A stretch of DNA of 64,000 nucleotides. It comes from an uncultured Verrucomicrobiae bacterium (GTDB lineage: Bacteria; Verrucomicrobiota; Verrucomicrobiia; Chthoniobacterales; JAFAMB01). The position numbers were made by a program, and so were the translations under genes. Positions within the stretch are counted from its first letter, which is position 1. Each line of letters opens with the position of its first letter. Of the stretch, positions 1-64,000 are shown one piece after another. Location of the stretch: positions 198,286 through 262,285 of the forward strand of contig CAVXLD010000001.1 of NCBI GenBank assembly GCA_963762565.1, written 5' to 3'. The notes under the pieces are model-generated. The model saw only the letters and a program-made list of their open reading frames with translations. It had not been told where the DNA came from and searched no databases.

Positions 1-1
1 C

Positions 2-685
2 GACCTGTTGCAAGTCCGAGCAAAGCTTCGCGAACGTTTGCTCCCGGATATCGATGATTGGGTTAAAAAAAGAGCTGGCACCAGGGTGGAAGCGCTGGCG
101 AAATCGTCCGCGGTTACCGGTACCTTTACCGCATCTGCAGCACGGCCTTTGAACGCTGTATCGACTATCGGAGCCAATAACCCGACGCCGACGCCAACTC
201 CGGCGTCGCTAAGCATGATTCAAAGCACACCTCAGCCGGCTCCGACCGTGGTTCCGCAATCTAGTCCGACCGTTGAATCGATGCCTACGTCAAGCCCACT
301 ACCCGTCGCTTCTGGAAGCCCTGTTGCACCCCCGATTCCGGCAGAATCTCCAAAATCGGAAGAGAATCCGGCAAACGTGCCACCGTCACCGACGGCATCG
401 CCTGAAGCATCTCCCACCGTTGAGCAGCGAGTTGCGAAACATAGGGCTACGCCAAAGCCGCAGCCGACCCCGATGTCAACTCCTAAGCCGAAGACACTCC
501 TGGGCAAAATCTTCGACAGCTTGCGGAAGGCCAATGAAGAAGCCGGCAAGCCGACCCCGACGCCAAGCGATGGCCACTATGCGATGCCGACGCCAACTGT
601 TCGTTATTGGGCCAGTCCGACACCAAAGCCGAAACGTAGTAAGACGGAGCCGTCGCCGACCAATTCCGTCTATACTGACCACTAG
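2..685 (+). CDS. Pro/Thr-rich low-complexity protein, C-terminal part (5' end outside window)
   Basis: Frame open from nt 2 to TAG at 683-685. PTPTP and PKP tracts. No domain recognised. The track start at 8 is a TTG inside the open frame. Confidence 0.4.
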   Translation, partial: DLLQVRAKLRERLLPDIDDWVKKRAGTRVEALAKSSAVTGTFTASAARPLNAVSTIGANNPTPTPTPASLSMIQSTPQPAPTVVPQSSPTVESMPTSSPLPVASGSPVAPPIPAESPKSEENPANVPPSPTASPEASPTVEQRVAKHRATPKPQPTPMSTPKPKTLLGKIFDSLRKANEEAGKPTPTPSDGHYAMPTPTVRYWASPTPKPKRSKTEPSPTNSVYTDH

Positions 686-750
686 GGCTTGAAGCACTGC
701 AACTAAATGCCGTTAGCCCCAGCCATGTCAGGGGCACTAGAGGAGTGTGT

Positions 751-792
751 CGGCGAACGGGCGAACAAACTGGTGGGGCGAAGCTCCAGATC
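751..792. repeat. Solo left end of a family-A element (degenerate) with GGCGAAC units
   Basis: cggcgaacgggcgaacaaac followed by tggtggggcgaagctccagatc (canonical: ggtggggcgaggctcccgaa). No convincing right end before the gatB stop. Confidence 0.4.
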
Positions 793-852
793 TTCCTAAA
801 AAGGTGAACAAGGCGATTGCTATTACCGAATCTATAGTAGCCAGCACCGAAC

Positions 853-2316
853 CTACCCCGCGTTCAATAACTTCTCCAGCGTCTCCCCGACTAGATTTGG
901 ATTTGCTTTCCCTTTCGAAGCCTTCATCACTTGGCCTTTTAGGAAGTTGATCGCGGCGCCTTTTCCAGCCCGATAGTCTTCGACCGACTTCGGATTCGCT
1001 TCGATGACCTGCTGGCAAAGCAGCTTGATAGCGTCAACATCGCTCTCCTGTTTAAGGCCCTTTGCTTCCACAATCTTTCCCGGGGCTTCACCCGATGCGA
1101 ACATCTCGGCGAAAACTTCTTTCCCCTGTTTGCTGTTGATCTTCCCGTCTTCGATCAGTCCAGTCAATTCCGCGAGATGTTGCGGTTGGATAGGACACTC
1201 TCCTACTGATTTCCCAGCCGTCGCCAATGCACTCAGCAAATCGTTTAGAACGTAGTTAGCCACCGCTTTGGGTCTCTTGGCTCCTTTGGCGGCAGCTTCA
1301 AAATAACGTGAGAGCTCCAAGTCATCCGCCAGCACCCCGGCGTCGTAACTGCTAATCTCGTAATCTCGGATGAAACGCTCACGTTTTGCCCAAGGCAATT
1401 CAGGTAGGCGTAAGCGTACTTCCGGCATGAACACCTCGGTTTTAACGGGGAGCAAATCCGGGTCCGGGAAATATCGGTAGTCATGGGCCGACTCCTTAGT
1501 ACGCATTAGAAAAGTCTCGCCTTTGTCGTCGTCCCATCGGCGAGTCTCTTGAGACAATCTCTCTCCACGTTCTAAAGCAGAAATCTGGCGATCGATCTCA
1601 AACGCCAAAGCCCTTCGAACCCCGCTGATCGAATTCAGATTCTTCAACTCGATCTTGGCCCCATACTCGGTCTGATGATGGGGGCGTACCGACACGTTAC
1701 AATCACAACGCAGCTGGCCTTTCTCCATATCCGCATCGCTCACATCTCCGTAGATCAAGGCCTGCTTTAGCGACGTGAGATAAGCGAACGCTTCTTCGGG
1801 GGATTCTAGGTCCGGTTGGGAAACAATCTCCATTAGTGGCGTCCCGGCCCGGTTAAAATCGATTCCACTCGTCGTCTCGAAATGGGAATTCTTGGCGACA
1901 TCTTCCTCTAAATGAATCCGGATTAGCCGGACTCGTTTATCCGGATTTTTGATGCCCTTCTGCGCGTCTTTCGGGTAAGCGAGATCGTACAGAGGAACTT
2001 CTCCACTCTGGCAAATCGGCATATCGTACTGCGAGATTTGATAGTTCTTCGGCATGTCCGGATAGTAGTAGTTCTTACGATCGAATTTGCAGACCGGAGC
2101 GATCTCAGATTGGAAGATCAGGCCGGTCAAGGCTGTCATTTTGAGCGCTTCCAGATTCATCACAGGTAAGGCGCCGGGCAGCCCAAGGCAGGTAGGGCAC
2201 ACATTCGTATTGGGCTCCGCCCCGTACTCGACCGCGCAACCACAAAACATTTTGCTCCTGGTCTTCAGCTGGACATGCACCTCTAGTCCAATGGTCGCGA
2301 TGTAATCACTCTTCAT
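853..2316 (-). CDS. gatB: Asp-tRNA(Asn)/Glu-tRNA(Gln) amidotransferase subunit B
   Basis: 487 aa. N-terminus IGLEVHVQLKTRSKMFCGC...CPTCLGLPGALPVMN and overall length are typical GatB. Confidence 0.95.
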   Translation of the reverse strand: MKSDYIATIGLEVHVQLKTRSKMFCGCAVEYGAEPNTNVCPTCLGLPGALPVMNLEALKMTALTGLIFQSEIAPVCKFDRKNYYYPDMPKNYQISQYDMPICQSGEVPLYDLAYPKDAQKGIKNPDKRVRLIRIHLEEDVAKNSHFETTSGIDFNRAGTPLMEIVSQPDLESPEEAFAYLTSLKQALIYGDVSDADMEKGQLRCDCNVSVRPHHQTEYGAKIELKNLNSISGVRRALAFEIDRQISALERGERLSQETRRWDDDKGETFLMRTKESAHDYRYFPDPDLLPVKTEVFMPEVRLRLPELPWAKRERFIRDYEISSYDAGVLADDLELSRYFEAAAKGAKRPKAVANYVLNDLLSALATAGKSVGECPIQPQHLAELTGLIEDGKINSKQGKEVFAEMFASGEAPGKIVEAKGLKQESDVDAIKLLCQQVIEANPKSVEDYRAGKGAAINFLKGQVMKASKGKANPNLVGETLEKLLNAG

Positions 2317-2351
2317 AGATTTTTAGCCCGGCCAGGCCGGGCTAAAAATCT
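2317..2351 (-). promoter_or_regulatory. Perfect 15-bp hairpin between the cvpA-like stop and the gatB start codon
   Basis: AGATTTTTAGCCCGG-CCAGG-CCGGGCTAAAAATCT. It ends 1 nt from the gatB ATG (2316). There is no 3' U-tract on either strand, so it is not a canonical terminator. Confidence 0.5.
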
Positions 2352-2353
2352 AC

Positions 2354-3184
2354 CTAGCGTTTCGCCCCTTTCCACTGCTTACCGACCAACTCCTGCCTGA
2401 CCTCACCGTTTGTGAAGAATTGGACAAGCTTTGGGTTGGTCACAACGCCAAGTAAATCGCCCTTCTCAACGGAATTAGAAAGCTCAGGATCCTCCGCCAG
2501 GGCTTGAAAGGTTGCATTGTTACTCAACGGTCGAAACACCGGATCGGCCATCAACTGTCTAACCGCATCCGGGCGCGACAGAATTGAGCTCCAACGGTCG
2601 ATGGTATCGTAAACTGAACCAGGGACCGGATCGAGCCATCGGGTTACGTTTCCCAACCAACCCAAGTCGAGGGACGCCTTCGCTCTCGCGAACGTCGAGA
2701 CCAGGGGCGCTGGAGCTAACCCACGGCTTGCCTGTAGCGTTACTTCGTCTTCGGCGACTCGGCCGATCACGTGGATGAGAATCATGAGGAACCAGACGTT
2801 CACAAGGCCGTAGATGAATCCCAGCAAGGCGCCGCCGGCACCAGAGATCATGCGAGAGACTATCAAATCATAATCCCGGGTCCTGCGGAACAGGAACCCG
2901 CTGGCCAGCATCATTAGATAAAAACAAAGTATACCTAAGAGCACCCGCGCCAGCATAAGCCCGCCGGGCGAGATCGTCTTAGAGCTCATCCCGAGCGGAC
3001 CGAGAATCGCGTCGGAAAAGAAATAAACCACCAATACGGAGGCGGCGAACGCCAGTGGAATCAGGAGTTGAAGCAGGAGCCCGCGGAAACAGCCGCGGAT
3101 CACAGCGTAGATAACGCAGGCGGTAAAAATAATTAGTAATCCTGCCTGCCATTGTGGCGATGCCTCCACTGAGCCGCCGGTCAT
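2354..3184 (-). CDS. Multi-pass membrane protein, CvpA-like
   Basis: 276 aa. Several hydrophobic helices in the first ~170 aa followed by a soluble C-terminal part. The CvpA assignment comes from topology and composition only. Confidence 0.4.
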   Translation of the reverse strand: MTGGSVEASPQWQAGLLIIFTACVIYAVIRGCFRGLLLQLLIPLAFAASVLVVYFFSDAILGPLGMSSKTISPGGLMLARVLLGILCFYLMMLASGFLFRRTRDYDLIVSRMISGAGGALLGFIYGLVNVWFLMILIHVIGRVAEDEVTLQASRGLAPAPLVSTFARAKASLDLGWLGNVTRWLDPVPGSVYDTIDRWSSILSRPDAVRQLMADPVFRPLSNNATFQALAEDPELSNSVEKGDLLGVVTNPKLVQFFTNGEVRQELVGKQWKGAKR

Positions 3185-3190
3185 GACGCA

Positions 3191-4276
3191 TCAAAGCGAA
3201 TTCTGAGCCCGGTGCCGTAGCCAGTGATCACAGATCACCAGAATGGCCATTGCTTCGACAATCGGCACTGCCCGAGGAAGAACGCATGGATCATGGCGGC
3301 CGCGGGCAGCCAATTCTACAGGTTCGCCCGCTACGTTCACGGTGGCCTGAGGCTGCAAAATGGTGGCGGTCGGTTTGAATGCGACCCGAAAAACGATGTC
3401 TTCACCGTTGCTAATCCCGCCTTGTATTCCACCAGAATAGTTGGACTTCGTGCGTACCCGACCACCTTGGATTTCAAACGGGTCGTTGTGTTCGGCTCCC
3501 GTCATCCGTGTGCCCGCAAACCCGGATCCAAACTCGATTCCCTTCGCAGCCGGCAGACTCAATAACGCTTTCCCCAGATCTGCCTCCAGCTTGTCAAAAA
3601 CGGGTTCACCCAGTCCGGGCGGAACACCGCGGATGACGCATTCGATGACCCCGCCAACCGAATTCCCTTCTTTCCGCATTGTCTGAATGAGCTCGATCAT
3701 TTTCGCAGCCTTCTCTGGATCCGGACACCTGACGATCGAGCTTTCGACTTGCTGAAGCGTCACCGCGTGTGAGTCGATCTCGGCTTCAAGGGAGTGTATC
3801 TGGCGGACATAAGCGACTATTTCGATCCCCGGGATAGCTTGCGCTAACACTTTTCGGGCCACAGCGGCGGCCGCTACTCGCCCAATGGTTTCACGGGCGG
3901 ATGCTCGGCCACCGCCCTGCCAATTCCGGATCCCGAACTTCGCTTGATAAGTGAAGTCTGCATGAGAAGGCCGATAGGCGGTCTCCATCTCCCGATAAGC
4001 TTCCGGCCGGGCATCCTGGTTGCGGACCATGATAGAAATTGGTGTCCCTAATGTTTTGCCCTCGAATACCCCAGACAAGATCTCACATCGGTCAGCCTCT
4101 TTTCGCTGAGTCACAATCTCGCTTTGACCAGGCCGTCGCCGATCCAACTCCACTTGAATATCCTCTTCTGAGATCGCGATTCTCGGGGGGCACCCATCGA
4201 TTACAACACCGACTCCACCCCCGTGGGACTCACCCCAGGTCATCACCCGAAATAGAACGCCAAACTGAGAAGACAT
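3191..4276 (-). CDS. aroC: Chorismate synthase
   Basis: 361 aa. [35 protein letters not shown]-like and GGISNG motifs. Confidence 0.95.
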
Positions 4277-4330
4277 GTCGCTACGGAGGCCGTGAGCGTA
4301 TATTACCGCTTATCGGGATCAAGTCTATGC

Positions 4331-4532
4331 CGGAGCTGGGAGGCGTAAGTGGACGTAGTGGACGAAGTAGACGTAGTGGACAAAGTGGACCGGGAGTGGA
4401 CGATTTAACTCCTCGCCGCCGAATCTGAGGACGTCCACTCCGTCAACTCAGTCCATTCCGTCCACTCCTGTCTACTCGGCCGCCCATGCCCGGCGCACCC
4501 CTACTAGCTCCTAGATTCCAGCTCCTAGCTCC
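4331..4532. repeat. Nested palindrome of 9-nt arrays in the aroC / lysR divergent region
   Basis: Six GTAGTGGAC-type units (4345-4401) are mirrored by five GTCCACTCC-type units (4433-4477). An outer ggagctgggagg (4332-4343) is mirrored by ctagctcctagattccagctcctagctcc (4504-4532). Confidence 0.85.
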
Positions 4533-4606
4533 TCTTTTTTACTCGCGCCCGGCGCTGTTACCGGCCAGAAACAAATAGTCGCACCGAAGACCGCCCTGAT
4601 CCTGTC

Positions 4607-5509
4607 GTGAATGTTCACCACCTAGAGCTCTTTTTCTATGTTGCAAAGCATGGCGGAATCAGCTCGGCCGTCCGGCATATGCCTTACGGCATCCAGCAGC
4701 CGGCAGTAAGTGGTCAGATTCTGCAGCTCGAAGAATATCTGGGCCAGAAACTCTTCCATCGAAGACCCTTCTCCTTAACTCCTGCGGGCGAGCGCCTCTT
4801 TCGTTTTATCCAGCCATTCTTCGAGAACCTCGAACTCGTATCGGGAGAGCTCAGAGGCCATCAAAACAAAGAGCTGCGCCTGGCCGCTTCCACAGCCTTG
4901 CTGCGAGAGTACGGCCCTCGACTGCTGGACCAGGTCAAACAGCATGTCCCGGAGCTAAAACTGATCTTGCGCGAGGCAGATCAATCCATGGCCGAAGATT
5001 ACCTTTTGGCCCAGGAGGTTCACCTCGCGGTGACTGAGCTCTATACTAAGCCGCCCAGCGGCATTCAAACCGAGGTGCTGGCGGAGCTCCCCCTGGTTCT
5101 TCTTGTCGCCGTTGATGGTAAATTCAAGAAAGCGAAGGAAATCTTAGTCCAACGTCCGCTCCCCTTGATCTCAGTATCGGCTACTTCGGCACTTTATCGG
5201 ACGTTTCAAGACGGTTTGCGACAGCACGGACCACCTTGGGAAATCAATATCGAACTCTCGACCCTGGAAATGGTAGTCACCTACGCGAGTGCCGGCTACG
5301 GTGTCGGTCTATCGGTCCGCGCTCCAGGCCTCGAATTCGGGCCTAGACTTCGGGCAATCGATCTTGACGATTTCCCGAGTTTGAAGATCGCAGCTTTCTG
5401 GCAAGAACCCCTGGCGATGCTGCCGAGTCTTTTCCTTGAAGAAATCCGCAAGGAGGCTCGGAGGCAGATCGTTGTGCCACAGAAACCGAAGGGGAAGGGT
5501 TCATCCTAG
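4607..5509 (+). CDS. LysR family transcriptional regulator
   Basis: 300 aa. N-terminal wHTH (LELFFYVAKHGGISSAVRHMPYGIQQPAVSGQILQLEEYLGQKLF) plus a LysR substrate-binding-type C-terminus. GTG start. Divergent from aroC. Confidence 0.9.
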   Translation: MNVHHLELFFYVAKHGGISSAVRHMPYGIQQPAVSGQILQLEEYLGQKLFHRRPFSLTPAGERLFRFIQPFFENLELVSGELRGHQNKELRLAASTALLREYGPRLLDQVKQHVPELKLILREADQSMAEDYLLAQEVHLAVTELYTKPPSGIQTEVLAELPLVLLVAVDGKFKKAKEILVQRPLPLISVSATSALYRTFQDGLRQHGPPWEINIELSTLEMVVTYASAGYGVGLSVRAPGLEFGPRLRAIDLDDFPSLKIAAFWQEPLAMLPSLFLEEIRKEARRQIVVPQKPKGKGSS

Positions 5510-5715
5510 ACGCTGCGCAAGCGTGCGGAGAAACCCGGAATAAAACCCTCTGCTCCGGAGTCTGCTGACATAGGGCTGACACTCAACGACCTAGTGTGCC
5601 CGAGAACCGCCGCTCAGGCCTCCGGCGTTGTTTGATTCTGGATGCCGAGAATAATCTTGCGCTAAGCAGGGTTTGCAGCGTGTGTAACTTTAATAGAAAC
5701 AGAAACGCTCTCATT

Positions 5716-6879
5716 ATGTCCACCTTAACAGCAGCATCTCTCACGGTCCCGGATACGTTTCCTCCGTTCAGCTTGCCTCGCCTTCTCAAGACGGTTTTTA
5801 ATCCTAAGGCCGGCGAGAAGGTAGCCATCTTAATCGACCTTGATGATCCCCATCAGGTGGCAGATTTCGCTTTCCTCAAAAACCCTGATTTGACCATACA
5901 GCGACATGCTTACGACGTCTTCTATCAGGGATTAAAGAACGGTGTTCTCAAAGAGTTCGGGCTAATCGGTGGAGATCTTTTCGCTTATCAGATCACGGGC
6001 GGCAGCAATCTTGACCTTCCTGATCTGGCGGTCACGACCGGCGGAAAAGAAGTCAGCCTGGAACGGGACATTTATCCGAACTACAACCTCATCCTTTGCA
6101 TCTCAACTTATTCTGCGACTGCGCCTCTGACTGCCTTCGCAAAGAAATACGGCTTTCGGGGCGCCACCTTGCACGGGCTGAACCAAATCATTTTGGCGAC
6201 CGGTTTGGCTGTCGATTACGATGAGGTCAGCGCAAATGCTGAAAAACTTCGGCTGGGAATGACAAAGCCAGACTGGGTGGAAATCGACTTCGTAGTAGCT
6301 GGATCGAAGTCCACCTTACATCTGGACTTGGGGCGACAAGAGGCGCAGAAGAGCCATGGCCTTTGTCGAGGGGGGCCAGACATCGCGAATCTGCCGGCCG
6401 GAGAAATTTATTTCGTTCCCAGCGATGCTTCGGGCGAGTTTCCACTCAAGTACGAAGACGGGACTCTGGGTCTGATGACCGTTGCTCATGGGCGGATTGT
6501 GGACGCCAAATTGATCCGCGGAAACGCCAAGACAATTGAAGAACACAAACAGAAATTGAGTTCTGATCCGGTAACAGGCGAACTCGGCGAGCTAGGGTTT
6601 GGAACTCAGCTTCTCCCCACTTCAGGGCGCGATATTCAAGATGAGAAGATTCTTGGAACCCTGCACGTGGCAACCGGTCGGAGCGATCATCTGGGCGGCC
6701 ACTTAACTCCGGATAAATTCACGAATCATAAAAATGCCACCCATGACGACATTCTGTTTGCGCCGCATAAGACGCCGGAAGTGAACGTCTCGCAGGTGCG
6801 CATGCTTCGGAATGGAAAGACCGAGATCTTAATTGAGGACTTCGTTCCCGCTGCCTATATGGCAGGACTGCTGAGTTAA
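5716..6879 (+). CDS. Conserved hypothetical protein (possibly M29 aminopeptidase-like)
   Basis: Long ORF 5596-6879. I prefer the ATG at 5716 (MSTLTAAS...). The C-terminal pattern LHVATGRSDHLGGH...NATHDDILF is reminiscent of M29-type metallopeptidases, but this is unverified. Confidence 0.4.
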   Translation: MSTLTAASLTVPDTFPPFSLPRLLKTVFNPKAGEKVAILIDLDDPHQVADFAFLKNPDLTIQRHAYDVFYQGLKNGVLKEFGLIGGDLFAYQITGGSNLDLPDLAVTTGGKEVSLERDIYPNYNLILCISTYSATAPLTAFAKKYGFRGATLHGLNQIILATGLAVDYDEVSANAEKLRLGMTKPDWVEIDFVVAGSKSTLHLDLGRQEAQKSHGLCRGGPDIANLPAGEIYFVPSDASGEFPLKYEDGTLGLMTVAHGRIVDAKLIRGNAKTIEEHKQKLSSDPVTGELGELGFGTQLLPTSGRDIQDEKILGTLHVATGRSDHLGGHLTPDKFTNHKNATHDDILFAPHKTPEVNVSQVRMLRNGKTEILIEDFVPAAYMAGLLS

Positions 6880-6909
6880 GGAATTGGTCGAGGGATCATC
6901 CCATGGCGT

Positions 6910-7027
6910 GGGAGGGCGCGCGTCCCGCGCGCCGCGGCCAGTACTGCATCGCCGACATAACCGAGCGCTTTACCGGGTCTGTGCTGGCCTCCGAGAACAA
7001 AGGATCGCGGGGACGCGATCCCTCCCC
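6910..7027. repeat. Family C element, copy C1
   Basis: GGGAGGG + hairpin GGCGCGCG-TCC-CGCGCGCC at the left. Hairpin GGATCGCG-GGGA-CGCGATCC + CCTCCCC at the right. About 60 nt of unconserved spacer. Confidence 0.85.
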
Positions 7028-7051
7028 GCTTTGGGCCAATCACATATTACC

Positions 7052-7789
7052 GTGAACATTTACGAAACCGATCTGCTGCTGAACCAATACTTGTTGTTTC
7101 ATTATGGAACGGCAGAGGATCAACTGCCCTATTCTTTTGGACCCGGAGATGCGCTCTTTTATCCGTCTCGTTGTGTTACCGAGTTTTTACCACGGATTGG
7201 GCACATATCGCGCGCTCTTGACCTAGGATGTGCCGTCGGCGGATCGACTTTTGAGCTCGCGCGTTGGGCCGACGAAGTTATCGGGATCGACCTTTCTAGC
7301 CAATTCGTGGCGGCTGCTCAGGCCGTGCAAAAAACCGGCGAGATCGGAATTCGCATTGTGGAGGAAGGTCAGCGTTCCGCGGTTGTGACTCGACGGTTAG
7401 ATCCGCAGATTGATCGTTCGAAATGCCGGTTCTTCGTAGGAGACGCACTCCAGACGCCGGCGGAACTAGGCACCTTTGATCTGGTTTTGGCAGCAAATCT
7501 GATCGATCGGGTGTCTCGACCTGCGGATTTGTTGAGTGAAATCAAGCGATTGGTGAGAATCGGCGGACACGTCATCCTCGCATCGCCCTACACTTGGCTC
7601 GAAGAATTTACGCCGCGCGAAAACTGGCTTGCCGATGCCACGGCTAACACGTTGAGTCGGATTCAAAGGCTTCTGGGGCCCGAGCTGGTTCAGGTCGCGA
7701 CCAAAGATCTCCCCTTCCTGATCCGCGAGCATGCCCGAAAGTTTCAATGGAGCGTGGCGCAGGCGAGTGTGTGGAAAAAGGAGCGGTAG
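7052..7789 (+). CDS. Class I SAM-dependent methyltransferase, resembles stand-alone OvoA C-terminal (4-mercaptohistidine N1-methyltransferase-like) family
   Basis: LDLGCAVGGSTFELA SAM motif I. N-terminal YETDLLLNQYLLFHYG motif. The track ORF begins at 6884, but codons 1-56 are read through repeat C1, so I prefer the in-frame GTG at 7052. Confidence 0.6.
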   Translation: MNIYETDLLLNQYLLFHYGTAEDQLPYSFGPGDALFYPSRCVTEFLPRIGHISRALDLGCAVGGSTFELARWADEVIGIDLSSQFVAAAQAVQKTGEIGIRIVEEGQRSAVVTRRLDPQIDRSKCRFFVGDALQTPAELGTFDLVLAANLIDRVSRPADLLSEIKRLVRIGGHVILASPYTWLEEFTPRENWLADATANTLSRIQRLLGPELVQVATKDLPFLIREHARKFQWSVAQASVWKKER

Positions 7790-7792
7790 GTG

Positions 7793-7937
7793 TAGCGAAT
7801 CGGCGTGTGGGCGAAACGGCGAAAGGGCGAAATGGAAGCCGTACGGCGAAAGTTTCGGTGCGCCCATGACGTGCAACTTTCTATCGATGCCGACGCGCCG
7901 AGATTTTCGCCCTTTCGCCCATTCGCCCATTCGCCGG
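7793..7937. repeat. Array-bracketed element H1 (GGCGAAN arrays)
   Basis: Left gtgtgggcgaaacggcgaaagggcgaaatgg. Right ttttcgccctttcgcccattcgcccattcgccgg. The 67-nt core ends in gcgccgag, like a family-A left arm. Confidence 0.75.
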
Positions 7938-7953
7938 TGCGCGCTTCTAGCTC

Positions 7954-8499
7954 CTATTTCTGTGGCGTGAGGTTGATGGTAGTCGTCAGCTTAGGGTAAC
8001 CCACAATAGATACCTCCAGAACATAAGGGCGCCCAGGGACCATATCACGGGTCGAGATGGTACCCGGAAACTCTGAGCGTTCATTGGGATTTACGATCAC
8101 GTACGCCGGATTTTGCGTGACCGGTTGATCGTCGCTCCATTGAACGAGTTTCTTGCCGGCCTCATCCCGGAGGAGGAAGTCATATTCGCGGCTGTCGTTG
8201 AACTGAAGCGTTACCCCCTTCTTGGACCGGTTGATGAGGATAATCCGCGCCTCAAACGACCTTGTATCCGGGAGTTTGATAGTATCGGGCGACAACACGA
8301 CCCGCATTTCCAACCCATACGCCACGACTCCCGTGATCTTCCCGAACGGATTGATTTTCTCAGTCTTAGCGGCATTCGGAACTGCACCAGGACGCTCGGG
8401 CTTCGGACCTACAAACGGGACCCAGCGGTGAAGCTTCTGGGAAGAACAGGCAGTGAAGGCGAGTAGGAGTAGGCTTAACGTCCTAAGGCGTAAATGCAT
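7954..8499 (-). CDS. Lipoprotein, possibly BsuPI-type proteinase-inhibitor fold
   Basis: Signal peptide with lipobox LLLLAFTAC. The beta-rich pattern ILINRSKKGVTLQFNDSREYDFLLRDEAGKKLVQWS resembles BsuPI, but the assignment is weak. Confidence 0.45.
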   Translation of the reverse strand: MHLRLRTLSLLLLAFTACSSQKLHRWVPFVGPKPERPGAVPNAAKTEKINPFGKITGVVAYGLEMRVVLSPDTIKLPDTRSFEARIILINRSKKGVTLQFNDSREYDFLLRDEAGKKLVQWSDDQPVTQNPAYVIVNPNERSEFPGTISTRDMVPGRPYVLEVSIVGYPKLTTTINLTPQK

Positions 8500-8589
8500 C
8501 TGCTCCGTTTAGCGAAAGGCCTTCCCGGTTGCAAATTCTATCCTCTATAACGATGTCGCTCCTACGGAGCAGAATGCACCACACCAAAT

Positions 8590-9651
8590 ATGATTTGGAC
8601 ACCGTTTAACTTCCGAACGACGCTGCTCTACTCAGCGGTCTGGCTCCTCCTGACAGGTACAATGGCGAAGGCAGAACCTCCGAAATTGATATTGCCAACG
8701 GAGAACGACGGCCTTTTGACCGGTAAATTCGCGGAGTTCTATCAATACGTTCAGCGCGATTTCGAGGGCCAAGTCGGCCAGCCGTGGGAGGGCGGCCAGT
8801 ATGGTTTCGTCCGGAACCCAAGACGCATTGGATCGCAGGTCATTTATACGCGATTTCACGAGGGGATCGATATCCGGCCTCTACACCGGGATGCTGCCGG
8901 CGAGCCGGAAGACATCATCCATGCAATCGCCGCCGGAACCGTAGTTTACACAAATCCTGTCGCCAGAAATTCGAACTACGGCCGGTATGTGGTCATCGAA
9001 CATCACCTGGACGGTTTCCCTTATTACAGCCTTTACGCCCATCTGAACACGATCACTGTGAATATTGGCGACTCGGTAGATCAGGGTTCACCGATTGCAG
9101 TGATGGGCCATACCGGCGAGGGGCTCGACAGGGAGCGCGCCCATGTTCATCTGGAGCTAAACCTTCTTTTGAACTCCCATTTTTCAGAATGGTTCCAGGG
9201 ACATCACTCAGCAGACATCGACCGGCACGGTATCTACAATGGGATTAACTTGGCCGGCATCGACATTGGCCGGTTTTATTTGGAGCTCCAAAAGAATCCG
9301 GAGCTTACGGTGCCTACCTTCGTTCAACAGGGAGAACCCTGGTACAGAGTCCTGGTCCCGATATCGCCCCGAATGGATCTGACCGAACGATATCCTTGGC
9401 TGTTAGAAGGCGAAACGGACGCGCCCAGCTGCGAGATCAGTTTCGACCGCACTGGGCTGCCGCTTAAGGTTCGCGGTTCTAGCGAACATGTGACACAGCC
9501 AACGGTATCCTGGGTCCATTCTTCGCCTTTCCCTCAGCATCTGTTGACCAAAGGTTTCATTCGGGACCACGGATCAGGCTACGTTCTCTCAGAGGAGGGA
9601 AACCGGTACATCAGCCTGGTTTGTGACTCGCCTCAGGCTCGCCATCAATAG
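8590..9651 (+). CDS. M23 family metallopeptidase
   Basis: HEGIDIRP, YSLYAHLN, GHTGEG and HVHLELN motifs. N-terminal signal peptide. Confidence 0.85.
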   Translation: MIWTPFNFRTTLLYSAVWLLLTGTMAKAEPPKLILPTENDGLLTGKFAEFYQYVQRDFEGQVGQPWEGGQYGFVRNPRRIGSQVIYTRFHEGIDIRPLHRDAAGEPEDIIHAIAAGTVVYTNPVARNSNYGRYVVIEHHLDGFPYYSLYAHLNTITVNIGDSVDQGSPIAVMGHTGEGLDRERAHVHLELNLLLNSHFSEWFQGHHSADIDRHGIYNGINLAGIDIGRFYLELQKNPELTVPTFVQQGEPWYRVLVPISPRMDLTERYPWLLEGETDAPSCEISFDRTGLPLKVRGSSEHVTQPTVSWVHSSPFPQHLLTKGFIRDHGSGYVLSEEGNRYISLVCDSPQARHQ

Positions 9652-9776
9652 CAGATAGCACTGGAGGGGAGCCGCCTGTTTTCACGTTTTTCGATCGCAG
9701 CTCGGGATCGGCGAAAATGTTGCGCGGTCGCGACGCACGCACCAAAGCGGCTCCCCTCCAGGCTATTGGCTATTTG
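9647..9776. repeat. Family B element, short form (B1) with AATAGCM arrays
   Basis: ggaggggagccgc (9663-9675) pairs with caaagcggctcccctcc (9743-9759). Flanks aatagcagatagca / ggctattggctatttg. Lacks the inner repeat pair. Confidence 0.8.
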
Positions 9777-9841
9777 AGAGCGAGCCTCAGACGAACTCCC
9801 GCCTTGCCCTGCCCTTGAATCCCTTCTAAGAATCTCGGCGC

Positions 9842-10591
9842 GTGAAACGGCTAGCTCTGGTCTTAATTTTTCAATGCTGCTTGCACTCTGCCATGGCGGC
9901 GAATCGCCTCCCTCCTTCGGTCCGGCAACTGATTGTCGGTATCGCTCCGGACTGGAATTCGATGACTGGCGAAATCCAGCTTTTACAGAAGAATGGCGAT
10001 ACCTGGAGCCAAGCATCTGTTCCGATCAAAGTTCTCTTCGGGAAGAACGGCTTAGCTTGGGGCCGAGGTGAAATCATCGGTTCAGGAGAAGGCCCCGAAA
10101 AGGTCGAGCGGGACAATCGGGCGCCCGCCGGAGTGTTCAAGATTGGGGTCATTTATACTTATGATCATGCCTTACCGCCAGGCGCCGACTACCCGTTTCA
10201 TACCGTTACCGCCGCGGACACGTGGGTCGATGATCTGAACAGCCCTTACTATAACCAGCACGTGGTGGTCGACCCTCGAAATCCACCGCCGTGGTATAAC
10301 AAGGCTAAGATGAGATTGGGAGACTTTGCCTATCACTGGCTGATCGAAATCCGGCATAACTCTGATCCTCCGGTGCCCGGGTTTGGGAGTGCTATCTTCT
10401 TTCATATCCGGCGTGGACCGACTCGACCTTCGGCGGGCTGCACCACCATGGCGGAATCGAATCTAGTGACGCTCGTGAAGTGGCTACGCGCAGCTGACGA
10501 ACCCCATTATGCCTGCCTGCCAAGAGCCGAATATCTGGCAAACTGGCAAGCCTGGGGACTGCCGGATCCGAAGGCGACAGGGCTGTTTTGA
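9842..10591 (+). CDS. L,D-transpeptidase (YkuD) family protein
   Basis: Signal peptide. The C-terminal catalytic pattern IFFHIRRGPTRPSAGCTTM matches H...S.GC. Confidence 0.7.
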   Translation: MKRLALVLIFQCCLHSAMAANRLPPSVRQLIVGIAPDWNSMTGEIQLLQKNGDTWSQASVPIKVLFGKNGLAWGRGEIIGSGEGPEKVERDNRAPAGVFKIGVIYTYDHALPPGADYPFHTVTAADTWVDDLNSPYYNQHVVVDPRNPPPWYNKAKMRLGDFAYHWLIEIRHNSDPPVPGFGSAIFFHIRRGPTRPSAGCTTMAESNLVTLVKWLRAADEPHYACLPRAEYLANWQAWGLPDPKATGLF

Positions 10592-10625
10592 GGTGGCCGG
10601 TGGGGTAAGGCGCGGGTTGCAATTC

Positions 10626-10747
10626 GGGAGGGCGCGCGTCCCCGCACGCCGCGAGGACGTGCCACAACTGATTGTGTATTTTCGCCGCCATAATTAACAT
10701 ACGCTGGACTTCGGTAACAACGGATCGCGAGGACGCGATCCCTCCCC
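10626..10747. repeat. Family C element, copy C2
   Basis: gggagggcgcgcgtccccgcacgccgcgagg ... ggatcgcgaggacgcgatccctcccc. Same orientation as C1. Confidence 0.85.
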
Positions 10748-10827
10748 AGGTTTTCGACCTGCATTTCCGTCCCAGCCCTACCAACTTTCCGGTTGAGCCC
10801 ATGCCGTCCGCATCAGACCGTTAACCA

Positions 10828-11637
10828 GTGACTCGGCCCACTAAAGAAAACAGCGTGCTGGTTTTGGTTGGTCACGGTTCGACCGTAAACCCGGACTCGA
10901 GTTTACCGACTTTTGTTCACGCGAATGAGATCCGGTCCCGGCGCATATTTTCTGAAGTCTACTGCGCTTTTTGGAAAGAAGAGCCCAGTCTGCGGGAAGT
11001 CCTCAGAATGGTGGAAGTACGAGACGTTTACATCGTCCCCAACTTTATTAGCGAAGGTTACTTTACGGCAAAAGTTATCCCACGAGAGTTGGAATTGACC
11101 GGGCCAATCACGATCAGGAACTACCAAACCCTCAAATATTGCGACCCAGTGGGTAATGATCCTCGAATGACCGATCTGTTGCTCCATCGGGCGGCTGACG
11201 TCGCCTGCGATGCACCACCTCATGATACTAGCCTTGTCATTGTCGCTCACGGCACGGGCCTTAACGAAAATTCAGCCGTTGCCGCTAAACGCCAAGTTGC
11301 TGCGATTCGAGACCGAGGAATTTATCCGGAAGTGGTTGCTGCCTTCATGGAAGAGCCTCCCGAGATTTCACAGTGGGCCAGCTTGACCACCCGGAGATAC
11401 GTCGTCGTCGTTCCATTCTTCATTTCGGATGGCCTGCACAGCTATCAAGACATTCCGGTGTTGCTTGGGATACAAAGCGAGAATTCAGCTCCGGCAAGCC
11501 AACAAGAAATTTTTCGACATAACCCCTATGAACTCCACAACCGCAAACTTTATTACGCGAGTGCGATCGGGACAGACCCGATGATGGCAGACATTATTCT
11601 GGATACCGTCGATCGGTTTGATCAGCAGCATGATTGA
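10828..11637 (+). CDS. CbiX/SirB-type sirohydrochlorin chelatase
   Basis: Two-lobed protein with VLVGHGSTVNPDSS and VIVAHGTGLNENS motifs typical of CbiX. Confidence 0.8.
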   Translation: MTRPTKENSVLVLVGHGSTVNPDSSLPTFVHANEIRSRRIFSEVYCAFWKEEPSLREVLRMVEVRDVYIVPNFISEGYFTAKVIPRELELTGPITIRNYQTLKYCDPVGNDPRMTDLLLHRAADVACDAPPHDTSLVIVAHGTGLNENSAVAAKRQVAAIRDRGIYPEVVAAFMEEPPEISQWASLTTRRYVVVVPFFISDGLHSYQDIPVLLGIQSENSAPASQQEIFRHNPYELHNRKLYYASAIGTDPMMADIILDTVDRFDQQHD

Positions 11638-12313
11638 AAGACTGCTCCAGGAACGCTTACGTCGCGGCATGATCAACCTTGGGGAGCTGGTAGTCCGGGA
11701 GGTTGAACCCGGGCGGTATCTGATCCGGCATTGGAAAGATGACCGACAGGAGCGAAAGCTGGCGGTTGAAACCCGGGCAATCGCTGCCCTAGAAATCGTC
11801 AGGTACGACGAGCAAGGGAATTATCGGCCACTCAAAGGGGCCCCAAACTTGCCGACCGGCTGGGAACTACGCCTCGAGTCGACGGCCGAGCTCAGACGAG
11901 CGATCGATTATTTTTATCCCGGCGCGTTCTCCACTTGGATCGCATTCAGCCGCGGCGAGATCGATCCGGTCGACCTCAGACAAACCCTTACCCGACAAAC
12001 CGGCATGTACCGCGTCACACACAAGCTAACCGGCTTACAGGCCGAAGAATTAGCAGGCCGGTTTTGCCGATCTAATTCAAGCTGTATTCGGACAATCCTT
12101 TGGACCATTGACGGGAAAGCCCCGGAAAAGTATCTGCCCAGCTCTAAATTTGATCCGCAGGCAGATCAGGTCGCCCCGCGTCGAGAGGATCGCGAAGAGG
12201 ATGGACGGAGCGGACCTCATCACGATCGGTCCGCAGTTCCCTTTCTGTGCACCGAAGCCTGCAATCTGTTTGTGGCCGAGGCCCGAAAAATCGTCAAGAT
12301 TCACTCCACATGA
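11618..12313 (+). CDS. Hypothetical Cys-rich protein, DR2241-like partner of CbiX
   Basis: Overlaps the cbiX end by 20 nt and the next gene by ATGA. Four Cys in the C-terminal part (CRSNSSC ... CTEAC). Family assignment comes from gene context and memory only. Confidence 0.35.
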   Translation: MISSMIERLLQERLRRGMINLGELVVREVEPGRYLIRHWKDDRQERKLAVETRAIAALEIVRYDEQGNYRPLKGAPNLPTGWELRLESTAELRRAIDYFYPGAFSTWIAFSRGEIDPVDLRQTLTRQTGMYRVTHKLTGLQAEELAGRFCRSNSSCIRTILWTIDGKAPEKYLPSSKFDPQADQVAPRREDREEDGRSGPHHDRSAVPFLCTEACNLFVAEARKIVKIHST

Positions 12314-13530
12314 CGCGATACCGGTGCCGCTGGCTAGTGACAATGCAGGGTGAGCCGCTGGAGAACGGGGCTTTTGCTATTGAAAATAACCGGTTCGTCG
12401 AGGTTGGACCCGCGTCCCAGCTACTAGACAGAGATTCCGGTGGATTTGTCGATCTCGGGGAATGTATCGTCCTGCCGGGTTTGATCAACGCGCATTGTCA
12501 CCTGGACTACAGCTCACTTCGGGGGAGCATTTTGCCGTCTCGAAACTTCCCCCAATGGATCAGCCGGATCAATTCGTTGAAACGGTCACTCAGTGGTGAC
12601 GATTACCTCGAAGCCATGGACCTTGGGTTCGCCGAACTGCGACGCTCAGGGGTCACCTCTGTATTCGATATTGTAGCCACTCCGCAGATCCTGCCCCGTC
12701 TAACGCCGCCTCGTATCCGAACGTGGTTTTTCCTGGAACTGATCGACATAAGACCGCGTCCTTGGATCGACGATAGCGCTTTTGGTTCGTGGTTATTTTT
12801 CGAGCCGAGCGATTGGCTCGGTGGCTTCGGTCTGAGCCCGCATGCGCCGTACACCGCTTCGGCCGAACTCTATTCAGCTGCGCTAGCTGCTGCACACAAT
12901 TTCAAAATGCCGTTCACGACTCATGTCTCAGAATCGGCGTCGGAATACGAAATGTTTGCCAAGGGCAAAGGTGATCTGTTTGATTTCCTGAGCAAAATGA
13001 ACCGGCCCATGACCGATTGCGGCCGGCTCTCGCCCTTCCGAGCGTTAGCGTTGTCCGGTCTCTTACCGAAAGACGCTTTATTAGTTCATATGAACGAACT
13101 GGATGAAGCAGATCTGGAGATTCTCGGTCGTGACGAGTGGCGGTCCCTTTCCATCGTTAATTGTCCAAAGAGTAGTCGTTTTCTGCATCACCGGCAGTTC
13201 CCCATGCAGGCCTTGCGAGAACGAGGCTTCAACATCTGTCTAGGAACCGACAGTTTGGCCAGCAACGATTCTTTGAATTTATTCGCAGAAATGCGGATGG
13301 CGGCACGAAATCATGATTTCGTGAGCCCAAAGGAACTGTTAGAAATGGTAACAGTGAGGCCCGCCCGCGCGATTGGTTTGGAGGGATCACTAGGGCAGAT
13401 CGCACCCGGGTATCTGGCAGATGCTATCAGTATTCCTTTTGGCGGTGGTTATCGGAGCATTTATGAGGAAATCATTGATTACCGGGACGATGTATTATGG
13501 ATGATGGTCGATGGAAAACAGGTAGCTTAG
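12310..13530 (+). CDS. Amidohydrolase family protein (MtaD/chlorohydrolase/aminofutalosine deaminase-like)
   Basis: PGLINAHCHLDYS metal-binding motif, HVSES and GTDSLASN motifs. The ATG at 12310 overlaps the upstream stop (ATGA). Confidence 0.75.
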   Translation: MTRYRCRWLVTMQGEPLENGAFAIENNRFVEVGPASQLLDRDSGGFVDLGECIVLPGLINAHCHLDYSSLRGSILPSRNFPQWISRINSLKRSLSGDDYLEAMDLGFAELRRSGVTSVFDIVATPQILPRLTPPRIRTWFFLELIDIRPRPWIDDSAFGSWLFFEPSDWLGGFGLSPHAPYTASAELYSAALAAAHNFKMPFTTHVSESASEYEMFAKGKGDLFDFLSKMNRPMTDCGRLSPFRALALSGLLPKDALLVHMNELDEADLEILGRDEWRSLSIVNCPKSSRFLHHRQFPMQALRERGFNICLGTDSLASNDSLNLFAEMRMAARNHDFVSPKELLEMVTVRPARAIGLEGSLGQIAPGYLADAISIPFGGGYRSIYEEIIDYRDDVLWMMVDGKQVA

Positions 13531-14381
13531 CCCTGGCGGCTCTGCTGACGTTCTTAGTGCAAGGCGCGAGATCCCAGGATTTGTCTTTGGCCGCCCAAAG
13601 CGCAGCCGTGGTTGATTCTTACTCCGGCGAATTTCTTTACACGAAAAACGCCGATGCCAAAGAATACCCGGCGAGCTCCACCAAGATTTTGACGGCGCTG
13701 ATCGTGATCGAGGCTGGCAATCTTGACCAAGTGGTAACGGTGGCTCCGGAAGATACCAAGGTCGAACCTAGCAGCCTCGATCTGAAACCGGGACAACAAT
13801 TTACGCGGCGCCAACTACTCTTCGGCATGCTGCTCAAGAGCGCCAATGACGTTGCCATGTGCTTAGCCAGAGATAATGCCGGTTCCGTCCCTGCGTTCGC
13901 CGAAAAGATGAATTTGCGGGCAGCCGAACTAGGAGCAACCTCCAGTCATTTTGTTAATCCACACGGCCTCCATGATCCCAATCACTATACGACGGCTCAT
14001 GATCTGGTCCTCATCGCGCGCGCAGCGATGCAACAGCCGCTGTTCCGTCAGATTGTTTCAACTATCTACTACACTTGGCGAACTCCCAACGGCGAAGTGG
14101 ACCAGCTACGCAACCATAACCGGTTACTCCGGCATTTCGCAGGCTGTAACGGGCTGAAAACCGGTTATACCCGGGCCGCACAGCAGGTTCTGGTGAGCTC
14201 CGCTTTGCGGGGTGGTCACGAGGTGGTCGCGGTTGTGCTTCATACCGACAAACCCGGCATCTGGGTCGATAGCAAGACCCTCTTGACCTACGGACTTATT
14301 AAGGTGGGGTGTCCAGCGGAGGATATTGTGGACACCACTGACCGGGTCGACGAGCCGGGCGATGCGGACGAAGGGAAGTGA
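13497..14381 (+). CDS. D-alanyl-D-alanine carboxypeptidase (S11, PBP5/6-like)
   Basis: Signal peptide. SSTK (SxxK), SAND (SxN) and KTG motifs. Confidence 0.85.
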   Translation: MDDGRWKTGSLALAALLTFLVQGARSQDLSLAAQSAAVVDSYSGEFLYTKNADAKEYPASSTKILTALIVIEAGNLDQVVTVAPEDTKVEPSSLDLKPGQQFTRRQLLFGMLLKSANDVAMCLARDNAGSVPAFAEKMNLRAAELGATSSHFVNPHGLHDPNHYTTAHDLVLIARAAMQQPLFRQIVSTIYYTWRTPNGEVDQLRNHNRLLRHFAGCNGLKTGYTRAAQQVLVSSALRGGHEVVAVVLHTDKPGIWVDSKTLLTYGLIKVGCPAEDIVDTTDRVDEPGDADEGK

Positions 14382-14420
14382 CTTTGGCGTTTGGCGTGTC
14401 GGCGGACGGGACCGCAATTT

Positions 14421-14701
14421 GGTGGGGCGAGGCTCCCGAACGGAAGATGTACTTTCACAGCGCCCCTCGCTGAACCTCATGAGTTGTCGGCAACACCGAT
14501 GGACCGCCGAGCCGTCGGTCTGCAGCGTTTCAATACCCCGTTAGAATGAAGAACGTGCGTAGCAGATGCTTCAGATGCGCTGATTAGTTGTACGCGCTGG
14601 GACGCGGCTCGGCACGCCAATCGGCGAAACCTCGCGCGCAGTTTCGCAAAATCGAGCCTCTTTGTCGGAGATTTTAGGTCACTCGGGAGCCTCGCCCCAC
14701 C
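14421..14701. repeat. Family A element, copy A1 (281 nt)
   Basis: TIRs ggtggggcgaggctcccgaa (14421-14440) / tcgggagcctcgccccacc (14683-14701). Internal gccgagccg (14506-14514) / cggctcggc (14605-14613). GGCGTTT units on the left flank (14384-14405). Confidence 0.9.
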
Positions 14702-14847
14702 AACGTTGGGCCGCTACACGCGGATGCTCACAGATTCTTCCTCCGCATCCCATGCCGTAACCGACTCAAAATCAAGCAATTGCGTCTATTACGGCGACCC
14801 CCTTGCAGTTTCTGTGCCACTCTCCTACTATTCACTCACGACAACTT

Positions 14848-16254
14848 ATGCCCGGCCCAGGAATGCAACAGATACAAGGGATAGGACTGCAGCAAGTTCT
14901 TGCTCCGCAGCTGCAGCAAAGTTTGCAAATTCTGCAGGCCCCCACCCTGGAGCTCAAGAATATCGTCCAACAGGAGCTTCAAACGAACCCCGTCCTCGAG
15001 GAGGACCCAAGCGTTGAAGAAGCCGAGGACCGATCCTCAGACGAAGCTGATTTTCAGGAAGAATTCGAGAAGCTGGCAAAGCTGGATGAAGAATGGCGAG
15101 ATTATATGGCGCAGAACGTCTCTTACTCTGGGCGAAGCCAGGAAGACGAAGAGCGCCGCCAGTTTTTCCTCGACTCTCTCGCGAATCAGGAAACGCTCCA
15201 GCAGCATCTATTGGAGCAGCTGAACACTGCTGATATCGATGCGAAGAAACGAAAAGCCGCCGAGCTCCTGATCGGTAACATTGATGATGTTGGCTTTCTT
15301 TCGGCTCCCCTGGACGAGATCGCCAATCTTTCCGGGACCCCGATAGAAGATTTGCTGGAAGCCCTCGAACTGCTGCAAACCTTCCATCCCGTTGGGGTCG
15401 GCGCTCGAGACCTTAGAGATTGCCTCCTCATCCAGTTGCGACGGGTCGGAAAGGCCCAGAGCCTTGAATACCAGATCGTCGACCAATATCTCGATGACCT
15501 GGGCCGTAAGCGGTATCCGGACATTGCCAGACGTCTTGGGGTGACCGTCGACCAAGTGCAAAAGGGGGCCAATTTCATTGCCACTCTTGACCCAAAACCG
15601 GGTCAGATTTTTTCACCGGAACCCAACAGCTACGTACTGCCAGATGTGGTGGTCGAAAAAGTCGGTGATGAGTATGTGGTCTCTCTCACCGGCGATCAAA
15701 TCCCTCATCTGAGGATCAATAAAACGTATCGAGATTTGATGACGCAGGGTCGCAACGGAGGCGAAGTCAGAGACTACATCCGAGAGAAAATCAGGAGCGG
15801 AAAGTTCCTAATAAAGAGTATCCACCAGCGGCAACAGACCATCCTGAATATCGCGAACGAGATCGTCAAACGGCAACGCGATTTTCTTGATTATGGAACG
15901 GCCTTTCTTAAGCCAATGACGATGGTGCAAATCGCGGACACGGTGGGTGTACACGAGACCACGGTCAGCCGGGCAATCTCAGGCAAGTACATCGCGACGC
16001 CACAAGGGGTTGTGGAAATGAAGTTTTTCTTCACCCCGGGCTATCAGACCTACGACGGCGTCGCTCTAAGCAACACCAGCGTAAAGGAAACCATTGGGGA
16101 TTTGGTTCGCAATGAGGACACTCGCATGCCGCTGAGTGACAAAGAAATTGTGGAAATCCTCTCAGAACGAGGTATCCCAATAGCGCGTCGGACCGTCGCC
16201 AAGTACAGGGCCGAGCTGAACATTCTTCCCAGCAATCTGCGAAAACAATTTTAG
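14848..16254 (+). CDS. rpoN: RNA polymerase sigma-54 factor
   Basis: Gln/Leu-rich region I (LQQVLAPQLQQSLQILQ), acidic region II, and a C-terminal HTH plus RpoN box ARRTVAKYR. Alternative start at 14863. Confidence 0.95.
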   Translation: MPGPGMQQIQGIGLQQVLAPQLQQSLQILQAPTLELKNIVQQELQTNPVLEEDPSVEEAEDRSSDEADFQEEFEKLAKLDEEWRDYMAQNVSYSGRSQEDEERRQFFLDSLANQETLQQHLLEQLNTADIDAKKRKAAELLIGNIDDVGFLSAPLDEIANLSGTPIEDLLEALELLQTFHPVGVGARDLRDCLLIQLRRVGKAQSLEYQIVDQYLDDLGRKRYPDIARRLGVTVDQVQKGANFIATLDPKPGQIFSPEPNSYVLPDVVVEKVGDEYVVSLTGDQIPHLRINKTYRDLMTQGRNGGEVRDYIREKIRSGKFLIKSIHQRQQTILNIANEIVKRQRDFLDYGTAFLKPMTMVQIADTVGVHETTVSRAISGKYIATPQGVVEMKFFFTPGYQTYDGVALSNTSVKETIGDLVRNEDTRMPLSDKEIVEILSERGIPIARRTVAKYRAELNILPSNLRKQF

Positions 16255-17019
16255 GTGCGAATTCTAATCGTTCTTCTATGGATAGGGGTATTCACGTCGT
16301 CATTAGCCAAGGAAGCCCAATTTCGTTTTCCTCAAGACACGTTCTCTTTCTCGAATAACCTCTACTTCGATTATCATCCGGATCAGTCAGGGCACATCAT
16401 CATCAGCCGCCGGGCCCCGGGGAAGATCCCGGATTACTCACGTCATTGCTTCGCCCTAGTACGGTCGGTCCTGCAGTTTAGCCGGTTCGCCGAGTTCGAT
16501 CCTAAACTCCCGAAGGTTAGCGAAGAGGAATATCGGCAAAGGGTCCTCCGATTAGACCGATACGCTCCATACGGGCCTGGTCCGGCCAAGAAAATTGTGT
16601 TTCCCGGATATCCGAATCTTTACCAGTTCTCGGCCCATCACACCCTGATGCTACAAAAGAACCTCGGCCTATGGTGGCCGGGATATTGGCGGGTGGGCAA
16701 CTGGCGAATCGTGTTTCCGGCTCCTCGTTCCGGTCAAGAACAGTTTGCGCAATGGTTACGCCAACATCTTGACACAGGCCAGATCGAAGCCGTGTACATC
16801 ACACGATTTCGGCCGATCAACCATTGTTTAGTAGCCTACCGTTATACCACCGAACGAAATAGCGACCTGTTATTCTTTGTCTACGACGTCAACCAACCGG
16901 GAAAGATAGTTCATCTGCGGTATCACGTGGCCAATCGAAGCTTCTATTTTGACCCGAGCTGGTATTACGCCGGAGGGTTAGTTTCCGCCATGAAGTTGTA
17001 CGTCTCGCCGCTGATGTAA
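16255..17019 (+). CDS. Hypothetical secreted protein
   Basis: The GTG start abuts the rpoN stop. N-terminal signal peptide MRILIVLLWIGVFTSSLA. No domain recognised. Confidence 0.5.
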   Translation: MRILIVLLWIGVFTSSLAKEAQFRFPQDTFSFSNNLYFDYHPDQSGHIIISRRAPGKIPDYSRHCFALVRSVLQFSRFAEFDPKLPKVSEEEYRQRVLRLDRYAPYGPGPAKKIVFPGYPNLYQFSAHHTLMLQKNLGLWWPGYWRVGNWRIVFPAPRSGQEQFAQWLRQHLDTGQIEAVYITRFRPINHCLVAYRYTTERNSDLLFFVYDVNQPGKIVHLRYHVANRSFYFDPSWYYAGGLVSAMKLYVSPLM

Positions 17020-17034
17020 GGGGCCAGAAAAGTT

Positions 17035-17270
17035 GGTGGGGCGAGGCTCCGGAACTACGATTTTGTGTTCACAGGGGAGTTGATGCACTTAACCCAGCGC
17101 TCACAATTTCGATACGCTGCCGAGCCGCTGTTCTGTCGTGTGGCCGGCACCTTATTCCATGGGAGATCAGGGGAATCGGCTCGGCGGTCCTTCCGGCCTA
17201 ACGTTGCGTCCGGCGTCAAATCATCGAGGTCTCCGATATAGCGTCCGGTCTTTCGGGAGCCTCGCCCCAC
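17035..17270. repeat. Family A element, copy A2 (236 nt)
   Basis: TIRs 17035-17054 / 17252-17270. Internal 9-mers 17119-17127 / 17177-17185. Followed by cgtttcgcccattcg units. Confidence 0.9.
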
Positions 17271-17412
17271 TAATGCCCGCCGTTTCGCCCATTCGTTGCG
17301 TTTTGGTGGTTACAGTAATTGTTGCGTTCTTTCCGGTAGAAAAATCGGGAAAAGCAAGATAAAAATATAACGCCATCTCCCGCAGGCGTGTTATCATAAA
17401 GGCGATTGTATC

Positions 17413-19044
17413 ATGTCTTTCTTCTCCTGGTTCAGGTCGAAATCGGATAAATCAGAGCAAGATGAGTTGGAGTTGAAGGGTTCGAACGAGTCTCCAGAAA
17501 GGCAGGCTGATCCCGAACACCCTCCATTTCAATCGTCGCGCGTACCCCCGCCGCGTCTCCGGGAAACAGTCCCCGGAAGTAGGTCAAAAACGGCATCACC
17601 GGTTGAGCCAAGTACCGAGACCAAAGAAGGCTTCCGTCGCCCGGTACGAGCGACCGTGGACGTACCGTTGCAAGCGTTGCTCTTACAACTGCCACCGGAA
17701 GTAACTAAATCTAACATTGATATCGACCCAAAACGTCGGGTGCAAATTCCCCGTAAATCGGTGCAAATTGATGAAGCGCACCAGACAGCAAAGGTTACTT
17801 TCGCTACCCTTTTTGCATCCTGCCCAGAAATTTTCTCGGCGCCAATTGCTCCTCTCGATCAGCGAACCCTCGATTTTAATCTCCCTGCTTGGGAAAGATC
17901 AAGATCAGCGGACTCAGGCGAACGAACGACCAGCCCAACCGCGAAGACGAAGAGCGAATCGCCAGCTCCACCCGATCGGTTGACTCCTGTCGCTGGCGAA
18001 AGGTTGCGTGGGGAAAAACCACCGATTCCCAGCCCTGAGAAGCCCGACGAAGCGCACCTGGGAGGTGCTGCCCGAAACGGTTCTGAGGTCCCGAAAACCG
18101 TGCGCGTGGCACTCGGCCCAATCATCAAGAATCTGCCGCCAGAGCTGCAGCCTTCGGAACCAAACGCGCTCGCTAACAAACCGGGGGCCACAATCGAACT
18201 CCCGTTGGCATTGATTAACTCTCAACTCGCAAATGGCCGGGTAACAATCCCCTTTTCAGCGTTGTTGCAATCGTTGCCGGAAGACGTGAAGAGCCATTTT
18301 CCACAGGCCGATACGACTGCGGAAGTTACCATCCCGATTAAAGAAATTCTGCAAGACTATCCGCAGGATCTATTGCGTCCACGAGCGGATCAAGAACCAG
18401 AAGAGGTTCTACCAGCAATATCGACCCCTTTCACCGGTCCAGCGAAAGAGGATACCGAACGTTTTGCCCACGCTCCAGAACAGCCAGAAACCGAGAAGCT
18501 GGCTACCGACAGTCATCAACTCGAGCTTATCGAACACCCGGTAACACCAAGCGATTCACCACAGCCTGTATCTAAGGAATCATCGGTTGCCGAGGCGCCT
18601 TCGGTTGTCGAGGAAAAACCGGCCACAGAGGCAGCACCAACCGTTCAAGCCAAGCCGGCACCTAACTTCTCAGCACTGCAGTCTGTATTTTTAACGGATG
18701 AAGCATTGGACTTGAACAAGGTTGTTCAAAAAGTGGGCCAGCTTCCGGGGATAAATTCTGCCCTGTTTTTTGCAGCAGACGGCAGTCTCGAAGGTGAACC
18801 AGAAAAACTGGGCCTTACTCAATCATCGGTGCAATTGCTTTCCAGCCTTACCCACGAGATTGGACAACGCGTCGAGAATTTGGGGTTCGGTCAAATCGAA
18901 ACCGTCACGCTCGGTTGGAAGCGGGAACTGGTCAGCGTTTTCACCAGGGGCGAGTCCGGCTTTGTCGTCCGTCATGAAAAGAGGCCTTTCAGGCCGGGGG
19001 TGCGTGAGAAGATCTGTCTGGTTCTCAGCCACATCTGCAGCTGA
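17413..19044 (+). CDS. Roadblock/LC7 (MglB-like) domain protein with long disordered N-terminal extension
   Basis: The C-terminal ~115 aa (about nt 18685-19044) look like a roadblock fold: VGQLPGINSALFFAADGSLEG...ETVTLGWKRELVSVFTRGESGFVV. The N-terminal ~420 aa are P/E/S-rich with a recurring (V/I)x(I/L)P...LLxxLPxxL motif. It lies directly upstream of mglA. Confidence 0.6.
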   Translation: MSFFSWFRSKSDKSEQDELELKGSNESPERQADPEHPPFQSSRVPPPRLRETVPGSRSKTASPVEPSTETKEGFRRPVRATVDVPLQALLLQLPPEVTKSNIDIDPKRRVQIPRKSVQIDEAHQTAKVTFATLFASCPEIFSAPIAPLDQRTLDFNLPAWERSRSADSGERTTSPTAKTKSESPAPPDRLTPVAGERLRGEKPPIPSPEKPDEAHLGGAARNGSEVPKTVRVALGPIIKNLPPELQPSEPNALANKPGATIELPLALINSQLANGRVTIPFSALLQSLPEDVKSHFPQADTTAEVTIPIKEILQDYPQDLLRPRADQEPEEVLPAISTPFTGPAKEDTERFAHAPEQPETEKLATDSHQLELIEHPVTPSDSPQPVSKESSVAEAPSVVEEKPATEAAPTVQAKPAPNFSALQSVFLTDEALDLNKVVQKVGQLPGINSALFFAADGSLEGEPEKLGLTQSSVQLLSSLTHEIGQRVENLGFGQIETVTLGWKRELVSVFTRGESGFVVRHEKRPFRPGVREKICLVLSHICS

Positions 19045-19077
19045 CTGCGGTTTGCAAGAACCTAGGAAGTTTGGCGA

Positions 19078-19722
19078 ATGCCGATCATAAATTACGCGAG
19101 CAAAGAAATTCAGTTCAAGATCGTCTATTACGGGCCGGCCCTGAGCGGCAAAACGACTACCATTGCCTATATCCATTCGAGGTTGCCGGCTGCGTTTCGA
19201 GGAGATTTGGTGTCGTTGGCCACCGCGGCAGACCGCACCCTCTTTTTCGATTTCTTGCCGGTTGAGGCAGTGATCTTGCAAGGCTTCAAAACCAAATTCC
19301 AGCTCTACACCGTTCCGGGGCAGGTGGTGTACAATACAACCCGGCAGTTAGTCTTACGCAGCGTTGACGGCATCGTATTTGTGGCCGATTCGCACTGGGA
19401 CAAGATCCACGAAGATGTGGAGAGTTTCCGAAATCTCGAGGAAAACCTTCGCAAACAGCATCTCTCATTGGACGAGATCCCGTATGTTCTGCAGTACAAC
19501 AAACGTGACTTGCCCGATGCGGCTCCGGTGTCGTACTTAGAATTTTTGCTGAATAACCGGCGCCGACGCGCCCGAAGTTACGAAGCGATCGCAACGAAAG
19601 GACGGAGCGTCTTCGCTGCATTAGATGCCGTGACCCAAAGCGTTCTTAACCGGTTCATTCAAGAGAATCACCTTCTCAGGCCGATGCCGGCCAGAGAGAG
19701 CGCTGGGGCGGGGAGAGTGTGA
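19078..19722 (+). CDS. mglA: MglA-type Ras-like small GTPase
   Basis: KIVYYGPALSGKTTT P-loop, DRTLFFDFLP, LYTVPGQV switch II and YNKRDLP match my recollection of Myxococcus MglA along the whole length. Confidence 0.9.
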   Translation: MPIINYASKEIQFKIVYYGPALSGKTTTIAYIHSRLPAAFRGDLVSLATAADRTLFFDFLPVEAVILQGFKTKFQLYTVPGQVVYNTTRQLVLRSVDGIVFVADSHWDKIHEDVESFRNLEENLRKQHLSLDEIPYVLQYNKRDLPDAAPVSYLEFLLNNRRRRARSYEAIATKGRSVFAALDAVTQSVLNRFIQENHLLRPMPARESAGAGRV

Positions 19723-19947
19723 ATGGTGATTGGTGATTGGTGGGGCGAGGCTCCCGAAAGGCCTTTTAGTCTTATCAAGCGGGTCAGTTCTCACCCGGAG
19801 ATTATGTCCGCTACGCCGATAAACCCGCCGAGCCGTTGGTCCACGCGAACCATGGCTCGGCAGCGTTTCGGCATAGGTCGTATCGTGGTGAGGATCTTCC
19901 CCCTGCCTTGCGATCGTCATCAGGCCTTTCCGGAGCCTCGCCCTACC
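19718..19947. repeat. Family A element, copy A3 with GTGATTG array on the left
   Basis: The array gtgtgaatggtgattggtgattgg contains the mglA stop. TIRs 19739-19758 / 19928-19947. Minimal central hairpin gccgagccgttggt-ccacgcga-accatggctcggc. Confidence 0.9.
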
Positions 19948-19994
19948 AATTACCCGCAGTTGCGCTTCTTGCCACCCTCATATATGTGTCCGAA

Positions 19995-20660
19995 ATGATC
20001 GACTACATGCAAAAGGGTGGGCCGCTGATGTGGCTTATCCTCCTGTGTAGCGCTGTCACGGTGGCGGTCTTCGTCGAGCGGTTGCTTTATTTCCATCGTG
20101 CCAACATCAATCTTGGCGAATTTCTCCAGGGATTGGCAAATCTGGTTCGAAACCGTAATCTGACCGAGGCTCGAATCGAGTGTCAGACCACCTCCGTCCC
20201 AGTAACACGAGTGCTGCATGCTGCATTGTCTCGCCCTCATCTTTCGCGCTCAGAACTCCGCGAGATTGTCGAAGAAGCCGCTCAGATCGAAATGCCTCGT
20301 CTCGAACGCAATCTCGACCTTCTGGTTGGGATTGCTTACGTCTCCCCTTTAATCGGGCTTCTAGGTACGGTGACCGGCTTAATCCAAGCCTTCGTCCAGC
20401 TCTCTGCCAGCAACGGATATGCAACCCTGGCCGATGTCTCGAGCGGGGTTTACCAAAGCCTGCTCACAACGGCCGCCAGCTTGGCCGTCGCGATTCCGAC
20501 CATCTTGGCCTACTGCTTTCTTTCCTCCAGGCTGAACGCGTTGATGCACGAAATGGAAAGGGCCGGGATTGAAATCGTGAATATCCTGACCGACACGGAG
20601 ACGCCTGCATCCATCATCGAGTTCGACCCATCGTCCCAAGCAGCCAGTGAAAAGAGATGA
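19995..20660 (+). CDS. MotA/TolQ/ExbB proton-channel family protein
   Basis: The track ORF starts at 19836, but its first 53 codons read through repeat A3. The ATG at 19995 gives MIDYMQKGGPLMWLILLCS... with three TM helices typical of ExbB/TolQ. Confidence 0.85.
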   Translation: MIDYMQKGGPLMWLILLCSAVTVAVFVERLLYFHRANINLGEFLQGLANLVRNRNLTEARIECQTTSVPVTRVLHAALSRPHLSRSELREIVEEAAQIEMPRLERNLDLLVGIAYVSPLIGLLGTVTGLIQAFVQLSASNGYATLADVSSGVYQSLLTTAASLAVAIPTILAYCFLSSRLNALMHEMERAGIEIVNILTDTETPASIIEFDPSSQAASEKR

Positions 20661-21061
20661 AGCTCGAAAGAGCAGTCCGGCTCAATCCCTACCTTCTGTT
20701 TATCGTTCCTCTGGTAGAAGTCGTTTGTCTGCTGCTGCTATTGTTTGTGGTTAGCTCCACATTCTTAGTACACCCTGGCATCAGCGTAAACCTGCCATTC
20801 TCAAAATTCACCTTAGGTACCGTCGGAAACTCGGTGATCGTCACGGTAACCGCGGGCCCCTTCCCCCGGATCTATTATCGAGATCAAGCCGTAACCTTAG
20901 ACGAGTTACGGACAGCATTCGAAAAAGACCCGGTAACTGATAAGTCAGTCATAATAAGGGCGGATCGGGAGGCGCCTCAAGGCTCTGTGGTTCAAGTTAT
21001 GAATCTCTGTCTGGATCGGGGATACTCGGTGATTCTGGCAACGTCACCCAAATCGCCGTGA
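20657..21061 (+). CDS. ExbD/TolR family biopolymer transport protein
   Basis: 134 aa with a single N-terminal TM plus periplasmic domain. ATGA overlap with the upstream gene. Confidence 0.8.
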   Translation: MKLERAVRLNPYLLFIVPLVEVVCLLLLLFVVSSTFLVHPGISVNLPFSKFTLGTVGNSVIVTVTAGPFPRIYYRDQAVTLDELRTAFEKDPVTDKSVIIRADREAPQGSVVQVMNLCLDRGYSVILATSPKSP

Positions 21062-21783
21062 AGCCAGCGGCGCGCTCCCTGCAAAATTCCATTTTCGATT
21101 GGGATCGCCCGAGATGGAACGGACGGTTGCTGTGGCTAATTGTGTTTTCTTTAGGCCTACACTTCGCGGGACTTTACGTTTTCCATGTTGTTTACCCGTC
21201 AACCACTTCTCTGCCTCCCCCAGCGGCTCAAGTCTCGGTACTGAATCCACAAAACCCACAGGACCGCCGGCTCCTTGATTGGGTGGACCTAAACGATCCG
21301 TCTGCGATTAGCGCCCCCAAAGTAGACGACAGCCTGGTCGCAAAATTAGTCCCGGGTTATCGTCCGACGTTTAGCGACGAGACCCCTGAAATCCGGAAAA
21401 GCCAGGCCGGCGCCCCAGCCCAGGAGGCGGCTACTCCTTCGCTTTTTACTCCCGACAATCTTTTCCCTAGGCAAGTCAGGCCTGCTTCTGTTCAACGGAA
21501 GACCAGTTTCGCAAGCCACCTTGAGTTCGGGCCCGCCTTGGAAAATAGAAAACCGGCCACACCGGAGAGACTCCCGACCAGCCAGCGGCTCTCAGAACCC
21601 ACGACTTTCTTTGTGGGAATCAATAAGAAAGGCGAAGTAAAATACCTTTTTCTATTGCGAACTTCGGGAAATGATCAGCTGGATCATCTTGCCGAAGAGG
21701 CTGTTAAGCAGCTGAGATTTCAGCCCGATAACACCGAGAGCTGGGACACGGTTTCGCTGCAGTGGGGCAGCGGCGGGAAGTGA
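21058..21783 (+). CDS. TonB-like / hypothetical anchored protein
   Basis: GTGA overlap with exbD. N-terminal TM, Pro-rich linker, and a C-terminal ~70 aa (VKYLFLLRTSGNDQLDHLAEEAVKQLRFQP) compatible with a TonB C-terminal fold. Weak assignment. Confidence 0.45.
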   Translation: MKPAARSLQNSIFDWDRPRWNGRLLWLIVFSLGLHFAGLYVFHVVYPSTTSLPPPAAQVSVLNPQNPQDRRLLDWVDLNDPSAISAPKVDDSLVAKLVPGYRPTFSDETPEIRKSQAGAPAQEAATPSLFTPDNLFPRQVRPASVQRKTSFASHLEFGPALENRKPATPERLPTSQRLSEPTTFFVGINKKGEVKYLFLLRTSGNDQLDHLAEEAVKQLRFQPDNTESWDTVSLQWGSGGK

Positions 21784-21990
21784 TTAGTGATTAGTGATTA
21801 GTGATTGGTGATTGGTGGGGCGCTGGGGCGATGAAAAAACGTGTAACATGGACGCGGACTGGCACTAATACACTTATAAGTCCCGTCTTGTCATAAGCCC
21901 CATCGATATCAGCCGCGCACATCCTTGCTCTAAACGCTTTTCCATCAGCCCAGGCACCCACTAATCACCAATCACTAATCACCAATCACC
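21781..21990. repeat. TGATTAG/TGATTGG array-bracketed element (A-related variant)
   Basis: The left 5 heptamers begin with the TGA stop of the tonB-like gene and are followed by tggggcgctggggcg. Right cccactaatcaccaatcactaatcaccaatcacc. The core lacks the canonical A TIR. Confidence 0.8.
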
Positions 21991-22055
21991 TTCCCTGCCC
22001 TATTGACGCACCCGCCCCTCCGCGGGACGATGTTGGTAGCGGCCACAAACTGTCC

Positions 22056-22295
22056 ATGATTCGTATCGAACTCCCAACCCTGATCTTCATCTATCTTTTT
22101 CTTTCTGTGATTGTGATCGGCGGCCTCTGGTTGTTCGATGGTTGGCGGGTCCAAAAACGTAAAAAACAAGCCTTGCGTTACGCGGTCCGGTGCACGATTT
22201 GTGCCTCTATTTTCGAAGATAAGACCAATGAGCTGCTACCTCGTTGCCCACGATGCGGCAGCTTAAATGAGAGAAGAAACTTTGGAGGACTTTGA
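22056..22295 (+). CDS. Small membrane protein with C-terminal zinc ribbon
   Basis: 79 aa. One TM (LIFIYLFLSVIVIGGLWLF) and CxxC...CxxC (CTIC...CPRC). Confidence 0.45.
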   Translation: MIRIELPTLIFIYLFLSVIVIGGLWLFDGWRVQKRKKQALRYAVRCTICASIFEDKTNELLPRCPRCGSLNERRNFGGL

Positions 22296-22299
22296 TCAA

Positions 22300-23484
22300 A
22301 TGTCGATGTTCATCGGCCGAAATCGAAAGGCCCGCGTGACCTACGGTTTCGATGAAATTGCGCTGGTGCCGGGACAAGTCACTATCAACCCTAATGAGGT
22401 GGATATCAGTTTCGAGATCTCTACTCGAACTGGCAACGCCTTGAAGCTGGGCATTCCTATTCTGGCTAGCGCCATGGACGGAGTGGTTGACGTCCGTTTC
22501 GCGGTCGAGATGGGTAAATTAGGAGGCTTAGCGGTTCTCAACCTTGAAGGCGTACAAACCCGTTACAAGAATCCCGAAGAAGTACTCCTTAAAGTATTAG
22601 AGGCGGAAAAAGATCAAGTTACCGCTTTGCTGCAGAAGATTTACCAGGAACCGGTCCAAGAGGACTTGATCGCGGCCCGGATTAAGCAAATGAAGGATGG
22701 TGGAGTCCTGACCGCCGTCAGCTCCATCCCTCAAAAAGCCGAGCGTTACGGGCAAATCGCCCAAGAAGCTGGCGCCGATGTTTTTGTTGTCCAAAGCACA
22801 GTCTCGACAGTTCGACACATCTCTACCGAGTATCGCTCCTTAGATCTGGCTAGATTGTGCAAAGATCTGCGTTGTCCGGTGATCGTCGGCAACACCGTTG
22901 GCTTCGAAGTCACCCTTGAAATTCTGGAGTGCGGCGTGGCAGGAGTCCTGGTTGGCGTGGGACCAGGCGCAGCCTGCACGTCAAGGGGCGTCCTAGGTCT
23001 GGGCGTTCCGCAAGTGACCGCGACCGTGGATTGCGCAGCGGCGCGGGATTACTACCTCAAGAGAAGCGGTCGGTACGTGCCCATTATAACCGATGGCGGG
23101 ATGAGTAAGGGAGGCGATGTCTGCAAGGCTCTGGCTTGTGGCGCCGATGCCGTGATGATCGGAAGCGCATTCGCGAAGGCAGTCGAAGCACCCGGTAAAG
23201 GCTACCATTGGGGCATGGCGACGCCTCACGCCAACCTGCCCCGAGGCACCCGCATCCGGGTGGGAACAACCGGTCCTCTACGGCAAATCCTTTTCGGGCC
23301 GGCCGAGGTTGACGATGGCAGCCAAAACCTAGTGGGCGCTATTACGACTTGCATGGGCAACGTCGGCGCAGCCAGCCTCAGGGAGTTTCAAGAGACCGAG
23401 GTTATTATCGCGCCTTCCATCCGGACAGAGGGAAAATTGTTTCAGCAGGCGCAAATGGTCGGAATGGGATCTCGAAATTCCTAA
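22300..23484 (+). CDS. GuaB3-family IMP dehydrogenase-related protein
   Basis: FIGRNRKARVTYGFDEIALVPG N-terminus. TIM-barrel IMPDH-like without a CBS insert. The ATG at 22300 is preferred. Confidence 0.85.
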   Translation: MSMFIGRNRKARVTYGFDEIALVPGQVTINPNEVDISFEISTRTGNALKLGIPILASAMDGVVDVRFAVEMGKLGGLAVLNLEGVQTRYKNPEEVLLKVLEAEKDQVTALLQKIYQEPVQEDLIAARIKQMKDGGVLTAVSSIPQKAERYGQIAQEAGADVFVVQSTVSTVRHISTEYRSLDLARLCKDLRCPVIVGNTVGFEVTLEILECGVAGVLVGVGPGAACTSRGVLGLGVPQVTATVDCAAARDYYLKRSGRYVPIITDGGMSKGGDVCKALACGADAVMIGSAFAKAVEAPGKGYHWGMATPHANLPRGTRIRVGTTGPLRQILFGPAEVDDGSQNLVGAITTCMGNVGAASLREFQETEVIIAPSIRTEGKLFQQAQMVGMGSRNS

Positions 23485-23532
23485 GAATTCAGTTGCCTAA
23501 TTCCTTAGAGCAAAATACCCCGTTAGCAGTAA

Positions 23533-24780
23533 GTGATGAGCGATAGACGTGTTGTAGTCACCGGGTTGGGTGTTATCACACCAATCGGTAATGACCTTAA
23601 AACCTTTTGGGAGAACCTTGTAGCGGGGAAAAACGGGATCCGTAAGATCTCGCATTTCGACGCCTCCATCTTCGACTGTCACATTGCCGGCGAGGTGCCA
23701 GATTTCGATCCCATTACGTATCTGGCTAATCCTAAGGACGTTCGGCGGACCGACCGTTTTTCCCAATTTGCTCTGGCCTGCTCAAAGCGGGCCCTAGAAG
23801 ACAGTGGTCTCGATCTGGAACGCATCGACCGCACTCGGGTCGGCGTCCTGGTCGGCAGTGGGATCGGCGGCTTGAGCACACTGGAGACCCAACATGTGGT
23901 TTTCTTGAAGAAAGGCCCTTCCAGAGTGTCTCCCTTCATGGTGCCAATGATGATCGTGAACATGGCCAGCGGATTAATCGCGATGGAATACGGCTTTGAA
24001 GGCCCGAATTATTCTATCGTGACCGCTTGTGCCACCTCCGCGAACTCCATTGGCGAAGCTTGGAGGATGATTCGCGATGATGAAGCCGAGATTTTCTTGG
24101 CCGGCGGTACCGAGGCGGTCATCAATAATCTTGGCCTCGGCGGCTTCTGTGCGATGCGGGCGATGAGCACGAGAAACGATGAACCGCACCGGGCATCGCG
24201 CCCATTCGATAGGGAACGAGACGGGTTCGTGATGGGTGAAGGCGGTGGAGTCTTAATTCTCGAGGAGTACGAACACGCAAAGGCTCGAGGGGCACGCATC
24301 TACTGCGAACTCGCTGGTTATGGACTTACCTGCGATGCTTACCACATGACCGCGCCCAAACCCGATGGGACGCCGGTAGCGCGAGGGATGCAAATCGCCG
24401 CGAAGCGGGCCGGCGTTAATCCGACGGATATTGATTACATCAACGCTCACGCCACATCGACACAGGTCGGCGATGTTTGCGAAACGAATGCGATTAAACG
24501 GTTCGCCGGTGATTACGCGAAAAATGGTCTTTTGATTAGCTCAACCAAATCGATGATTGGTCATCTGCTCGGCGGCGCTGGAGCAGTAGAAAGCGCGGTC
24601 TGCATCCTTGCCATGCAACATGGTGTGGTGCCGCCCACGATCAATCTCGACAATCCTGACCCTGAGTGCGACCTCGACTACGTCCCAAATGTCGCACGCG
24701 AGAAAAAAGTACGAGTCGCACTTAATAATTCGTTTGGCTTCGGCGGCCACAACGCATCGCTTTGTTTCAAAGCATTGTAG
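23533..24780 (+). CDS. fabF: 3-oxoacyl-ACP synthase II
   Basis: RRVVVTGLGVITPIG, ACATS active-site Cys, HATST and GHLLGGAG motifs. Confidence 0.95.
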   Translation: MMSDRRVVVTGLGVITPIGNDLKTFWENLVAGKNGIRKISHFDASIFDCHIAGEVPDFDPITYLANPKDVRRTDRFSQFALACSKRALEDSGLDLERIDRTRVGVLVGSGIGGLSTLETQHVVFLKKGPSRVSPFMVPMMIVNMASGLIAMEYGFEGPNYSIVTACATSANSIGEAWRMIRDDEAEIFLAGGTEAVINNLGLGGFCAMRAMSTRNDEPHRASRPFDRERDGFVMGEGGGVLILEEYEHAKARGARIYCELAGYGLTCDAYHMTAPKPDGTPVARGMQIAAKRAGVNPTDIDYINAHATSTQVGDVCETNAIKRFAGDYAKNGLLISSTKSMIGHLLGGAGAVESAVCILAMQHGVVPPTINLDNPDPECDLDYVPNVAREKKVRVALNNSFGFGGHNASLCFKAL

Positions 24781-24939
24781 GGGGCGTTTGGCGTTCGGCG
24801 TTCGGCGTTTGGCGTTCGGCGTTCGGCGTTCCTATGATTCGAAATGATTGCAACACTGCGGATCTGTCGTGGCTCGTGAGCAAGCGACGCGCGTTATTGA
24901 AGCGCCGAACGCCAAACGGTGAACGCCGAACGCCAAACG
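24781..24939. repeat. Array-bracketed element G1 (GGCGTTY arrays)
   Basis: Seven GGCGTTY units (24781-24830) start 1 nt after the fabF stop. A 71-nt core follows. The inverted array gcgccgaacgccaaacggtgaacgccgaacgccaaacg is at 24902-24939. Confidence 0.85.
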
Positions 24940-25800
24940 AGTAAGTACGTCGTTCTTCTGCTCCTGACCGCATTGTTTTGGTCGTTGGGAGGAGTCCTCA
25001 TCAAGTCCATCGATTGGAATCCTGTCGCCATTGCGGGTTCGCGAAGCTTGATCGCCGTCTTCCTAATCGCCATCCTGCGACCGTCCGCCGTCCGTAAATT
25101 TTCCTGGACCGCATTCTTCGGCGGAATCGCCTACATGGTGACAGTTGTGTTGTTCGTGATTGCAACCAAGCTGACAACCGCTGCCAATGCCATTTTTCTC
25201 CAGTACACGGCTCCGATTTATATCGCTCTGATAAGCCCATGGCTTTTGAAGGAACGTGTTCGTCGACTGGACTGGATTCTGATCGGTCTTGCTTTCGGCG
25301 GAATTGCTCTCTTTTTCTGCGACCGGCTCTCCTTTGCCGGAATTTGGGGAGTAATGGCCGCACTTGTCAGCGGCTTCTCCTACGCGTGGCTTACGATGCT
25401 GTTGCGTCGCCAAAAATCGGCATCCCCCGAAGCCACGGTGTTCATAGGCAACTTGATGACTGTGTTAGTGGCGGCTCCGGCGATGTGGCCGCCGGTGAAC
25501 CTGGGCCATAATTGGCCTTGGCTGCTTGCCTTGGGCGTCCTCCAGCTCACGATTCCCTATTTGCTTTATACACAGGCTATCCGGCATGTGCGTGCGCTGG
25601 ATGCATCTATAATCAGCATGATCGAGCCGATCCTTAATCCGATCTGGGTCATGTTTGCCGTGGGCGAACATCCCGCCAGATGGGCAATCGTCGGAGGATG
25701 CATGGTCCTGGGAACCTCTTTGCTACGGAGTATCTTCGCCTCGCGCGAGCCCGAATCCGAATTCGCCTTAGGCTCATCCGGAATGACAAATGACAGATGA
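24919..25800 (+). CDS. DMT (EamA) family transporter
   Basis: About 10 TM helices in two EamA-like halves. The start is uncertain because the first codons lie in the GGCGTTY-type array. The stop and last ~13 codons lie in element F1. Confidence 0.75.
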   Translation: MNAERQTSKYVVLLLLTALFWSLGGVLIKSIDWNPVAIAGSRSLIAVFLIAILRPSAVRKFSWTAFFGGIAYMVTVVLFVIATKLTTAANAIFLQYTAPIYIALISPWLLKERVRRLDWILIGLAFGGIALFFCDRLSFAGIWGVMAALVSGFSYAWLTMLLRRQKSASPEATVFIGNLMTVLVAAPAMWPPVNLGHNWPWLLALGVLQLTIPYLLYTQAIRHVRALDASIISMIEPILNPIWVMFAVGEHPARWAIVGGCMVLGTSLLRSIFASREPESEFALGSSGMTNDR

Positions 25801-25902
25801 AAAATGACAGATTGGGAAATCCTTCGGTCACACGCGTTCTATTTCGGACATTTGTCATCTGTCATTTGTCATTTGTCATTCGAAACGAGCCTCAGGCGAG
25901 TT
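25760..25902. repeat. Family F element, copy F1 (143 nt)
   Basis: aattcgccttaggctcatccggaATGACAAATGACAGATGAAAAATGACAG, core attgggaaatccttcggtcacacgcgttctatttcggac, then the inverted TGTCATY array and cgaaacgagcctcaggcgagtt. Confidence 0.9.
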
Positions 25903-26329
25903 TCGCCGTGTACGTATTCGCAGTGCCAGACAGACACACGACTCCATCCTGATTGCGCACAGTGGTGGCAAGCGTGCAGATCGGTTTGTCGTCACGAACA
26001 GTTGTGACTTCAACCCTGCCGGTAATCACATCTCCGACGTAGACTGCTTTAACAAACTTCCATTCTACCCCGAGAAACACCGTGCCGGGGCCAGGGAGAT
26101 CTTCGGCCACGATCGCGTTCAAAATTCCGGAAGTGATGCCTCCCTGAACGATCAATCCGCCAAACACTGATCTCCCAGCAACTTCGCGGTCATAATGTAA
26201 CGGATTCCGGTCGCCGGTGATCTCTGTAAATAGCGCGATGTCGCGCTCGCTGACTGTTCGGGATCGCTCTGCCGAATCGCCAACTCTCGGTTTCCCACGA
26301 ATTGTTCCCGCCCAACCGTCACTCTTCAT
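25892..26329 (-). CDS. MaoC-family (R)-specific enoyl-CoA hydratase/dehydratase
   Basis: 145 aa hot-dog fold. ITGDRNPLHYD motif. Confidence 0.85.
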   Translation of the reverse strand: MKSDGWAGTIRGKPRVGDSAERSRTVSERDIALFTEITGDRNPLHYDREVAGRSVFGGLIVQGGITSGILNAIVAEDLPGPGTVFLGVEWKFVKAVYVGDVITGRVEVTTVRDDKPICTLATTVRNQDGVVCLSGTANTYTAKLA

Positions 26330-26343
26330 GATGTGACCTCCGG

Positions 26344-26486
26344 ACTCGCCTTAGGCTCGTCCGCAATGACAAATGACAAATAACAGATGACAGATTGGGA
26401 ATTCCTTCGGTCACACGCATTTCTATTTCGGAGATTTGTCATTTGTAATTTGTCATCTGCCATTCCGAACGAGCCTCAGGCGAGTT
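26344..26486. repeat. Family F element, copy F2 (143 nt)
   Basis: Same layout as F1. Core attgggaattccttcggtcacacgcatttctatttcggag. The right end ccgaacgagcctcaggcgagtt supplies the stop of the ABC ATPase gene. Confidence 0.9.
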
Positions 26487-27231
26487 CGGCTTCTGTGAGC
26501 GCTGCTAACACCCGTTCCTTCCAAGCCGTGAAGGCATGATCCTGTCGAGAACGAGGCCGAGGAAGATCGATCCGAAATTGGCGATGAATTTGTCCGGGGC
26601 GTCCCTTGATCACAACGATGCTGTCGGATAATGCGACCGCTTCTTCAATATCGTGCGTCACGAAAAACATGGTCAACGAATGCCTCGCAAAAAGCTCCAT
26701 CAAATGGTCTTGCAGCCGGCTTCGGGTGAGAGCATCGAGGGCGCTAAACGGCTCGTCCAGCAATAGAAGAGATGGTTTTCGCACTAAGGCTCTGGCTATC
26801 GCCACCCTTTGAGCCATCCCTCCCGACAATTGGCGCGGGTAATAATGGGAGAAGGATTCTAAACCAACTTGCTCCAGAATTTCCTTCGCCAACGCTCCGA
26901 TCCGGCTATGCCCGGCCGGGCCGAACCCGAATTCCACATTTTGGCGAACGGTCAGCCACGGCATGAGTCGGGGCTCTTGAAACACGACGCCTAGGTTGGG
27001 GCGTTCGGCATTTGGCGTTTGGCGTTCGGCGTTCGGCGCACGATCGCTATCCCAGCGGATTTCTCCGGAGGTCGGGCGCTCAAGTCCAGCTAGAATCCGC
27101 AACAGCGTGCTTTTGCCCGAGCCGGTCGTACCCACCATCACCGTGACTTGTTGCGGCTCGATCGAAAGCTCAAGATTAGCAATCACCAAAGCGTCACCGT
27201 AAGCCTTCGTTATCTGATCGATTCTTACCAT
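26476..27231 (-). CDS. ABC transporter ATP-binding protein, NitT/TauT (SsuB/TauB-like) family
   Basis: Walker A GTTGSGKST, signature LSGGMAQR, Walker B LLLLDEP. The true start is probably MVRIDQI at 27231, since the track start at 27330 reads through element F3. It contains an in-frame heptamer-array insertion. Confidence 0.9.
   Translation of the reverse strand: MVRIDQITKAYGDALVIANLELSIEPQQVTVMVGTTGSGKSTLLRILAGLERPTSGEIRWDSDRAPNAERQTPNAERPNLGVVFQEPRLMPWLTVRQNVEFGFGPAGHSRIGALAKEILEQVGLESFSHYYPRQLSGGMAQRVAIARALVRKPSLLLLDEPFSALDALTRSRLQDHLMELFARHSLTMFFVTHDIEEAVALSDSIVVIKGRPGQIHRQFRIDLPRPRSRQDHAFTAWKERVLAALTEAELA
26994..27042. repeat. GGCGTTY heptamer array inside the ABC ATPase coding sequence
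   Basis: ggttggggcgttcggcatttggcgtttggcgttcggcgttcggcgcacg. Translated on the minus strand it gives APNAERQTPNAERPN, between the Walker A region and the VVFQEPRLMPW Q-loop. Confidence 0.85.
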
Positions 27232-27243
27232 TGAACTCGCTGA

Positions 27244-27377
27244 GGCTCCTTCAAGATGACAATGACAGATGACAGATGACAAATGTCCGAAATAGACCGC
27301 GCGTGACCGAAGGATCTCCCAATCTGTCATCTGTCATTTGTCATTCCGAACGAGCCTCAGGCGAGTTCGGCTGATAG
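27244..27377. repeat. Family F element, copy F3 (core inverted relative to F1/F2)
   Basis: aactcgctgaggctccttcaagATGACAATGACAGATGACAGATGACAA, core atgtccgaaatagaccgcgcgtgaccgaaggatctcccaatc, then TGTCATCTGTCATTTGTCATtccgaacgagcctcaggcgagtt. Confidence 0.9.
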
Positions 27378-28216
27378 GCGTCCTGCCAGTGCAACGCACG
27401 CTCGGAAACCCAGGCCAAGCATCCGTCAGTCGATTTTCCGCACAGAGCGAATAACAAGATGCTGGTGATCAAAGTGGCGGGACGACCGGTGGTTTGTCCA
27501 TCGATCAGCAGAAACCCGAGACCATGGGTTGCTCCCATGAATTCTGCTGCGACTACAAACATCCAAGCCAGACCTAAACTCTGTCGAAGCCCTACGAAAA
27601 TGGCCGGTAAACTTGCGGGGAGAAATATTCTTCGAGCCAAGCTCCACCCCTTGAAGCCGTTCACCAACGCAACCTCAACCAGTTTCCGGTCAACGCTACG
27701 GATGCTGCTCACGAGCGCCAGGTAGAGCGGAAAGAACGCCCCCAGCGCAATCAAGAGGATCTTCGAGGTCTCAAAAATTCCGAACCACAGAATGAAAAGA
27801 GGGACCCAAGCATACGAAGGTACGCTTCGAATCGCGTGAATGGTCGGGTTGAGTAATCGATACGCGGTTGAGCTAATGCCCGTAACGGTTCCGAGCACTA
27901 TCGCAACTGCGCTGCCTAGACCGAAGCCGCTGAAGACTCGGACAAAAGTGGCCCAGAGATGGACCCAGATCTGCCCGCTCCAAAGCAAACGATTGATTTC
28001 AGCCAGGATCTCGGTTGGCGAAGAAGTAATTGTCCGGTCTAACCATCCAAGGCGAGACGCCATTTCCCAGGCGGTTAGTGCGATTGCCGGAACCACAAAA
28101 CCAAGCAAACTCCATCGCCGGCGCCATTTGACAGGAGTCCGGACTCTATCTCTCGCAGTCTTAGATTCCAAGACATCGACTGGCTCAGCGGCAGGGAGCA
28201 GCGTAGAAGTCGCCAT
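27341..28216 (-). CDS. ABC transporter permease, NitT/TauT (SsuC/TauC-like) family
   Basis: BPD-transporter-type membrane protein. Start preferred at MATSTLL (28216), because the track start at 28255 lies inside element D1. The last ~12 codons are read from element F3. Confidence 0.85.
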   Translation of the reverse strand: MATSTLLPAAEPVDVLESKTARDRVRTPVKWRRRWSLLGFVVPAIALTAWEMASRLGWLDRTITSSPTEILAEINRLLWSGQIWVHLWATFVRVFSGFGLGSAVAIVLGTVTGISSTAYRLLNPTIHAIRSVPSYAWVPLFILWFGIFETSKILLIALGAFFPLYLALVSSIRSVDRKLVEVALVNGFKGWSLARRIFLPASLPAIFVGLRQSLGLAWMFVVAAEFMGATHGLGFLLIDGQTTGRPATLITSILLFALCGKSTDGCLAWVSERALHWQDAYQPNSPEARSE

Positions 28217-28230
28217 TTCTTGGTCCCCTC

Positions 28231-28524
28231 TTGTGTCCTGTCCCATAAGTAACATGGCTTTCGCCGTCGGCCAGTTGGCTGTTTTTCAAGGCGCGAGCGA
28301 AGCGCCCATATCTGGTTCATACGGGTCGAGCGAGCAACGCGGAAAAACAGCCAACTGGCCACGGCCCGGAGGGTTGCGATGAAAATGGGCCGGCGGCTGC
28401 GTTGCTCGTCGGTTACGTATCGATCAAGATATGCGCCCTCTACCGCCAGTCCGGCTCGGACCGCCTTGCCGGCGGCCCATTTTGATCGCAACGAAAGCCA
28501 TGTTACTTATGGGACAGGACACTA
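28231..28524. mobile_element. Family D MITE-like element, copy D1 (294 nt)
   Basis: About 33-nt TIRs: tgtgtcctgtcccataagtaacatggctttcg / cgaaagccatgttacttatgggacaggacacta. It fills the gap between the SBP stop (28522-28524) and the permease start (28216). About 96% identical to D2. Confidence 0.9.
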
Positions 28525-29649
28525 GTTGGCAGTCGCGATCCGATCCGCAAACGAGGGATCGAGCAATTCATTCACGATCCTGTCCACGTCGGTGTTGGGA
28601 TCGATGATTCCGTTCGCTTTCAAGGCGTTGGCGGAATCCAGAATAACCTGGCGCTGAGTCGCTCCGAGCCGCGAATCCTTCAGGTTGGTCCTTTCCCACA
28701 CCTTCTCCGCAACGGCCGGGCTTAATTGAGCCGCTGACTGTAGGATGGTACGCGCTTCGTCCGAATGATCCAGGCACCACAGGCGGGCTTTCTCATAAGT
28801 TCGGAGAACGCGCTCAGTAATATCCGGATGCTCGAAAGCGAAAGCTTCCCGTACGTTCAATACCCCGAAACTGTTCCAATCCGCTCGGCGAAAAAACAGC
28901 TTAAATCCCTTGTCGACCTCTAGCTGTGCCATGTACGGATCCAGCCCGGCCCAAGCATCGACCTGCCCCCGTTCCAACGCGACTTTGCCGTCGGGATGCT
29001 GCAAAGGTACAACCTGGATATCCTTTTCGCTCAACCCAGCGGAGGCGAGTGACCGCAAAAGAAAAATATGAGGATCAGTTCCGCGAGTCACGGCCACGCG
29101 TTTGCCACGCAGATCTTCGATCCGCGTTATTCCGGAGCTTGGGCTTGTTACCAGCGCGGTCCATTCGGGCGCAGAATAAACGTAAATCGCTTTGATTGGG
29201 TTGCCGTTTGCTCGCCCGATAAATGCCGCCGCTCCCGCGGTTGAGCCGAAGTCGACACTTTTGCCCCTTAGATACTCCAGCGCTTTGTTACTACCCAGGC
29301 TCTGCACCCACTCCACCTTGATGCCGCTTGAGCCCAGATCCTCCTCTAGCCATTTCTTGTCCTTGAGCACCAGGCTAATCGGATTGTAGTACGCCCAATC
29401 GACTCGAACGGTGTCGACGCTTCCGGCCTTGGAAAATTCGCCAAACCAGAGCGACCCAAACAAACACATAAGGGACAAAATCGAGCTCAGGCGACCTCGC
29501 CTCGGTGATGGCTTAGTTGTGTCACCGTACGCGCGAGGGGGATTGTACCTCGGGCTGCCATGCCTGGAAGATCGAAGTCGGACGGAAAGAATACTGTGCT
29601 GATAGGGTTTCACCCTCCCCATCTCTAGATGTAATCCGCCCGAACGCAA
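28522..29649 (-). CDS. ABC transporter substrate-binding protein, NMT1/SsuA-like
   Basis: Periplasmic-binding-protein pattern (VRVDWAYYNPISLVLK..., AVTRGTDPHIFLL). The start codon is uncertain, with several in-frame ATGs between 29469 and 29649. Confidence 0.8.
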   Translation of the reverse strand: MRSGGLHLEMGRVKPYQHSILSVRLRSSRHGSPRYNPPRAYGDTTKPSPRRGRLSSILSLMCLFGSLWFGEFSKAGSVDTVRVDWAYYNPISLVLKDKKWLEEDLGSSGIKVEWVQSLGSNKALEYLRGKSVDFGSTAGAAAFIGRANGNPIKAIYVYSAPEWTALVTSPSSGITRIEDLRGKRVAVTRGTDPHIFLLRSLASAGLSEKDIQVVPLQHPDGKVALERGQVDAWAGLDPYMAQLEVDKGFKLFFRRADWNSFGVLNVREAFAFEHPDITERVLRTYEKARLWCLDHSDEARTILQSAAQLSPAVAEKVWERTNLKDSRLGATQRQVILDSANALKANGIIDPNTDVDRIVNELLDPSFADRIATAN

Positions 29650-29688
29650 GCCGTTTCGCGCCTAGCGCAGGCGAGCCGGTCACGACTT

Positions 29689-29892
29689 GGAGGGGAGCCG
29701 CTTTGGAATTTTGCGGATCCGTAAGTTGGCAGCAAGCGGCTCCCGGGAACGGTCCAGGGCTGGGCAGCTCTGTGACGGCTTCAAATCGATGCTTGCAACC
29801 GGGTTCTTCCGCCGTGCCTCACATTGGGTAATTCCCGGGAGCCGCTTGCTACCAACCTACAGATCTGCCACGCTACAAAGCGGCTCCCCTCC
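29689..29892. repeat. Family B element, copy B2 (204 nt, double nested inverted repeats)
   Basis: Outer ggaggggagccgctttg (29689-29705) / caaagcggctcccctcc (29876-29892). Inner ttggcagcaagcggctcccgggaa (29726-29749) / ttcccgggagccgcttgctaccaa (29832-29855). Confidence 0.9.
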
Positions 29893-30018
29893 AGTCCTTG
29901 GGCGTGCGACGCCACCGGGCTGATTGCGATGACGAGAACGAAGATGATCGCGCCACAGTGATCACTCACTCCTTGCAAGCCCAGCAGCTCCAGGCCACGG
30001 TTTGGCAGACCTAAAGTT

Positions 30019-31053
30019 ATGATGAACTATCGTTTACTCGGTCGGAGCGGGCTGCGAGTTTCGGAGCTCTGCTTAGGAACCATGACCTTCGGGGAAGATT
30101 GGGGTTGGGGAGCTCCCAAGGATGAAGCACGGAAAATCTACGACGCGTTTCGCGAAGCCGGCGGCAATTTTATCGATACGGCTAACGTTTATACGCAGGG
30201 TTCGAGCGAAACCTTTCTCGGCGAGTTCTTTTCGGAACACCGTGATAGCGTGGTTCTCGCCACGAAATACACCAATGCGCTAACCACCAATGACCCGAAT
30301 GCCGGGGGAAACCAGCGCAAGAATATGATGCAAGCCGTTGAAGGCAGTTTGCGTCGCCTGAAAACCGATTACATCGACCTCTATTGGCTTCATATCTGGG
30401 ATCAAATGACGCCAGTTGAAGAAGTGATGCGCGCCTTCGATGACCTGGTTCGCCAAGGTAAAGTCCTTTATGTCGGCGTTTCCGATGCACCTGCCTGGTG
30501 GATCAGTAAAGCGAATACGATCGCTGAGCTCCGTGGATGGTCGCCCTTCGTCGGTCTGCAGATTGAGTATTCACTGATCGAACGTACGGTCGAACGGGAG
30601 CTGATTCCGGCAGCGAAACATCTTGGGCTCACGGTCACCGCCTGGTCACCTTTAGCGGGTGGCGTTCTCACCGGCAAATATGCGTCAGGCGAAGCCACCG
30701 ACTCCCGTTATTCTACCGAAATGATGAAACAATGGTTACCAGAGCAAACTCGGACTGCTCGCATCGTTGAGGCTCTTCAGAATGTCAGTAAACAGACCGG
30801 ACGGAGTAAAGCCCAGATCGCATTGGCTTGGCTGCGACATCGCGCCGTCCCGGTTATCCCTATTGTGGGCGCCCGCAAACTGACTCAGCTTGAAGACAAC
30901 ATCGCCAGTCTGACACTCACTCTCACTCCGGACCAACTGGCCTTATTGGATGAGGCCAGTCAGATCGAGCTCGGTTTCCCGTACCACTTCTACGCTAACG
31001 AGATGGTCCGCACGTTCGTGTACGGCGGTGTAAGGGACCACATAATCACGTGA
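30019..31053 (+). CDS. Aldo/keto reductase
   Basis: YRLLGRSGLRVSELCLGTMTFG, IDTANVY and LYWLH motifs. Confidence 0.9.
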   Translation: MMNYRLLGRSGLRVSELCLGTMTFGEDWGWGAPKDEARKIYDAFREAGGNFIDTANVYTQGSSETFLGEFFSEHRDSVVLATKYTNALTTNDPNAGGNQRKNMMQAVEGSLRRLKTDYIDLYWLHIWDQMTPVEEVMRAFDDLVRQGKVLYVGVSDAPAWWISKANTIAELRGWSPFVGLQIEYSLIERTVERELIPAAKHLGLTVTAWSPLAGGVLTGKYASGEATDSRYSTEMMKQWLPEQTRTARIVEALQNVSKQTGRSKAQIALAWLRHRAVPVIPIVGARKLTQLEDNIASLTLTLTPDQLALLDEASQIELGFPYHFYANEMVRTFVYGGVRDHIIT

Positions 31054-31345
31054 TTAGTGATTAGTGATTGGCGATGGCGCTGGTCGGGCGAGGCTCCCGA
31101 AAGAACTAAAGTCTCTAACGAAGATCCAGACGTTTCGGCCTGAAAGAGTTTGTTAGGCCGATCGGTGTGCCGAGCCGTGGTTCCGCGCGTAACCCGGCTC
31201 GGCGCGTTGCTAGAAGTAGCATGCCTTCTTAATTCGGAATGCGAAGGGAGATGGAAAATCACAGAGTCTTTCGGGAGCCTCGCCCTACCAACGGCGTCTC
31301 ATCCACCATCACCTCTCACCAATCACCAATCACTTCTCACCTTCT
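31051..31345. repeat. Family A element, copy A5 with inverted TGATTAG-type arrays
   Basis: The array starts on the aldo/keto reductase TGA stop. TIRs 31082-31101 / 31270-31289. Central hairpin gccgagccgtggtt-ccgcgcgt-aacccggctcggc. Right array atcaccaatcaccaatcact (to ~31345). Confidence 0.9.
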
Positions 31346-31348
31346 CCG

Positions 31349-31759
31349 TCACTCCCCGGCCGCGAGATAATCTCCTTCGACGTGCACAATCTCGATCAGA
31401 TTGTTGAACGGATCCCGAGTAAAAAACCGGGGACGAAATGGTAATGCCCTCGTTTCGATGATCTGGTAACCAGCTGCCTTGAGTCTTGTCCGATAATCAT
31501 CCAAATCATTGACCTCGATGCAGAAATGCGGGGACCAATCCCCCGGCACTGATCGTGCCTCCGGAACACAATGAAGCTCGACACCTTCTTCTCCGGTATA
31601 AAACCAAATCCAACCTAACGGTTTGACGACTTTAGGAATCGGCTTTTCCCGAAAGCCCATCACCTCGACATAAAATTTCCGCAAAAAGTTCTCCTCTCCT
31701 GGAGGAAAAATAATCGTGACATGCTGGAACTTTGGTGTCGCGGCGGTCGTCGTGCTCAT
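31349..31759 (-). CDS. VOC (glyoxalase/bleomycin-resistance/dioxygenase) family protein
   Basis: 136 aa. HVTIIF...HFCIEV paired beta-alpha-beta-beta-beta pattern. Confidence 0.7.
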   Translation of the reverse strand: MSTTTAATPKFQHVTIIFPPGEENFLRKFYVEVMGFREKPIPKVVKPLGWIWFYTGEEGVELHCVPEARSVPGDWSPHFCIEVNDLDDYRTRLKAAGYQIIETRALPFRPRFFTRDPFNNLIEIVHVEGDYLAAGE

Positions 31760-31937
31760 ACGCCAACATCTAGTGCGTCCCAGCGGTCTGCAAGCCTGCT
31801 GAGCAGCTTTACTTTTTGGCTAGTACTATTACTTGTTCCAGATTCGCCTAGCTGCCGCCGCCTCAGAGATGCGCTTGCGGAACTTGTCGCGCGGCGCCAC
31901 AGGCGGCCATGACAGTTTGAGAAAGGAATCAGTATCT

Positions 31938-32318
31938 ATGTATCCAACTCGATTAATTGAATACCAGGACGCCTCCGCCGAAGTCCGCCAGGTCTACGAT
32001 GACATCATGGCTACTCGCAAGGTCGACAAAGTGAATAATTTCTGGAAGGCGCTGGCCAACCATCCCACCACTCTGCGACGAACTTGGGAGAGCATAAAAG
32101 AGGTGATGACGCCAGGTGAATTGGATCCGTTAACTAAAGAACTAATTTATATGGCGGTGAGCGTTACGAACAACTGTGAATACTGCATCCATTCGCATAC
32201 TAAGGCAGCCACTAAGTTGGGCCTTTCCCCGCAAGCGTTCGGAGAATTGTTAGCAGTGATCGGCATGGCCAATGAGACCAATCGTTTGGCGAATGGCTAT
32301 CAAGTCCCGGTCGATTAG
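31938..32318 (+). CDS. Carboxymuconolactone decarboxylase (AhpD-like) family protein
   Basis: CEYCIHSH (CxxC...H) motif. ATG at 31938 preceded by GAAAGGA. Confidence 0.8.
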   Translation: MYPTRLIEYQDASAEVRQVYDDIMATRKVDKVNNFWKALANHPTTLRRTWESIKEVMTPGELDPLTKELIYMAVSVTNNCEYCIHSHTKAATKLGLSPQAFGELLAVIGMANETNRLANGYQVPVD

Positions 32319-32527
32319 CGTCTCAGGAGCGCGCTTGAGGCCTTGACCAGAAACAGCATCAACCAGAATGGCTCTCCGCTGGTTTGTATGCGGATCGCGT
32401 GCATTGGAAGGGTCCGCTGCAGGGGCAGACTTCGTGTTAATTCGCGTCAATTCCGCGGTTAACGACGTTGTCTTTTACCATCATATCGGCTACCTTAGTG
32501 AAGGTTGGTTAGTCAGGGGAAATTGGT

Positions 32528-33517
32528 ATGGACCGGTTTTTCGTTGAGACTAGACGGGTAAGAACGTATGTTCAAACCCGAGGGACGGGCGTGCCGCTCG
32601 TCTTTATCCACGGTGCTCTGTTAAACTCCGACCTGTGGACCCACCAAATCGAGACCTTCTCGGATCTATTTCAGGTTGTTGCCTACGATTTGCGTGGACA
32701 CGGACGCACTGGTCCGTCCGATTTGAAACGCTATACAACCGGTACTTTCGCCGATGATCTGGCCGAGATTCTCGACGCCTTAGAACTTAGCCGGCCGATC
32801 GTGTGCGGCCTCTCTATGGGCGGTATGATTGCACAAAGCTTTGCCGCCAAATATCCGGAGCGAGTGCGCGCGCTCGTGCTATGCGATACCGGGGTATCAA
32901 CCTGCCATTATTTAACCGACAGAATCTTGAACCAGGCCATCGGATTGGTGACACCGACAGCAACGCTTCTAGGGGTTCCAGAGTTCCGCCGGTTCACCCA
33001 TTTGGTCAACCAATGCTTCGGCGATCATAGTTGGGTGGCTCAGACTGAAAAAAGCATCAATTTCGTGGCGAAGGCTGTCGGAATGGTTAAGCCCCAAGAA
33101 GTCGCCAAGATCGTCACTGCTCTCCGGAAGTTTGACAGTTCTCCACTCTACCGGCCTAAGATCCCGGCACTGATTCTCAATGGAGAAAGCGATTCTCCCT
33201 TTATTCTTCGGCACGCTAAGATACTGCAGGATGCTTACGTAGGATCCAATTATCGAACCATTCCGAAAGCAGGCCATTTAGCAAACCTTGATAACCCCGT
33301 GATTTTTGATTTGAGGTTGTTAGAATTTTTGACGGAACTATCCGCTAAGCCAGCTAGAGAGTTTGCAGTGATGGCTTGGCTGGCCCACACTTTGGCTCGC
33401 GGGCGCAGCCTGATTCAAACTTTTACTTCCAAGAAAAGCTCGACCGTTCAGGAGTATAACGGGCCGCTCTTAGAGACGAAGGAGAGGAGTCAGGCACCAG
33501 ACCTGCGCCCTCGTTAG
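32528..33517 (+). CDS. Alpha/beta hydrolase
   Basis: PLVFIHGA oxyanion region and GLSMGG nucleophile elbow. Confidence 0.85.
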   Translation: MDRFFVETRRVRTYVQTRGTGVPLVFIHGALLNSDLWTHQIETFSDLFQVVAYDLRGHGRTGPSDLKRYTTGTFADDLAEILDALELSRPIVCGLSMGGMIAQSFAAKYPERVRALVLCDTGVSTCHYLTDRILNQAIGLVTPTATLLGVPEFRRFTHLVNQCFGDHSWVAQTEKSINFVAKAVGMVKPQEVAKIVTALRKFDSSPLYRPKIPALILNGESDSPFILRHAKILQDAYVGSNYRTIPKAGHLANLDNPVIFDLRLLEFLTELSAKPAREFAVMAWLAHTLARGRSLIQTFTSKKSSTVQEYNGPLLETKERSQAPDLRPR

Positions 33518-33564
33518 CACACTATTTCTACTCGCTGACGGCGATTCCTGCGGCTTCAGAACGT

Positions 33565-33858
33565 TAGTGTGCTGTCCCATAAATAACATGGCTTTCGCCG
33601 TCGGTCAGTTGGCTGTTTTTCAAGGCGCGAGCGAAGCGCCCATATCTGGTTCATACGGGTCGAGCGAGCAACGCGGAAAAACAGCCAACTGGCCTCGGCC
33701 CGGAGGGTTGCGATGAAAATGGGCCGGCGGCTGCGTTGCTCGTCGGTTACGTATCGATCTAGATATGCGCCCCTTACCGCCAGTCCGGCTCGGACCGCCT
33801 TACCGGCGGCCCATTTTGATCACAACGAAAGCCATGTTATTTATGGGACAGCACACTA
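33565..33858. mobile_element. Family D MITE-like element, copy D2 (294 nt)
   Basis: TIRs tagtgtgctgtcccataaataacatggctttcg / cgaaagccatgttatttatgggacagcacacta. About a dozen substitutions versus D1 and no indels. Confidence 0.9.
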
Positions 33859-33865
33859 GGAGCGC

Positions 33866-34351
33866 TCACTTGTCCAGGTTAGTCGGTTCTGTCAACCGAG
33901 TCGCTTGCTCTTTTTGAGCTTGCACCGTCAGTCGATCCAGGGCACCGGTACCCTCTGGCTGTTTTACGTCGGCCTCGCGATCCACCGATTTAGTATCCTT
34001 CGCGTCTTGCTGGTCCGGCTGCTTTTTATCACCGCTACGACCGCTATTTGTCGTCTGGGCTACGTGATTCTCGCCATCCCGAATTGTTGACGCTTCCGGA
34101 TCACGCCGGCGATTCTGCGGAGCAATGGTCGAGTGGAATGATCGATTTGCTGGGGTAATCGAGTGAAGACCATTGGCAGATCTGACATAAATCACTCGAT
34201 CTTCCCGACCGCCTACCACTATGACCCGCTTGACGATTACACGAGTTGCCACCGTCGGGACGGTAGGAACCTGATCGTCATCAGCCTTTGCAATTGCGCA
34301 TAGGCAAAGGCCCACGCTTAGCCCAGTTATAAGAAGTCGCGCTTTCTTCAT
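33866..34351 (-). CDS. Hypothetical secreted protein
   Basis: Start preferred at MKKARLLITGLSVGLCLCAIAKA (34351). The signal peptide resembles that of 43023-43940. The C-terminal half is charged and low-complexity. Confidence 0.5.
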   Translation of the reverse strand: MKKARLLITGLSVGLCLCAIAKADDDQVPTVPTVATRVIVKRVIVVGGREDRVIYVRSANGLHSITPANRSFHSTIAPQNRRRDPEASTIRDGENHVAQTTNSGRSGDKKQPDQQDAKDTKSVDREADVKQPEGTGALDRLTVQAQKEQATRLTEPTNLDK

Positions 34352-34492
34352 TAGATCTTCTCCAAATATCTGCATGCATCTCCGCGCCAACCGCCAAAGT
34401 CCTTGCCGGAGATCACCCAATCTTATTTCGCTTCCGCGCATCACCTTGGACTTGCATTGACATCGAGCAAACCGAAACCACCCACGCTCGCT

Positions 34493-34600
34493 CCTGAACT
34501 CCCCGACTCCGCAAAGCCTACGTCGCGGCAAGCCTTGAACTCCCCGACTTCGCAGAGCCTACGTCGCGGCAGGCCTTGAACTCCTTGAACTCCTTGAGCT
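34493..34600. repeat. Tandem repeat: 2 x ~40 nt followed by 3 x 9 nt
   Basis: cctgaactccccgactccgcaaagcctacgtcgcggcaag (34493-34532), ccttgaactccccgacttcgcagagcctacgtcgcggcagg (34533-34573), then ccttgaact ccttgaact ccttgagct. Confidence 0.85.
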
Positions 34601-34616
34601 ACCGTCTGCCTTGGGA

Positions 34617-36053
34617 ATGCCAGCCAGCCACGAATATGATGCGGTTGTAGTGGGCGCAGGACCGAACGGCTTGTCTGCAGCTATCCGTATCGCTCAGCAC
34701 GGCTTTTCCACCTTGGTCTTAGAACAGAGCACAATTATTGGGGGCGCTTGCCGCACGGAAGAACTCACTCTTCCGGGATTCCGGCACGACGTCGGGTCTG
34801 CGGTTCATCCTCTTGCCCTAGGTTCGCCTTTCTTTTCCTCTCTGCCACTCGAAGAGCACGGTCTGAGTTGGTTGCAACCGACAATTCCACTCGCACATCC
34901 GATCGATAAAAACCGAATCGCCGTTCTTTATCAGTCCCTCGAAAAGACTGCGCTTCTCTTCGGACGCGATGCCGACCACTATACCAGGCTGTTTAGACCA
35001 CTGGTCGCGAACTGGCGAAGCCTTCTGCACGAGTTTCTCCAACCAATAATCCATCGCCCGCAGCACCTGTTGCAGATGGCTCAATTTGGCTGCATGGCTC
35101 TCCTTTCAGTCGAGCAACTGGTCCGGAGACGCTTTTCGGAAGAAAAAACCAGAGCTTTATTGGCAGGCTTGGGAGCACATTCTTTTTTATCATTGAGTAG
35201 CCCAGGCTCAGCCTCCTTCGTTTTGGTTCTCGGATTGCTGGCTCACGCAGTCGGTTGGCCGATCCCCAAGGGTGGTGCCGGCTCGATCACTCAAGCTCTG
35301 TCGCAATATTTGTCATCGCTCGGAGGAAGGATCGAGACCGGTAGGCCGATAAAGAGCTTTCGGGAACTGCCGAAAGCCCGAGCGGTGCTCTATGACCTTA
35401 CTCCCCGGCAGCTCATCCAAATCGAGTCACTGCCGAGCGGTTATCAACGGAAACTCGAACGATTCAAGTATGGACCAGCGGTTTTTAAGATCGACTACGC
35501 TCTGGATGGAAACATCCCTTGGGTCCATGAGGCGTGCCATAGCGCCGGCACCGTTCATCTGGGAGGCACGTTCGAGGAAGTAGCCTTGGCGGAATCAAAA
35601 GTTGCTTCTAGAGGCTACACCGACCAGCCTTTCCTATTGCTCAGCCAACCGACCTTATTGGATCCAACCAGGGCGCCAGCCGGCAAGCACGTGCTTTGGG
35701 CTTACGCTCATGTTCCCTTTGGCTCAGACCGTGATCTCACCGAGATCATCGAACGACAAATCGACCGCTTTGCACCGGGATTTTCCAAGCACGTCATGGC
35801 GCGACACGTTAGTTCACCGGCACAGCTGCAGACCATGAACCCGAATTTGGTCGGTGGAACCATAACCGGCGGGGCTAACCATTTGTGGCAATTGATCGCT
35901 AGACCGACGCTTAGCGCCGTCCCCTATCGGACGCCAAAAAAAGGGGTGTATCTTTGCTCTTCATCAACACCGCCTGGTGGCGGCGTTCACGGGATGTGCG
36001 GATTCCACGCGGCCAATGCGGTTTTACGAGATTTTCATCGGAGTTCGAAGTAA
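34617..36053 (+). CDS. NAD(P)/FAD-dependent oxidoreductase, phytoene-desaturase (CrtI)-related
   Basis: YDAVVVGAGPNGLSAA dinucleotide-binding motif. About 480 aa, amine-oxidase-like. Confidence 0.8.
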   Translation: MPASHEYDAVVVGAGPNGLSAAIRIAQHGFSTLVLEQSTIIGGACRTEELTLPGFRHDVGSAVHPLALGSPFFSSLPLEEHGLSWLQPTIPLAHPIDKNRIAVLYQSLEKTALLFGRDADHYTRLFRPLVANWRSLLHEFLQPIIHRPQHLLQMAQFGCMALLSVEQLVRRRFSEEKTRALLAGLGAHSFLSLSSPGSASFVLVLGLLAHAVGWPIPKGGAGSITQALSQYLSSLGGRIETGRPIKSFRELPKARAVLYDLTPRQLIQIESLPSGYQRKLERFKYGPAVFKIDYALDGNIPWVHEACHSAGTVHLGGTFEEVALAESKVASRGYTDQPFLLLSQPTLLDPTRAPAGKHVLWAYAHVPFGSDRDLTEIIERQIDRFAPGFSKHVMARHVSSPAQLQTMNPNLVGGTITGGANHLWQLIARPTLSAVPYRTPKKGVYLCSSSTPPGGGVHGMCGFHAANAVLRDFHRSSK

Positions 36054-36055
36054 AT

Positions 36056-36182
36056 GTGGAGCGCTGCCTCGCTTGCGAGGCCGTGGTGAGCAGGGCAAGA
36101 TGCTGTGTCATACGCCATTTTTTCGATGCTAGGTGACGTCGCCCTGCTTACCAACGGCCTCGCAAGCGAGGCAGCGCTCCAC
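36056..36182. repeat. Family E element, copy E1 (127 nt)
   Basis: About 40-nt TIRs: gtggagcgctgcctcgcttgcgaggccgtggtgagcagggc / gccctgcttaccaacggcctcgcaagcgaggcagcgctccac. Each TIR holds the self-complementary CCTCGCTTGCGAGG. Confidence 0.9.
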
Positions 36183-36266
36183 ACGGCGTTCTGGCGCGTT
36201 TACTTGACGCAGAAACGTTCAGGCAGATACTTACGCCGCTAGTCTCCCTATTTATCCCCCAAAACC

Positions 36267-37532
36267 ATGAAACACGGAACTGTTTCTGTATTACTTCTGT
36301 CTGCCTGTCTCGCTTCGCCTGGCTTTAGCGATACAGTGATTAAAGTCCTGCACATCCAAAAGCTCCCCGCAGTTCGTGCCATCTGGCAAGAAGCAGCGGA
36401 CCAATATCAGAAGGCAAATCCCGGAGTTAAAGTGCAATTCGACTACCTTGAAAATGAAGCGTTCAAGGCAAAGTTACCCACTCTATTGCAATCTAAAGAC
36501 CGGCCCAGTGTCTTTCATAGCTGGGGCGGTGGAGTGATGGACGAACAAGTCGCCTCCGGCGTCTGCAAAGATATTACTCAAGCGGTCGGGAGCGGCGGAT
36601 TTAAAGACACATTTTATTCGGCCGGTGTCCAGAACTTCACCGTAAACGGAAAGATCTACGGCTTACCAAACGATATTGGACCAGTCGTCTTTTGGTACAA
36701 CAAAGACCTCTGCCAGAAAGCCGGCGTTGATCCGACCCAAATTCATTACTGGGATGATTTTATTGCGGCGGTCAAAAAAATCCAGGCGGCCGGAATTACG
36801 CCAATCGCTGCCGGTGGCAAAGACAAATGGCCACTACATTTCTATCCGGCGATTCTGTTAATGCGCATCCTGGGCAAGGAAGGATTGACCGATGTGGCCG
36901 CCGGCAAGGATGGCGGGTTTACTAATCCCGATGCCGTCAAGGCGTTCCAGCTTTATAAGGAACTCGCGGACTTGCAGCCGTTCCAGAAAGGTTTTCAAGC
37001 GGCGACTTATCCTGATTCGGCCGGTACGTTCCATGATGGGAAAACAGCGTTCCATTTGATGGGCATCTGGGACATCACCGAGGGCCGTTCCGATGCCGCG
37101 GACGGTAAAGGGTTACCGGATGAAAAACTCGGCTGGTTCAACTTCCCGGAAGTGAAGGGCGGAAAAGGTCACGCCAACGATATCTTTGCCAGCGTCGACG
37201 GCTGGCTGGTTACCAGCGATGCCCCCAAAGAGACTGTTGATTTTATGAAGGTCTGGCTCGGAAAAGATATTCAGACCAAGCTAGCGGCCGCTGGTCTGTT
37301 CATTCCGATGGTAAAAGGAACGGCCGAGGCCATCCAGAACCCTTTCTTCAAAGGGATCGCCACGGAGGTCGCCGAATCCGACTGGATCGAAATCGCGATG
37401 GACCAGTTGCTCGGACCTGACACCGGGTTGGTCTTCAATGATGAGAGCGCCGCGGTAGCCGCTGGAAGTGCTTCCCCAGCGGACGCTGCCAAAGCGATCG
37501 AAAGCGCTTTGGAACGGAATAAGCAGCAATAA
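36267..37532 (+). CDS. Sugar ABC transporter substrate-binding protein (family 1 SBP)
   Basis: Signal peptide. 421 aa with the family-1 solute-binding pattern. Followed by two sugar-type permeases. Confidence 0.8.
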   Translation: MKHGTVSVLLLSACLASPGFSDTVIKVLHIQKLPAVRAIWQEAADQYQKANPGVKVQFDYLENEAFKAKLPTLLQSKDRPSVFHSWGGGVMDEQVASGVCKDITQAVGSGGFKDTFYSAGVQNFTVNGKIYGLPNDIGPVVFWYNKDLCQKAGVDPTQIHYWDDFIAAVKKIQAAGITPIAAGGKDKWPLHFYPAILLMRILGKEGLTDVAAGKDGGFTNPDAVKAFQLYKELADLQPFQKGFQAATYPDSAGTFHDGKTAFHLMGIWDITEGRSDAADGKGLPDEKLGWFNFPEVKGGKGHANDIFASVDGWLVTSDAPKETVDFMKVWLGKDIQTKLAAAGLFIPMVKGTAEAIQNPFFKGIATEVAESDWIEIAMDQLLGPDTGLVFNDESAAVAAGSASPADAAKAIESALERNKQQ

Positions 37533-37534
37533 TC

Positions 37535-37681
37535 TGAGCTCTCGGTTCTAGGTTCAAAGTTTTAGGTTTTAAGTTCTAAGTTCAGAGTGCTCGAAGGCAG
37601 AAATGGGCCTCCGAGCCTCTGGCTTGCAACTCCCGAAGTAGGACCTAAACCCTACAACCGGTAACTTTAAACCCTGAACTC
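37535..37681. repeat. Array-bracketed element I (AAGTTYW/AGGTTYW arrays)
   Basis: Left ggttctaggttcaaagttttaggttttaagttctaagttcagag. Right gtaggacctaaaccctacaaccggtaactttaaaccctgaact. It fills the whole SBP-to-Gfo/Idh/MocA gap. Confidence 0.75.
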
Positions 37682-38767
37682 ATGCTGAATATCGGAGTCG
37701 TTGGATCCGGATTCATTAGTCGAGCTTACCTGAAAGCAGCTCGGGACTTTCCGAATGTGCGAATCATCGCATGCTCGGATGTCAACTTTGCTGCTGCAGA
37801 AGAAAAGGCTCGCGAATTCCAGATCCAAGCACAATCGGTCGGGGAACTGTTAGGAAACTCAGAAATCGATTTGGTTCTGAACCTGACGGTCCCTCAAAGT
37901 CATGGGGCTGTTTCCCTTCAGGCAATTGAGGCAGGGAAACATGTCTATTCGGAAAAACCCTTGGCTCTTTCGATAAAAGAAGCCACTCAACTGCTCTCCG
38001 CTGCCGGGGTTCGCGGCAAGCGGGTCGGTGTTGCGCCGGATACCTTTCTTGGTGGCGGCCAACAAACCGTCCGCGGATTGATTGACGGCGGCGCCATAGG
38101 AAAACCGATCGGCGGGGCTGCGTTCATCCTGCTCCCCGGCCACGAAATTTGGCATCCTAACCCGGACTTTTTCTATCAGGCGGGCGGCGGCCCGGTCCTC
38201 GATATGGGACCGTACTATTTGACCGCCCTAGTGCATTTGCTCGGCCCAATCAAACGAGTGACATCGATTGGCAGCCGAACATTTGATGAGCGAGAAATTC
38301 AATCTGGACCACGAAAAGGAGAACGGATCCCAGTCACGATTTTGACCCATTTTAACGCCCTTCTGGAATTCCAGGAAGGACCGGTGGTCAGCTTTCACGC
38401 GAGTTTCGATGTGAAAGAGCATACACATTGGCCAATCGAGATCTATGGCACCGAGGGCACGCTCCAAGTACCCGATCCCAATACTTTCGGCGGACCTGTC
38501 CGACTATTGAAGGTTCGAAAGTCCGTCACTGAAGTCCCGCTCACACACGGTTTCTCTGATCGCAATTATCGAATTCTTGGTGTAGCCGAGATGGGGAACG
38601 CCATTGAAAAGGGTAGGCCTCATCGAGCCTCTGCTGAGCTTGGGTATCACGTCCTCGAGGTCATGGAGGCAATCGTTCAAGACGGTGGAAAAGGAACGCA
38701 GATCGCTTCACATTGCGACAGGCCGGCGCCTTTGCCATCACAGCCACGTTTAGGAATATTGGAATGA
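37682..38767 (+). CDS. Gfo/Idh/MocA family oxidoreductase
   Basis: IGVVGSGFISRAY Rossmann N-terminus and EKPLA motif. Confidence 0.85.
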   Translation: MLNIGVVGSGFISRAYLKAARDFPNVRIIACSDVNFAAAEEKAREFQIQAQSVGELLGNSEIDLVLNLTVPQSHGAVSLQAIEAGKHVYSEKPLALSIKEATQLLSAAGVRGKRVGVAPDTFLGGGQQTVRGLIDGGAIGKPIGGAAFILLPGHEIWHPNPDFFYQAGGGPVLDMGPYYLTALVHLLGPIKRVTSIGSRTFDEREIQSGPRKGERIPVTILTHFNALLEFQEGPVVSFHASFDVKEHTHWPIEIYGTEGTLQVPDPNTFGGPVRLLKVRKSVTEVPLTHGFSDRNYRILGVAEMGNAIEKGRPHRASAELGYHVLEVMEAIVQDGGKGTQIASHCDRPAPLPSQPRLGILE

Positions 38768-38817
38768 CCATGGAAGACATCCCCCAACCTGCCTTTGGCC
38801 GACGCAATTCGGACCCG

Positions 38818-39022
38818 GAGGGGAGCCGCTTTATCGTTAGGCAGCTCTGTAATTCGGCAGCAAGCGGCTCCCGAGAACGGCCCCGGATGATGCAGGTCTA
38901 TTGGGCAGCCATATCGACCAGCTTGGAACAGAGCCGCTGGGCAAATATTTACGCTGGGTTATTCCCGGGAGCCGCCTGCTGCCAACTGATAGGACTGCCA
39001 CACTACAAAGCGGCTCCCCTCC
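38818..39022. repeat. Family B element, copy B3 (205 nt)
   Basis: Outer repeats 38818-38834 / 39006-39022. Inner repeats 38853-38877 / 38962-38985. The right flank ctgggcatgcgacgcc resembles the B2 flank. Confidence 0.9.
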
Positions 39023-39068
39023 AGGCGCTGGGCATGCGACGCCGTGTTCTTAGAAGCACGAAGCGCAC

Positions 39069-39710
39069 ATGAGATCAGCACTCATTCTCTGGGGCGGTTG
39101 GGACGGTCACGAGCCGGAGCGGTGCGCGGAAATCGTTCAAGGGATGCTGACCGATGACGGGTTTCAGGTGAGCAAGGAGGCCGACCTGCAAGTCTTGGTT
39201 GAGGCAAACCCAGGCAGGTTCAACTTGATCGTACCGATCATTTCGATGGGATCGATCACAGATGCTCAGTGTAAAGCTCTGACCTCAGCCGTGGAAGCAG
39301 GAACGGGCCTGGCTGGCTTTCACGGCGGTATGGGCGATAGCTTCCGTAACCATACCCACTATCAATTCATGACTGGCGGTCAGTTTGTTGCGCATCCCGG
39401 CAACATCATCAATTACCGGGTGAATATTGTGGATCATTCCGATCCAATCACAGCCGGCCTGGATGATTTCGATTACCGTTCAGAGCAATATTACATGCAT
39501 GTGGATCCGAATAATCACGTGCTCGCTACCACTACTTTTTCTGGCGAACACGCTTTCTGGGTTGCAGGGGCGACAATACCAGTGGTCTGGAAACGACAGC
39601 ACGGGCATGGAAAAGTGTTTTTCAGTTCATTAGGCCACGCAGCGTCTGAGTTTGCCGTGAAAGAGATGAGAACAATCTTGCAACGCGGGATGGTTTGGGC
39701 AGCCAGGTGA
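39069..39710 (+). CDS. ThuA domain-containing protein
   Basis: 213 aa. ALILWGGWDGHEP, GFHGGMGDSF and GQFVAHPG patterns are typical of the ThuA (trehalose-utilisation) family. Confidence 0.75.
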   Translation: MRSALILWGGWDGHEPERCAEIVQGMLTDDGFQVSKEADLQVLVEANPGRFNLIVPIISMGSITDAQCKALTSAVEAGTGLAGFHGGMGDSFRNHTHYQFMTGGQFVAHPGNIINYRVNIVDHSDPITAGLDDFDYRSEQYYMHVDPNNHVLATTTFSGEHAFWVAGATIPVVWKRQHGHGKVFFSSLGHAASEFAVKEMRTILQRGMVWAAR

Positions 39711-39774
39711 AGCCTATGGACTTGTCCATCGAAGGCGGTCGAACAGCTCCTAGGCACTCGCTGAACTCAACGCC

Positions 39775-39897
39775 GGGAGGGATTCGCGTCCTCGCGATCC
39801 GACGCGATCGAAGCCCTGCGCGGCTGGCGGACGAGGGGTTGAATGTATCTTTAGTTCTTGGAACGTCTTTACGGCGCGCGGGGACGCGCGCCCTCCC
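39775..39897. repeat. Family C element, copy C3 (inverted orientation)
   Basis: gggagggattcgcgtcctcgcgatcc ... cggcgcgcggggacgcgcgccctccc is the reverse complement of the C1/C2 layout. Confidence 0.85.
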
Positions 39898-39966
39898 GGG
39901 CGGCGGAGCCCTTCTCTCGCCGCGAGATGTATACGCAAGCGAGCGAGTGCGAGATCCCGGTTCACA

Positions 39967-40944
39967 TTGCTCAAAGATCCTATGCCGCCCAACCAAACGT
40001 TGATAGCGGAAGCTCCGGCGAAAAAAACGCCTGTCCCGAAAAGCTCTTTGCCTTCCGGGCTGCGCGCCGCCTATCGCAGCGGTATTCTGACGACGCTGCT
40101 TTTGTTTTTGCCTCCGGCGCTCGTGCTCTTCAGCATGTTCGTTATCCTGCCGGTCGGCGAAGCCAGCTATTTCAGCTTTTTTAACTGGAACGGGTACGGC
40201 CATCCCAATAAGTGGATCGATTTCGTAAATTATTTTCGCGTCCTGCGCGACCCGGTTTTTCTGCAGTCACTGGGAAATAATGGTCTGGTCATCCTAGTCT
40301 CAGCTTTTATTCAGGTGCCGCTGGCGCTCTGGGTAGCCCTTCTGATCTCCGATCGAAGCCGGTCCAGCATCGTGTTTCGGGCGATCTTTTTCGTTCCTTA
40401 CATACTGGCTGACGTCGTGGCCGGTCTGATTTGGCGTTATCTCTACGACGGTGATTATGGAATTGTCGGCACGATCTTTCGTTGGTTTGGGCGTGATGCC
40501 CCCGATGTCCTGGCAGAGACCGGGTGGGCGACAGCGGCGCTATTATTAGTCGTGGTCTGGAAATATTTCGGATTTCACATGGCGCTGTTCATTGCTGGAC
40601 GCCAAAACGTCCCCAACGACGTACTCGAGTCGGCGCGAATCGACGGCGCCAGCCGTTGGAACATTACCCGTTTCATAGTTCTTCCGCTGATGCGGCCAGT
40701 CATTGTTCTTTCTCTGTTTTTTAGCTTGCTCGGGTCTCTACAACTCTTTGACCTCATTATCGCGCTGACTGGTGGAGGTCCGCTCAATTCAACCCACTCG
40801 GCGGTCTCTTACCTCTACACGTTTGGAATCAGGCGGATGCAAGTCGGTTTTGGCAGTGCGGTCGGAGTTATCCTTTTTATTATCTGCGTTCTGGTCATGA
40901 TTTTCTATAAGCGCATCTTTATGCGGGAGTCTGCCTCCAAATGA
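39967..40944 (+). CDS. Carbohydrate ABC transporter permease
   Basis: 6-TM MalF-type permease with the EAA-like loop ESARIDGASRWNITRFIVLP. Start uncertain (39967 or 39982). Confidence 0.85.
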   Translation: MLKDPMPPNQTLIAEAPAKKTPVPKSSLPSGLRAAYRSGILTTLLLFLPPALVLFSMFVILPVGEASYFSFFNWNGYGHPNKWIDFVNYFRVLRDPVFLQSLGNNGLVILVSAFIQVPLALWVALLISDRSRSSIVFRAIFFVPYILADVVAGLIWRYLYDGDYGIVGTIFRWFGRDAPDVLAETGWATAALLLVVVWKYFGFHMALFIAGRQNVPNDVLESARIDGASRWNITRFIVLPLMRPVIVLSLFFSLLGSLQLFDLIIALTGGGPLNSTHSAVSYLYTFGIRRMQVGFGSAVGVILFIICVLVMIFYKRIFMRESASK

Positions 40945-41762
40945 AATCCCTCTTCAGTTACTATCGATGGTTGGTCTTGCTTCTGGTAGCGAGTTTTTGC
41001 CTGGTTCCATTGTGGGCAACCGTCGTGGGTGGGTTTAAGTCGACGGGTGACCTCCGTACGAATGCTCTCGGCTTGCCCCGGCAGTGGCTGGTAGACAATT
41101 ATATTTCCATCGTCTCGACTCCGCGGTTTTGGCAGATGCTTTGGAATTCGGCTGTGATCGCCTTTTTCACGGTCGTACTAACATTGATAGTCAGTTCACT
41201 AGCTGCATATACTCTAGCTCATTTGCGCTTCGCTGGGCGCAAATGGATCGCCAACTACCTGACCCTGGGACTGACTTTCCCGTTCGCCACTGCAGTCTTG
41301 CCAGTATTTATTCGGGTTCGCGATCTCGGCCTGCTCGACACCTACTGGGGCGTCATCCTCCCCCAAGTCGCCTTTAACTTAAGCTTTAGCATCGTGTTGC
41401 TGCGCGGTTTCTTCTCAGAGTTACCAAAGGAATTGTTTGAAGCTGCGATCATGGATGGTTGCAGTTATCCACGAATCTTTTTGCGCATTACCCTGCCGCT
41501 CTCTCGCCCGATCCTGGCCACTGTCGGCGTTCTGGCTCTGGTCGGAAGCTGGAACAACTTCCTTTTGCCATTGGTTACCATCAATGACGACTCCGTTTAT
41601 CCATGGCCTTTAGGAATCATGCAGTTTCAAGGTCAATACAGCACCGACTGGGGGAAGGTGCTGGCTTTCGTAACCCTCACCATGCTTCCCGCTATCACGC
41701 TGTATCTGATGGCCCAGAAACAGGTCATTGCCGGCCTTACTTCGGGAGCCGTTAAGGGTTAG
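40941..41762 (+). CDS. Carbohydrate ABC transporter permease
   Basis: MalG-type permease with the loop EAAIMDGCSYPRIFLRITLPLSRP. ATGA overlap with the upstream permease. Confidence 0.85.
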   Translation: MKSLFSYYRWLVLLLVASFCLVPLWATVVGGFKSTGDLRTNALGLPRQWLVDNYISIVSTPRFWQMLWNSAVIAFFTVVLTLIVSSLAAYTLAHLRFAGRKWIANYLTLGLTFPFATAVLPVFIRVRDLGLLDTYWGVILPQVAFNLSFSIVLLRGFFSELPKELFEAAIMDGCSYPRIFLRITLPLSRPILATVGVLALVGSWNNFLLPLVTINDDSVYPWPLGIMQFQGQYSTDWGKVLAFVTLTMLPAITLYLMAQKQVIAGLTSGAVKG

Positions 41763-41897
41763 CGTTTGGCGTTTGGCGTTCGGCGTTGGCAGTTGGTAGC
41801 GCTCGAGCTCAGTAAGCGGTTTTCTTCTACATAGCGCTCATTATTTTGGGACGACCACGGCCGCCTTTCACCTTTCACTTCTCACTGATCACTAACC
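41763..41897. repeat. Hybrid array element G2 (GGCGTTY array left, CCTTTCA/CTNATCA array right)
   Basis: cgtttggcgtttggcgttcggcgttggc starts 1 nt after the permease stop. Right side cctttcacctttcacttctcactgatcactaacc. The two arrays are not complementary. Confidence 0.7.
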
Positions 41898-42296
41898 TTG
41901 AGCATTGGACACAAACCATTCACACTCCTACCCATGGCCGAGCTCACAACCTATCTCTTCCCTGCTGTCCAAGGATTGTTTTGCCTGATCGTAGCCGTGG
42001 TATGGCTGATCGGGTTTATTCGTCAGCGAAACATCGGTTTTTTGCTATTGACCCTGGCGACGCTTGCCGAAGGTGTAACCAGTCCAATCCGGCAGGTGCT
42101 AATCAATTACGTGATCTTTCATGAGTCTCATCTCTCCGCTGCAGAACGGTCGACCGCCCTTGCAACGATTTCCTACACGATTCTTGGTTTTTACATCGTG
42201 TTTTGGCTGGTTACCGCCCTCGGCGCGACGTTGGTGGTGTTCCATCGATCAAAACATCAGATAGCTCCCGGACCAATTCCTCCCGTGTCTGGTTAG
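41898..42296 (+). CDS. Hypothetical membrane protein
   Basis: 132 aa with about four hydrophobic helices. TTG start, so the start is uncertain. Confidence 0.4.
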   Translation: MSIGHKPFTLLPMAELTTYLFPAVQGLFCLIVAVVWLIGFIRQRNIGFLLLTLATLAEGVTSPIRQVLINYVIFHESHLSAAERSTALATISYTILGFYIVFWLVTALGATLVVFHRSKHQIAPGPIPPVSG

Positions 42297-42317
42297 ATCG
42301 ATCGCACATAAATAGCG

Positions 42318-42349
42318 TTGGCGGTTTCGCACCGCTGCGAAACCGCCAA
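42318..42349. terminator. Hairpin between convergent genes (candidate bidirectional terminator)
   Basis: ttggcggtttcgca-ccgc-tgcgaaaccgccaa is a 14-bp perfect stem. It lies between the 41898-42296 (+) stop and the 42391-42897 (-) stop. The flanking U-tract is weak. Confidence 0.5.
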
Positions 42350-42390
42350 GTCGGCTACTCCTGAAAAACTGGAGTCAGGTTAAAGGGTTC

Positions 42391-42897
42391 TTATTTGCGC
42401 TCAACCTTGACCTTGCGGCCGGTTTGATGGTCGAGATAGATCTCCTTGTTTCCCTTTTTCTCGATCAGTTCATACCGGCTTGGGGCCTGTTGAACTTCCT
42501 GCGTGGTAACCACCGCATCGTCGCCAGTTGATTCTACCACCGTGCCTGGCCGCTCAGTGACCACCGTGTTAGGCCGCTCGGTGGTGGTTGTCGTGGTAGT
42601 CTCCCGCACGCCGCCCGCTGGGGCTTGCAGAATGGAGCCAGTCGGTGACACGTAAATCACTTGCTGACCCGAGTCACCCATGTACGTCACGGCATACTCT
42701 CCTCCGGTGTCCTGGACCACGCGTACTACTTTCGTCGGAGACGCAATTCTTGTTTCTCTAATCACCGACGATTGGACAACTTGGGGCAGGGTTGTGAATT
42801 GAAGCACCTCGTCAGCTTTCGCGATCCCAACGAGTGATACACCTACTCCGGCAACGGCGATAAGACGTGTTACGTTTGTCATTAATTGATCTTTCAT
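42391..42897 (-). CDS. Secreted protein, PepSY-like, paralogue of 43023-43940
   Basis: Signal peptide. QFTTLPQVVQSSVIRE...VVRVVQDTGGEYAVTYMGDSGQQVIYVSPTGSI aligns with the neighbouring gene. The C-terminal YELIEKKGNKEIYLDHQTGRKV motif is shared. Confidence 0.5.
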   Translation of the reverse strand: MKDQLMTNVTRLIAVAGVGVSLVGIAKADEVLQFTTLPQVVQSSVIRETRIASPTKVVRVVQDTGGEYAVTYMGDSGQQVIYVSPTGSILQAPAGGVRETTTTTTTERPNTVVTERPGTVVESTGDDAVVTTQEVQQAPSRYELIEKKGNKEIYLDHQTGRKVKVERK

Positions 42898-42910
42898 TTT
42901 TGCAGTTGGC

Positions 42911-42938
42911 GTCTCGCGCCAATCTGGTGACGCGAGAC
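42911..42938 (-). terminator. Short GC hairpin between the two tandem paralogues
   Basis: gtctcgcg-ccaatctggtga-cgcgagac is an 8-bp stem, downstream of the 43023-43940 stop. Confidence 0.3.
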
Positions 42939-43022
42939 TAGCCTTTACTCTTTCTATTTCGCAGACGGGACAGTTCTTGGATCTATCTCCAGGCCATCAC
43001 TGCTGCTGGTTTTTAGATTCGA

Positions 43023-43940
43023 CTAAGAACCCGGCGAGGGTTTCGCTTTGCTCTTGGATTTGTCCTGAGACTGGGATTTCTCCTGAGACTGTTGTTGTTC
43101 GCCAGGAGTCCGGCTTGTTTGATGCTGCTCCTTGTCGCCCTGGTTCTCCTTCATGTTGCGCTGATCCGCATTCTTTTCATCGGTCCGCGGATTTCCTGAG
43201 GTGTCACGAGTTTTCTGCTCTTGACCATTGCCAACGCGCTCTTGGTTCCCTTGATCCTTTTGTTCTCCCCGACTCACATTATGCTGAGTCTTCTGCTCCT
43301 CCCTCATATTCTTGTTGGCTTCCTTGGCATTGCCTTCGTCGGTTTTTTCGCGCATAGCGCCCGACTGCTGATCTTTGTCTTCAGTACGAACGCTACCCTT
43401 GTTCTCTTGGTCCGTTCGGACATTGGTTTTATCCGTCTCGTTCGTTCGGATATTCGTTTTGTTTTCTTCCGTAGTCCGACCGCCGCCCCGCGAAACTTCA
43501 CTAGCGCCACCTTTGACGATCACTCTCTTGTTGGTCTGATGATCGATATAGATCGCGTCTGGTCCCTGGTCTTGCACGAACTCGTAACGTTCACCCCCGC
43601 TCCGGATCTCATCCATTGTGATCGTCACTTCCGACGATCCCTGTCCGCCTTGTTCGATCACCGTGCTCGGCCGCTCGACGATGGTTCCATCCGCGTTGAC
43701 GTAGACGATCTGGTCTCCGCTATCCGTCAAAACCGTGATTTCGTAGATATTGTCCGGCTCTTCCACAACGCGGACAACCTTCTCCGGGCTTACGATATTG
43801 TAATGATGAAAAACAGTTGTCCGAACTACCTGTGGCAAGGTGGTGAATTGGATCTCTTTTTTAACCTCTTTTGCTTCCGTGGCCGCACACAGACAGAGAC
43901 CGAGTGCACAGGCCGCGATAATATACTTTGTTCTATTCAT
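43023..43940 (-). CDS. Secreted protein, PepSY-like N-terminal half plus ~150-aa charged disordered tail
   Basis: Signal peptide ACALGLCLCAATEA. QFTTLPQVVRTTVFHHYN...EITVLTDSGDQIVYVNADGTIV. The tail is rich in K/E/Q/N/R/T with short repeats (TNIRTNETDKTNVRTDQENKGSVRTEDKD). Confidence 0.5.
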   Translation of the reverse strand: MNRTKYIIAACALGLCLCAATEAKEVKKEIQFTTLPQVVRTTVFHHYNIVSPEKVVRVVEEPDNIYEITVLTDSGDQIVYVNADGTIVERPSTVIEQGGQGSSEVTITMDEIRSGGERYEFVQDQGPDAIYIDHQTNKRVIVKGGASEVSRGGGRTTEENKTNIRTNETDKTNVRTDQENKGSVRTEDKDQQSGAMREKTDEGNAKEANKNMREEQKTQHNVSRGEQKDQGNQERVGNGQEQKTRDTSGNPRTDEKNADQRNMKENQGDKEQHQTSRTPGEQQQSQEKSQSQDKSKSKAKPSPGS

Positions 43941-44211
43941 TGGCTTTCTCTTTGATTTACTTCTCTCCCGCCGTACCGGACTCCGAGCCGGGACAGTGAC
44001 TCCCCTGTAGTAGGTATCGCGGTCCCGTCGCCGGGCGGATCTGTAAGATTGCTTTTACGAGAAGCGAAAAGATTCGCTGATCGAGGTAGAACGCGATGCG
44101 GATGCTTGTTTACTCGCGTGGCAACGACTAGACCGCCGGGTCAACTCGCTGCAATTTACTGACAAGAGAATTAACTACAGGATGCTTCCCGACTACCTCG
44201 AGAATCAATGC

Positions 44212-45315
44212 TCATACGCTTACCAGCGTTAGGTTCGGGTCCGCATCTAGCGCCAGGTCTGTCGTGGCATTTCCTCTGAAGCGATGAACAGCTACGTATC
44301 CGATCATAGCGGCATTGTCAGTGGTTAGTGCCGGCTGCGCCAGGAGTAAGCGTCTCCCAGTCTTCTCCGCGGCTTCCTTCATCCTATGCCGAAGCCGGGA
44401 ATTGCAACTGACACCACCACTAACCGTTATTAAGTCGACTCCAAGCTCGGCTGCTGCCGCCATCGTTTTCCGCACGAGGATATCCACTACCGCCTCTTGA
44501 AACGATGCGGCGACATCGGCTGCATAGTCGCCTTTCAGCTTCGGCAAAAGGTATCGGACAGCAGTCTTGATCCCGCTAAAGCTGAAGTTGAAATCGTGGC
44601 TACCTACCATCGGTCGAGGCAAATCGTATCGCCTCGAATCGCCTCTGGGCGCGAGCACGTCAATCTGGGGACCTCCTGGGTAAGGCAATCCCAACAACTT
44701 GGCGACCTTATCAAACGCTTCTCCGGCCGCATCGTCTACGGTTCCCCCCAGCACTTGGTATCGACCAACGCCATCCACCAAAACCAACAAAGTGTGGCCT
44801 CCGCTTACGACTAATCCGACAGACCGCTCGGGACCGGATTCAGTCGCAAAGAACGGCGACAGAAGATGCGCCTCGAGATGATTTACACCGACAAAAGGTC
44901 TGTTCAAACCGATCGCCAGCCCCTTTCCAAACGAGTATCCAACGAGTAACGACGTCAGCAATCCCGGCCCCCGAGTCGCGGCCACACAATCAATCTGCTG
45001 CACCTGCACATTGGCCGTGGTCAATGCTTGGTTAACCAAGGGAGCGACCTTAGACAGGTGATTACGGGATGCGACTTCCGGCACAACTCCACCGAACTCG
45101 CGATGAATCAACGTTTGACTGGAAATGCAAGAGCTTAGAAGTCTGGCGCCCGCAAGCACGGCAGCCGCGGTCTCATCGCAGGAGGTCTCTATGGAGAGCA
45201 CGACGGGACCGGCCACTCCGTCTTCACCAAGCGGCTCGACTGAGCTCGCTGAAGTCCTTCCGCCTTCCTCGATAGTTTCTGAACTATTGCGGACAAGATG
45301 GCGCGACGAGCTCAC
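44212..45315 (-). CDS. tsaD: tRNA N6-adenosine threonylcarbamoyltransferase
   Basis: LSIETSCDETAAAV, GVNHLEAHL and VSGGHT motifs. The GTG start overlaps the upstream stop (GTGA). Confidence 0.9.
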   Translation of the reverse strand: MSSSRHLVRNSSETIEEGGRTSASSVEPLGEDGVAGPVVLSIETSCDETAAAVLAGARLLSSCISSQTLIHREFGGVVPEVASRNHLSKVAPLVNQALTTANVQVQQIDCVAATRGPGLLTSLLVGYSFGKGLAIGLNRPFVGVNHLEAHLLSPFFATESGPERSVGLVVSGGHTLLVLVDGVGRYQVLGGTVDDAAGEAFDKVAKLLGLPYPGGPQIDVLAPRGDSRRYDLPRPMVGSHDFNFSFSGIKTAVRYLLPKLKGDYAADVAASFQEAVVDILVRKTMAAAAELGVDLITVSGGVSCNSRLRHRMKEAAEKTGRRLLLAQPALTTDNAAMIGYVAVHRFRGNATTDLALDADPNLTLVSV

Positions 45316-46607
45316 TTCTCTGACGGTTGGGGCTGAGCGCCGCCCTGCGTGTAGATCATGACGCTCTTCACCGCGTCGACTGCACGATCCAGTTGTGAGT
45401 CCCGTTGGCTGTTGACAAATTTTTGATCTTCCGGTGACACAGGGCCGTCTCTCCGTCGCAGAAGAAGCGCCCTCTCCTGATCCAAGGTTAACGATGCTTT
45501 GATGTTGGGCGTTACCCCATTTTGATGAATCACCTGGCGGCTAGGCGTATAATACCTAGCGGTGGTTAGACGGAGCGCGGAACCATCCGGCAATTGAATA
45601 ACGCTTTGTACCGATCCTTTCCCGAATGTGGTTTCTCCGACGAGAATAGCTCGATTGAGATCCTTTAATGCGCCGGCCACAATCTCAGCTCCACTTGCGC
45701 TCTGTCCATTCACCAGCACCGCCATTGGCATAGTCAGTCTAGGCTTCGCTTTTTGGTCAGTATAGTATTCGTGGCGTTGCGAGGCCTCGCGCCCCTGGGT
45801 ATAAACCACCATGGTTTTGGGCGCCACGAATTGCCCGCAAACATCAACGGCACTGGTTAACAACCCGCCTGGATTAAAACGCAGATCCAAAATCAATGCC
45901 TGCATCCCTTGCCGCTGTAGATCATCCAGTTTCTGACTCAACTCTTGTGCCGTCGGCTCGTTGAATTGGGTGATTCTCAAATAACCGATCTTGAATTTGG
46001 TGCCCTCTGATTGATCCAGGATCTTGGCATCCTTAACGCTCGTCACCTTGATGATCTCGCGTTGTAGGGTGAACTCTTTTGTTTCCTTAGTAGATGGCCG
46101 ATAAATTGTAAGGGTTACTTTTTGTCCGGGGTCGCCTTTGAGCTGATTCAAAGCGTCCTGCAAGCTCATTCGGTCCGTAACACTTCCGTTGATACGAAGG
46201 ATCTCGTCTCCAGGCATGATACCGGCGCGCATGCTTGGGGTATCCTCCATCGGAGTAACCACCGTGATGACCCCGTCCTTAGTGGAAACCACGATACCCA
46301 AGCCGCCAAACTCGCTCTTGGTGTCATCCTCCATGTCCCTGTAATCGGCCGGTTCCATGAACTGGCTGTGGGGATCCAGGCTATTGAGCATGCCGTGCAA
46401 CGCCGAGTAGGTCAGGCCACGGTAAGACGTCTTACTCTCGTCCACGTAATCCTGCCGCACCAATTGCAGGGCTCGGGTAAAGACCGTGAGATTAAAGTAG
46501 TCCGTGTTAGAATCGGCGGCTGCATTCCCGGTAAGGACCTTGAAGCCCACAGCCAGGTTGAACCCCACGAGCAGCGCGACCAATACCACGACCAATTTGC
46601 GCTTCAT
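45312..46607 (-). CDS. S41 carboxyl-terminal processing protease
   Basis: PDZ region, then SASGAEIVAGALKD...TFGKGSVQ catalytic Ser/Lys motifs. Confidence 0.9.
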   Translation of the reverse strand: MKRKLVVVLVALLVGFNLAVGFKVLTGNAAADSNTDYFNLTVFTRALQLVRQDYVDESKTSYRGLTYSALHGMLNSLDPHSQFMEPADYRDMEDDTKSEFGGLGIVVSTKDGVITVVTPMEDTPSMRAGIMPGDEILRINGSVTDRMSLQDALNQLKGDPGQKVTLTIYRPSTKETKEFTLQREIIKVTSVKDAKILDQSEGTKFKIGYLRITQFNEPTAQELSQKLDDLQRQGMQALILDLRFNPGGLLTSAVDVCGQFVAPKTMVVYTQGREASQRHEYYTDQKAKPRLTMPMAVLVNGQSASGAEIVAGALKDLNRAILVGETTFGKGSVQSVIQLPDGSALRLTTARYYTPSRQVIHQNGVTPNIKASLTLDQERALLLRRRDGPVSPEDQKFVNSQRDSQLDRAVDAVKSVMIYTQGGAQPQPSEK

Positions 46608-46648
46608 GTAAGAGCGGAACGTAACACAGCATTACAAATAACCAAGCT

Positions 46649-46894
46649 GGTGGGGCGAGGCTCCGGAATAACCTGAAATGGCAAACGGAGAACTCGATTT
46701 AGTCTAAACCGAGATCGCGCTTCGCCAATGGGCGCGCCGAGCCGATCCCAGCGTGTGGCAGCCGACGATCGGTCAGGGGGGGTGGAACATGCTGGGACCG
46801 GCTCGGCGCGTTTAGCGGCATCGCCCACGATAGATTGGCAAACATTGACGTCCTCCGCTCGAGCAAAGCGGCCGTTCGGGAGCCTCGCCCCACC
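46649..46894. repeat. Family A element, copy A6 (246 nt)
   Basis: TIRs 46649-46668 / 46875-46894. Internal 9-mers 46736-46744 / 46799-46807. Confidence 0.9.
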
Positions 46895-46902
46895 AACGCC
46901 TC

Positions 46903-47328
46903 TCAGAACCGCTTCCGGTGCCGGACCAGCCTATTGCCCTTTTCGTTGACCAGCACTAGTTCGTCTTCGGTGAGACTTTCAATACGCTCTTCAACCTGAT
47001 ACTGCTGCACGGAACCGGAATCGCTCCGATAAACCTCGCCCGAGGCGACCAGTTTCCCATCCTTGACATCCCACATCCCGGAAAAGCTCCAACGCGTCGT
47101 GCCTCCATCAGCGTGCATGATCTCATCCGCGGAATGCATCCCATCCCGATGGAAGCTGTTCTCGCCGTAGAATCGGTAGTTCCCCCCGGCTTCGTCAGTG
47201 ACCCAAGTCCCAACCAACTTTTGGGTTAGTTCTTGATCGGTCGGAGCGGACTTGTGGCAGGCAACACCGCCGGCGACGAGCAGGCTGCTCGCCAAGACAC
47301 CTCCTAGAATACGCCGTCGCCATCTCAT
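46903..47328 (-). CDS. Hypothetical lipoprotein
   Basis: MRWRRRILGGVLASSLLVAGGVAC lipobox. The track GTG start at 47346 lies in the hairpin arm, so the ATG at 47328 is preferred. Confidence 0.45.
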   Translation of the reverse strand: MRWRRRILGGVLASSLLVAGGVACHKSAPTDQELTQKLVGTWVTDEAGGNYRFYGENSFHRDGMHSADEIMHADGGTTRWSFSGMWDVKDGKLVASGEVYRSDSGSVQQYQVEERIESLTEDELVLVNEKGNRLVRHRKRF

Positions 47329-47340
47329 TCCATTTAATTT

Positions 47341-47422
47341 CACCACAGAGAGACAGAGGACACAAAAGCCAAAATTCGGTTTCCCTTAGGATGACCTTTG
47401 TGTCCCCTGTCTCTCTGTGGTG
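47341..47422. repeat. 26-bp-stem hairpin downstream of clpX
   Basis: caccacagagagacagaggacacaaa (47341-47366) pairs with tttgtgtcccctgtctctctgtggtg (47397-47422), with one mismatch and a 30-nt loop. Confidence 0.85.
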
Positions 47423-47425
47423 AAA

Positions 47426-48694
47426 TTAAGCGGCGTCCTTGTCCTGCTTCCTGCGAATTAGAGGAGCTCGTTTGCCCTCAACCACGGCCCGATTGATCAC
47501 CACGTCAGCGATGTCTTCCCGGCTCGGAACGTCGTACATAACGTCGAGCATGATTTTTTCGAACATGGAACGAAGCGCACGCGCCCCAGTTCCTTTGGTG
47601 GCCGCCTGTTGGGCCAACGCCCGGAGAGCGTCCTTAGTAACCACCAAGTTCACTCCCTCCATCGCCAATAGTTTGGTGTACTGCTTCACCATCGCGTTCC
47701 GCGTGTCGGTCAATATCAGGATTAACTCTTCCTCGGTTAAGGTATCCAGCGCCGTCACAATCGGTAACCGGCCGATGAACTCCGGTATCATCCCGAAGGA
47801 GAGCAGATCTTCGGGTTCGGTATGCCGCAAGGTATCACGCAACTGGAGGTCTGAGGAACTGATTTGAGGCGAATGAAAACCGAGTACTCGGTTCCCTAAC
47901 CGTCGATTAATCAGCCGGTCTAACCCCACAAAGGCTCCGCCGCAGATAAACAAAATCTTTTCCGTGTTAACCTGGATATACTCCTGGTGAGGATGCTTTC
48001 GTCCACCTTGAGGCGGGACATTGCAGCTGCTTCCTTCCAAAATCTTCAGAAGCGCCTGCTGGACGCCCTCACCGGAAACATCGCGGGTAATACTGACGTT
48101 ATCGGTTTTACGGCCGATCTTATCTATTTCATCGATATAAACGATTCCAATCTCGGCTCGTTTAACGTCGTAGTCAGCATTCTGCAGGAGCCGCAAGATG
48201 ATATTCTCGACGTCTTCCCCAACGTAACCGGCCTCGGTCAACGTCGTAGCATCAGCGATACAAAACGGCACATCCAGAATTCGGGCTAGTGTCCTGGCCA
48301 GGAGCGTCTTTCCGCACCCAGTTGGCCCGATCATCAAAATATTGCTCTTTTCAATCTCGACGTCAGCGTATGGATCGAGGGATAGATCCTTGGTCGGGTT
48401 GGCGTTCAGAATCCGCTTGTAATGGTTGTGGACGGCCACGGAAAGGACCTTCTTGGCCGAATCCTGCCCAATCACATGCTGATCGAGTTCGCGCCTGATC
48501 TCGACTGGCTTCGGCACACGCAGCGTTGTGGTCTGCCGTCGGGCGTCCTCGTTTAGCTCTTTATCGAGGATGCCTTTACAAACGTTGATACAATTATCGC
48601 AGATGTAGACACCCGGCCCGGCGATCAATTTGCGAACCTCTGCGTGGCTCTTTCCGCAGAAAGAACACATCGTCAGATTAGAGGCCCGGGCCAT
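47426..48694 (-). CDS. clpX: ATP-dependent Clp protease ATP-binding subunit ClpX
   Basis: N-terminal zinc ribbon CSFCGK...CDNC, Walker A GPTGCGKT, and the IGFG-like loop region. Confidence 0.97.
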
Positions 48695-48734
48695 ACGACT
48701 TACTAAACCGCTCTACAAGATACCAAGAAACCTT

Positions 48735-49400
48735 TCACGAAGCCAGTACCCTATCACCATTTTGAGGGAGCGCCTCTGCCTTTACATCCTTACGCGACTT
48801 CACCACTTCGTCGACCACGCCATAGATCCGCGCTTCTTCCGCCGACATCCAGTAGTCACGGTCGGAATCGATCCCGATCTGTTCCTCCGTTTTGCCGGTG
48901 TGCTGCGCAAGGATATGGATCAGCCGTTTCTTGATCTTGAACATCCATTCCACGGTGCGTTCGACGTCACTTGCGGTACCCTGAGCGCCGCCGGAAACCT
49001 GGTGGATCATAATATCCGAATTTGGCAACGCGTACCGCTTTCCGCGGGTCCCAGCAGCCAGCAACACTGCTCCCATACTCGCCGCTATGCCCACACAATA
49101 GGTCGCTACCTCGCAAGTGACGAACTGCATGGTATCATAAATCGCCATCCCCGCCGTGACCGAACCGCCGGGCGAATTGATGTACAGATTGATGTCCTTC
49201 TTCGGATCCGTCATCTGCAGAAAAAGCATTTGCGCCACGACCAAGTTGGCCACGTGATCATCGATCGCCGTCCCGATGAATACGATCCGATCGTTCAGCA
49301 GCCGGCTATAAATATCGAGGCTTCGCTCTCCTCTTCCCGTCTGCTCGATCACCATCGGAACCAGGTATGAGCTTGGCTTTGAATAGTTTGATTTCGACAT
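48735..49400 (-). CDS. clpP: ATP-dependent Clp protease proteolytic subunit
   Basis: [13 protein letters not shown] and GIAASMGA (Ser) motifs plus the His region. Confidence 0.95.
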
Positions 49401-49417
49401 GAATAAATCGGCCCGGA

Positions 49418-50746
49418 TTATCGGTTTAGTTGAGGCTCCGAACTCGTTTCGACGTTAGCATTCGAGGTTAGGAAATCAAGGACCTTGCCGACCTGGATCT
49501 CGTCGATCAGCTGGGGAATTGCTCCTCTTTTATCCAACTCCGACATGGCTTTCTCGTAAGACATCCCATGTTGCGCCGCCAGCGATTCCACCCGGCGCTT
49601 CAATTCCGGCCCGCTCACCTCGATTTTCTCGGCTTCACCAATCCGGGTGAGGATAAAGCTGGCCTTCAGCCGGTCTTTTGCACTGCGAGACGCCACGTTC
49701 ATGATCTCCTTCCCGCTCTCTCTCAAGGCATCTTCGCTGACGCCTCTCAATTGGTTTTGCTCCACAATCTCGGACATGATTCGCCGGGTCTCATCTTTGA
49801 CGTAGCTCTGGGGTAGCTCGCATTCGACCCGTTGAGTCAGAAAATCCACAATCTGGTTGCGCTTGGCTCTCTCAATTTCTTCTGTCTTTTGCTCGGTAAG
49901 CCTGTCCCGGAGTTGAGCACGCAGCTGGTCTAAAGCCAGCCCAGGGGCAACCTGCGCAGCAAACTCGTCATTCAATTCCGGCAACTCCATCCGCTTCAAC
50001 GCCTTCAATTCCACCTGGAAGTGGATCACGCGGCCCTGCAGGGGCTTGACCGGAAAATCATCCGGCGGACTGAGATCAAATTCGCGCCGTTCTCCGATTT
50101 GCATCCCCAGAACCGCGGCGCCAAAACCAGGTAATAAGCTGTCTTCCTGGAGTTTAATCCAGAAATCTTTCCCGTTGGCCAGCCGTTTAGGAGCATCCGG
50201 AATCGCTTCCAAGAGCGGTTGGCCATCGACCGTAGTTTCGAAATCGATTACCCCAAAACCGCCCATTTCCAATGCACCATCGGATTGCTCGGTAAACGTA
50301 GCGTGCCGCTCCCGGAGCCGCTCTAGAGCGGTTTCAACTTCCGGATCTGACACTTGGAGCGGTGGTACCTTCACCGGAATCCCTTTGTATGCAGGAAGCT
50401 CAAACTCTGGCGAGGTAACTACGGTCGCCGTGAAACGCATGCTGCGTTCCGGGGTAAATTCAACATCTTCAACGTTCGATACGGATAAAACTCGTAGGCC
50501 TTTTTCCCGAATCGCTTCTTTGGTCGATTCGTTGACCAGTTTTCGCGTTAACTCTTCTTGGATTTCTTTGCGAAACTTTGATTCAACCACGTGCTGAGGC
50601 GCTTTCCCGGGGCGGAAGCCGCGTATCCGAGCGACCTGTTGGAACCCTTTTACCACGTCGTTCCATTCTTTGGTTACGCGTTCTGGGGGCAATTCGACCC
50701 TCAATGACGCCAAACAATTCGGTAAATTCTCAACTTCTACGTTCAT
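49418..50746 (-). CDS. tig: Trigger factor
   Basis: GFRPGKAP ribosome-binding signature. 442 aa. tig-clpP-clpX order. Confidence 0.9.
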
Positions 50747-50796
50747 GGAAACTTAGCGAACGCCAAGCCTAGACCTGATCCCGTATCGGGGCAAGA

Positions 50797-50992
50797 GGGC
50801 GAATAGGCGAAACGGCGAGTGGGTCAATGGGCGAAAAGGCGACAACGCGTCAGAATCATCTCTGAACGCTATGGCAGAAAACTCGACGGTCTCGCGACAC
50901 GAGTTGCTGTTTCAGACAAACGCAGCGGTTTTGAGCCGTTCCGCGGGCACCCTCGCCGTATCGCCCTTTTCGCCCACTCGCCGTTTCGCTCC
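50797..50992. repeat. Array-bracketed element H2 (GGCGAAN arrays)
   Basis: Left gggcgaataggcgaaacggcgagtgggtcaatgggcgaaaaggcgac. Right cctcgccgtatcgcccttttcgcccactcgccgtttcgctcc. 107-nt core. Confidence 0.8.
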
Positions 50993-51007
50993 CGCGTCCG
51001 GAAACGT

Positions 51008-52279
51008 TCACAATCCACTTTCCGCAACCCAGCGGTGCATCTCACCCTCTGCGACTGGACCAACCACTGCCAGACCCATACGGGTGGGATCAAAACAAAG
51101 ACGCGCAACCGATTGGATCGCTTCCGGAGTGACTTCTTTGACTTTCGCCTGGACCTCTTCCGGATGAATCACGTGCTCGTAAGCGATGATCGATTCCCCC
51201 ATCCACATGATCTGATTAGTGGTGCTCTCCAAGCTAAGTTCGTTTTGGCCGATCGTGTATTCCTGCGCCTGGTGAAGCTCTTTCTCGGTCGGCGGCTCCT
51301 CACAGACTCTCTCCAATTCGTGCCGGATCGCTCGCAAGGCGCTCTTTAATTTGCCCGGTTCCAATCCGACGCAAATGCTCATCAATCCTGAATCTTCGAG
51401 CACCAACGTTCCACTATGGACAGAGTAACAGTAAGCGTAACGCTCCCTGAGCTGTTGGAACAGGCGGGAACTCATATTTTCGCCCAGGATGACGCTGAGG
51501 ATCTTCAGAGCGTGGCGCCGGTCATCGTTGCGATCGATGGCATGATAACCCAACGCTAAATGGGTCTGTTCTGTTCCTTCCTTGGCTACCGCCATCCGGT
51601 CCTTAACTTTGGTTCCTTTCCAGCGATCAAATTCGGGCGGAGTCCCAGCTGGCAGGTCCGCCATCGTTGATTCGAATTTGCTGACGACCTCGTTATGGCG
51701 GCAACATCCCCCAACCGTGATGACCGTGGTACAGCCGTTATAATTCCGCTCCATATATTGAACCAGATCGGGCCGCCGGATGCGGCCGATTGATTCCAGC
51801 GAACCGGTCAACGGCCGGCCCAGAGCGTGACGCGGCCACATCACTCCGCTTAACAACTCTTGCGAGAGCTGGGAGGGTTGATCCCGATACATCAAAATCT
51901 CTTCGCGAATAACGTCGCGTTCTCGCTCGATCTCGACGTCCGCCAGCAACGAGTTGCGAAACATGTCGGTCAGCACATCCGCCAGGATATTGAAGTAATG
52001 AGCTGCCGCTTTTGCATAAAAGCAGGTGTGATCTTCGGTCGTGAAGGCGTTGATAAATCCGCCCACTCCTTCTACCTCCTCAGTCAACCGTTGAGCATTC
52101 CTCGTTTTGGTCCCCTTAAATAGAAGATGCTCAAGAAAGTGGGAGATGCCGCAGTGTTCCTCAGGCTCGTGACGACCGCCCACTGCAACCCAGATACCTA
52201 CGCTGACGCTCTTCATGTGAGGCATCTCGCAGGTCGCTACCCTAATTCCATTCCTGAGCTTTGTTGTCTGATATATCAT
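51008..52279 (-). CDS. M16 family (pitrilysin-like) zinc peptidase
   Basis: HFLEHLLFKGT inverted zinc-binding motif (HxxEH). Confidence 0.85.
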   Translation of the reverse strand: MIYQTTKLRNGIRVATCEMPHMKSVSVGIWVAVGGRHEPEEHCGISHFLEHLLFKGTKTRNAQRLTEEVEGVGGFINAFTTEDHTCFYAKAAAHYFNILADVLTDMFRNSLLADVEIERERDVIREEILMYRDQPSQLSQELLSGVMWPRHALGRPLTGSLESIGRIRRPDLVQYMERNYNGCTTVITVGGCCRHNEVVSKFESTMADLPAGTPPEFDRWKGTKVKDRMAVAKEGTEQTHLALGYHAIDRNDDRRHALKILSVILGENMSSRLFQQLRERYAYCYSVHSGTLVLEDSGLMSICVGLEPGKLKSALRAIRHELERVCEEPPTEKELHQAQEYTIGQNELSLESTTNQIMWMGESIIAYEHVIHPEEVQAKVKEVTPEAIQSVARLCFDPTRMGLAVVGPVAEGEMHRWVAESGL

Positions 52280-52322
52280 TGCTTAGATCTTCAGATAGTC
52301 AGACGTAAAAATCTGCGGCGCA

Positions 52323-53021
52323 TCATGTTCCAGTCGCTACTTTGTCTGTCTCCAGCTTGAATAAGCTGCGAGCTAATTCCAAATCACTCGGATAGGTCAC
52401 CTTTAAATTCCAATCTCCGCTCTGCATCAGGCGCACCGGAAATCCGGCCATTTCTGCCGCCGACGTCTCGTCCGTAACCGTCATCCCGCGAGCAAGCACC
52501 AACTCGTACGCGGCAAATAACCAATCCCGTCTGAAGATTTGTGGCGTTTGCATCGTCCACAGACCCGAGCGGTCAATACTACCGACTACCAAACCATCAC
52601 TATCAACTTTTTTCAACGTCTCGACGACAGGAGCCGCCAATGCAACAGCTCCACATTTAGTTGCGAGCAGCATCGCGTTCGAGATTGTCGAACTCGAAAC
52701 CAAGGGCCTGGCGCCATCGTGCACAGCGACAAGTTCAACATCCTCGCTCAGCGCCCCTAAACCTTGCCAGACCGATAAATGCCGGTTCGCACCGCCGGTC
52801 ACAACAGCCGCTACTTTCTTCAGCGCATATTCCCCGACCAGGTTGCCAAACTGCTTGATGCGTTCTTCGTTCGCAACCAAGACGATCTCATCCACTTCCG
52901 GGCAGTTTTCAAAGCGCTCCAGGGTCCTGATAAATAAAGGTCTACCATCCAAGTCCGCAGTAAGCTTGTCGAACCCCATTCGTTGACTATTGCCCGCGGC
53001 CACTACAATCGCTGCTCTCAT
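52323..53021 (-). CDS. ispD: 2-C-methyl-D-erythritol 4-phosphate cytidylyltransferase
   Basis: AIVVAAGNSQRMG N-terminus. VHDGARP and TPQIF motifs. The track start at 53042 is also possible. Confidence 0.85.
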   Translation of the reverse strand: MRAAIVVAAGNSQRMGFDKLTADLDGRPLFIRTLERFENCPEVDEIVLVANEERIKQFGNLVGEYALKKVAAVVTGGANRHLSVWQGLGALSEDVELVAVHDGARPLVSSSTISNAMLLATKCGAVALAAPVVETLKKVDSDGLVVGSIDRSGLWTMQTPQIFRRDWLFAAYELVLARGMTVTDETSAAEMAGFPVRLMQSGDWNLKVTYPSDLELARSLFKLETDKVATGT

Positions 53022-53098
53022 TAAAAAAGGCCAGAGTCGCATTTAACCGAGGCCAATCGGCTATAGAAGCCGATCCGCTACGAAATAACAAGTGAAAA

Positions 53099-53257
53099 GG
53101 CGGGGCGAGTTTGCGGTTCAATATCAGCGGCTCCGATCACGGCGCAGAGAAAGTCATGGCTTAGCGGTATCCCACTGAATGGAACCTATGGGACTCATGA
53201 GCGGCGCCTCAGCGCAAGCCCGAAACCGCCAACGGCTAACGGCAAACCGTGAACCCG
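53099..53257. repeat. Degenerate array-bracketed element J
   Basis: Left ggcggggcgagtttgcggttc. Right cgaaaccgccaacggctaacggcaaaccgtgaacccg, abutting the yqeY stop. The core contains agcggctcc. Weak. Confidence 0.3.
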
Positions 53258-53710
53258 TCAGGGGAGAGCTTCCCGAACAGATTGGCTCAGCGTCTTACCG
53301 TCGACTCGACCGGCGGCCTTCTCCGTCGCAATTTTCATCACTTGACCCAGCTGAGCCTTTGAGGTGGCGTTGGCTTCGGTTATCGCTTCGCGAACCAGCG
53401 CCTTTATTTCCTCCTCTGACAAGGGCTTAGGAAGATATTGGTTGAGGATCTGCATCTCGCGCCTCTCTTTCTCAGCCAGCTCAGGCCGGCCACCCTTTTC
53501 AAAACCAGCAATAGAGTCCTCCCTCTGCTTGACCTGTTTACGGATAACGATCAGGGTTTCCGGGTCCGCCAGCTTTCCGCCGGCTCCGTATTTCTCAATG
53601 GTGGCATTCATCAATGCCGATTTCGCCATCCGCAAAACAGAGAGACGTTCCGCCTCTCTAGCCCGCATCGCTTCTTTAAGATCAGCCTCGATCTGGTCTT
53701 GGATCGTCAT
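53258..53710 (-). CDS. GatB/YqeY domain-containing protein
   Basis: 150 aa. MTIQDQIEADLKEAMRAREAERLSVLR... is a typical YqeY N-terminus. Confidence 0.85.
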   Translation of the reverse strand: MTIQDQIEADLKEAMRAREAERLSVLRMAKSALMNATIEKYGAGGKLADPETLIVIRKQVKQREDSIAGFEKGGRPELAEKERREMQILNQYLPKPLSEEEIKALVREAITEANATSKAQLGQVMKIATEKAAGRVDGKTLSQSVREALP

Positions 53711-53727
53711 GGGAAAACCTAGAATAA

Positions 53728-53886
53728 GAAACGAGCGAGAACGAGCGGAAACGAACGAGAAAGTTCGGAAGCGAGGATTGGCGGGGCGAGGCTCCCGCAG
53801 GACCCTGCGCGACGCCAGGGTTTAAGGCAATTCGATTCCGGATGTAATGTTAGGCCGAAACAAGCGCCGAGCCGCTCGTTTCTCCT
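53728..53886. repeat. Family A half element A7 (left half only) with GAACGAG arrays
   Basis: gaaacgagcgagaacgagcggaaacgaacgagaaag array, TIR ggcggggcgaggctcccgca (53780-53799), a 66-nt arm, gccgagccg (53866-53874), then immediately ctcgtttctc. Confidence 0.75.
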
Positions 53887-53919
53887 GGCTGAAAGCCGAA
53901 ATTCGGGCAATATAGGCGA

Positions 53920-54834
53920 ATGCGTTTGCGCGTGGCCGTAGCTGTACTGGGTTTCTGTTTTATTCAGGCTTTCTCGGCAACTGCATCGCTTCCTTTCAGC
54001 ACCGTTTTCAAAGGCGAACCAATTTTTGATTTATTGGTGCGCAGAGCCGAGCAAGAAGGCTGGCGTTCGCGACCATTGGGTGAGCGAATGGTTTTGGTCG
54101 GGAAAGCTTTACTGGGCACGCCATACCGCAGCTTTACCTTGGAAATTGACGATCACATCGAAGCACCTTCGGTCGATTTCCTCGGCATGGATTGTTGGAC
54201 CTTTTACGAGATCGCTCTCGCATTCTCCAGAATGCTCGAATTGAAATCGAGTGCGTACAGTCCCCAGGATCTCTTGTCCATCATCGAGCTGGATCGTTAC
54301 CGAGGTGGACACTGCAATGGTCTCTACACCTCGCGTTTGCACTTTCTTGAGGACTGGATTTACGACAATCAGAGGCGCGGTTTGGTCCAGAATATGACCG
54401 TCAGTCTAGGCGGGGTTCCGATGCGCGGCCGCTATCTCAACGAGATGAGCAAGTATTGGCGTAGCTCGCGGTATTTGCGGAACAATCCCAATCTGATTCC
54501 GGTGATCCGCAACATGGAAGAAACCGTAGCCTCTCGCCCGATTTACCATATCCCGAGAGACCGGGTCGCCGCCATCGAGCCTAAGATTCGAAGCGGTGAC
54601 ATCATCTGCATCACCGGCCGGGGACCCGAAGGATTTACCGAGCACGTCGGGATTGCTTATCGAGACGGCGTCGGCGTTCTGCATTTCATGCATGCGTCCA
54701 AGGACGAACACCAGGTCATGATTGATGTCGCTCTGCATCAATACGTCTACCGGTATCGTAAATTCGCCGGCATCATGGTAGTGCGGCCCGTTGATTTATC
54801 GCCGGGCGAGGAGTCGCATGTCGCAGCCAACTAG
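53920..54834 (+). CDS. DUF1460-like (amidase-like) secreted protein
   Basis: Signal peptide. The LLGTPYRSFTLE...DCWTFYEIALAFSRM pattern is as I recall for DUF1460. Not verified. Confidence 0.55.
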   Translation: MRLRVAVAVLGFCFIQAFSATASLPFSTVFKGEPIFDLLVRRAEQEGWRSRPLGERMVLVGKALLGTPYRSFTLEIDDHIEAPSVDFLGMDCWTFYEIALAFSRMLELKSSAYSPQDLLSIIELDRYRGGHCNGLYTSRLHFLEDWIYDNQRRGLVQNMTVSLGGVPMRGRYLNEMSKYWRSSRYLRNNPNLIPVIRNMEETVASRPIYHIPRDRVAAIEPKIRSGDIICITGRGPEGFTEHVGIAYRDGVGVLHFMHASKDEHQVMIDVALHQYVYRYRKFAGIMVVRPVDLSPGEESHVAAN

Positions 54835-54883
54835 TCTGGTGGTTATCCATTCGTGGTTCGTAAACGGCCAGAGGTGGTCCGGC

Positions 54884-55200
54884 AGTAAGCGGTAAGCAGT
54901 AAGCAGTGGTCAGTACTACGAGCTAAAATCCAGGAGCTAGGAGGGCCGACGGCTGTGGAGCGTGCCTCGCTTGCGAGTCCGTGGTGAGCAAGGCTCATTA
55001 CGTGACATCCCCATCGTCGGCGTACGCTCTTTTGTCTGAAGAGGCAAACCTTGCGATACAGAGCGCTGACCGACATAGGGCATGTGTCGTGGTTCACCCT
55101 TGCTCTCCAACGGCCTCGCAAGCGAGGCACGCTCCACGGCCGTCGCCCCTCCTAGCTCCTAAATTCTAGCTCCTAGCTCCTAAACTGCTTACTGCTTACT
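54884..55200. repeat. Family E element, copy E2, with two nested layers of inverted arrays
   Basis: AGTAAGC units then AGCTAGGAG units on the left. TIRs 54955-54993 / 55098-55137. CTCCTAGCT units then GCTTACT units on the right. Confidence 0.9.
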
Positions 55201-55238
55201 TTCGCGCCATCACCCAAACGCTCGCTAACGCTCGATTT

Positions 55239-55832
55239 ATGGGCCATACTCCCCCCATGGCAGCGACACCTTCTATGATGGTAGAGCTAGGGCGCAAAGC
55301 TCCTGATTTTCACCTGCCGGATGTTGCAGATGGCAGGATGGTTAGCCTCTCCGATTTCGGTCCGGATCAGGCATTACTGGTGATGTTCATCTGCCGGCAC
55401 TGTCCTTACGTTCTGCACGTGAAGCCGGAACTGGCCCGGCTCGCAACGGATTACCAGGAAAAAAGCGTCGGGATTGTCGGAATTAGCTCCAACGACGCTC
55501 AACATTATCCGGATGACGCACCGGATAAGCTGGCTGAGCTGAGCCGGGATCTGGGCATTCCGGTTCTCTACGACGAAAGCCAATCCGTTGCCAAAGCGTA
55601 CCAGGCCACTTGCACACCCGATTTTTTCGTGTTCGACGGAAATCGGACGCTGGTTTACCGGGGCCAGCTTGATGACAGCCGGCCCGGGAACAGCCGGCCG
55701 TTGAACGGCCGCGATTTGCGGGCCGCTCTAGATGCAGTCTTAGCCGGACGCGTAGTCGACTCTACTCAGCGCGCCAGCATCGGTTGCAACATCAAATGGA
55801 AACCGGGGAACGCTCCCGATTATTTCCGTTGA
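55239..55832 (+). CDS. Thioredoxin-fold (AhpC/TSA-like) protein
   Basis: CRHCPYV redox-type motif within a thioredoxin-fold pattern. Confidence 0.7.
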   Translation: MGHTPPMAATPSMMVELGRKAPDFHLPDVADGRMVSLSDFGPDQALLVMFICRHCPYVLHVKPELARLATDYQEKSVGIVGISSNDAQHYPDDAPDKLAELSRDLGIPVLYDESQSVAKAYQATCTPDFFVFDGNRTLVYRGQLDDSRPGNSRPLNGRDLRAALDAVLAGRVVDSTQRASIGCNIKWKPGNAPDYFR

Positions 55833-55999
55833 CCCGCGCGGCCTTCGTTTAGGGGAGCCGGGTCAAATTCTTGGCCACGACCATTTGCGGGGAACGATTT
55901 GCTCCCAATAATGTTCACTTGAACATATTTTACAGCCGTGCATGTTAACCCATGCACTCGTCGCCACCGCCAAATCTTTCAGGCTGGGGTGAAAAGATC

Positions 56000-57037
56000 A
56001 TGGGCCGCGGTTCAAGCATCAATCCAGTTAACCGCTTTGAACCATTGCATTATGATTTGGATGAATGGTGCGATCCGCCATCCCAGCCGCACATCCGCAC
56101 TCAGCTTTTTCGCGACGACACTCAGAGTATCATCGCGCGCAACCAAAGTCCGGATGTCGGTTTTGAAACCAGCATCAATCCGTATCGAGGATGTGAACAC
56201 GGCTGTGCTTATTGCTACGCCAGGCCGACCCATGAATATTTAGGGTTCTCCGCCGGCATCGATTTCGAATCGAAAATACTGGTTAAGTTAAATGCCGCGA
56301 CGCTGCTCGCGGCCGAATTAAATCGGCCTGGTTGGCAGCCGCAAACGGTGACCATGAGCGGCGTAACGGATTGTTATCAGCCAATCGAACGCAAACTGAA
56401 GATCACGCGTTCCTGTCTGCAGGTGCTGGCCGATTTCCGCAATCCAACCTTCATCGTCACCAAAAACCATCTGGTCACCCGGGACATTGATTTGCTCGCA
56501 AGCCTGGCTGCACACAGAGCGGCCGGAGTCACGGTCTCAGTAACCACGCTGGACGCCGGTTTGGCTCAAAAGCTCGAACCACGAGCATCGAATCCGCGGT
56601 CACGCCTGGCCGCGATCCGGGAGCTAGCGAGCGCTAACATCCCGGTTGGCGTTAACGTCGCTCCGATTATCCCGGGTTTAACCGACCATGAAATACCGAG
56701 CATTCTGACCGCCGCGGGTGAGGCCGGCGCCCAATTCGCCTATTACACGATTGTGCGTCTACCCATGGCGGTATCGACGATCTTCATTAACTGGCTGGAA
56801 ACCCACTTCCCGGATCGCAAAAATACGGTTCTTCGCCGGATTCAGTCGATGCGCGGCGGGAAACTAAACGAATCGGTATTCGGCAAACGGATGCGCGGGG
56901 AAGGGATCCTGGCCGACCAGATCCGCCGGATTTTCGAAGTTGGCTGCCGCCGGGCCGGCATAAAACAGGATCATGTGGAGCTCAGTACAGAGGCGTTTCG
57001 AAGGATAGAACCGAACCAGCTAGGATTGGATCTGTAA
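56000..57037 (+). CDS. PA0069-family radical SAM protein
   Basis: MGRGSSINPVNRF N-terminus and the CEHGCAYCYA CxxxCxxC cluster motif. The ATG at 56000 is preferred over the track start at 55952. Confidence 0.8.
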   Translation: MGRGSSINPVNRFEPLHYDLDEWCDPPSQPHIRTQLFRDDTQSIIARNQSPDVGFETSINPYRGCEHGCAYCYARPTHEYLGFSAGIDFESKILVKLNAATLLAAELNRPGWQPQTVTMSGVTDCYQPIERKLKITRSCLQVLADFRNPTFIVTKNHLVTRDIDLLASLAAHRAAGVTVSVTTLDAGLAQKLEPRASNPRSRLAAIRELASANIPVGVNVAPIIPGLTDHEIPSILTAAGEAGAQFAYYTIVRLPMAVSTIFINWLETHFPDRKNTVLRRIQSMRGGKLNESVFGKRMRGEGILADQIRRIFEVGCRRAGIKQDHVELSTEAFRRIEPNQLGLDL

Positions 57038-57046
57038 CCTCGGATT

Positions 57047-57194
57047 GGTGAGCGAGGCTCCGGCACGACAAAATGCATTGCCAAACCCAGCGATAGGCCC
57101 GGCTCGGCGAGCTGTGCAGCGTTGCACCGGTCAAGTAGGGGCAGCATAGCGGCTTTGCGAAAATCGATCGGTCGTTCGGGAGCCTCGCCCTACC
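57047..57194. repeat. Family A half element A8 (left TIR joined to right half)
   Basis: ggtgagcgaggctccggca (57047-57065), only cggctcggc (57100-57108), a 66-nt right arm, and TIR ttcgggagcctcgccctacc (57175-57194). Confidence 0.75.
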
Positions 57195-57243
57195 ACGCTC
57201 GTTGACGGCGTCGTGTTGCCATGCATACCTGACCCTTCGTCCT

Positions 57244-58233
57244 ATGCATCAAAAGCTGCGGCCATCCCATCATGTTTCGGCGACAGCAGGGTTAACGCTC
57301 GCGTGCCTTTTTTGGGGGCTCAGTTTTCCGGCCAGCAAAGCATTGACGTTCCTCTATCTGAAAGCGATCCCGGCAGAATCGAGTTGGTTCGTAGTCGGCT
57401 TACAAGGAGCCCTGCGTTTCGGTATCGCCGGCCTGATCATGGTTCTGCTCAGTTGGCGAGAACTGTCGTCGTTGAACAGGCGCGAGCTAGGTCAAGGACT
57501 CTGGCTCGGGCTATTTGGAGGAACCGGCTTGATCTTTCAAATCGATGGCTTGGCATATACTCCTGCCTCAACTTCGTCTTTCCTCACCCAGACTTATTGT
57601 ATTTTGGTCCCGCTTTACCATGCCGTCGCCGCTCGACGTCTCCCGCGACCAGTGCAACTGCTGGCCACGGCCGGCGTGGTCGCTGGCATCGTCGTCCTGA
57701 GCAAGATCGACTGGGGCCATTTCCGGATGGGCCGCGGCGAGCTTGAAACCTTAATTAGTACGTTATTTTTCACCGGCCAGATTCTGGTGTTAGACTCCGC
57801 CCAGTACTTCCAGAACCGGACGAAGGTGGTTTCCTCGATAATGTTCCTGACCACCGGACTGGTTTTTACTCTGGTCCTTATTCTATCAAACCATTCTTTC
57901 AGCAGTTACCAAGCAGCCGCTCGCGTAGAAGGACAATTCTACCTCCTGGCGATTTTGATCTTCTTTTGCACTCTATTGGCTTTCAACCTGATGAATCGCT
58001 GCCAAAAATATATCCCGGCGAGTGAGGCGGCTTTGATTTACACCATGGAACCGGTTTCCACTTCTGTGTTCGCGACCTTCCTACCCGCCTGGCTATCCCA
58101 TCTGGTTGGTATTCGGTATGAGAACGAACAAGTCTCAGTAAGCCTGCTGATTGGGGGTGGCCTGATTCTAGCCGCTAATTTAGTGATGCAAATCTGGGGG
58201 CATACTCGCATCGCCCACGCTGGAGAAACTTGA
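57244..58233 (+). CDS. DMT (EamA-like) family transporter
   Basis: About 10 TM helices. ATG at 57244 preferred. Confidence 0.7.
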   Translation: MHQKLRPSHHVSATAGLTLACLFWGLSFPASKALTFLYLKAIPAESSWFVVGLQGALRFGIAGLIMVLLSWRELSSLNRRELGQGLWLGLFGGTGLIFQIDGLAYTPASTSSFLTQTYCILVPLYHAVAARRLPRPVQLLATAGVVAGIVVLSKIDWGHFRMGRGELETLISTLFFTGQILVLDSAQYFQNRTKVVSSIMFLTTGLVFTLVLILSNHSFSSYQAAARVEGQFYLLAILIFFCTLLAFNLMNRCQKYIPASEAALIYTMEPVSTSVFATFLPAWLSHLVGIRYENEQVSVSLLIGGGLILAANLVMQIWGHTRIAHAGET

Positions 58234-58264
58234 CAGCCCGGTCCAGCCGAATCCAAACTGCACT

Positions 58265-59305
58265 ATGCGCCGCTGTTACCTTCTGCTCGCCTTAACCGGG
58301 TTCGCCATCAACTGCCTTGGCCAAGACAGTTCCGATTGGTCGAAAGTGATGGAAGCCGAAAAACAACGCGAGGAAAAACCGGCGGTCGGGCAAAATGCTG
58401 TAGAATTTTACGCAGGACGCGAGAAGGCACTTCACGATGCGGCGGCAGATTTTCTGGCGAAGCATCCAGACGATCCCAACGCAGCTAAGGCTCTGCTGTG
58501 GAAAATTGATAACACCGCTTTTTCCGGGCCCGCTGAGGAAAGAACGACTCTTCTAGCAAATCTCTCTAGCGAGACTGATGCTTTCTTTAAGGCTCATCCC
58601 CAACCGGCAGCTACCGAAACGCAGATTCGAGAAACGTTGCTCTACTGTTATTTGGACAACGACGATCTGATTCACACCCCGCAACAGGCTGGGGATCTGG
58701 CAGCCAAGATCGCCCAGTTCCTGGCAACCTATCCTGAAGCCGAGAAGCGGGTAAAACTGCAAATTGTTGAGTCAAGCATGCTGCTAAAGGCAGATCAGGC
58801 CAAAGGGATAGAATTTCTGGAGCAATTGAGTAAAGACTCGAACCCTGAGCTGGCTGAGGCAGCGAACGCCGCTCTGGTGAAAGCTCGCCTAGTCGGGAGC
58901 AAGCTCGACCTTTCATTTGTTGATACCAAGGGGCAAAATGTTGATTTGAGCCAGCTCTCCGGAAAGGTCGTACTCATCGATTTCTGGGCATCATGGTGCC
59001 CGGATTGCGCAAGGGAGATGCCCCAGGTACAACAGGTCTATCGGGATTTTGAGTCGAAAGGGTTTGCGATCCTGGGTGTTTCTTTGGACAAAGATCGGCG
59101 CGCGATGGACAACTACATTGCTAAACATTTGATTCCCTGGCCTCAATATTTTGACGGAAAAGGTTGGAAGAACGATCTGGTGACGAAGTACTCCGTTCAC
59201 GAGATTCCGGAGATGTGGATCATCAATAAAAAGGGTGTCGTGGAGACCACGGCCGCGGATGTCACCCAATTGGCCTCCACCGTGCAACGCCTGGTAGCGG
59301 AATAG
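58265..59305 (+). CDS. TlpA-family thiol:disulfide oxidoreductase with N-terminal helical domain
   Basis: Signal peptide. C-terminal thioredoxin domain with VLIDFWASWCPDC. Confidence 0.75.
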   Translation: MRRCYLLLALTGFAINCLGQDSSDWSKVMEAEKQREEKPAVGQNAVEFYAGREKALHDAAADFLAKHPDDPNAAKALLWKIDNTAFSGPAEERTTLLANLSSETDAFFKAHPQPAATETQIRETLLYCYLDNDDLIHTPQQAGDLAAKIAQFLATYPEAEKRVKLQIVESSMLLKADQAKGIEFLEQLSKDSNPELAEAANAALVKARLVGSKLDLSFVDTKGQNVDLSQLSGKVVLIDFWASWCPDCAREMPQVQQVYRDFESKGFAILGVSLDKDRRAMDNYIAKHLIPWPQYFDGKGWKNDLVTKYSVHEIPEMWIINKKGVVETTAADVTQLASTVQRLVAE

Positions 59306-59311
59306 TACGGC

Positions 59312-60187
59312 GTGAACATGAGCGAGCGGCCTGCTGCCATCGGTGTCATTGGAGGAAGCGGTCTTTATCAGATGGGAGGCTTGGACTCGCCCACAGAGAT
59401 AGAGGTCGATACTCCCTTTGGAAAACCCTCCGACTCGATCGTGGGCGGGATCTTAGGAGGCCGTCCGATCTATTTTTTACCCCGGCACGGAAGAGGCCAT
59501 CGGATCTTGCCGAGCGAGTTGAATCATCGAGCAAACGTATTTGCGCTGCGGTCTCTGAACGTTCGGTGGCTCATCAGTTTCGGCGCCGTAGGCAGCCTTC
59601 AAGAGAACTACCATCCTCGTGACATTTTACTGCCGTCTCAATTCTTTGATCGAACCAGTCAAAGAGCCTCGTGGACCTTTTTCGGGGAAGGCATCGTTGC
59701 CCACGTTTCCTTCGCGGATCCAGTGAGCTCAAAGCTGAGGGCAATTACCGCAGAGGCAGCCCGGGCGGTGGGTTGCCGTGTTCATGATGGCGGCACCTAC
59801 GTCAACATGGATGGCCCCGCTTTTTCAACTCGAGCCGAGTCTGAATTCCATCGAAAAATGGGATTCGATGTGATCGGTATGACGAACCTGCCCGAGGCAA
59901 AACTTGCCCGTGAAGCAGAAATGGCCTTTGTAGCAATCAGTCTAGTGACAGACTACGATTGCTGGAAAGTTGACGTTGAGCCGGTAACGGCGGAAACGAT
60001 AATCGGCCATCTGCTGGCGAATGCTGATGCCGCTCGACAGATTACTTCGAAAGTGGTTGCACAGATTCCGGAAGAGCCAAATTGGCCGGAGCATCGGGCA
60101 TTGGATTCCGCTCTAGTTACTGATCGGAAACTTTGGCCGCCCGCCACGGTTAGAAAGTTAGAAGTTATCTTGAAACGATTTTTGTGA
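59312..60187 (+). CDS. mtnP: S-methyl-5'-thioadenosine phosphorylase
   Basis: IGVIGGSGLY, FLPRHGRGH and the MTNLPEAKLAREAE motif region. Confidence 0.9.
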   Translation: MNMSERPAAIGVIGGSGLYQMGGLDSPTEIEVDTPFGKPSDSIVGGILGGRPIYFLPRHGRGHRILPSELNHRANVFALRSLNVRWLISFGAVGSLQENYHPRDILLPSQFFDRTSQRASWTFFGEGIVAHVSFADPVSSKLRAITAEAARAVGCRVHDGGTYVNMDGPAFSTRAESEFHRKMGFDVIGMTNLPEAKLAREAEMAFVAISLVTDYDCWKVDVEPVTAETIIGHLLANADAARQITSKVVAQIPEEPNWPEHRALDSALVTDRKLWPPATVRKLEVILKRFL

Positions 60188-61026
60188 AAATGCGTTATCT
60201 CTTGGGTTGGTTTTTCGTGCTTTTTAGCATGGTCTCTTGGGCTGCGGCTGAAGACACGACGGTGGCGAGTCCAAGTCCGTCCCCGTCACCAGTATCAACA
60301 CCTGAAGCTCCAGCCGCCGAGGTAAAACCGGCGACCTGGTTCAGCGTGCACGTCGACGGTCCTTACATCGCGATGACTTTCGATGATGGACCCAGTGCGG
60401 AAACCACTCCTCGACTGCTGGACATTCTTAAACAACGAAATCTCAAAGTCACTTTCTTCGAGATCGGTCAAAACGCCGAACGCAATCCGGCGATCGTTAA
60501 ACGAATTCTGGCGGAAGGGCATGAGATCGGGAATCACTCGTGGACGCACCCCCAGCTGTCGAAGTTGTCCGACGAGCGCGTCACTGAAGAGATCACCAAG
60601 ACCCAAGACGCGATCAAAAACGCATCCGGTTCCGGCTATACCCCAACTCTGTTACGCCCGCCGTATGGCGCCATCACTGCCCGGCAGAAGGAGTGGATCG
60701 AAAAACAGTTTGGCTTGAGCATCATCATGTGGTCCGTGGATCCCTTCGACTGGAAACGGCCCGGAGAATCAGTGATCGAGCAACGGATTTTGGCCGGCGC
60801 ACGACCCGGTGCGATCATACTTTCCCACGATATCCACAAACAGACCGTTGATGCGATGCCAGCTACATTAGATGCGCTGATAGCCAAGGGATTCAAGTTC
60901 GTGACCGTCAGTCAATTGATTGCGATGAACACACCCAAGAGCAGCGTCACCCCAAGTCCGCGGCCGTCAGCCAGTCCTCACGCAAGTCCGGTGAAAAAAA
61001 AGGCTAGACTGGCGGCGGGGAACTAG
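60184..61026 (+). CDS. Polysaccharide deacetylase (NodB homology) family protein
   Basis: MTFDDGP, GNHSWTHP and LLRPPYG motifs. Signal peptide plus Pro/Ser linker. Confidence 0.85.
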   Translation: MKMRYLLGWFFVLFSMVSWAAAEDTTVASPSPSPSPVSTPEAPAAEVKPATWFSVHVDGPYIAMTFDDGPSAETTPRLLDILKQRNLKVTFFEIGQNAERNPAIVKRILAEGHEIGNHSWTHPQLSKLSDERVTEEITKTQDAIKNASGSGYTPTLLRPPYGAITARQKEWIEKQFGLSIIMWSVDPFDWKRPGESVIEQRILAGARPGAIILSHDIHKQTVDAMPATLDALIAKGFKFVTVSQLIAMNTPKSSVTPSPRPSASPHASPVKKKARLAAGN

Positions 61027-61035
61027 AGGGTTTTT

Positions 61036-61317
61036 GGTAGGGCGAGGCTCCCGAACATCCCGACATCTTCGCAACGCCGGGGATGATCTTCTACCAGTGT
61101 ATTAACGTGGCCGATCAGCGCGCCGAGCCGTTGGTCCCAGCGAGTTCCATGACCCACAAGAACGGATCGAAGGTTTTTAAAAGTTCTCGCACGTCGAAGC
61201 GGTTAAATCAGCGCTGGGTAAATCGGCTCGGCGGGCAGACCGGGGCTGGACGCGTTTAATCCAAAAAATCACGGGCCCTGCGAAAGTGCATTCGTAATTC
61301 GGGAGCCTCGCCCTACC
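61036..61317. repeat. Family A element, copy A9 (282 nt)
   Basis: TIRs ggtagggcgaggctcccgaa (61036-61055) / ttcgggagcctcgccctacc (61298-61317). Internal 9-mers 61122-61130 / 61224-61232. Confidence 0.9.
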
Positions 61318-61370
61318 CCCCTCGCAGAGTCCTAGCTAACCAGGACGATTCTGCTACCATAGCCGCATCA

Positions 61371-63092
61371 ATGGTAGTGGAGACATATCTCGAGGCTCGT
61401 GCTCGGCTCGCTGGTGTCGTAGGGAACTTGGTTTCTCTCGCCAGAGAGACCGATGAAAGCCAGGAGACGATCGAAACGCTCCAGACTCTCTCGCGCAGTC
61501 TGGCGGATCCGCTTCTTTTTGTTGTGGTAGGCGAAGTGAAGGCAGGCAAATCGTCTTTGCTGAACGCGGTTTTTGGACAGGAATTTTGCAAAGTCGACGT
61601 GCTGCCTGCCACCGATAAGATCTACGTCTTCAAGTACGGAGAGAAAGACCATGATGTGCCGGTATCGGATCATCTGACCGAGCGTTACCGCCCAATCCCG
61701 TTTTTGAAGAATTTCAACATCGTCGACACGCCGGGCACGAATACCATCGTGGCCAGCCACCATGAAATCACGACCAGCTATGTTCCACTGGCGGACTTGA
61801 TCGTGTTCGTTTTCTCCGTGGTGAATCCGTGGGCTGCCTCAGCTTGGGAATTTCTTCGGCTGCTTGGGAATCGATGGAAGAAAAACATCGTGTTTGTATT
61901 ACAACAGGCGGATCTACGTTCGCCGGAAGAAGTCCAGGTCATTATCAAACACCTTGACCAGACCGTTCTTCAGATATTGGGCTCGAGCCGGCCGATTTTC
62001 GCGGTTGCTGCAAAGAAGGCCCTTAAGGCTAAGCTCATCTCGAATCCGCCCGAAGAGCCACTTTGGCAGGAAAGCAACTTTGCTGTCCTGGAGAATTGGA
62101 TTTCTGAGACGGTAACTCAAAGCGAGGAACGAGGCGGCAAGCTGCGGTCGACAGCTCAAACCGCCCAGGTTGTCGCCAATTCGATCCAGGTCCGTCTGCA
62201 AAGCTCTTTGGACCTCCTGAAATCAGATCAGGAAAAGTTGGGGACGATTCGTCGATCACTGGAGGCGCGAAAAGGGCAAACCCTTCGCCAAGTGGGCGGT
62301 TTTATCCGGGAAATGGAAATGGCTTACGATAACTGCCGTGAGCGGGGTGAGAAGCTGCTCGAGGAACGCCTCAGCCTGACCCAAACGTTCAAAATGATTT
62401 TTTCCGGCGGCCGTTGGGAAAAGGACTTTCAGGACCAAGTGGAACGCGATGTCAGGACCAAGGTACAAGAACAGATCGAACACGCGCTCGGGCTGCTCGA
62501 GTCGGATCTGCGCGGTATTTGGCAGGACTTACAGGAACGAGTTCAAGTTCAATTCGATAGCGACAGCAAACGACAGGTACGTCCAGCGTTGCCCGGGTTC
62601 CTAAGCCAGCGGGGAATCATATTGCAAAAACTCCAACTAACCCTCCTCGAGCAAACCTCGGACGCGAAGATCAAAGAGCAGCTGCAGAGCTGGTTTGGCG
62701 AGACCGCTCGTTGGCTCCGGGTTCCAGCCGGGGTCGCTGCTGCTGGCGGAGTCTTTACCGTCATTGCTGCCCTGGCGCACGCCGCGATTCTAGACGTAAC
62801 CGGGACGGTCGCCGGCGTCGCAGCAGCAGCCGGAACATTGTATGCCGTCCTGAGGCGTCGCCATATTTTGAGGGAATACCGCTTACGGATGAATGAGAAA
62901 CGAACCCAACTTTCGGAGGCCGTTGAGACACAACTGCGTAACGCCATCACGGCCTTCTACCATGAGATCGGTACTACGTTCGATCCGTTAGAGAGTTTCT
63001 GTATCGCCGAAGCGCACCGCATTTTGCCGTTACGAGAACGGGTGGATGAGATTGAGCGCTCATTGGTGGAGCTCAAGCAAATGACCGGGTGA
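61371..63092 (+). CDS. Bacterial dynamin-like GTPase
   Basis: P-loop GEVKAGKSSLLNA, G3 IVDTPGTN, long coiled-coil stalk, and a hydrophobic Ala/Gly-rich paddle VPAGVAAAGGVFTVIAALAHAAILDVTGTVAGVAAAAGTLYAVL. Confidence 0.75.
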   Translation: MVVETYLEARARLAGVVGNLVSLARETDESQETIETLQTLSRSLADPLLFVVVGEVKAGKSSLLNAVFGQEFCKVDVLPATDKIYVFKYGEKDHDVPVSDHLTERYRPIPFLKNFNIVDTPGTNTIVASHHEITTSYVPLADLIVFVFSVVNPWAASAWEFLRLLGNRWKKNIVFVLQQADLRSPEEVQVIIKHLDQTVLQILGSSRPIFAVAAKKALKAKLISNPPEEPLWQESNFAVLENWISETVTQSEERGGKLRSTAQTAQVVANSIQVRLQSSLDLLKSDQEKLGTIRRSLEARKGQTLRQVGGFIREMEMAYDNCRERGEKLLEERLSLTQTFKMIFSGGRWEKDFQDQVERDVRTKVQEQIEHALGLLESDLRGIWQDLQERVQVQFDSDSKRQVRPALPGFLSQRGIILQKLQLTLLEQTSDAKIKEQLQSWFGETARWLRVPAGVAAAGGVFTVIAALAHAAILDVTGTVAGVAAAAGTLYAVLRRRHILREYRLRMNEKRTQLSEAVETQLRNAITAFYHEIGTTFDPLESFCIAEAHRILPLRERVDEIERSLVELKQMTG

Positions 63093-63125
63093 TGTAGACA
63101 TGGACCCGGAAGGGGGAGACACCCG

Positions 63126-63335
63126 GAGGGGAGCCGCTTTGTCAGACGCTAGCTGTGTTCGGTCGGCAGCAGGCGGCTCCCGGGAATAGCCCAGCGCGTT
63201 CTATTTATCCAGCGCCTACTTCGTTGAAGCACCGACACGGACAGAGCCTATAGAGCTGGATTACCTGGCAGACGTTACCGGGAGCCGCCTGCAAGCAACC
63301 GATAGACCTGCCAACTTACAAAGCGGCTCCCCTCC
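63126..63335. repeat. Family B element, copy B4 (210 nt)
   Basis: Outer repeats 63126-63142 / 63319-63335. Inner tcggcagcaggcggctcccgggaa (63163-63186) / ttaccgggagccgcctgcaagcaa (63275-63298). Confidence 0.85.
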
Positions 63336-63342
63336 GGCGCCG

Positions 63343-63413
63343 CGTCGCCGATACGCCCATTCGCCCTTTCGCCCGTTCGCCGATACGCCCACACGCCGAC
63401 ACGCCCATACCCC
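63343..63413. repeat. One-sided NTTCGCC-type array upstream of cdsA
   Basis: cgtcgccgatacgcccattcgccctttcgcccgttcgccgatacgcccacacgccgacacgcccatacccc. No mirrored partner on the left of B4. Confidence 0.7.
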
Positions 63414-63471
63414 CCAGCTACCTCTGGACGCCACGTGCCCATTATGGCAGGCTCCGCCGCAACATTCCTTC

Positions 63472-64000
63472 ATGAGTCGCTTTTTGCGTAGACTGGTCAG
63501 CGCCGTCGCTATGTGGGCGATCGCCTTGGCAGTTGTTTCCACCGGAAACGAAGTCGTTTTCTTTCTCCTGATCGCCGGGCTGGGGCTGGCCGGGCTTTGG
63601 GAATACTTCGTAATGATCGAGAAATCCGGGATGCGCTGCTTCAAAGCATTCGGCATCTGCTGCGGAGCAGCTTATTTCATCGGAAGTTTCCTATTCTTCC
63701 GATCGAATGGAGCTGACGCTGACTATAACTTCGAGACCCTGGTGCTCTTGGTATTCTTGTTCGGCGTTTTTGCCCGGCAGATGTTTCGGCCGAGCACGAA
63801 GCAAGCACCGCTGGAAACGATGGCATACACCTTGTTCGGGTTGCTTTACGTCTCCTGGTTATTCAATTTTTTGACGAAGATCATTTACGTAGTTCCGCGA
63901 GACCCGAACGGCCATACGGTTGGCCAATTCTACGTCATTTATCTTGTAATCGTAACGAAGTTCAGTGATATGGGCGCGTATCTCGTCGGCAGCAAGATCG
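63472..64000 (+). CDS. cdsA: Phosphatidate cytidylyltransferase, N-terminal part (3' end outside window)
   Basis: Not in the ORF track because there is no stop in the window. My translation from the ATG at 63472 gives MSRFLRRLVSAVAMWAIALAVV...VIVTKFSDMGAYLVGSKI. It is multi-TM with the TK.SD.GAY..G CdsA pattern. Confidence 0.8.
   Translation, partial: MSRFLRRLVSAVAMWAIALAVVSTGNEVVFFLLIAGLGLAGLWEYFVMIEKSGMRCFKAFGICCGAAYFIGSFLFFRSNGADADYNFETLVLLVFLFGVFARQMFRPSTKQAPLETMAYTLFGLLYVSWLFNFLTKIIYVVPRDPNGHTVGQFYVIYLVIVTKFSDMGAYLVGSKI

Follow-up and report, generated by a model that had tools for sequence, protein, structure and literature searches.

Solitary half elements of a REP/REPIN-type repeat family in a Verrucomicrobiae bacterium

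The intergenic repeat designated here as family A, present in nine copies in the 64-kb stretch of DNA analysed (hereafter the window), is a REP/REPIN-type (or possibly "TIRtron") family and not a miniature element of the DDE type, because in relatives the left and right halves of the repeat enclose a gene for a REP-associated tyrosine transposase (RAYT). Two of the window copies, at 53.8 kb (element 1) and 57.0 kb (element 2), are halves, and very probably both of these REP/REPIN-type repeats are decay products of full dimers once located at the same sites. The observations made directly are the anatomy of the repeat, its organization as a dimer of units, the transposase association in relatives, the intact dimers at orthologous loci, and the microhomologies at the junctions.

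Organization of family A

The basic module of family A is a half unit of ~110 nt, composed of an outer strand (TGGTRGGGCGAGGCTCC) that carries a GTAG or GTGG tag, a variable arm of ~66 nt, an inner strand (GCGCCGAGCCG), and a short extension. Two such units arranged head to head, with the tags outermost, form a dimer of 205–300 nt (Table 1). The initial annotation had proposed that the full element might be a head-to-head dimer of a half unit of about 100 nt, which, with a unit of ~100–110 nt, is supported by the fit of left halves and reverse-complemented right halves (n = 55) to a single consensus, by the arms of one element being as unlike each other as those of unrelated copies (identity of 0.51–0.66 within elements, against a background mean of 0.57), by complete solo halves in many genomes, and by halves bracketing a tyrosine-transposase gene in relatives. 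Given that within-element identity is the same as background, concerted evolution or snap-back copying that homogenises both arms was rejected.

In the window, the 12-nt TIR core is found 15 times exactly or with one mismatch, and 17 times with up to two mismatches, against 9.0 expected and with none of 100 shuffles reaching 17, while GCCGAGCCG occurs 13 times against 1.3 expected. All nine window copies are intergenic, between long ORFs, and no target-site duplication was visible by eye on either side of the six full copies. Full dimers are much more stably folded than shuffled sequences (z -5.5 and -8.0); for a single half unit, no advantage over shuffles was seen (z +0.69 and -0.19).

Table 1. 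Coordinates of family-A copies and associated features in the window.
Feature	Position	Strand	Basis or remark
Weak fragment: left TIR with one mismatch and ~45 nt of arm	771-834	+	model positions 2-66, E 0.001
Full dimer, 284 nt	14420-14703	.	
Full dimer, 240 nt	17034-17273	.	
Full dimer, 212 nt	19738-19949	.	
Full dimer, 211 nt, mirrored GTGATTR arrays either side	31081-31291	.	
Full dimer, 249 nt	46648-46896	.	
Flank array of GAAACGAGC-like units, left of element 1	53726-53763	+	degenerate 8-10-nt units (AAGAAACGAGCGAGAACGAGCGGAAACGAACGAGAAAG)
Element 1: outer TIR TTGGCGGGGCGAGGCTCCCGCA of solo left half	53778-53799	+	motif scan, consensus alignment
Element 1: 66-nt arm	53800-53865	+	
Element 1: inner conserved motif GCCGAGCCG, end of half unit	53866-53874	+	
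Element 1: deletion junction, CCG microhomology	53872-53874	+	
CTCGTTTCTCC, mirrored copy of left flank array; flank, not element	53875-53885	+	
Element 2: degenerate left TIR TTGGTGAGCGAGGCTCCGG, sole surviving piece of left half	57045-57063	+	motif scan, relatives
Element 2: CACGAC, deletion junction	57064-57069	+	comparison with L234
Element 2: right-hand part of original central loop, 36 nt	57064-57099	+	alignment to relatives
Element 2: inner conserved motif of right half, CGGCTCGGC on + strand	57100-57108	-	
Element 2: 66-nt arm of right half	57109-57174	-	
Element 2: right TIR TTCGGGAGCCTCGCCCTACCA, GTAG tag on - strand	57175-57195	-	
Full dimer, 284 nt	61035-61318	.	

The elements could instead be primarily functional RNA or DNA structures, i.e. 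terminators, mRNA stabilisers, or protein-binding sites, with halves as functional variants rather than debris. Five of the six full window dimers lie between co-directional genes at a distance of 8–38 nt from an upstream stop codon, the arms drift around nearly invariant TIR and inner motifs, and REPs are known to be co-opted as functional structures (PMC3733652). However, an Rfam 15 scan at gathering score gave no match anywhere in the window, element 1 is located between divergent genes, and at three syntenic loci whose genes are unchanged, very close relatives differ in whether the element is present, absent, or truncated. We thus consider a primarily structural role highly improbable.

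A conserved GTAG/GTRG tetranucleotide is present at the outer end of the unit. Upstream of the GGCGAGGCTCC core (344 in total), TGGTGG was found 136 times and TGGTAG, CGGTAG, or AGGTAG 103 times, the scan having used a fixed TGGT for the first pattern and not for the second. The window includes GTAG tags at 57195 (- strand), 19949, 31291, and 61035, and GTGG tags at 14420, 17034, 19738, and 46648. In other MAGs, a short variant (GGTAG-GGCGAGGC-TCCT-GCCGAGCC) is laid out like a neighbouring REP of the classical GTAG type (GGTAG-GGATGAGC-TCCT-GCTCATCC). This classical REP, found beside family A, forms an 8-bp stem (z -3.7), and the short-variant hairpin has a central GA/GA mismatch and is not significant against shuffles (z -0.58). 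The long variant has two conserved strands ~70 nt apart. Since neither the half-unit nor the short-variant folds are significant, the view of the unit as a REP hairpin with an expanded loop rests on architectural analogy. No copy of the neighbouring REP family GGTAGGGATGAGCTCCTGCTCATCC occurs in the 64-kb window.

Beyond the TIRs, mirrored flanks were detected for 29 of 86 dimers, and just 3 of the 86 reach 0.65 for strict 6–9-nt flank periodicity.

Two halves at orthologous loci

As initially annotated, both half elements are real: element 1 is a complete left half (53778-53874), and element 2 a right half with a degenerate left TIR (57045-57195). The half-unit HMM matches 53778-53882 (model positions 2–108, E 1e-15) and 57195-57092 (model positions 3–108, E 2e-15), with no partner half adjoining either match.

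In element 1, the TIR carries TTGGCG, a degenerate tag of the GTRG type, ahead of the GGGCGAGGCTCC core; most copies have TGGTGG or TGGTAG instead. Its arm varies among copies, yet includes the family sub-motifs (GACC..., CCAGGG, TTAGGCCGAAA). The array on its left lies outside the repeat proper and is conserved in relatives L234, L237, and L240, whether or not the element is there. CTCGTTTCTCC, the reverse complement of the left array unit, directly abuts GCCGAGCCG, and an 11-bp stem pairs 53727-37 with 53872-82 in the fold of this region.

In element 2, TTGGTGAGCGAGGCTCCGG has one mismatch within the 12-nt core. The ~34–36 nt separating the left TIR from CGGCTCGGC, given as about 34 nt in the initial annotation, are not the start of a left arm: they are the right-hand part of the original loop, and align to the loops of full dimers in L234, L235, and L240. 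Reading the 20 nt that follow the left TIR at 57064 as arm sequence proved wrong, the likeness being the CACGAC microhomology itself.

Relatives retain what the window lacks. At locus 1, the right half persists in a strain variant (L232). Full dimers occupy both loci in L240, and locus 2 in L234 and L235. One breakpoint of element 1 is at the 3' end of GCCGAGCCG and the other 11–14 nt beyond the right TIR, with CCG common to the end of GCCGAGCCG and to ...GGCCGTTCCCG outside the right TIR of the L232 allele. For element 2, one breakpoint coincides with the TIR/arm boundary and the other falls in mid-loop, 36 nt away from the central motif that survives, and CACGAC occurs in L234 once just past the left TIR and once in the loop (..CCATCACGACAAAATG..). 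The arm of element 2 shares 96% identity with its orthologue in L234, and 73% with those in L240 and L237. Because relatives carry full dimers at these sites and the junctions sit on CCG and CACGAC repeats, sequence comparison indicates that the two window halves are independent microhomology deletions from full dimers. Further independent deletions were identified in L237 (locus 2), L240 (locus 3, left half plus TIR), and L245 (TCGG microhomology).

The separate full dimer carried by L240 at each locus contradicts the idea that the halves are reciprocal products of one event. It also led us to discard the idea of two ends of one split or composite element around 3.2 kb, as did the housekeeping nature of the intervening genes, whose synteny is conserved.

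Long palindromes readily undergo slippage deletions, and the deletions probably arose through replication slippage. At 53.8 kb, a deletion between CCG repeats took out the loop, the whole right half, and ~11–14 nt of flank, and at 57.0 kb a deletion between CACGAC repeats took out the left arm, the left inner motif, and the left part of the loop. Both loci belong to a syntenic block (YqeY / AmiA-like / redoxin / radical SAM / EamA) with three intergenic sites that display empty, full, half, and half-plus-TIR states in lineages at 91–100% protein identity. The empty site in L237 may reflect either loss or a site that was never occupied.

The central GCCGAGCCG/CGGCTCGGC hairpin had been put forward as a recombination or cleavage point. 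On this reading, for example, the tyrosine transposase would cut at the foot of a REP stem, with half elements as direct products. HUH transposases do cut beside hairpins (IS200/IS605, TnpA_REP), and the 3' end of GCCGAGCCG coincides exactly with the left breakpoint of element 1. However, the intact orthologous dimers reveal two unrelated deletions and leave this proposal unsupported at both loci: element 1 has its other breakpoint beyond its own boundary, neither breakpoint of element 2 falls at the motif, derivatives in L237 and L240 have yet other breakpoints, and every resolved junction includes 3–6 nt of microhomology, typical of slippage.

The broader distribution of halves was obtained from an nhmmer catalogue of Verrucomicrobiota contigs (227 loci plus the window), which lists 92 pairs in inverted orientation, along with 17 solo halves that are complete and 8 that are truncated in the arm; unpaired matches number 39 against the 92 pairs, many of them cut by contig ends. 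The inner ends of 25 unpaired halves fall at model positions 33–55 (8 halves) or at position 92 and beyond (17 halves), and none between. Hence, for these 25 halves, truncation is non-random and favours module boundaries, but does not point to a single site. While the 17 late endings, 13 of them without trace of a partner, would fit central cleavage, breakpoints spread uniformly over a 215–290-nt dimer would by themselves leave a complete half in an estimated 55–69% of terminal deletions, based on lengths. We therefore judge central cleavage unlikely.

Half units could also be the mobile entity, the window copies having inserted as singlets and dimers arising through a second adjacent insertion. 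Consistent with this, solo halves are not more diverged than dimer halves (median HMM bit-scores of 56.6 for 17 complete solos and 55.8 for 179 dimer halves; Mann-Whitney p 0.92, in a small sample), dimers are heterodimers with unrelated arms, and some solos share the space between mirrored arrays with an unrelated module (L066, L070, L156, L162). Solo halves need not all be deletion products. At both window loci, however, the missing half is present at the same site in relatives, both closer and more distant, and the retained sequences are orthologous, with microhomology at the junctions. In the comparison that the initial annotation had called for, half elements are also less common than full ones, dimers exceeding complete solos ~5 to 1 (92 vs 17). 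Mobile half units thus appear quite improbable as the source of the window copies, and decay of full dimers remains our preferred reading.

A tyrosine transposase between family-A halves in relatives

In L153, family-A halves bracket a 152-aa ORF with HLH...YMKMNPVRAG, in which HLH is the HUH motif and YMKMNPV includes the tyrosine. This ORF matches NCBIfam NF047646, REP-associated tyrosine transposase, with an E-value of 5.6e-19 and a score of 68.5 bits, below the curated cut-off of 80. The transposase ORFs had no match in Pfam, and the best PDB match is TnpA_REP 4ER8 (E 7.8e-8). Bracketing of the transposase by a left and a right half was also found in L241-L248 and L250, with conserved synteny beside uvrA, and short-variant repeats bracket a transposase homologue in L049 and L249. 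In relatives, the gene is single-copy and syntenic, and the architecture of its flanks is that of the dimer. There is no transposase gene within the 64-kb window, and we infer that the window's own genome encodes one elsewhere. The transposase presumably moves family-A repeats, and would mobilise and maintain dimers via single-stranded hairpin intermediates, without target-site duplication.

These data also bear on a classical MITE origin, in which TIR-bounded family A would descend from an IS with a DDE transposase and the halves would be ordinary truncated MITEs. Its 21-nt terminal inverted repeats, length of 200–300 nt, and multi-copy intergenic distribution would be compatible with such an origin. 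However, target-site duplications are lacking, the ends carry GTAG/GTGG tags, and a Y1/HUH transposase is the only coding element found between family-A ends (ten contigs). We give this origin almost no credence.

A more speculative model is that the half unit is a GTAG-type REP hairpin whose 4-nt loop has expanded to a length-constrained ~66-nt arm with conserved sub-motifs, that the transposase cuts at the stem foot, and that REPINs preferentially enter, flip within, and leave pre-existing palindromes, including mirrored 7–8-nt arrays and other REPs. We regard this model as tentative and rather doubtful. If the transposase did cut there, position 53874 would be an enzymatic boundary and not a slippage accident, and palindrome entry, if true, would explain empty, full, half, and possibly inverted states at syntenic sites in near-identical lineages.

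Relation to known repeat systems

Family A is junk-like bacterial DNA of an already known type. This repeat family, conspicuous in soil and freshwater Verrucomicrobiota, is assigned here to the REP/REPIN–tyrosine-transposase class, and its truncated copies are readily explained. To our knowledge, nearly all work on REPIN gain and erosion has been done in Proteobacteria, and the syntenic block offers a compact natural series for the gain and erosion of REPIN-like palindromes outside this group. For annotation, family-A repeats break short-read assemblies (L232 begins inside one) and seed spurious small ORFs.

TIR MITEs such as Correia/NEMIS, ERIC, and RUP resemble family A in size, TIRs, intergenic multi-copy distribution, and frequent truncated copies, but are tied to DDE transposases and target duplications (e.g. 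TA for Correia), neither of which is found in family A. IS200/IS605 elements encode an HUH/Y1 transposase and undergo hairpin-dependent single-strand transposition without target duplications. Along with their miniature derivatives (PATEs), they share with family A a related HUH/Y1 transposase and gene-less miniatures. However, IS200/IS605 ends are different subterminal hairpins, whereas family-A ends are inverted copies of one unit, and the family-A-associated transposase groups with REP-associated enzymes.

The REPIN/RAYT systems of Pseudomonas fluorescens SBW25 and E. coli (REP/BIME, TnpA_REP, PDB 4ER8) share with family A inverted doublets folding into one long hairpin, an extragenic location without target duplication, a single-copy syntenic HUH/Y1 transposase gene between inverted units (in relatives, for family A), and singlets as deletion remnants (PMC3116915). 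REP singlets, described as remnants of doublets, were predicted to be more decayed than doublets (PMC3116915), a prediction rather than a strict definition, whereas family-A singlets show no measurable excess of decay over doublet halves. Family A also differs in its unit of ~110 nt (20–60 nt in classical REPs), in the ~66-nt variable arm that separates its conserved strands where REPs have a short loop, and in arms highly diverged within a genome, with no identical 'master' copies in our sample.

We found no description of this exact family and its long-arm form (Pedosphaerales/Limisphaerales-like MAGs) in the literature searched. GTAG REPs, head-to-head dimers, TIR-flanked tyrosine transposases, and REP dimers inside palindromes have been described (Di Nocera et al. 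2013, PMC3733652). The TIRtron motif GGGGWSAS matches GGGGCGAG in the 21-nt family-A TIR at only 7 of 8 positions, and family A was observed as singles, as dimers, and as one five-copy tandem group (L034). Like family A, the GTAG superfamily and TIRtrons have an outer GTAG, or GTGG as in GTAG-20 of Opitutus terrae (Verrucomicrobia), predominantly form head-to-head dimers with outside tags, and include hybrid dimers and dimers embedded in other palindromes (PMC3733652). TIRtron/TIRYT systems, in which a tyrosine transposase between longer TIRs is accompanied by scattered TIR copies that are single, dimeric, or grouped, may further resemble family A.

A single consensus for both halves of family A

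When left halves from the window and 107 public genome contigs were aligned together with the reverse complements of right halves, a single consensus fitted both half types, tTGGTgGGGCGAGGCTCCcGAAcGACC...C.g.G...TAGGCCGa....GCGCCGAGCCG..(ccagcg). A profile from this half-unit alignment was run over the window and 227 fetched loci obtained by two motif-anchored scans (the first with TGGT upstream of the core held fixed); the figures that follow are samples among the matches listed, not a census. The profile identified at least 92 inverted pairs, with total lengths clustering around 205-222, 240-250 and 270-300 nt. The suggestion in the initial annotation of a head-to-head dimer of a half unit is supported. 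Outer repeat to inner motif spans 85-89 nt on each side of every full copy, and the loop separating the two inner motifs varies in length. The arms are true, strongly diverged homologues. Because the two arms within one element (identity 0.51-0.66) are no closer than unrelated arms (mean 0.57, maximum 0.67), the element is a heterodimer, with two ~110-nt units joined head to head, and not a palindrome copied from one arm. Hosts among the matches listed are nearly all Verrucomicrobiota MAGs, Pedosphaerales/Limisphaerales-like and Chthoniobacterales.

Within the window, the 12-nt core is found in 15 exact or one-mismatch copies and GCCGAGCCG occurs 13 times vs 1.3 expected, both far above chance. 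All family-A copies of the window are intergenic, five of the six full dimers lie 8-38 nt 3' of an upstream stop codon, and no target duplications were seen at the full copies. At 53.7-53.9 kb (element 1, a solo left half) and 57.0-57.2 kb (element 2, a degenerate left repeat with a right half), the sequence matches its initial description.

Family-A copies and other repeats of the window
Feature	Position	Remark
Element 1, flank array	53726-53763	
Element 1, outer repeat TTGGCGGGGCGAGGCTCCCGCA	53778-53799	
Element 1, 66-nt arm	between outer repeat and GCCGAGCCG	
Element 1, inner motif GCCGAGCCG	53866-53874	
Element 1, CTCGTTTCTCC	53875-53885	abuts GCCGAGCCG directly; complementary to left array
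Element 2, degenerate left repeat	57045-57063	then 36 nt
Element 2, inner motif CGGCTCGGC	57100-57108	then 66-nt arm
Element 2, right repeat	57175-57195	
Full family-A copies (six)	start 14420, 17034, 19738, 31081, 46648, 61035	
Weak family-A fragment	at 771	
Second palindromic family	29684-29913, 38810-39043, 63121-63356	
Third palindromic element	54916-55176	between the two half elements; 67-nt arms, 90% complementary, 127 nt apart; GCAGTAAG and CTCCTAG arrays as flanks
Short tandem arrays	7795-7950, 21775-21994, 24776-24939, 25756-25902, 26339-26486, 27299-27370, 31040-31078/31300-31347, 41754-41806, 50790-50997, 54880-54915/55150-55200, 63337-63412	
Cluster of TGTCATT-array hairpins	25757-27370	85-nt arms 25789-25873 and 27261-27345, 92% complementary, 1387 nt apart
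293-nt direct repeat	28233-28525 and 33567-33859	96% identity, 5.3 kb apart
38-nt inverted repeat	47334-47429	92% complementary with a loop of 20 nt; no relation to family A

Tandem arrays of 7-8-nt units (including GTGATTR, GGCGTTY, TCGCCCWT, TGTCATYT, GCAGTAAG and CTCCTAG) recur as mirrored pairs around differing palindromic elements of the window, and an identical unit vocabulary is found in unrelated MAGs (contigs L006, L061, L065, L089, L109, L114 and L226). Mirrored flanks extend beyond the TIR in 29 of 86 family-A dimers among the matches listed. On another fetched contig (L186, 10857-11010), a family-A TIR pair surrounds mirrored TTCAAAG-type arrays and lacks arms and inner motifs, reversing the usual nesting order. 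Each half of the second palindromic family is a hairpin (GGGGAGCCGCTT...AAGCGGCTCCC) and the two halves are inverted; this looks like another REPIN-type family. AT skew is strongly negative (-0.27 to -0.28) only at 40001-44000 of the window, and elsewhere stays within about ±0.09.

Orthologous loci and the origin of the half elements

The window's species is also represented in ENA and NCBI assemblies (99.9% identity), where the same two half elements are found. It was compared with syntenic loci of relatives whose AmiA-like protein is 98%, 92% and 91% identical. The YqeY/AmiA-like spacer (locus 1) holds a full dimer in contig L240, a solo left half in the window and in L234, and in L237 only the array followed by CTCGTTTCTCC. 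L232, from a strain-level variant (99.8% identical downstream), starts with the right half (CGGCTCGGC, arm, GGGAGCTTCGCCCCACCA) followed by GAGTTGGCCGTTCC-CGCTCGTTTCTCC; the window junction is therefore GAG[CCG]CTCG, with CCG common to both sides. Lost in this deletion were the right half together with the loop and some 11-14 nt of flank. In principle, the first 113 nt of L232, a 1.1-kb Logan contig, could stem from a mis-join at a repeat, which is disfavoured by the full dimer of L240 at the same site. In the window's left half (53778-53874), the arm is 70% identical to the right-half arm of L240 at this locus (L240 3707-3946), above the 0.67 maximum of unrelated arms, and only 57% identical to the L240 left arm; the element may have flipped between lineages.

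In the radical SAM/EamA spacer (locus 2), full dimers are present in L240, L234 and L235. The window aligns to these with a single gap, which starts directly behind the left TIR and ends in mid-loop, with the hexamer CACGAC at both gap edges in L234. The left half was lost through different deletions in L237. Just upstream of the full dimer of L234, the left TIR and arm are tandemly duplicated (7165-7245), the outer copy being the orthologue of the window's remaining left TIR. In the redoxin/radical SAM spacer (locus 3), a full dimer is present in L237, L240 carries a left half, 11 nt and a right TIR, the mirror image of element 2, and the window contains nothing recognisable. Given the orthologous loci and the junctions at loci 1 and 2, the two window halves arose independently, each from a dimer of its own by a deletion at microhomology; the earlier view of them as reciprocal did not hold, L240 having a full dimer at each locus.

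Breakpoints were mapped in 25 unpaired halves among the matches listed, each flanked on its inner side by 250 nt or more of contig. Profile matches ended at positions 33-55 in 8 of these and at 92 or beyond in 17, with none between, which differs significantly from a uniform spread within a single half (binomial p 1.6e-5). Compared with a uniform spread over the whole dimer, 17 of 25 is unremarkable, and only the missing partner remnants stand out (no trace of the partner inner motif in 13 of the 17). Because resolved junctions sit at the edges of conserved strands or in the loop, module boundaries seem to be favoured as breakpoints, without a single site in use. The proposal of a central cleavage point is not supported at the two window loci. 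Some solos (on contigs L066, L070, L156 and L162) share the space between mirrored arrays with an unrelated module of 45-130 nt, so that solos may also come from module exchange or hybrid dimers. The two half elements are products of ordinary decay.

REP-like tag and tyrosine transposase

The outer end of the family-A unit reads TGGTGG or TGGTAG. A GTAG/GTGG tag defines the large REP superfamily of Di Nocera et al., and repeats with this tag are abundant in the verrucomicrobium Opitutus terrae (PMC3733652). Other MAGs carry a short variant with abutting conserved strands, GGTAG-GGCGAGGC-TCCT-GCCGAGCC, whose layout is matched by the classical 8-bp REP hairpin GGTAG-GGATGAGC-TCCT-GCTCATCC, itself found directly outside several family-A dimers. 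From this shared layout, the "TIR" and "central motif" of family A are read as the two strands of the stem in a REP-like unit, with a loop grown to ~70 nt. A single half unit folds no better than shuffled sequence. The GTAG REP GGTAGGGATGAGCTCCTGCTCATCC (8-bp stem, TCCT loop) forms inverted pairs directly outside family-A dimers on five contigs (L224, L208, L170, L157, L016), i.e. nested REPs, and is absent from the window. In another Verrucomicrobia MAG (L034, 6070-6720), five tandem short-variant-like hairpins with CTTACC/CTCAGCT arrays (period ~136-137 nt) are arranged in a manner resembling a REPIN cluster.

The fetched loci were searched for transposases using HUH...Y motifs and an E. coli RAYT query sequence. 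Among the matches listed, two ORFs lie exactly between family-A ends, one on the long-variant contig L153 and one on the short-variant contig L049. Both match NCBIfam NF047646, REP-associated tyrosine transposase (E ~1e-18, score below the curated cut-off), and have no Pfam match; among solved structures, E. coli TnpA_REP (4ER8) matches best, and the HUH and Tyr motifs line up. Homologues at 64-81% identity were also compared, several of them named RayT by JGI. On nine further long-variant contigs, the transposase gene is preceded by a left half at ~75-105 nt and followed by a right half at ~29 nt, and its place between a glycosyltransferase/methyltransferase pair and uvrA is conserved in synteny. 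Short-variant repeats flank the gene on L249, and on L245 the right TIR was lost between TCGG repeats. By analogy with TnpA_REP and IS200/IS605, a tyrosine transposase, presumably encoded in the window's own genome, would mobilise family A through single-stranded hairpins. The deletions would have arisen by slippage across a hairpin.

A literature search on verrucomicrobial repeats or RAYTs returned PMC3733652 only. Family A behaves like REPIN/RAYT systems and the TIR-flanked tyrosine-transposase families described there: it shares with REPIN/RAYT the tag, the doublet, the transposase and the lack of target duplication. Unlike these, its unit is ~110 nt long, a long variable arm separates the conserved strands, and singlets show no measurable decay. 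The bracketing of a transposase gene by family-A halves is the same arrangement as in REPtrons and TIRtrons (PMC3733652; PMC3116915).

Follow-up and report, generated by a model that had tools for sequence, protein, structure and literature searches.

An extragenic palindromic repeat family of soil Chthoniobacterales and the mirrored heptamer arrays around one of its copies

The window analysed here, 64,000 nucleotides of DNA from an uncultured bacterium of the Chthoniobacterales (Verrucomicrobiota), contains two inverted repeats, E1 and E2, that have their termini in common, and the second of these is wrapped in further layers of short mirrored arrays. This raises the question of what kind of element such repeats represent, and whether the element and the layers that enclose it are parts of one family or independent sequences that have come to be stacked. 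A sequence-only reading of the window had proposed that E1 and E2 share inverted termini of ~40 nt, that each terminus includes the self-complementary sequence GCCTCGCTTGCGAGGC, and that E2 lies inside two nested inverted arrays. All of these are present (Table 1). The palindrome CCTCGCTTGCGAGG is confined within the window to the four arms of E1 and E2, the E2 left copy having one mismatch. The 27-mer GCCTCGCTTGCGAGNCCGTGGTGAGCA, common to both elements, occurs twice in the window, once per left arm, and in none of 100 shuffles; the right arms have its reverse complement plus one extra base.

Table 1. Positions of E1, E2 and the associated arrays within the window.
Feature	Positions	Strand	Remarks
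E1, complete but internally deleted Family E element	36055-36183 (129 nt)	.	full-length copy in ortholog L123
E1 left arm (TGTGGAGCGCTGCCTCGCTTGCGAGGCCGTGGTGAGCAGGGC)	36055-36096	+	16-nt palindrome 36066-36081; nhmmer E = 2.9e-15
E1 right arm	36141-36183	-	reverse complement of left arm with 1-nt bulge; palindrome 36157-36172
E2, ~189-nt size class, inverted repeat taken outward to its limit	54947-55145	.	full-length homology to L013, L021, L024, L028, L036
E2 left arm	54955-54993	+	palindrome 54964-54979 degenerate, G>T at 54978 (…GAGT)
E2 centre	54994-55097	+	diverged yet homologous to other copies; intrinsic orientation; GCGCTCT…AGAGCGC stem
E2 right arm	55098-55137	-	palindrome 55113-55128
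Inner layer, left (…AGGAGCTAGGAG)	54921-54943	+	reverse complement of right CTCCTAG array, partly eroded
Inner layer, right, (CTCCTAG/CTCCTAA)n	55149-55182	+	period 7, 4.9 copies
Outer layer, left, (GCAGTAA)n	54882-54907	+	period 7, 3.7 copies; orthologous arrays of relatives are (AGTAATC)n
Outer layer, right, (ACTGCTT)n	55184-55200	+	period 7; 16/16 complementary to 54892-54907
Whole composite hairpin (outer heptamers > inner heptamers > E2)	54875-55210	.	between amiA-like gene 53920-54834 and AhpC/TSA-type gene 55239-55832
One-sided (CTAGCTC)n array, unit family of E2 inner layer	4501-4534	+	adjoins (AAGTGGACG)n/(CGTCCACTC)n mirror hairpin 4347-4477

Spread and anatomy of Family E

The exact 19-base pattern TGCCTCGCTTGCGAGNCCGT was scanned across one genome per species (596 Gb) and matches at least 39 loci, where by our own arithmetic about four chance matches are expected. 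Four of the loci (L010, L011, L034 and L037) look like such chance matches, since they lie inside coding sequence and are devoid of GTGGAGCG. The remaining loci, among the matches listed, belong to ten MAGs, of which three are labelled Verrucomicrobiota and two Chthoniobacterales, four are Microflora Danica assemblies labelled as other phyla and one is unclassified; the family is also found on JGI metagenome contigs, and one single MAG has at least 13 loci. With an nhmmer profile of the arm, 99 matches at E <= 1e-3 were obtained in 44 sources, exactly four of the arms being in the window and none in 80 amiA-type loci. Family E is thus far from limited to the two copies from which it was first described, and the refuting outcome named in the sequence-only reading does not hold. 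Neither viral contigs nor plasmids gave a match, and no coding capacity was found in the elements. Family E is therefore a real, multi-copy, non-coding, dispersed extragenic palindromic repeat of soil Chthoniobacterales.

The conserved module is an arm of ~28-43 nt, (CC)GTGGAGCG(C)T-GCCTCG-CTTG-CGAGGC-CG…, which encloses a perfect 16-nt palindrome with the layout 7-2-7 (GCCTCGC-TT-GCGAGGC); the arm consensus, CCGTGGAGCGCTGCCTCGCTTGCGAGGCCG, is followed by either a TGGTGAGCAGGG or a GCGCGGTCGGCACCC linker. Because most copies were ascertained by the exact 19-base pattern, the arm looks more conserved than it is; GTGGAGCG, which was not part of that pattern, is still at least 90% conserved, and the arms at L122-L126, located by protein synteny alone, are likewise conserved. 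In this sample, ascertained by an arm pattern, arms are mostly arranged as inverted pairs, with 31 complete pairs extracted among the matches listed compared with about a dozen arms that stand alone. Units of 42-43 nt in direct tandem occur as well (three in L025, two in L029, and three in L020 versus two in its ortholog L015). The inverted pairs bracket a fast-evolving, weakly structured centre of 18-310 nt and fall into size classes of 92 nt, 131 nt (E1), ~187-190 nt (E2 and seven others), ~216-261 nt and ~366-376 nt. A single strand of a paired element would fold into a hairpin with a stem of ~45-55 bp.

The centres of E1 and E2 had been described as unrelated, a view that does not survive comparison with further copies. 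Centres are homologous between copies (~50-75% identical), with an intrinsic orientation and a conserved GCGCTCT/AGAGCGC stem; that of E2 is homologous to those of other ~189-nt copies, BLAST aligning E2 with L021, L024 and L028 at 70-75% identity over the full length, and E1 is a deletion derivative of a full-length copy (see below). The innermost 79 nt of E2 (55007-55085) are weakly self-complementary (z = -2.3). Taken alone, centres are no more structured than shuffles (median z = -0.5; 11/29 below -2), and the 11 structured ones include all four of the longest copies (366-376 nt), which hold nested GGAGCCGC-type palindromes. Pairing maintained by covariation in the interior was considered and rejected on the same median and on an RNAalifold result of only five double-change pairs (eight sequences). 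Inside the copies of the 366-376-nt class lies a second palindromic family (GGAGGGGAGCCGC… / CAGGCGGCTCCCGG…). This second family also stands alone in the window, at 29688-29893, 38814-39025 and 63123-63337.

A long and very stable hairpin around an oriented centre with a conserved stem might suggest a family of independently transcribed, structured small-RNA genes. We regard this as extremely unlikely: a promoter scan revealed no promoter-like site upstream of E1 or E2, Rfam gave no match above threshold in the whole window, the centres are as weakly structured as stated, and what is conserved is a perfect duplex, contrary to what is typical of functional RNAs. A relaxed Rfam match to MIR918 (68 bits against a gathering score of 268) falls on both strands and was dismissed as a generic hairpin artefact, and tRNA does not account for Family E.

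The E1 and E2 loci across relatives

The composite block that contains E2 folds as one hairpin (-214 kcal/mol and z = -18.8 as RNA; z = -16.4 as DNA). Within it, arms of 67 nt (54916-54982 / 55110-55176) are 90% complementary around 127 nt. The interval 54955-55137, originally given as the core of E2, is confirmed, and the inverted repeat itself reaches ~8 nt further. It had also been suggested that such an element could adopt either one long stem or a cruciform of small hairpins. The long stem, at beyond -100 kcal/mol, is upheld. Folded as DNA, the four small arm hairpins of E1 and E2 reach -5 to -7.5 kcal/mol. Shuffled sequence folds as well as three of these hairpins (z -0.1 to -0.8), the remaining one having z -2.1, and the cruciform is accordingly a minor alternative, the more so as the left hairpin of E2 is mutated.

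Orthologous spacers were sought in metagenomes with the upstream amiA-like protein, which gave 80 loci at 63-92% amino-acid identity, with AhpC/TSA synteny kept in most. Family E is present in 0 of the 41 distinct amiA-like to AhpC spacers so obtained, and E2 is accordingly a gain in the lineage of the window. In the closest clade (84-88% identity) the outer layers are kept. One relative, L049, has the structure (AGTAATC)n-(TAGGAGC)n-37 nt-(GCTCCTA)n-(GATTACT)n, an 'empty' two-layer scaffold without Family E; in L056, L057, L046, L048 and L055 the heptamer layer surrounds other centres, and in L052, L053 and L114 the heptamers and (AGGAGCC)n surround a different core of ~190 nt. Three more (L041, L044, L045) have a GGGCGAAAAACTCGGCGCGC-type palindrome, itself dispersed across 12 loci, at this position, and L092 has the GGAGCCGC family. 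In a clade at 70% identity the arrays are (GAACTCAA)n/(TTGAGTTC)n, and their copy number differs between near-identical contigs. Many distant orthologous spacers have no hairpin at all (z about 0), so that a hairpin is dispensable at this locus. The nearest sequence, L040 (GCA_049577925.1), is almost identical to the window and provides no empty site, because E2 is present there unchanged except for one SNP at 54950.

From these comparisons E2 appears to have inserted, in this lineage only, into the apex of an older hairpin already resident at the locus, the stem of which consists of two mirrored heptamer arrays. The 41 distinct spacers amount to a natural experiment, in which stacked inverted 'layers' are seen as independent elements of different ages.

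The history of E1 is of another kind. This copy begins 1 nt past the TAA stop codon (36051-36053) of an oxidoreductase gene (34611-36053), whose product has 100% identity with a protein named 'Chthoniobacterales bacterium'. It comprises a perfect 30-nt inverted repeat (36055-36084 / 36154-36183), a second segment of 13 nt with a 1-nt bulge and a centre of 44 nt, and folds as RNA with z = -12.8. For oxidoreductase homologues with 84-93% identity, the contigs of origin were located. Three of these (L123, L124 and L125; 90%) have a full-length Family E copy of 211 nt at the E1 site; in L122 (91%) Family E arms surround an interior of ~390 nt belonging to the GGAGCCGC family, and in L126 (84%) a left arm and a degenerate unit are found. 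The sequence past the stop codon is different in L121 (93%), the contig ending there. E1 and L123 have tcatac.c.attt.ttcgatgc in common, and E1 therefore derives from a full-length copy by internal deletion.

Across the E1 locus the 28-nt arm cores vary at 0-1 positions, set against 86% nucleotide identity in the adjacent gene and centres that are unalignable; L015 and L020 present the same picture at another locus. Family E is therefore ancestral at the E1 locus, where its termini have been kept while the interior was swapped or deleted, and E1 itself is a long-established copy from which most of the centre has gone. A Family E copy can thus stay in place with its ends almost unchanged even as the sequence between them is replaced.

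Gene ends, mobility and known repeat systems

Every Family E copy inspected is intergenic, usually 0-50 nt after a stop codon, and the spacers concerned are convergent (10), co-directional (11) or divergent (3). The neighbouring genes are ordinary (isocitrate dehydrogenase, thiolase, ABC components, SDRs, dehydrogenases), and an association with particular genes was rejected, because the recurrent neighbours are common paralogues (ABC ATPases, SDRs). The position next to gene ends suggests that Family E and the array hairpins could be host-selected, immobile RNA structures of the 3' end, such as non-canonical terminators, mRNA stabilisers or insulators. Family E elements do almost always abut a gene 3' end, their stems are very stable, and the family persists across lineages at the E1 locus; moreover, 15 of the 40 window spacers of at least 60 nt fold with z < -4, and 14 of these 15 contain a gene 3' end. 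Several observations nevertheless make this explanation quite unlikely. For a structural role pairing would suffice, whereas Family E keeps a near-invariant sequence of 28 nt in common between unrelated loci and genomes, and the family is missing from all 41 distinct amiA-like to AhpC spacers, many of them without any hairpin. No terminator-like site was detected at E1 or E2, the sequence past the stems being not T-rich and without a U-tract. Folding energies of the plus and minus strands first looked consistent with an RNA strand asymmetry (8/8), an argument that was dropped because the inverted repeat reads F->R on both strands and the mismatch counts are unbiased. G·U mismatches number 195 versus 160 for A·C, a mixed result after intrinsic orientation with no consistent strand bias, and so there is no positive evidence of RNA-level selection.

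These features are better accommodated by a mobile repeat, and as a whole Family E is probably, on balance, a non-autonomous REP/REPIN-like element organised like a REPIN or BIME. Such a reading leaves room for effects on transcripts. Copies transcribed as 3'-UTRs would form long double-stranded stems, and these dsRNA stems may be barriers at the 3' end or sites of RNase III-type processing rather than canonical terminators.

Other mobile hairpin repeats offer an alternative model. MITE-type repeats (Correia/NEMIS of Neisseria, ERIC, RUP, Nezha) are 100-250 nt long and intergenic, have terminal inverted repeats and are co-transcribed with their neighbours to give long RNA hairpins, those of Correia being RNase III substrates; they derive from DDE-type insertion sequences and make target-site duplications (TA for Correia). 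Family E resembles them in size, terminal inverted repeats, intergenic position and long hairpins, and a classical MITE, that is, an internally deleted DDE-type insertion sequence moved via its terminal inverted repeats, would account for long inverted ends without coding capacity, for size classes that look like deletion derivatives and for presence/absence polymorphism. We consider a MITE very unlikely, on the following grounds. Of 27 copies inspected, 19 have a direct repeat of 0 nt where the inverted repeat ends and the rest fit chance, so that there is no consistent target-site duplication. No transposase lies beside or inside any copy examined, and plasmids and viral contigs are without a match. 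Furthermore, arms that occur solo and in direct tandem are a feature of REPs and BIMEs. A parent insertion sequence with Family E termini was looked for in the loci, plasmids and viral contigs examined, and none was seen there.

The near-invariance of the arm is open to another interpretation, namely that it serves mainly to bind a protein of the host that recognises DNA or RNA, be it gyrase, a nucleoid protein or a dimeric factor, and that copies are kept for this purpose. Binding of gyrase or nucleoid proteins has been proposed for the REP/BIME sequences of E. coli. Both the palindrome and the flanking GTGGAGCG stay near-invariant while centres drift, and the small arm hairpin is thermodynamically unremarkable, so that sequence rather than fold seems to be conserved. 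Against a binding site stand the absence of a candidate protein and of any regulatory pattern among the neighbours (ABC transporters, SDRs, dehydrogenases), and its failure to explain why arms are organised as inverted pairs or how E2 was gained at its locus; besides, such binding is compatible with recognition by a transposase and not exclusive of it. As the main reason for the family it has a low probability.

With respect to the responsible enzyme, RAYTs are single-copy genes. Neither a RAYT nor another transposase was detected in 715 kb (the window and 126 loci) by motif scan or by Pfam on 16 neighbouring ORFs, and with E. coli RayT as phmmer query, all six-frame ORFs from the same 715 kb gave a best E of 0.73. 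Analogy nonetheless suggests, tentatively and at somewhat less than even chances, that Family E depends on a single-strand HUH/Y1 transposase of RAYT- or TIRYT-like type, as judged from the REPIN-like architecture, the lack of duplications and the apparent insertion into an apex. Copies would be mobilised in trans by a single-copy gene, the product of which would recognise the small arm hairpin on single-stranded DNA; recognition of this kind would explain both the absent target duplications and the landing in a hairpin apex. The arm provides a sequence handle with which to find such a transposase.

REPINs possess conserved inverted ends and a less conserved spacer, and form hairpins (Bertels & Rainey 2011, PMC3116915), and REP superfamilies are marked by a GTAG/CGTC tetranucleotide at one end of the palindrome (Di Nocera 2013, PMC3733652). 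Like the REP, REPIN and BIME sequences of Pseudomonas and Enterobacteria (PMC3116915, PMC3733652), Family E consists of short palindromic units that recur in extragenic DNA, mostly downstream of genes; that form mainly inverted doublets, with conserved ends and a less conserved spacer, folding into a hairpin; that also occur as singlets and in tandem or mosaic clusters; and that show no target duplication and long persistence at orthologous sites. The differences are equally clear. Neither GTAG nor CGTC lies beside the palindrome in the arm consensus, the outer end being GTGGAGCG, 2-3 nt from the 16-nt palindrome; compared with classical REPINs the arms are longer (~45 nt) and the spacers much longer (80-300 nt), homologous between copies and intrinsically oriented; and the host is an uncultured Chthoniobacterales lineage. 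Family E also resembles the TIR families served by TIRYT tyrosine transposases (PMC3733652), which are moderately abundant, have long and in some cases 'double palindromic' (self-complementary) inverted repeats, and occur as singles, dimers and clusters. Several of these TIRs have a GGGGWSAS motif (PMC3733652) that is absent from Family E, and no transposase gene flanked by the repeats was observed at the Family E loci examined.

It is highly probable that Family E is, at the level of class, a REP/REPIN-like repeat, conserved, dispersed, non-coding and palindromic. Because the GTAG/CGTC tag is lacking and no RAYT was found in the 715 kb examined, we do not file it as a member of the REP/REPIN or BIME families and treat it as an undescribed family of the REP/REPIN kind. 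No description of Family E or of mirrored heptamer arrays in Verrucomicrobia was found in the literature; the family adds an undescribed REP/REPIN-like repeat from an abundant, almost uncultured group of soil bacteria.

Mirrored heptamer arrays

The layers around E2 are mirrored tandem arrays. In the outer mirror GTAAGCA faces GCTTACT (54882-54907 / 55184-55200), and in the inner one AGGAGCTAGGAG faces CTCCTAGCTCCT (54932-54943 / 55149-55182). The inner layer had been taken for 9-mers; the mirroring is genuine, and the unit length is corrected to 7 by Tandem Repeats Finder (CTCCTAG/CTCCTAA). Period 7 also predominates across the 715 kb, with 147 arrays compared with 26, 41 and 52 at periods 6, 8 and 9 respectively. 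The array units recur at non-orthologous loci: AGTAATC in 14 loci, AGTAAGC in L023, L026, L036 and the window, and AGCTAGG in L021, L036, L038, L049 and the window. A reverse-complement partner lies within 600 nt of at least 88 of the 285 arrays (at least 31%), at a median gap of 68 nt.

These arrays are not a property of Family E. Of 33 Family E copies, 24 are without an adjacent array and nine touch one, E2 and L035 alone being flanked on both sides; conversely, the layers exist at the orthologous locus without Family E. The sequence-only reading had asked whether the layers come and go independently of the core, which they do, as L049 demonstrates with both layers around its 37-nt centre. 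The arrays are a separate, lineage-wide class of short tandem repeats that evolves independently of Family E. At the E2 locus both arms of the outer layer have a different unit in the relatives and in the window (AGTAATC to AGTAAGC, GATTACT to GCTTACT): the arms have co-evolved. Family E itself is ordinary in kind; what is unusual in this system is that heptamer scaffolds are nested and co-evolve, with turnover at their apexes. If landing in apexes and co-evolving heptamer arms hold genome-wide, single-strand hairpins would be both product and target of repeat mobility.

A bolder reading, which we think unlikely, would extend this to a lineage-wide, modular 'Russian-doll' hairpin system in Chthoniobacterales, where mirrored-heptamer stems expose single-stranded apexes as preferred landing pads for Family E, the GGAGGGGAGCCGC family and the GGGCGAAAAACTCGGCGCGC family. 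Co-evolution of the heptamer arms could then result from template switching within a strand or from selection that keeps them paired, as the AGTAATC/GATTACT units of relatives and the AGTAAGC/GCTTACT units of the window might illustrate. Were it true, it would imply a mechanism of hairpin-loop-targeting transposition not yet described, and composite hairpins could replace canonical terminators at many gene ends.

Heptameric arrays are known from other phyla, the STRR sequences of cyanobacteria being short tandemly repeated heptamers. TAACTGA repeats occur in Beggiatoaceae, Cyanobacteria and Bacteroidetes, almost all of them as direct repeats near start codons (MacGregor 2015, PMC4679880). The likeness to STRR and TAACTGA repeats concerns the outer layers only: the tandem arrays are intergenic, strongly prefer a period of 7 nt and draw on a small set of units that recurs at many loci; a heptamer unit of the relatives, TTACTGA, is one base from TAACTGA (PMC4679880). 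The arrays described here differ in being mirrored into hairpin stems, at the frequency given above, and in the phylum that bears them.

Units of the inner layer had been noticed near 4504-4532 as well, and this recurrence is borne out by the one-sided array listed in Table 1. In total, CTCCTAGCT units at 4501-4534 and 7944-7956 give seven matches against 0.8 expected.

Heptamer arrays and the arms of E2

Among the short tandem arrays of the window and all loci together (715 kb), a 7-nt period is strongly favoured, with 147 arrays compared with 26, 41 and 52 at periods of 6, 8 and 9 nt respectively. The vocabulary of array units is common to many of these loci, and at least 31% of the arrays have a reverse-complement partner no more than 600 nt away, forming hairpin stems. 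The outermost layer around E2, the copy in the amiA-like–AhpC spacer, consists of AGTAATC/GATTACT in relatives at the orthologous locus (L041-L057, L088, L114) but of AGTAAGC/GCTTACT in the window (54882-54907 / 55184-55200), where both arms have been altered together. The relatives' unit contains TTACTGA, which is one base apart from TAACTGA, a heptamer repeat known from Beggiatoaceae, Cyanobacteria and Bacteroidetes (PMC4679880). In the near-identical strain L040 (GCA_049577925.1), the extended left arm of E2 differs by one SNP (window 54950, C; L040 2712, A), which breaks one base pair of E2 without a compensating change.

Palindromic families inside E copies and elsewhere

The 366-376-nt E copies have as their interior a second nested palindromic family, with GGAGGGGAGCCGCTTTG… outside and CAGGCGGCTCCCGG… inside. 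This family also stands free in the window, and in L092 it constitutes the apical core of the amiA locus. Further families of the window are listed below; in the …TGTCCCATAARTAACATGGCTTTCG family the arms are separated by exactly 228 nt in both copies, each in a spacer at a gene 3' end, and GTGATTR heptamer arrays flank each copy of the GGGGCGAGGCTCCCGAAAG… / …CTTTCGGGAGCCTCGCCC family. A small palindromic repeat, GCTCCGTAGGAGCG(A/C)AATATTTATAGC, adjoins E copies in several MAGs and is probably another REP-like family.

Repeat families and other features in the window and in loci from public genomes and metagenomes
Feature	Position	Description
…TGTCCCATAARTAACATGGCTTTCG family, copy 1	window 28230-28263/28492-28525	near-perfect inverted repeat, 33-34 nt
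…TGTCCCATAARTAACATGGCTTTCG family, copy 2	window 33565-33597/33826-33858	near-perfect inverted repeat, 33-34 nt
GGGGCGAGGCTCCCGAAAG… / …CTTTCGGGAGCCTCGCCC family	window 19732-19764/19922-19954 and 31073-31104/31267-31298	palindromic
Second nested family	window 29688-29893, 38814-39025, 63123-63337	free-standing, n=3
Second nested family, further loci	L006, L009, L017, L035, L092, L122	
GCTCCGTAGGAGCG(A/C)AATATTTATAGC	L028 570-650; L032 5830-6030; L003 ~750-790	small palindromic repeat
Short tandem arrays, example pairs	window 21779/21959, 24783/24903, 25782/25849, 26365/26434	
Short tandem arrays, further pairs	window 27254/27322, 4347/4432, 7810/7906, 50798/50953	
TTAATTTCACCACAGAGAGACAGAGGACACAAAAGCC	window 47334-47429	inverted repeat, 38 nt
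Sigma-70-like site	window 36204-36231	TTGACG-16-GATACT, between E1 and sugar-binding-protein gene
41-nt tandem repeat	window 34495-34584	2.2 copies, 93% matches, then (CCTTGAACT)n

E copies under other phylum labels

At L005, L022, L029, L013 and L024, genuine pairs of E arms are present in Microflora Danica MAGs that bear the labels Actinomycetota, Acidobacteriota and Alphaproteobacteria, and the same loci have heptamer arrays typical of Chthoniobacterales loci. It may be that these labels are mistaken, or that the repeats have moved between phyla.

The surroundings of E1

In L121, an ortholog of the E1 locus, the stop codon is followed by TACCACAAAGACACAAAGGACA (2385-2410), similar to TTAATTTCACCACAGAGAGACAGAGGACACAAAAGCC, exactly where other orthologs have E, which suggests that a different element occupies the same site. 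The 41-nt tandem repeat lies directly upstream of the oxidoreductase gene preceding E1, and the AACTCCTTG unit is present also in orthologs L123-L125. The sigma-70-like stretch is kept in orthologs L122 and L123, whereas the sequence adjacent to E varies.

Follow-up and report, generated by a model that had tools for sequence, protein, structure and literature searches.

The 64,000-nucleotide stretch of Verrucomicrobiae DNA analysed here (the window) raises the question of what kind of element is repeated between its genes, as at 61036-61317. A sequence-only reading had described six full copies of such an element, termed Family A, with 20-nt terminal inverted repeats and a central hairpin. 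It implied a structured RNA, with ordinary MITEs as a fallback. Family A probably consists of REPIN-like, non-autonomous, hairpin-forming DNA elements that are mobilised by a cognate RAYT of Chthoniobacterales-type Verrucomicrobiota. It is regarded as an unusually large and modular version of the REPINs and not as a new structured RNA because the same ends flank a RAYT gene in relatives.

All six full copies were recovered at the places reported before. The terminal pattern GGTNGGGCGAGGCTCCNGAA matched the window 15 times with up to three mismatches (0.13 expected) and the inner motif GCCGAGCCG 13 times (1.3 expected), both far above expectation. Three partial copies (770-832, 53778-53875 and 57047-57194) had been missed before. 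With these, the window holds 6 full and 3 partial copies or 15 half-units, about 1.8 kb in 64 kb (∼3%; Table 1). Copy 17035 was correctly located, but its real end (...CCCCACT) is one nucleotide further than the earlier 17270. Likewise, the right-end pattern starting with TTC applies in general but not to copy 14421, which ends CTCGGGAG..., and the central motif ascribed to each copy is replaced in copy 19739, where TGGCTCGGC stands instead of CGGCTCGGC. The expanded loops had been called unrelated, which does not hold entirely: copies 14421 and 61036 have motifs in common, and the M and L forms have a common longer central stem (GTCT..GYGTGCC / GGCACRY..AGAC). As claimed, all copies are intergenic, and they start 8-39 nt past a stop codon. 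Around them, both strands encode housekeeping functions (rpoN, clpX, gatB, peptidases), and the copies are 2.6-15 kb apart. The stretch 53780-57194 was considered as a gene-bearing element and rejected; the three enclosed genes are ordinary (amidase-like, peroxiredoxin, radical SAM), and the right-hand 'half' at 57194 is no partner of 53780 but belongs to a separate deleted copy. This deleted copy has a full 238-nt orthologue in L037 and a 160-nt orthologue in L075.

Table 1. Family A elements in the window. Positions are counted from the first nucleotide of the window.
Feature	Positions	Strand	Outer blocks	Inner blocks	Context and remarks
Full copy, L form, 282 nt (flagged by the sequence-only reading)	61036-61317		61036-61055, 61298-61317	GCCGAGCCG 61122-61130, CGGCTCGGC 61224-61232	Spacers 61056-61121 and 61233-61297; apex 61131-61223; start 9 nt past stop of polysaccharide deacetylase gene 60184-61026
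Full copy, L form, 281 nt	14421-14701		14421-14440, 14682-14701	14506-14514, 14605-14613	Between S11 peptidase gene and rpoN; 39 nt past stop
Full copy, M form, 237 nt	17035-17271		17035-17054, 17252-17271	17119-17127, 17177-17185	15 nt past stop of gene 16255-17019
Full copy, S form, 209 nt	19739-19947		19739-19758, 19928-19947	19827-19835, 19853-19861	16 nt past stop of gene 19078-19722; GTGATTG heptamer array on the left flank
Full copy, S form, 208 nt	31082-31289		31082-31101, 31270-31289	31169-31177, 31195-31203	Between convergent genes; bracketed by inverted heptamer arrays GTGATTA / TCACCAA
Full copy, M form, 246 nt	46649-46894		46649-46668, 46875-46894	46736-46744, 46799-46807	8 nt from stop of minus-strand gene 46903-47346
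Solo left half-unit without partner half	53778-53875	+	53780-53799 (2 mismatches)	53866-53874	Divergent intergenic region
Internally deleted copy, 148 nt	57047-57194		57047-57065 (degenerate left block GGTGAGCGAGGCTCCGGCA), 57175-57194 (right block, intact)	CGGCTCGGC 57100-57108
Left-end fragment without inner block	770-832	+	772-791 (2 mismatches)		∼40 nt of spacer

A full copy is two-fold symmetric and consists of a 20-nt terminal block, a spacer of ∼65 nt, an inner block with the consensus (GCGCC)GAGCCG(YGG) and a variable apex, followed by the mirror image. The outer block starts with G-GT(G/A)G-GGCGAGGCTCC, and each half-unit measures ∼96 nt. The distance from the outer block to GCCGAGCC is 92-98 nt in both halves, with a range of 90-100 nt in the right one. 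Left and right halves follow one common consensus in which no column tells them apart, and the symmetric element has no polarity relative to genes. At positions 2-5 of the ends, GTGG was found in 141 and GTAG in 72 cases (about a third), while the gene-flanking copies described below mostly carry GTAG. The spacers are constant in length but not conserved in sequence. Identity between left and right spacers amounts to 0.55 inside one copy, compared with 0.51 between different copies and 0.47 after shuffling, and the per-position excess of pairing is small. A long continuous hairpin was dismissed on these values, as the spacers of one copy pair only marginally.

The predicted shape was confirmed for the outer helix of 20 bp (often 23-27 bp), the two ∼65-nt spacers and the inner or apical helix, but not for the 'two large internal arms' as structured parts: 98 arms folded with z = −0.04, by which a four-way junction with structured arms was rejected. 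Whole elements fold far better than shuffled sequences (z −5.4 to −9.2 as RNA, −6.8 as DNA), whereas half-units do not (z +0.7 and +1.2). The sequence adjoining the GT(A/G)G tag forms no local stem-loop, and the outer block of 20 nt lacks self-complementarity, so that it is not a 20-40 nt imperfect palindrome like a REP. The idea that each half is a REP whose loop has expanded was abandoned, since neither the half-units nor a single compact unit fold. The description as a doublet was kept: two inverted repeats around a variable spacer form a hairpin in single-stranded DNA (z = −6.8), as in a REPIN.

Beyond the window, ∼175 more copies were collected from MAGs of Chthoniobacterales/Verrucomicrobiota and from soil metagenomes (68 copies in genome loci and 108 in metagenome loci); viral contigs gave no match to Family A. 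The 3.47-Mb contig CAWBNT010000001.1 carries Family A too. The elements range from 198 to 318 nt with size classes of ∼211, 240 and 280 nt. Their start lies at a median of ∼27 nt from the stop codon across loci, and 7 of 55 copies are located between divergent genes. Orthologous copies were found across species, while similar spacers within one genome are almost absent, with one paralogous pair (L004 and L067) in a single genome. Decayed, half and mini copies occur as well. At the site orthologous to copy 17035, L081 retains the left half alone, L082 has a mini copy of 82 nt, and the site is empty in L083 and L085. The proposed search for empty sites at three orthologous intergenic positions yielded none with clean boundaries; the sites were rearranged or filled with repeats of other families, and copies at orthologous sites had been lost, reduced to a half or displaced by such repeats. 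The Family A copies are old and mostly vertically inherited, and their spacers are nearly all different, which contradicts the fallback assumption of recent identical insertions.

According to this fallback, Family A would be an internal-deletion derivative of a DDE-type insertion sequence that moves in double-stranded DNA by cut-and-paste via its 20-bp terminal inverted repeats. The terminal inverted repeats of 20-23 bp, the small size, the intergenic location, the many copies and the deletion variants would all suit such an ordinary MITE. The absence of a target-site duplication, noted before for the window, extends to about 175 copies. Their flanks read TTT..AAA, which means an extended inverted repeat and not a direct duplication; the idea of a tRNA-like acceptor end was dropped for the same reason, as ACCA is merely part of this extension. 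No transposase gene was found between paired ends among the first 80 loci, and the ORFs next to solo ends are ordinary, without a DDE transposase at any solo end examined. The sole gene found between Family A ends, in the parent-like unit described below, encodes a Y1/HUH protein homologous to RAYTs. A DDE-type MITE would, moreover, leave the conserved inner block at its fixed distance unexplained. This origin is extremely unlikely.

A structured non-coding RNA or 3′-UTR element, such as a terminator, an RNase III site or an mRNA stabiliser with stems kept by selection at the RNA level, would agree with the position shortly past stop codons, with the high stability of the helices if transcribed and with the short T-rich tract that follows the inner hairpin in the consensus. 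Classical REPs are also known to affect termination and mRNA stability (PMC3733652). Rfam, however, gave no match at gathering score in the window and nothing meaningful at E ≤ 5 for two copies. RNAalifold on 30 S-form copies recovered just the two block helices and nothing real within half-units. Covariation was limited to a few positions (6 of 28 consensus pairs; positions 4 and 21); the blocks are kept as sequence rather than as pairs, with few compensatory changes. No excess of G·U over A·C pairs was seen on the sense strand (64 versus 54 in total), which would indicate strand-specific selection. Thus, with unstructured arms, limited covariation, no G·U excess and no Rfam match, the RNA interpretation of the earlier reading is unsupported. 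The lack of polarity relative to genes, the copies between divergent genes and the turnover at orthologous sites also speak against it, and it is considered very unlikely. A use of the spacers as guides was examined too, and matches outside the elements were limited to 15-16 nt, at chance level.

Relatives among the soil Verrucomicrobia carry, between the same two half-units in inverted orientation, one gene for a RAYT-like protein of 152 aa; the gene occupies the position of the apex in the small elements. In L109, the ORF 680-1138 (minus strand) has on its left a half-unit with the block at 559 and GCCGAGCCG at 644, and on its right one with CGGCTCGGC at 1224 and the block at 1298. Its sole NCBIfam match was NF047646, REP-associated tyrosine transposase (E = 5.6e-19, 11-145 of 146 positions), with 68.5 bits, which is below the curated cut-off of 80 bits; Pfam Y1_Tnp was not reached at E 0.01. 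The best PDB match was 4er8 TnpArep (E = 7.8e-8) with the HUH and Tyr motifs aligned, and the protein is homologous to E. coli TnpA-REP. H65, H67, Y122 and N126-P127-V128 are invariant in 13 sequences. The protein thus has the Y1/HUH homology with HUH motif and catalytic Tyr that defines a RAYT, and some homologues are labelled RayT or REP-associated tyrosine transposase by JGI.

The proteins of L206-L208, L209-L210 and L212-L213 are 73-77% identical to that of L109. Inverted Family A halves were found on both sides of the gene in L109, L206-L210 and L212, while the contig of L213 ends before the right side; as is typical of RAYTs, the gene is flanked by its own associated repeat family. These units of 756-783 nt lie at a conserved chromosomal position; a UvrA-like gene follows downstream in convergent orientation, and Glyco_transf_9 lies upstream on contigs that extend far enough. 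Across them, the outer blocks are 85-100% and the inner blocks 69-94% identical, and the spacers are 44-60% identical (0.79 in one comparison), about random level. The syntenic units are one orthologous locus and one ancestral event, and independent support for the RAYT link comes from L158 and L211 only. L158 (3060-3539) matches the L212 unit at both ends with 89-90% identity and constitutes a second, gene-disrupted copy at another site: a 474-nt internal-deletion copy with 279 nt deleted inside the gene, at a non-syntenic position and without similarity outside the outer blocks. The homology ends at the outer blocks, which indicates that the DNA bounded by them was copied or moved as one piece. 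Presence or absence at orthologous sites and the paralogous pair L004 and L067 are further, indirect signs that the doublet may be mobile as a unit. L211 encodes a more distant homologue (64% identity) in another gene context. It is flanked by GGTAGGGCG(G/A)GGCTCC-GTCT-GAGCCGGGG, the same two blocks 4 nt apart, and a 76-nt doublet there folds at −28 kcal/mol (z = −5.8).

As the 64-kb window contains no RAYT gene, we infer that gene and repeats co-occur in its own organism; metagenome Ga0185299 holds both. The contigs with the RAYT gene are mostly short, and Family A repeats would therefore explain the fragmented assemblies. The Y1_Tnp gene of L011 was rejected as a partner of Family A, being flanked by an unrelated 94-nt inverted repeat of its own. 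An origin of the L-form centres as remnants of gene-flanking DNA was not adopted either; the comparison gave a mean z of 0.45 with 4 of 37 values above 2, and TTTACCCAGCGC is common to copy 61036.

Alternatively, the repeats could be an array of double-stranded sites maintained by the host for a dimeric or tetrameric protein in nucleoid organisation, supercoiling or recombination. The spacing would then reflect the geometry of the protein, and the link to the RAYT would be incidental. The fixed spacing of ∼65 nt with free sequence and the two-fold symmetry fit this, and enterobacterial REPs bind IHF and gyrase. IHF is also mentioned in PMC3479197. Among orthologous ordinary copies, identity was 116/128 for the inner block, 69/80 for the second outer block and 391/510 for the spacers; blocks diverge less than spacers, so some constraint per locus and, with it, a function at host level is possible. 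Many copies are decayed, halved or deleted in close relatives, though, and wherever the context of the RAYT gene was examined, it had these ends on its flanks. Together with the relocated deletion copy, this flanking argues for mobility and not for fixed host sites, which are an unlikely explanation.

Integron attC sites, with which gene cassettes end at their 3′ side, are 57-141 nt long, form a paired bottom-strand hairpin and belong to cassette arrays next to an integrase. Family A resembles such recombination sites in its placement right after stops, in imperfect inverted repeats whose conserved ends enclose a variable centre, and in the flanks ...ACCAAC / GTTGGT..., which are faintly like R boxes. 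The window elements are longer (208-282 nt), their spacers are unpaired, their neighbours are housekeeping genes on either strand, and the associated enzyme is a Y1/HUH protein and not an integrase. Gene content and RAYT association refute an attC identity for practical purposes.

The REPIN-RAYT systems used for comparison were those of Pseudomonas fluorescens SBW25 and E. coli (PMC3116915, PMC3337134, PMC5581495, PMC3479197). In REPINs, every spacer is different and spacer lengths form discrete classes; RAYT genes measure about 500 bp, occur in single copy and have REPINs of their own type on their flanks (PMC3337134). Family A shares with them a variable spacer between two conserved, mutually inverted end sequences, the hundreds of extragenic copies with different spacers, the discrete length classes, the missing target duplication and the long vertical persistence with orthologous copies. 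Its ∼460-bp gene for a TnpA-REP-homologous HUH/Y1 protein also has a fixed chromosomal position and the same repeat type on both sides. Family A differs in being 2-3 times longer (198-318 nt versus 89 nt for the GI REPIN of SBW25), in the splitting of each end into two conserved blocks ∼65 nt apart, in half-units that remain unfolded and an outer block that is no palindrome, in contrast to classical REPs, and in its host phylum, Verrucomicrobiota. Its spacers do not pair, whereas those of P. fluorescens REPINs form a hairpin (PMC3337134). Furthermore, the gene is found exactly inside one giant element, like in an insertion sequence, instead of beside several REPINs.

TIRtrons and TIRYTs (Di Nocera et al. 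2013, PMC3733652) comprise GTAG-tagged repeats and RAYT-like genes flanked by terminal inverted repeats with the motif GGGGWSAS. Here, too, the inverted repeats around the gene form a dispersed family; the motif agrees with GGGGCGAG of Family A in 7 of 8 positions, and one copy in three bears the GTAG tag at its outer end. While these families are mostly small or moderate according to PMC3733652, Family A is very abundant, with ∼15 half-units over 64 kb, possesses an inner block as a second conserved part and carries mostly GTGG. The IS200/IS605 elements and palindrome-associated miniatures are similar to Family A in the Y1 HUH enzyme, the recognition of single-stranded hairpins (presumed for Family A), the lack of target duplication and the gene-less miniatures, all of which are features of IS200/IS605. 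In that group, however, left and right subterminal hairpins differ and long terminal inverted repeats are absent, while Family A is two-fold symmetric. ERIC/IRU, Correia elements and BIMEs are also intergenic imperfect palindromes of 100-300 bp near gene 3′ ends with size variants due to internal indels. Copies of these families resemble one another from end to end, a TA duplication accompanies Correia elements, and none of the families is known to enclose its transposase gene in the same ends.

For REPIN-like elements mobilised by a RAYT, the transposition chemistry would presumably follow that of TnpA-REP and IS608-type Y1 enzymes. In single-stranded DNA, for example on the lagging-strand template, the outer blocks would pair with each other, as would the inner blocks. 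The RAYT could then recognise the two-helix hairpin together with the GT(A/G)G tag, nick at the element boundaries via a 5′-phosphotyrosine link and rejoin the element into single-stranded DNA elsewhere without target duplication. Extragenic DNA just past stop codons, often the apex of existing palindromes, would be preferred for insertion. Spacers would be free to drift, and blocks and spacing would be conserved because only copies keeping them stay mobilisable. The 280-, 240- and 211-nt forms are probably further deletion derivatives that continue the size series downward.

A more far-reaching proposal is offered tentatively and may well not hold. The RAYT of this lineage might recognise a composite of two helices in single-stranded DNA, the outer 20-bp helix and the inner one at a fixed distance of ∼65 nt on both strands, instead of one compact REP hairpin, and Family A might have arisen from a compact REPIN of ∼70 nt, as in L211, by symmetric expansion. 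Apex-targeted insertion, together with heptamer arrays and other palindromic families, might then have produced nested 'Russian-doll' palindromes that fill intergenic DNA. If true, both the way in which REPINs are recognised and the organisation of intergenic DNA in these abundant soil bacteria would be of a new type.

The REPIN-RAYT relationship, mainly studied in Pseudomonas and enterobacteria, would be extended by Family A to uncultured soil Chthoniobacterales. The gene-bearing unit of ∼760 nt, the 474-nt deletion copy, the 280-, 240- and 211-nt forms and the compact relative of ∼70 nt make up a readable series, which points to two blocks and their spacing as the needs of the enzyme. The spacers of fixed length and free sequence may serve as a biochemical handle on how Y1 enzymes measure distance in folded single-stranded DNA. 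In practice, masking of Family A is advisable before terminators or non-coding RNAs are predicted in these genomes.

The outer-block pattern GGTNGGGCGAGGCTCCNGAA (up to three mismatches) matched the 64-kb window 15 times against 0.13 matches expected, and the inner-block pattern GCCGAGCCG 13 times against 1.3. With a half-unit profile, 15 half-units were recognised in the window, twelve of them within the six full copies of Family A, the dispersed inverted-repeat element that is read here as REPIN-like DNA. The positions assigned to these copies by the sequence-only reading held apart from minor points: the end of the second copy is 17271 and not 17270, one end carries CTC where TTC had been given, and one inner block is TGGCTCGGC. 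The intergenic placement was found for all window copies. They start 8-39 nt past a stop codon and neighbour housekeeping genes, e.g. gatB, rpoN, clpX and peptidases. No gene for a REP-associated tyrosine transposase (RAYT) was found within the 64-kb window.

In total, 68 full copies were gathered from loci of species-representative genomes and 108 from metagenome contigs. Family A is two-fold symmetric, as the left half and the reverse-complemented right half gave one common consensus without any column distinguishing left from right half-units. From the end inwards, the half-unit reads TTT-GGT(G/A)GGGCGAGGCTCC(C/G)GAA, a weak AAnGRCC, ~10 nt and CRRAG, followed by ~30 free nt, TAGGCC, ~6 nt and CGCGCCGAGCCG(Y)GG. 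Measured from the end, GCCGAGCC lies 92-98 nt inwards in the left half and 90-100 nt in the right half. The length classes S (198-219 nt, mode 211), M (225-254 nt) and L (262-318 nt) differ solely in the apex. Inner blocks of the S form are 17-20 nt apart, mostly 17-18, and the consensus between them is the perfect palindrome GCCGAGCCGTGGCCCAGCGCTGGGCCACGGCTCGGC. In the M and L forms, the central stem is longer (GTCT..GYGTGCC / GGCACRY..AGAC) and its tip variable.

According to a scan of species-representative genomes, Family A is confined almost wholly to soil MAGs of the Verrucomicrobiota/Chthoniobacterales. Typical copies also occurred in four MAGs (L022, L047, L050 and L066) labelled as Alphaproteobacteria, Acidobacteriota, Actinomycetota (on a 3.47-Mb contig) and Bryobacterales; the one in L047 is a solo end. 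The G+C content of these MAGs is 54-55%, and L047, L050 and L066 share 76-91% nucleotide identity over kilobases with other Family A loci. Their phylum labels look unreliable; alternatively, Family A may truly be present across phyla.

At the metagenome locus L109, the left and right Family A halves are separated by 574 nt, and a 152-aa ORF lies between them. Its sole NCBIfam match was NF047646 (REP-associated tyrosine transposase), nearly over the full length with E = 5.6e-19 and under the curated cut-off; the threshold of Pfam Y1_Tnp was not reached by this ORF. Among solved structures, E. coli TnpA-REP (4er8) was the closest at E = 7.8e-8, and the HUH and catalytic-Tyr segments of the two proteins aligned. 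Some homologues of the ORF are named 'REP-associated tyrosine transposase' or 'RayT' by JGI. The HUH and catalytic Tyr residues are invariant in a set of 12 homologues and the E. coli sequence.

Four homologues were examined for their flanks. Three, with 73-77% identity to the L109 ORF and located on seven contigs (L206-L210, L212 and L213, the last stopping short of the right side), showed the same arrangement as L109. The outer block lies ~180 nt and GCCGAGCCG ~90 nt upstream of the gene; past its stop, CGGCTCGGC lies at ~28 nt and the outer block at ~100 nt. The seven contigs have a common neighbourhood: a convergent UvrA-like gene lies downstream, and a glycosyltransferase gene is present upstream on contigs that extend far enough. 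The downstream ORF of L109 reads likewise. The syntenic units with the gene count as a single ancestral event. The orthologous units are 756-783 nt long with identities of 85-100% in the outer and 69-94% in the inner blocks, while their spacers are 44-60% identical, which is about the random level, with the exception of one comparison (0.79). The fourth homologue, at L211, is 64% identical and has a different gene context. Its flanks, GGTAGGGCG(G/A)GGCTCC-GTCT-GAGCCGGGG, contain both Family A blocks only 4 nt apart and include a 76-nt doublet (fold -28 kcal/mol, z = -5.8).

A 474-nt copy at locus L158 matches the L212 unit at both ends (89-90% identity) and has a 279-nt deletion within the gene; no similarity between the two loci was found beyond the outer blocks. 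This indicates that the stretch bounded by the outer blocks was copied or moved as a unit, and it demonstrates the formation of internal-deletion derivatives. Besides, a second gene for a Y1 transposase is present at locus L011 (149 aa; Pfam Y1_Tnp 1.5e-22, NCBIfam IS200 1.8e-16). On both sides it has a 94-nt inverted repeat of its own, which contains CCCAGGGCTTTAGCCCTGGG and is unrelated to Family A. Thus, at least two Y1 systems exist in the same genomes.

In the REPIN literature (PMC3337134; 10.1101/2021.07.10.451892, PMC5581495), no two REPIN spacers are alike and spacer-length classes are discrete, the linked RAYT gene is single-copy, ~500 bp long and has its own repeat type on both sides, and the systems persist vertically for a long time. 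Family A would work alike, and its block conservation and spacer drift match these descriptions. It is also similar to TIRtrons, described by Di Nocera et al. (PMC3733652) as RAYT-like genes between terminal inverted repeats, with the motif GGGGWSAS there and GGGGCGAG in Family A. However, the repeat unit of classical REP/REPIN is a short palindrome and that of Family A is not: half-units and a single compact unit showed no folding, and conservation is divided into two blocks ~65 nt apart. Compared with classical REPINs, Family A is 2-3 times longer with unpaired spacers, and, in contrast to classical REPIN-RAYT, the gene is found within one giant element. Family A is therefore considered a variant of REPIN-RAYT and neither a strict member nor a new kind of system.

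Whole elements folded much better than shuffled sequences (RNA z -5.4 to -9.2; DNA z -6.8), and this folding energy is from the two block helices. Of the shape predicted in the sequence-only reading, the outer and inner helices were retained; the two large internal arms, formed by the spacers, have no local structure (mean z = -0.04 over 98 arms). The spacers pair with each other only marginally; the identity of left and reverse-complemented right spacers was 0.55 in the same copy, 0.51 in different copies and 0.47 after shuffling, and covariation was clear at positions 4 and 21 only. RNAalifold gave compensatory changes in 6 of 28 pairs, every one at known variable positions. For 32 copies between co-directional genes, which set their orientation, G·U mismatches were as common as A·C mismatches (44 vs 37 within the element, 20 vs 17 in the flanks), so that nothing suggests selection acting on one transcribed strand. 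Family A had no match in Rfam, and its spacers had none to other DNA. Among the pairs of flanking genes, 34 are tandem, 14 convergent and 7 divergent; hence, promoters are avoided only mildly. The absence of a direct target-site duplication was confirmed, and the TTT..AAA flanks are an extension of the inverted repeat.

To the observed anatomy, association with RAYT homologues, conservation pattern and relocated deletion copy, and to the absence of target duplication and RNA-type signals, a mechanism can be added by analogy with TnpA-REP and IS608-type Y1 transposases (PMC3479197, PMC3337134). As single-stranded DNA, Family A would pair outer with outer and inner with inner block. RAYT would recognise the two-block hairpin and a GT(A/G)G tag, nick the element boundaries through a phosphotyrosine link and rejoin the element into single-stranded DNA at another place. 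The spacers would drift, and blocks and spacing would persist because only copies keeping both stay mobilisable.

Copies at orthologous sites of different species were found in six cases with flanks of 82-95% identity. In four clean pairs, 391/510 positions were identical in the spacers, 99/124 in the apex, 116/128 in the inner blocks, 79/80 in the outer block on the ascertained side and 69/80 on the other side. The blocks thus decay, more slowly than the spacers. Family A may have a co-opted host role (termination, RNA stability or protein binding), with which the slower block decay is weakly compatible. Within one genome, almost no spacers are alike (mean 0.50, best pair 0.78).

Three window sites near rpoN were compared with five relatives (L081-L085) and were variable among them. 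At the site behind the DUF8321 gene, where a 237-nt copy is found in the window, only the orthologous left half is present in L081 and a mini copy of 82 nt, both ends kept, in L082; in L083 and L085, there is an empty spacer of 27 nt. Different repeat families occupy the remaining two sites in the relatives. Family A was not detected in the three relatives that are further removed (RpoN identity to the window protein 86%, 82% and 78%). In L081-L085, gene order is kept and intergenic DNA turns over quickly, with same-site lengths from 27 to >460 nt varying with the repeat family present; in L084, an additional gene, for a sigma-54 activator, is inserted ahead of rpoN.

Partial Family A copies and other repeats in the window, and features at two related loci
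Feature	Location	Remark
Left-end fragment of Family A	770-832	half-unit profile
Solo left half of Family A	53778-53875	half-unit profile
Internally deleted Family A copy	57047-57194	right half recognised by half-unit profile
Heptamer/octamer arrays	21780-21822 / 21948-21994; 31050-31078 / 31302-31344; 24776-24842 / 24896-24939; 54880-54945 / 55140-55200	
Heptamer/octamer arrays	7795-7835, 7899-7950, 50790-50839, 50962-50997, 63337-63412	
Short palindromic unit	21815-21930	between GTGATTA arrays
Second palindromic family	29684-29913, 38812-39043, 63121-63356	
Direct repeat	28233-28525 and 33567-33859	293 nt, 96% identical, 5.3 kb apart
TGTCATT/AATGACA arrays	25756-25902, 26339-26486, 27261-27370	conserved flanks (..CGAACGAGCCTCAGGCGAGTT)
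Two GC-rich sequences (CGGGAGGGCGCGCGTCCCCGC...)	10625-10664 / 39859-39898, 10702-10747 / 39775-39820	40-46 nt, inverted, 29 kb apart
Inverted repeat	47334-47371 / 47392-47429	38 nt, 92% complementary, 20-nt loop
Second Y1 transposase gene	L011 4194-4936	
Flanks of relocated deletion copy	L158 3030-3062 / 3540-3569	GTAGGGATGAGCTCC family

In 27 of 67 copies, the 60 nt beyond each end are mutual inverted repeats reaching right up to the element and consist of heptamer arrays or other palindromic families; Family A is therefore often at the apex of a larger palindrome. One such family, GTAGGGATGAGCTCC(C/T)GCTCATCC..., forms the inverted flanks of several copies, including those at L158, L069 and L080. 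Tandem heptamer/octamer arrays (GTGATTA, GGCGTTC, TCGCCCAT, AGGAGCT, GCAGTAA) bracket a central unit as inverted pairs and build nested 'Russian-doll' palindromes in many intergenic regions, often with Family A in the centre. The arrays resemble the cyanobacterial STRR heptamer repeats. The short unit between the GTGATTA arrays starts with GGTGGGGCGCTGGGGCGATG, ends with ...CCCAGGCACCCAC and has its first 9 nt in common with the Family A end; it could be a relative, whether different or decayed. The second large palindromic family (..GGAGGGGAGCCGCTTTG...CAAGCGGCTCCCGGGAA.., ~230 nt, arms of 62 nt with 85% complementarity) was also found at site 1 of L081 and site 3 of L082 and L083, so that relatives carry it in intergenic sites held by Family A in the window. 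Around the two minus-strand genes 25892-26329 and 26476-27330, the TGTCATT/AATGACA arrays make up inverted repeats that reach 85 nt and 92% complementarity. The GC-rich repeats seem to lie inside ORFs or at an ORF edge, and the 38-nt inverted repeat, unrelated to Family A, is located between clpX and a 147-aa gene.
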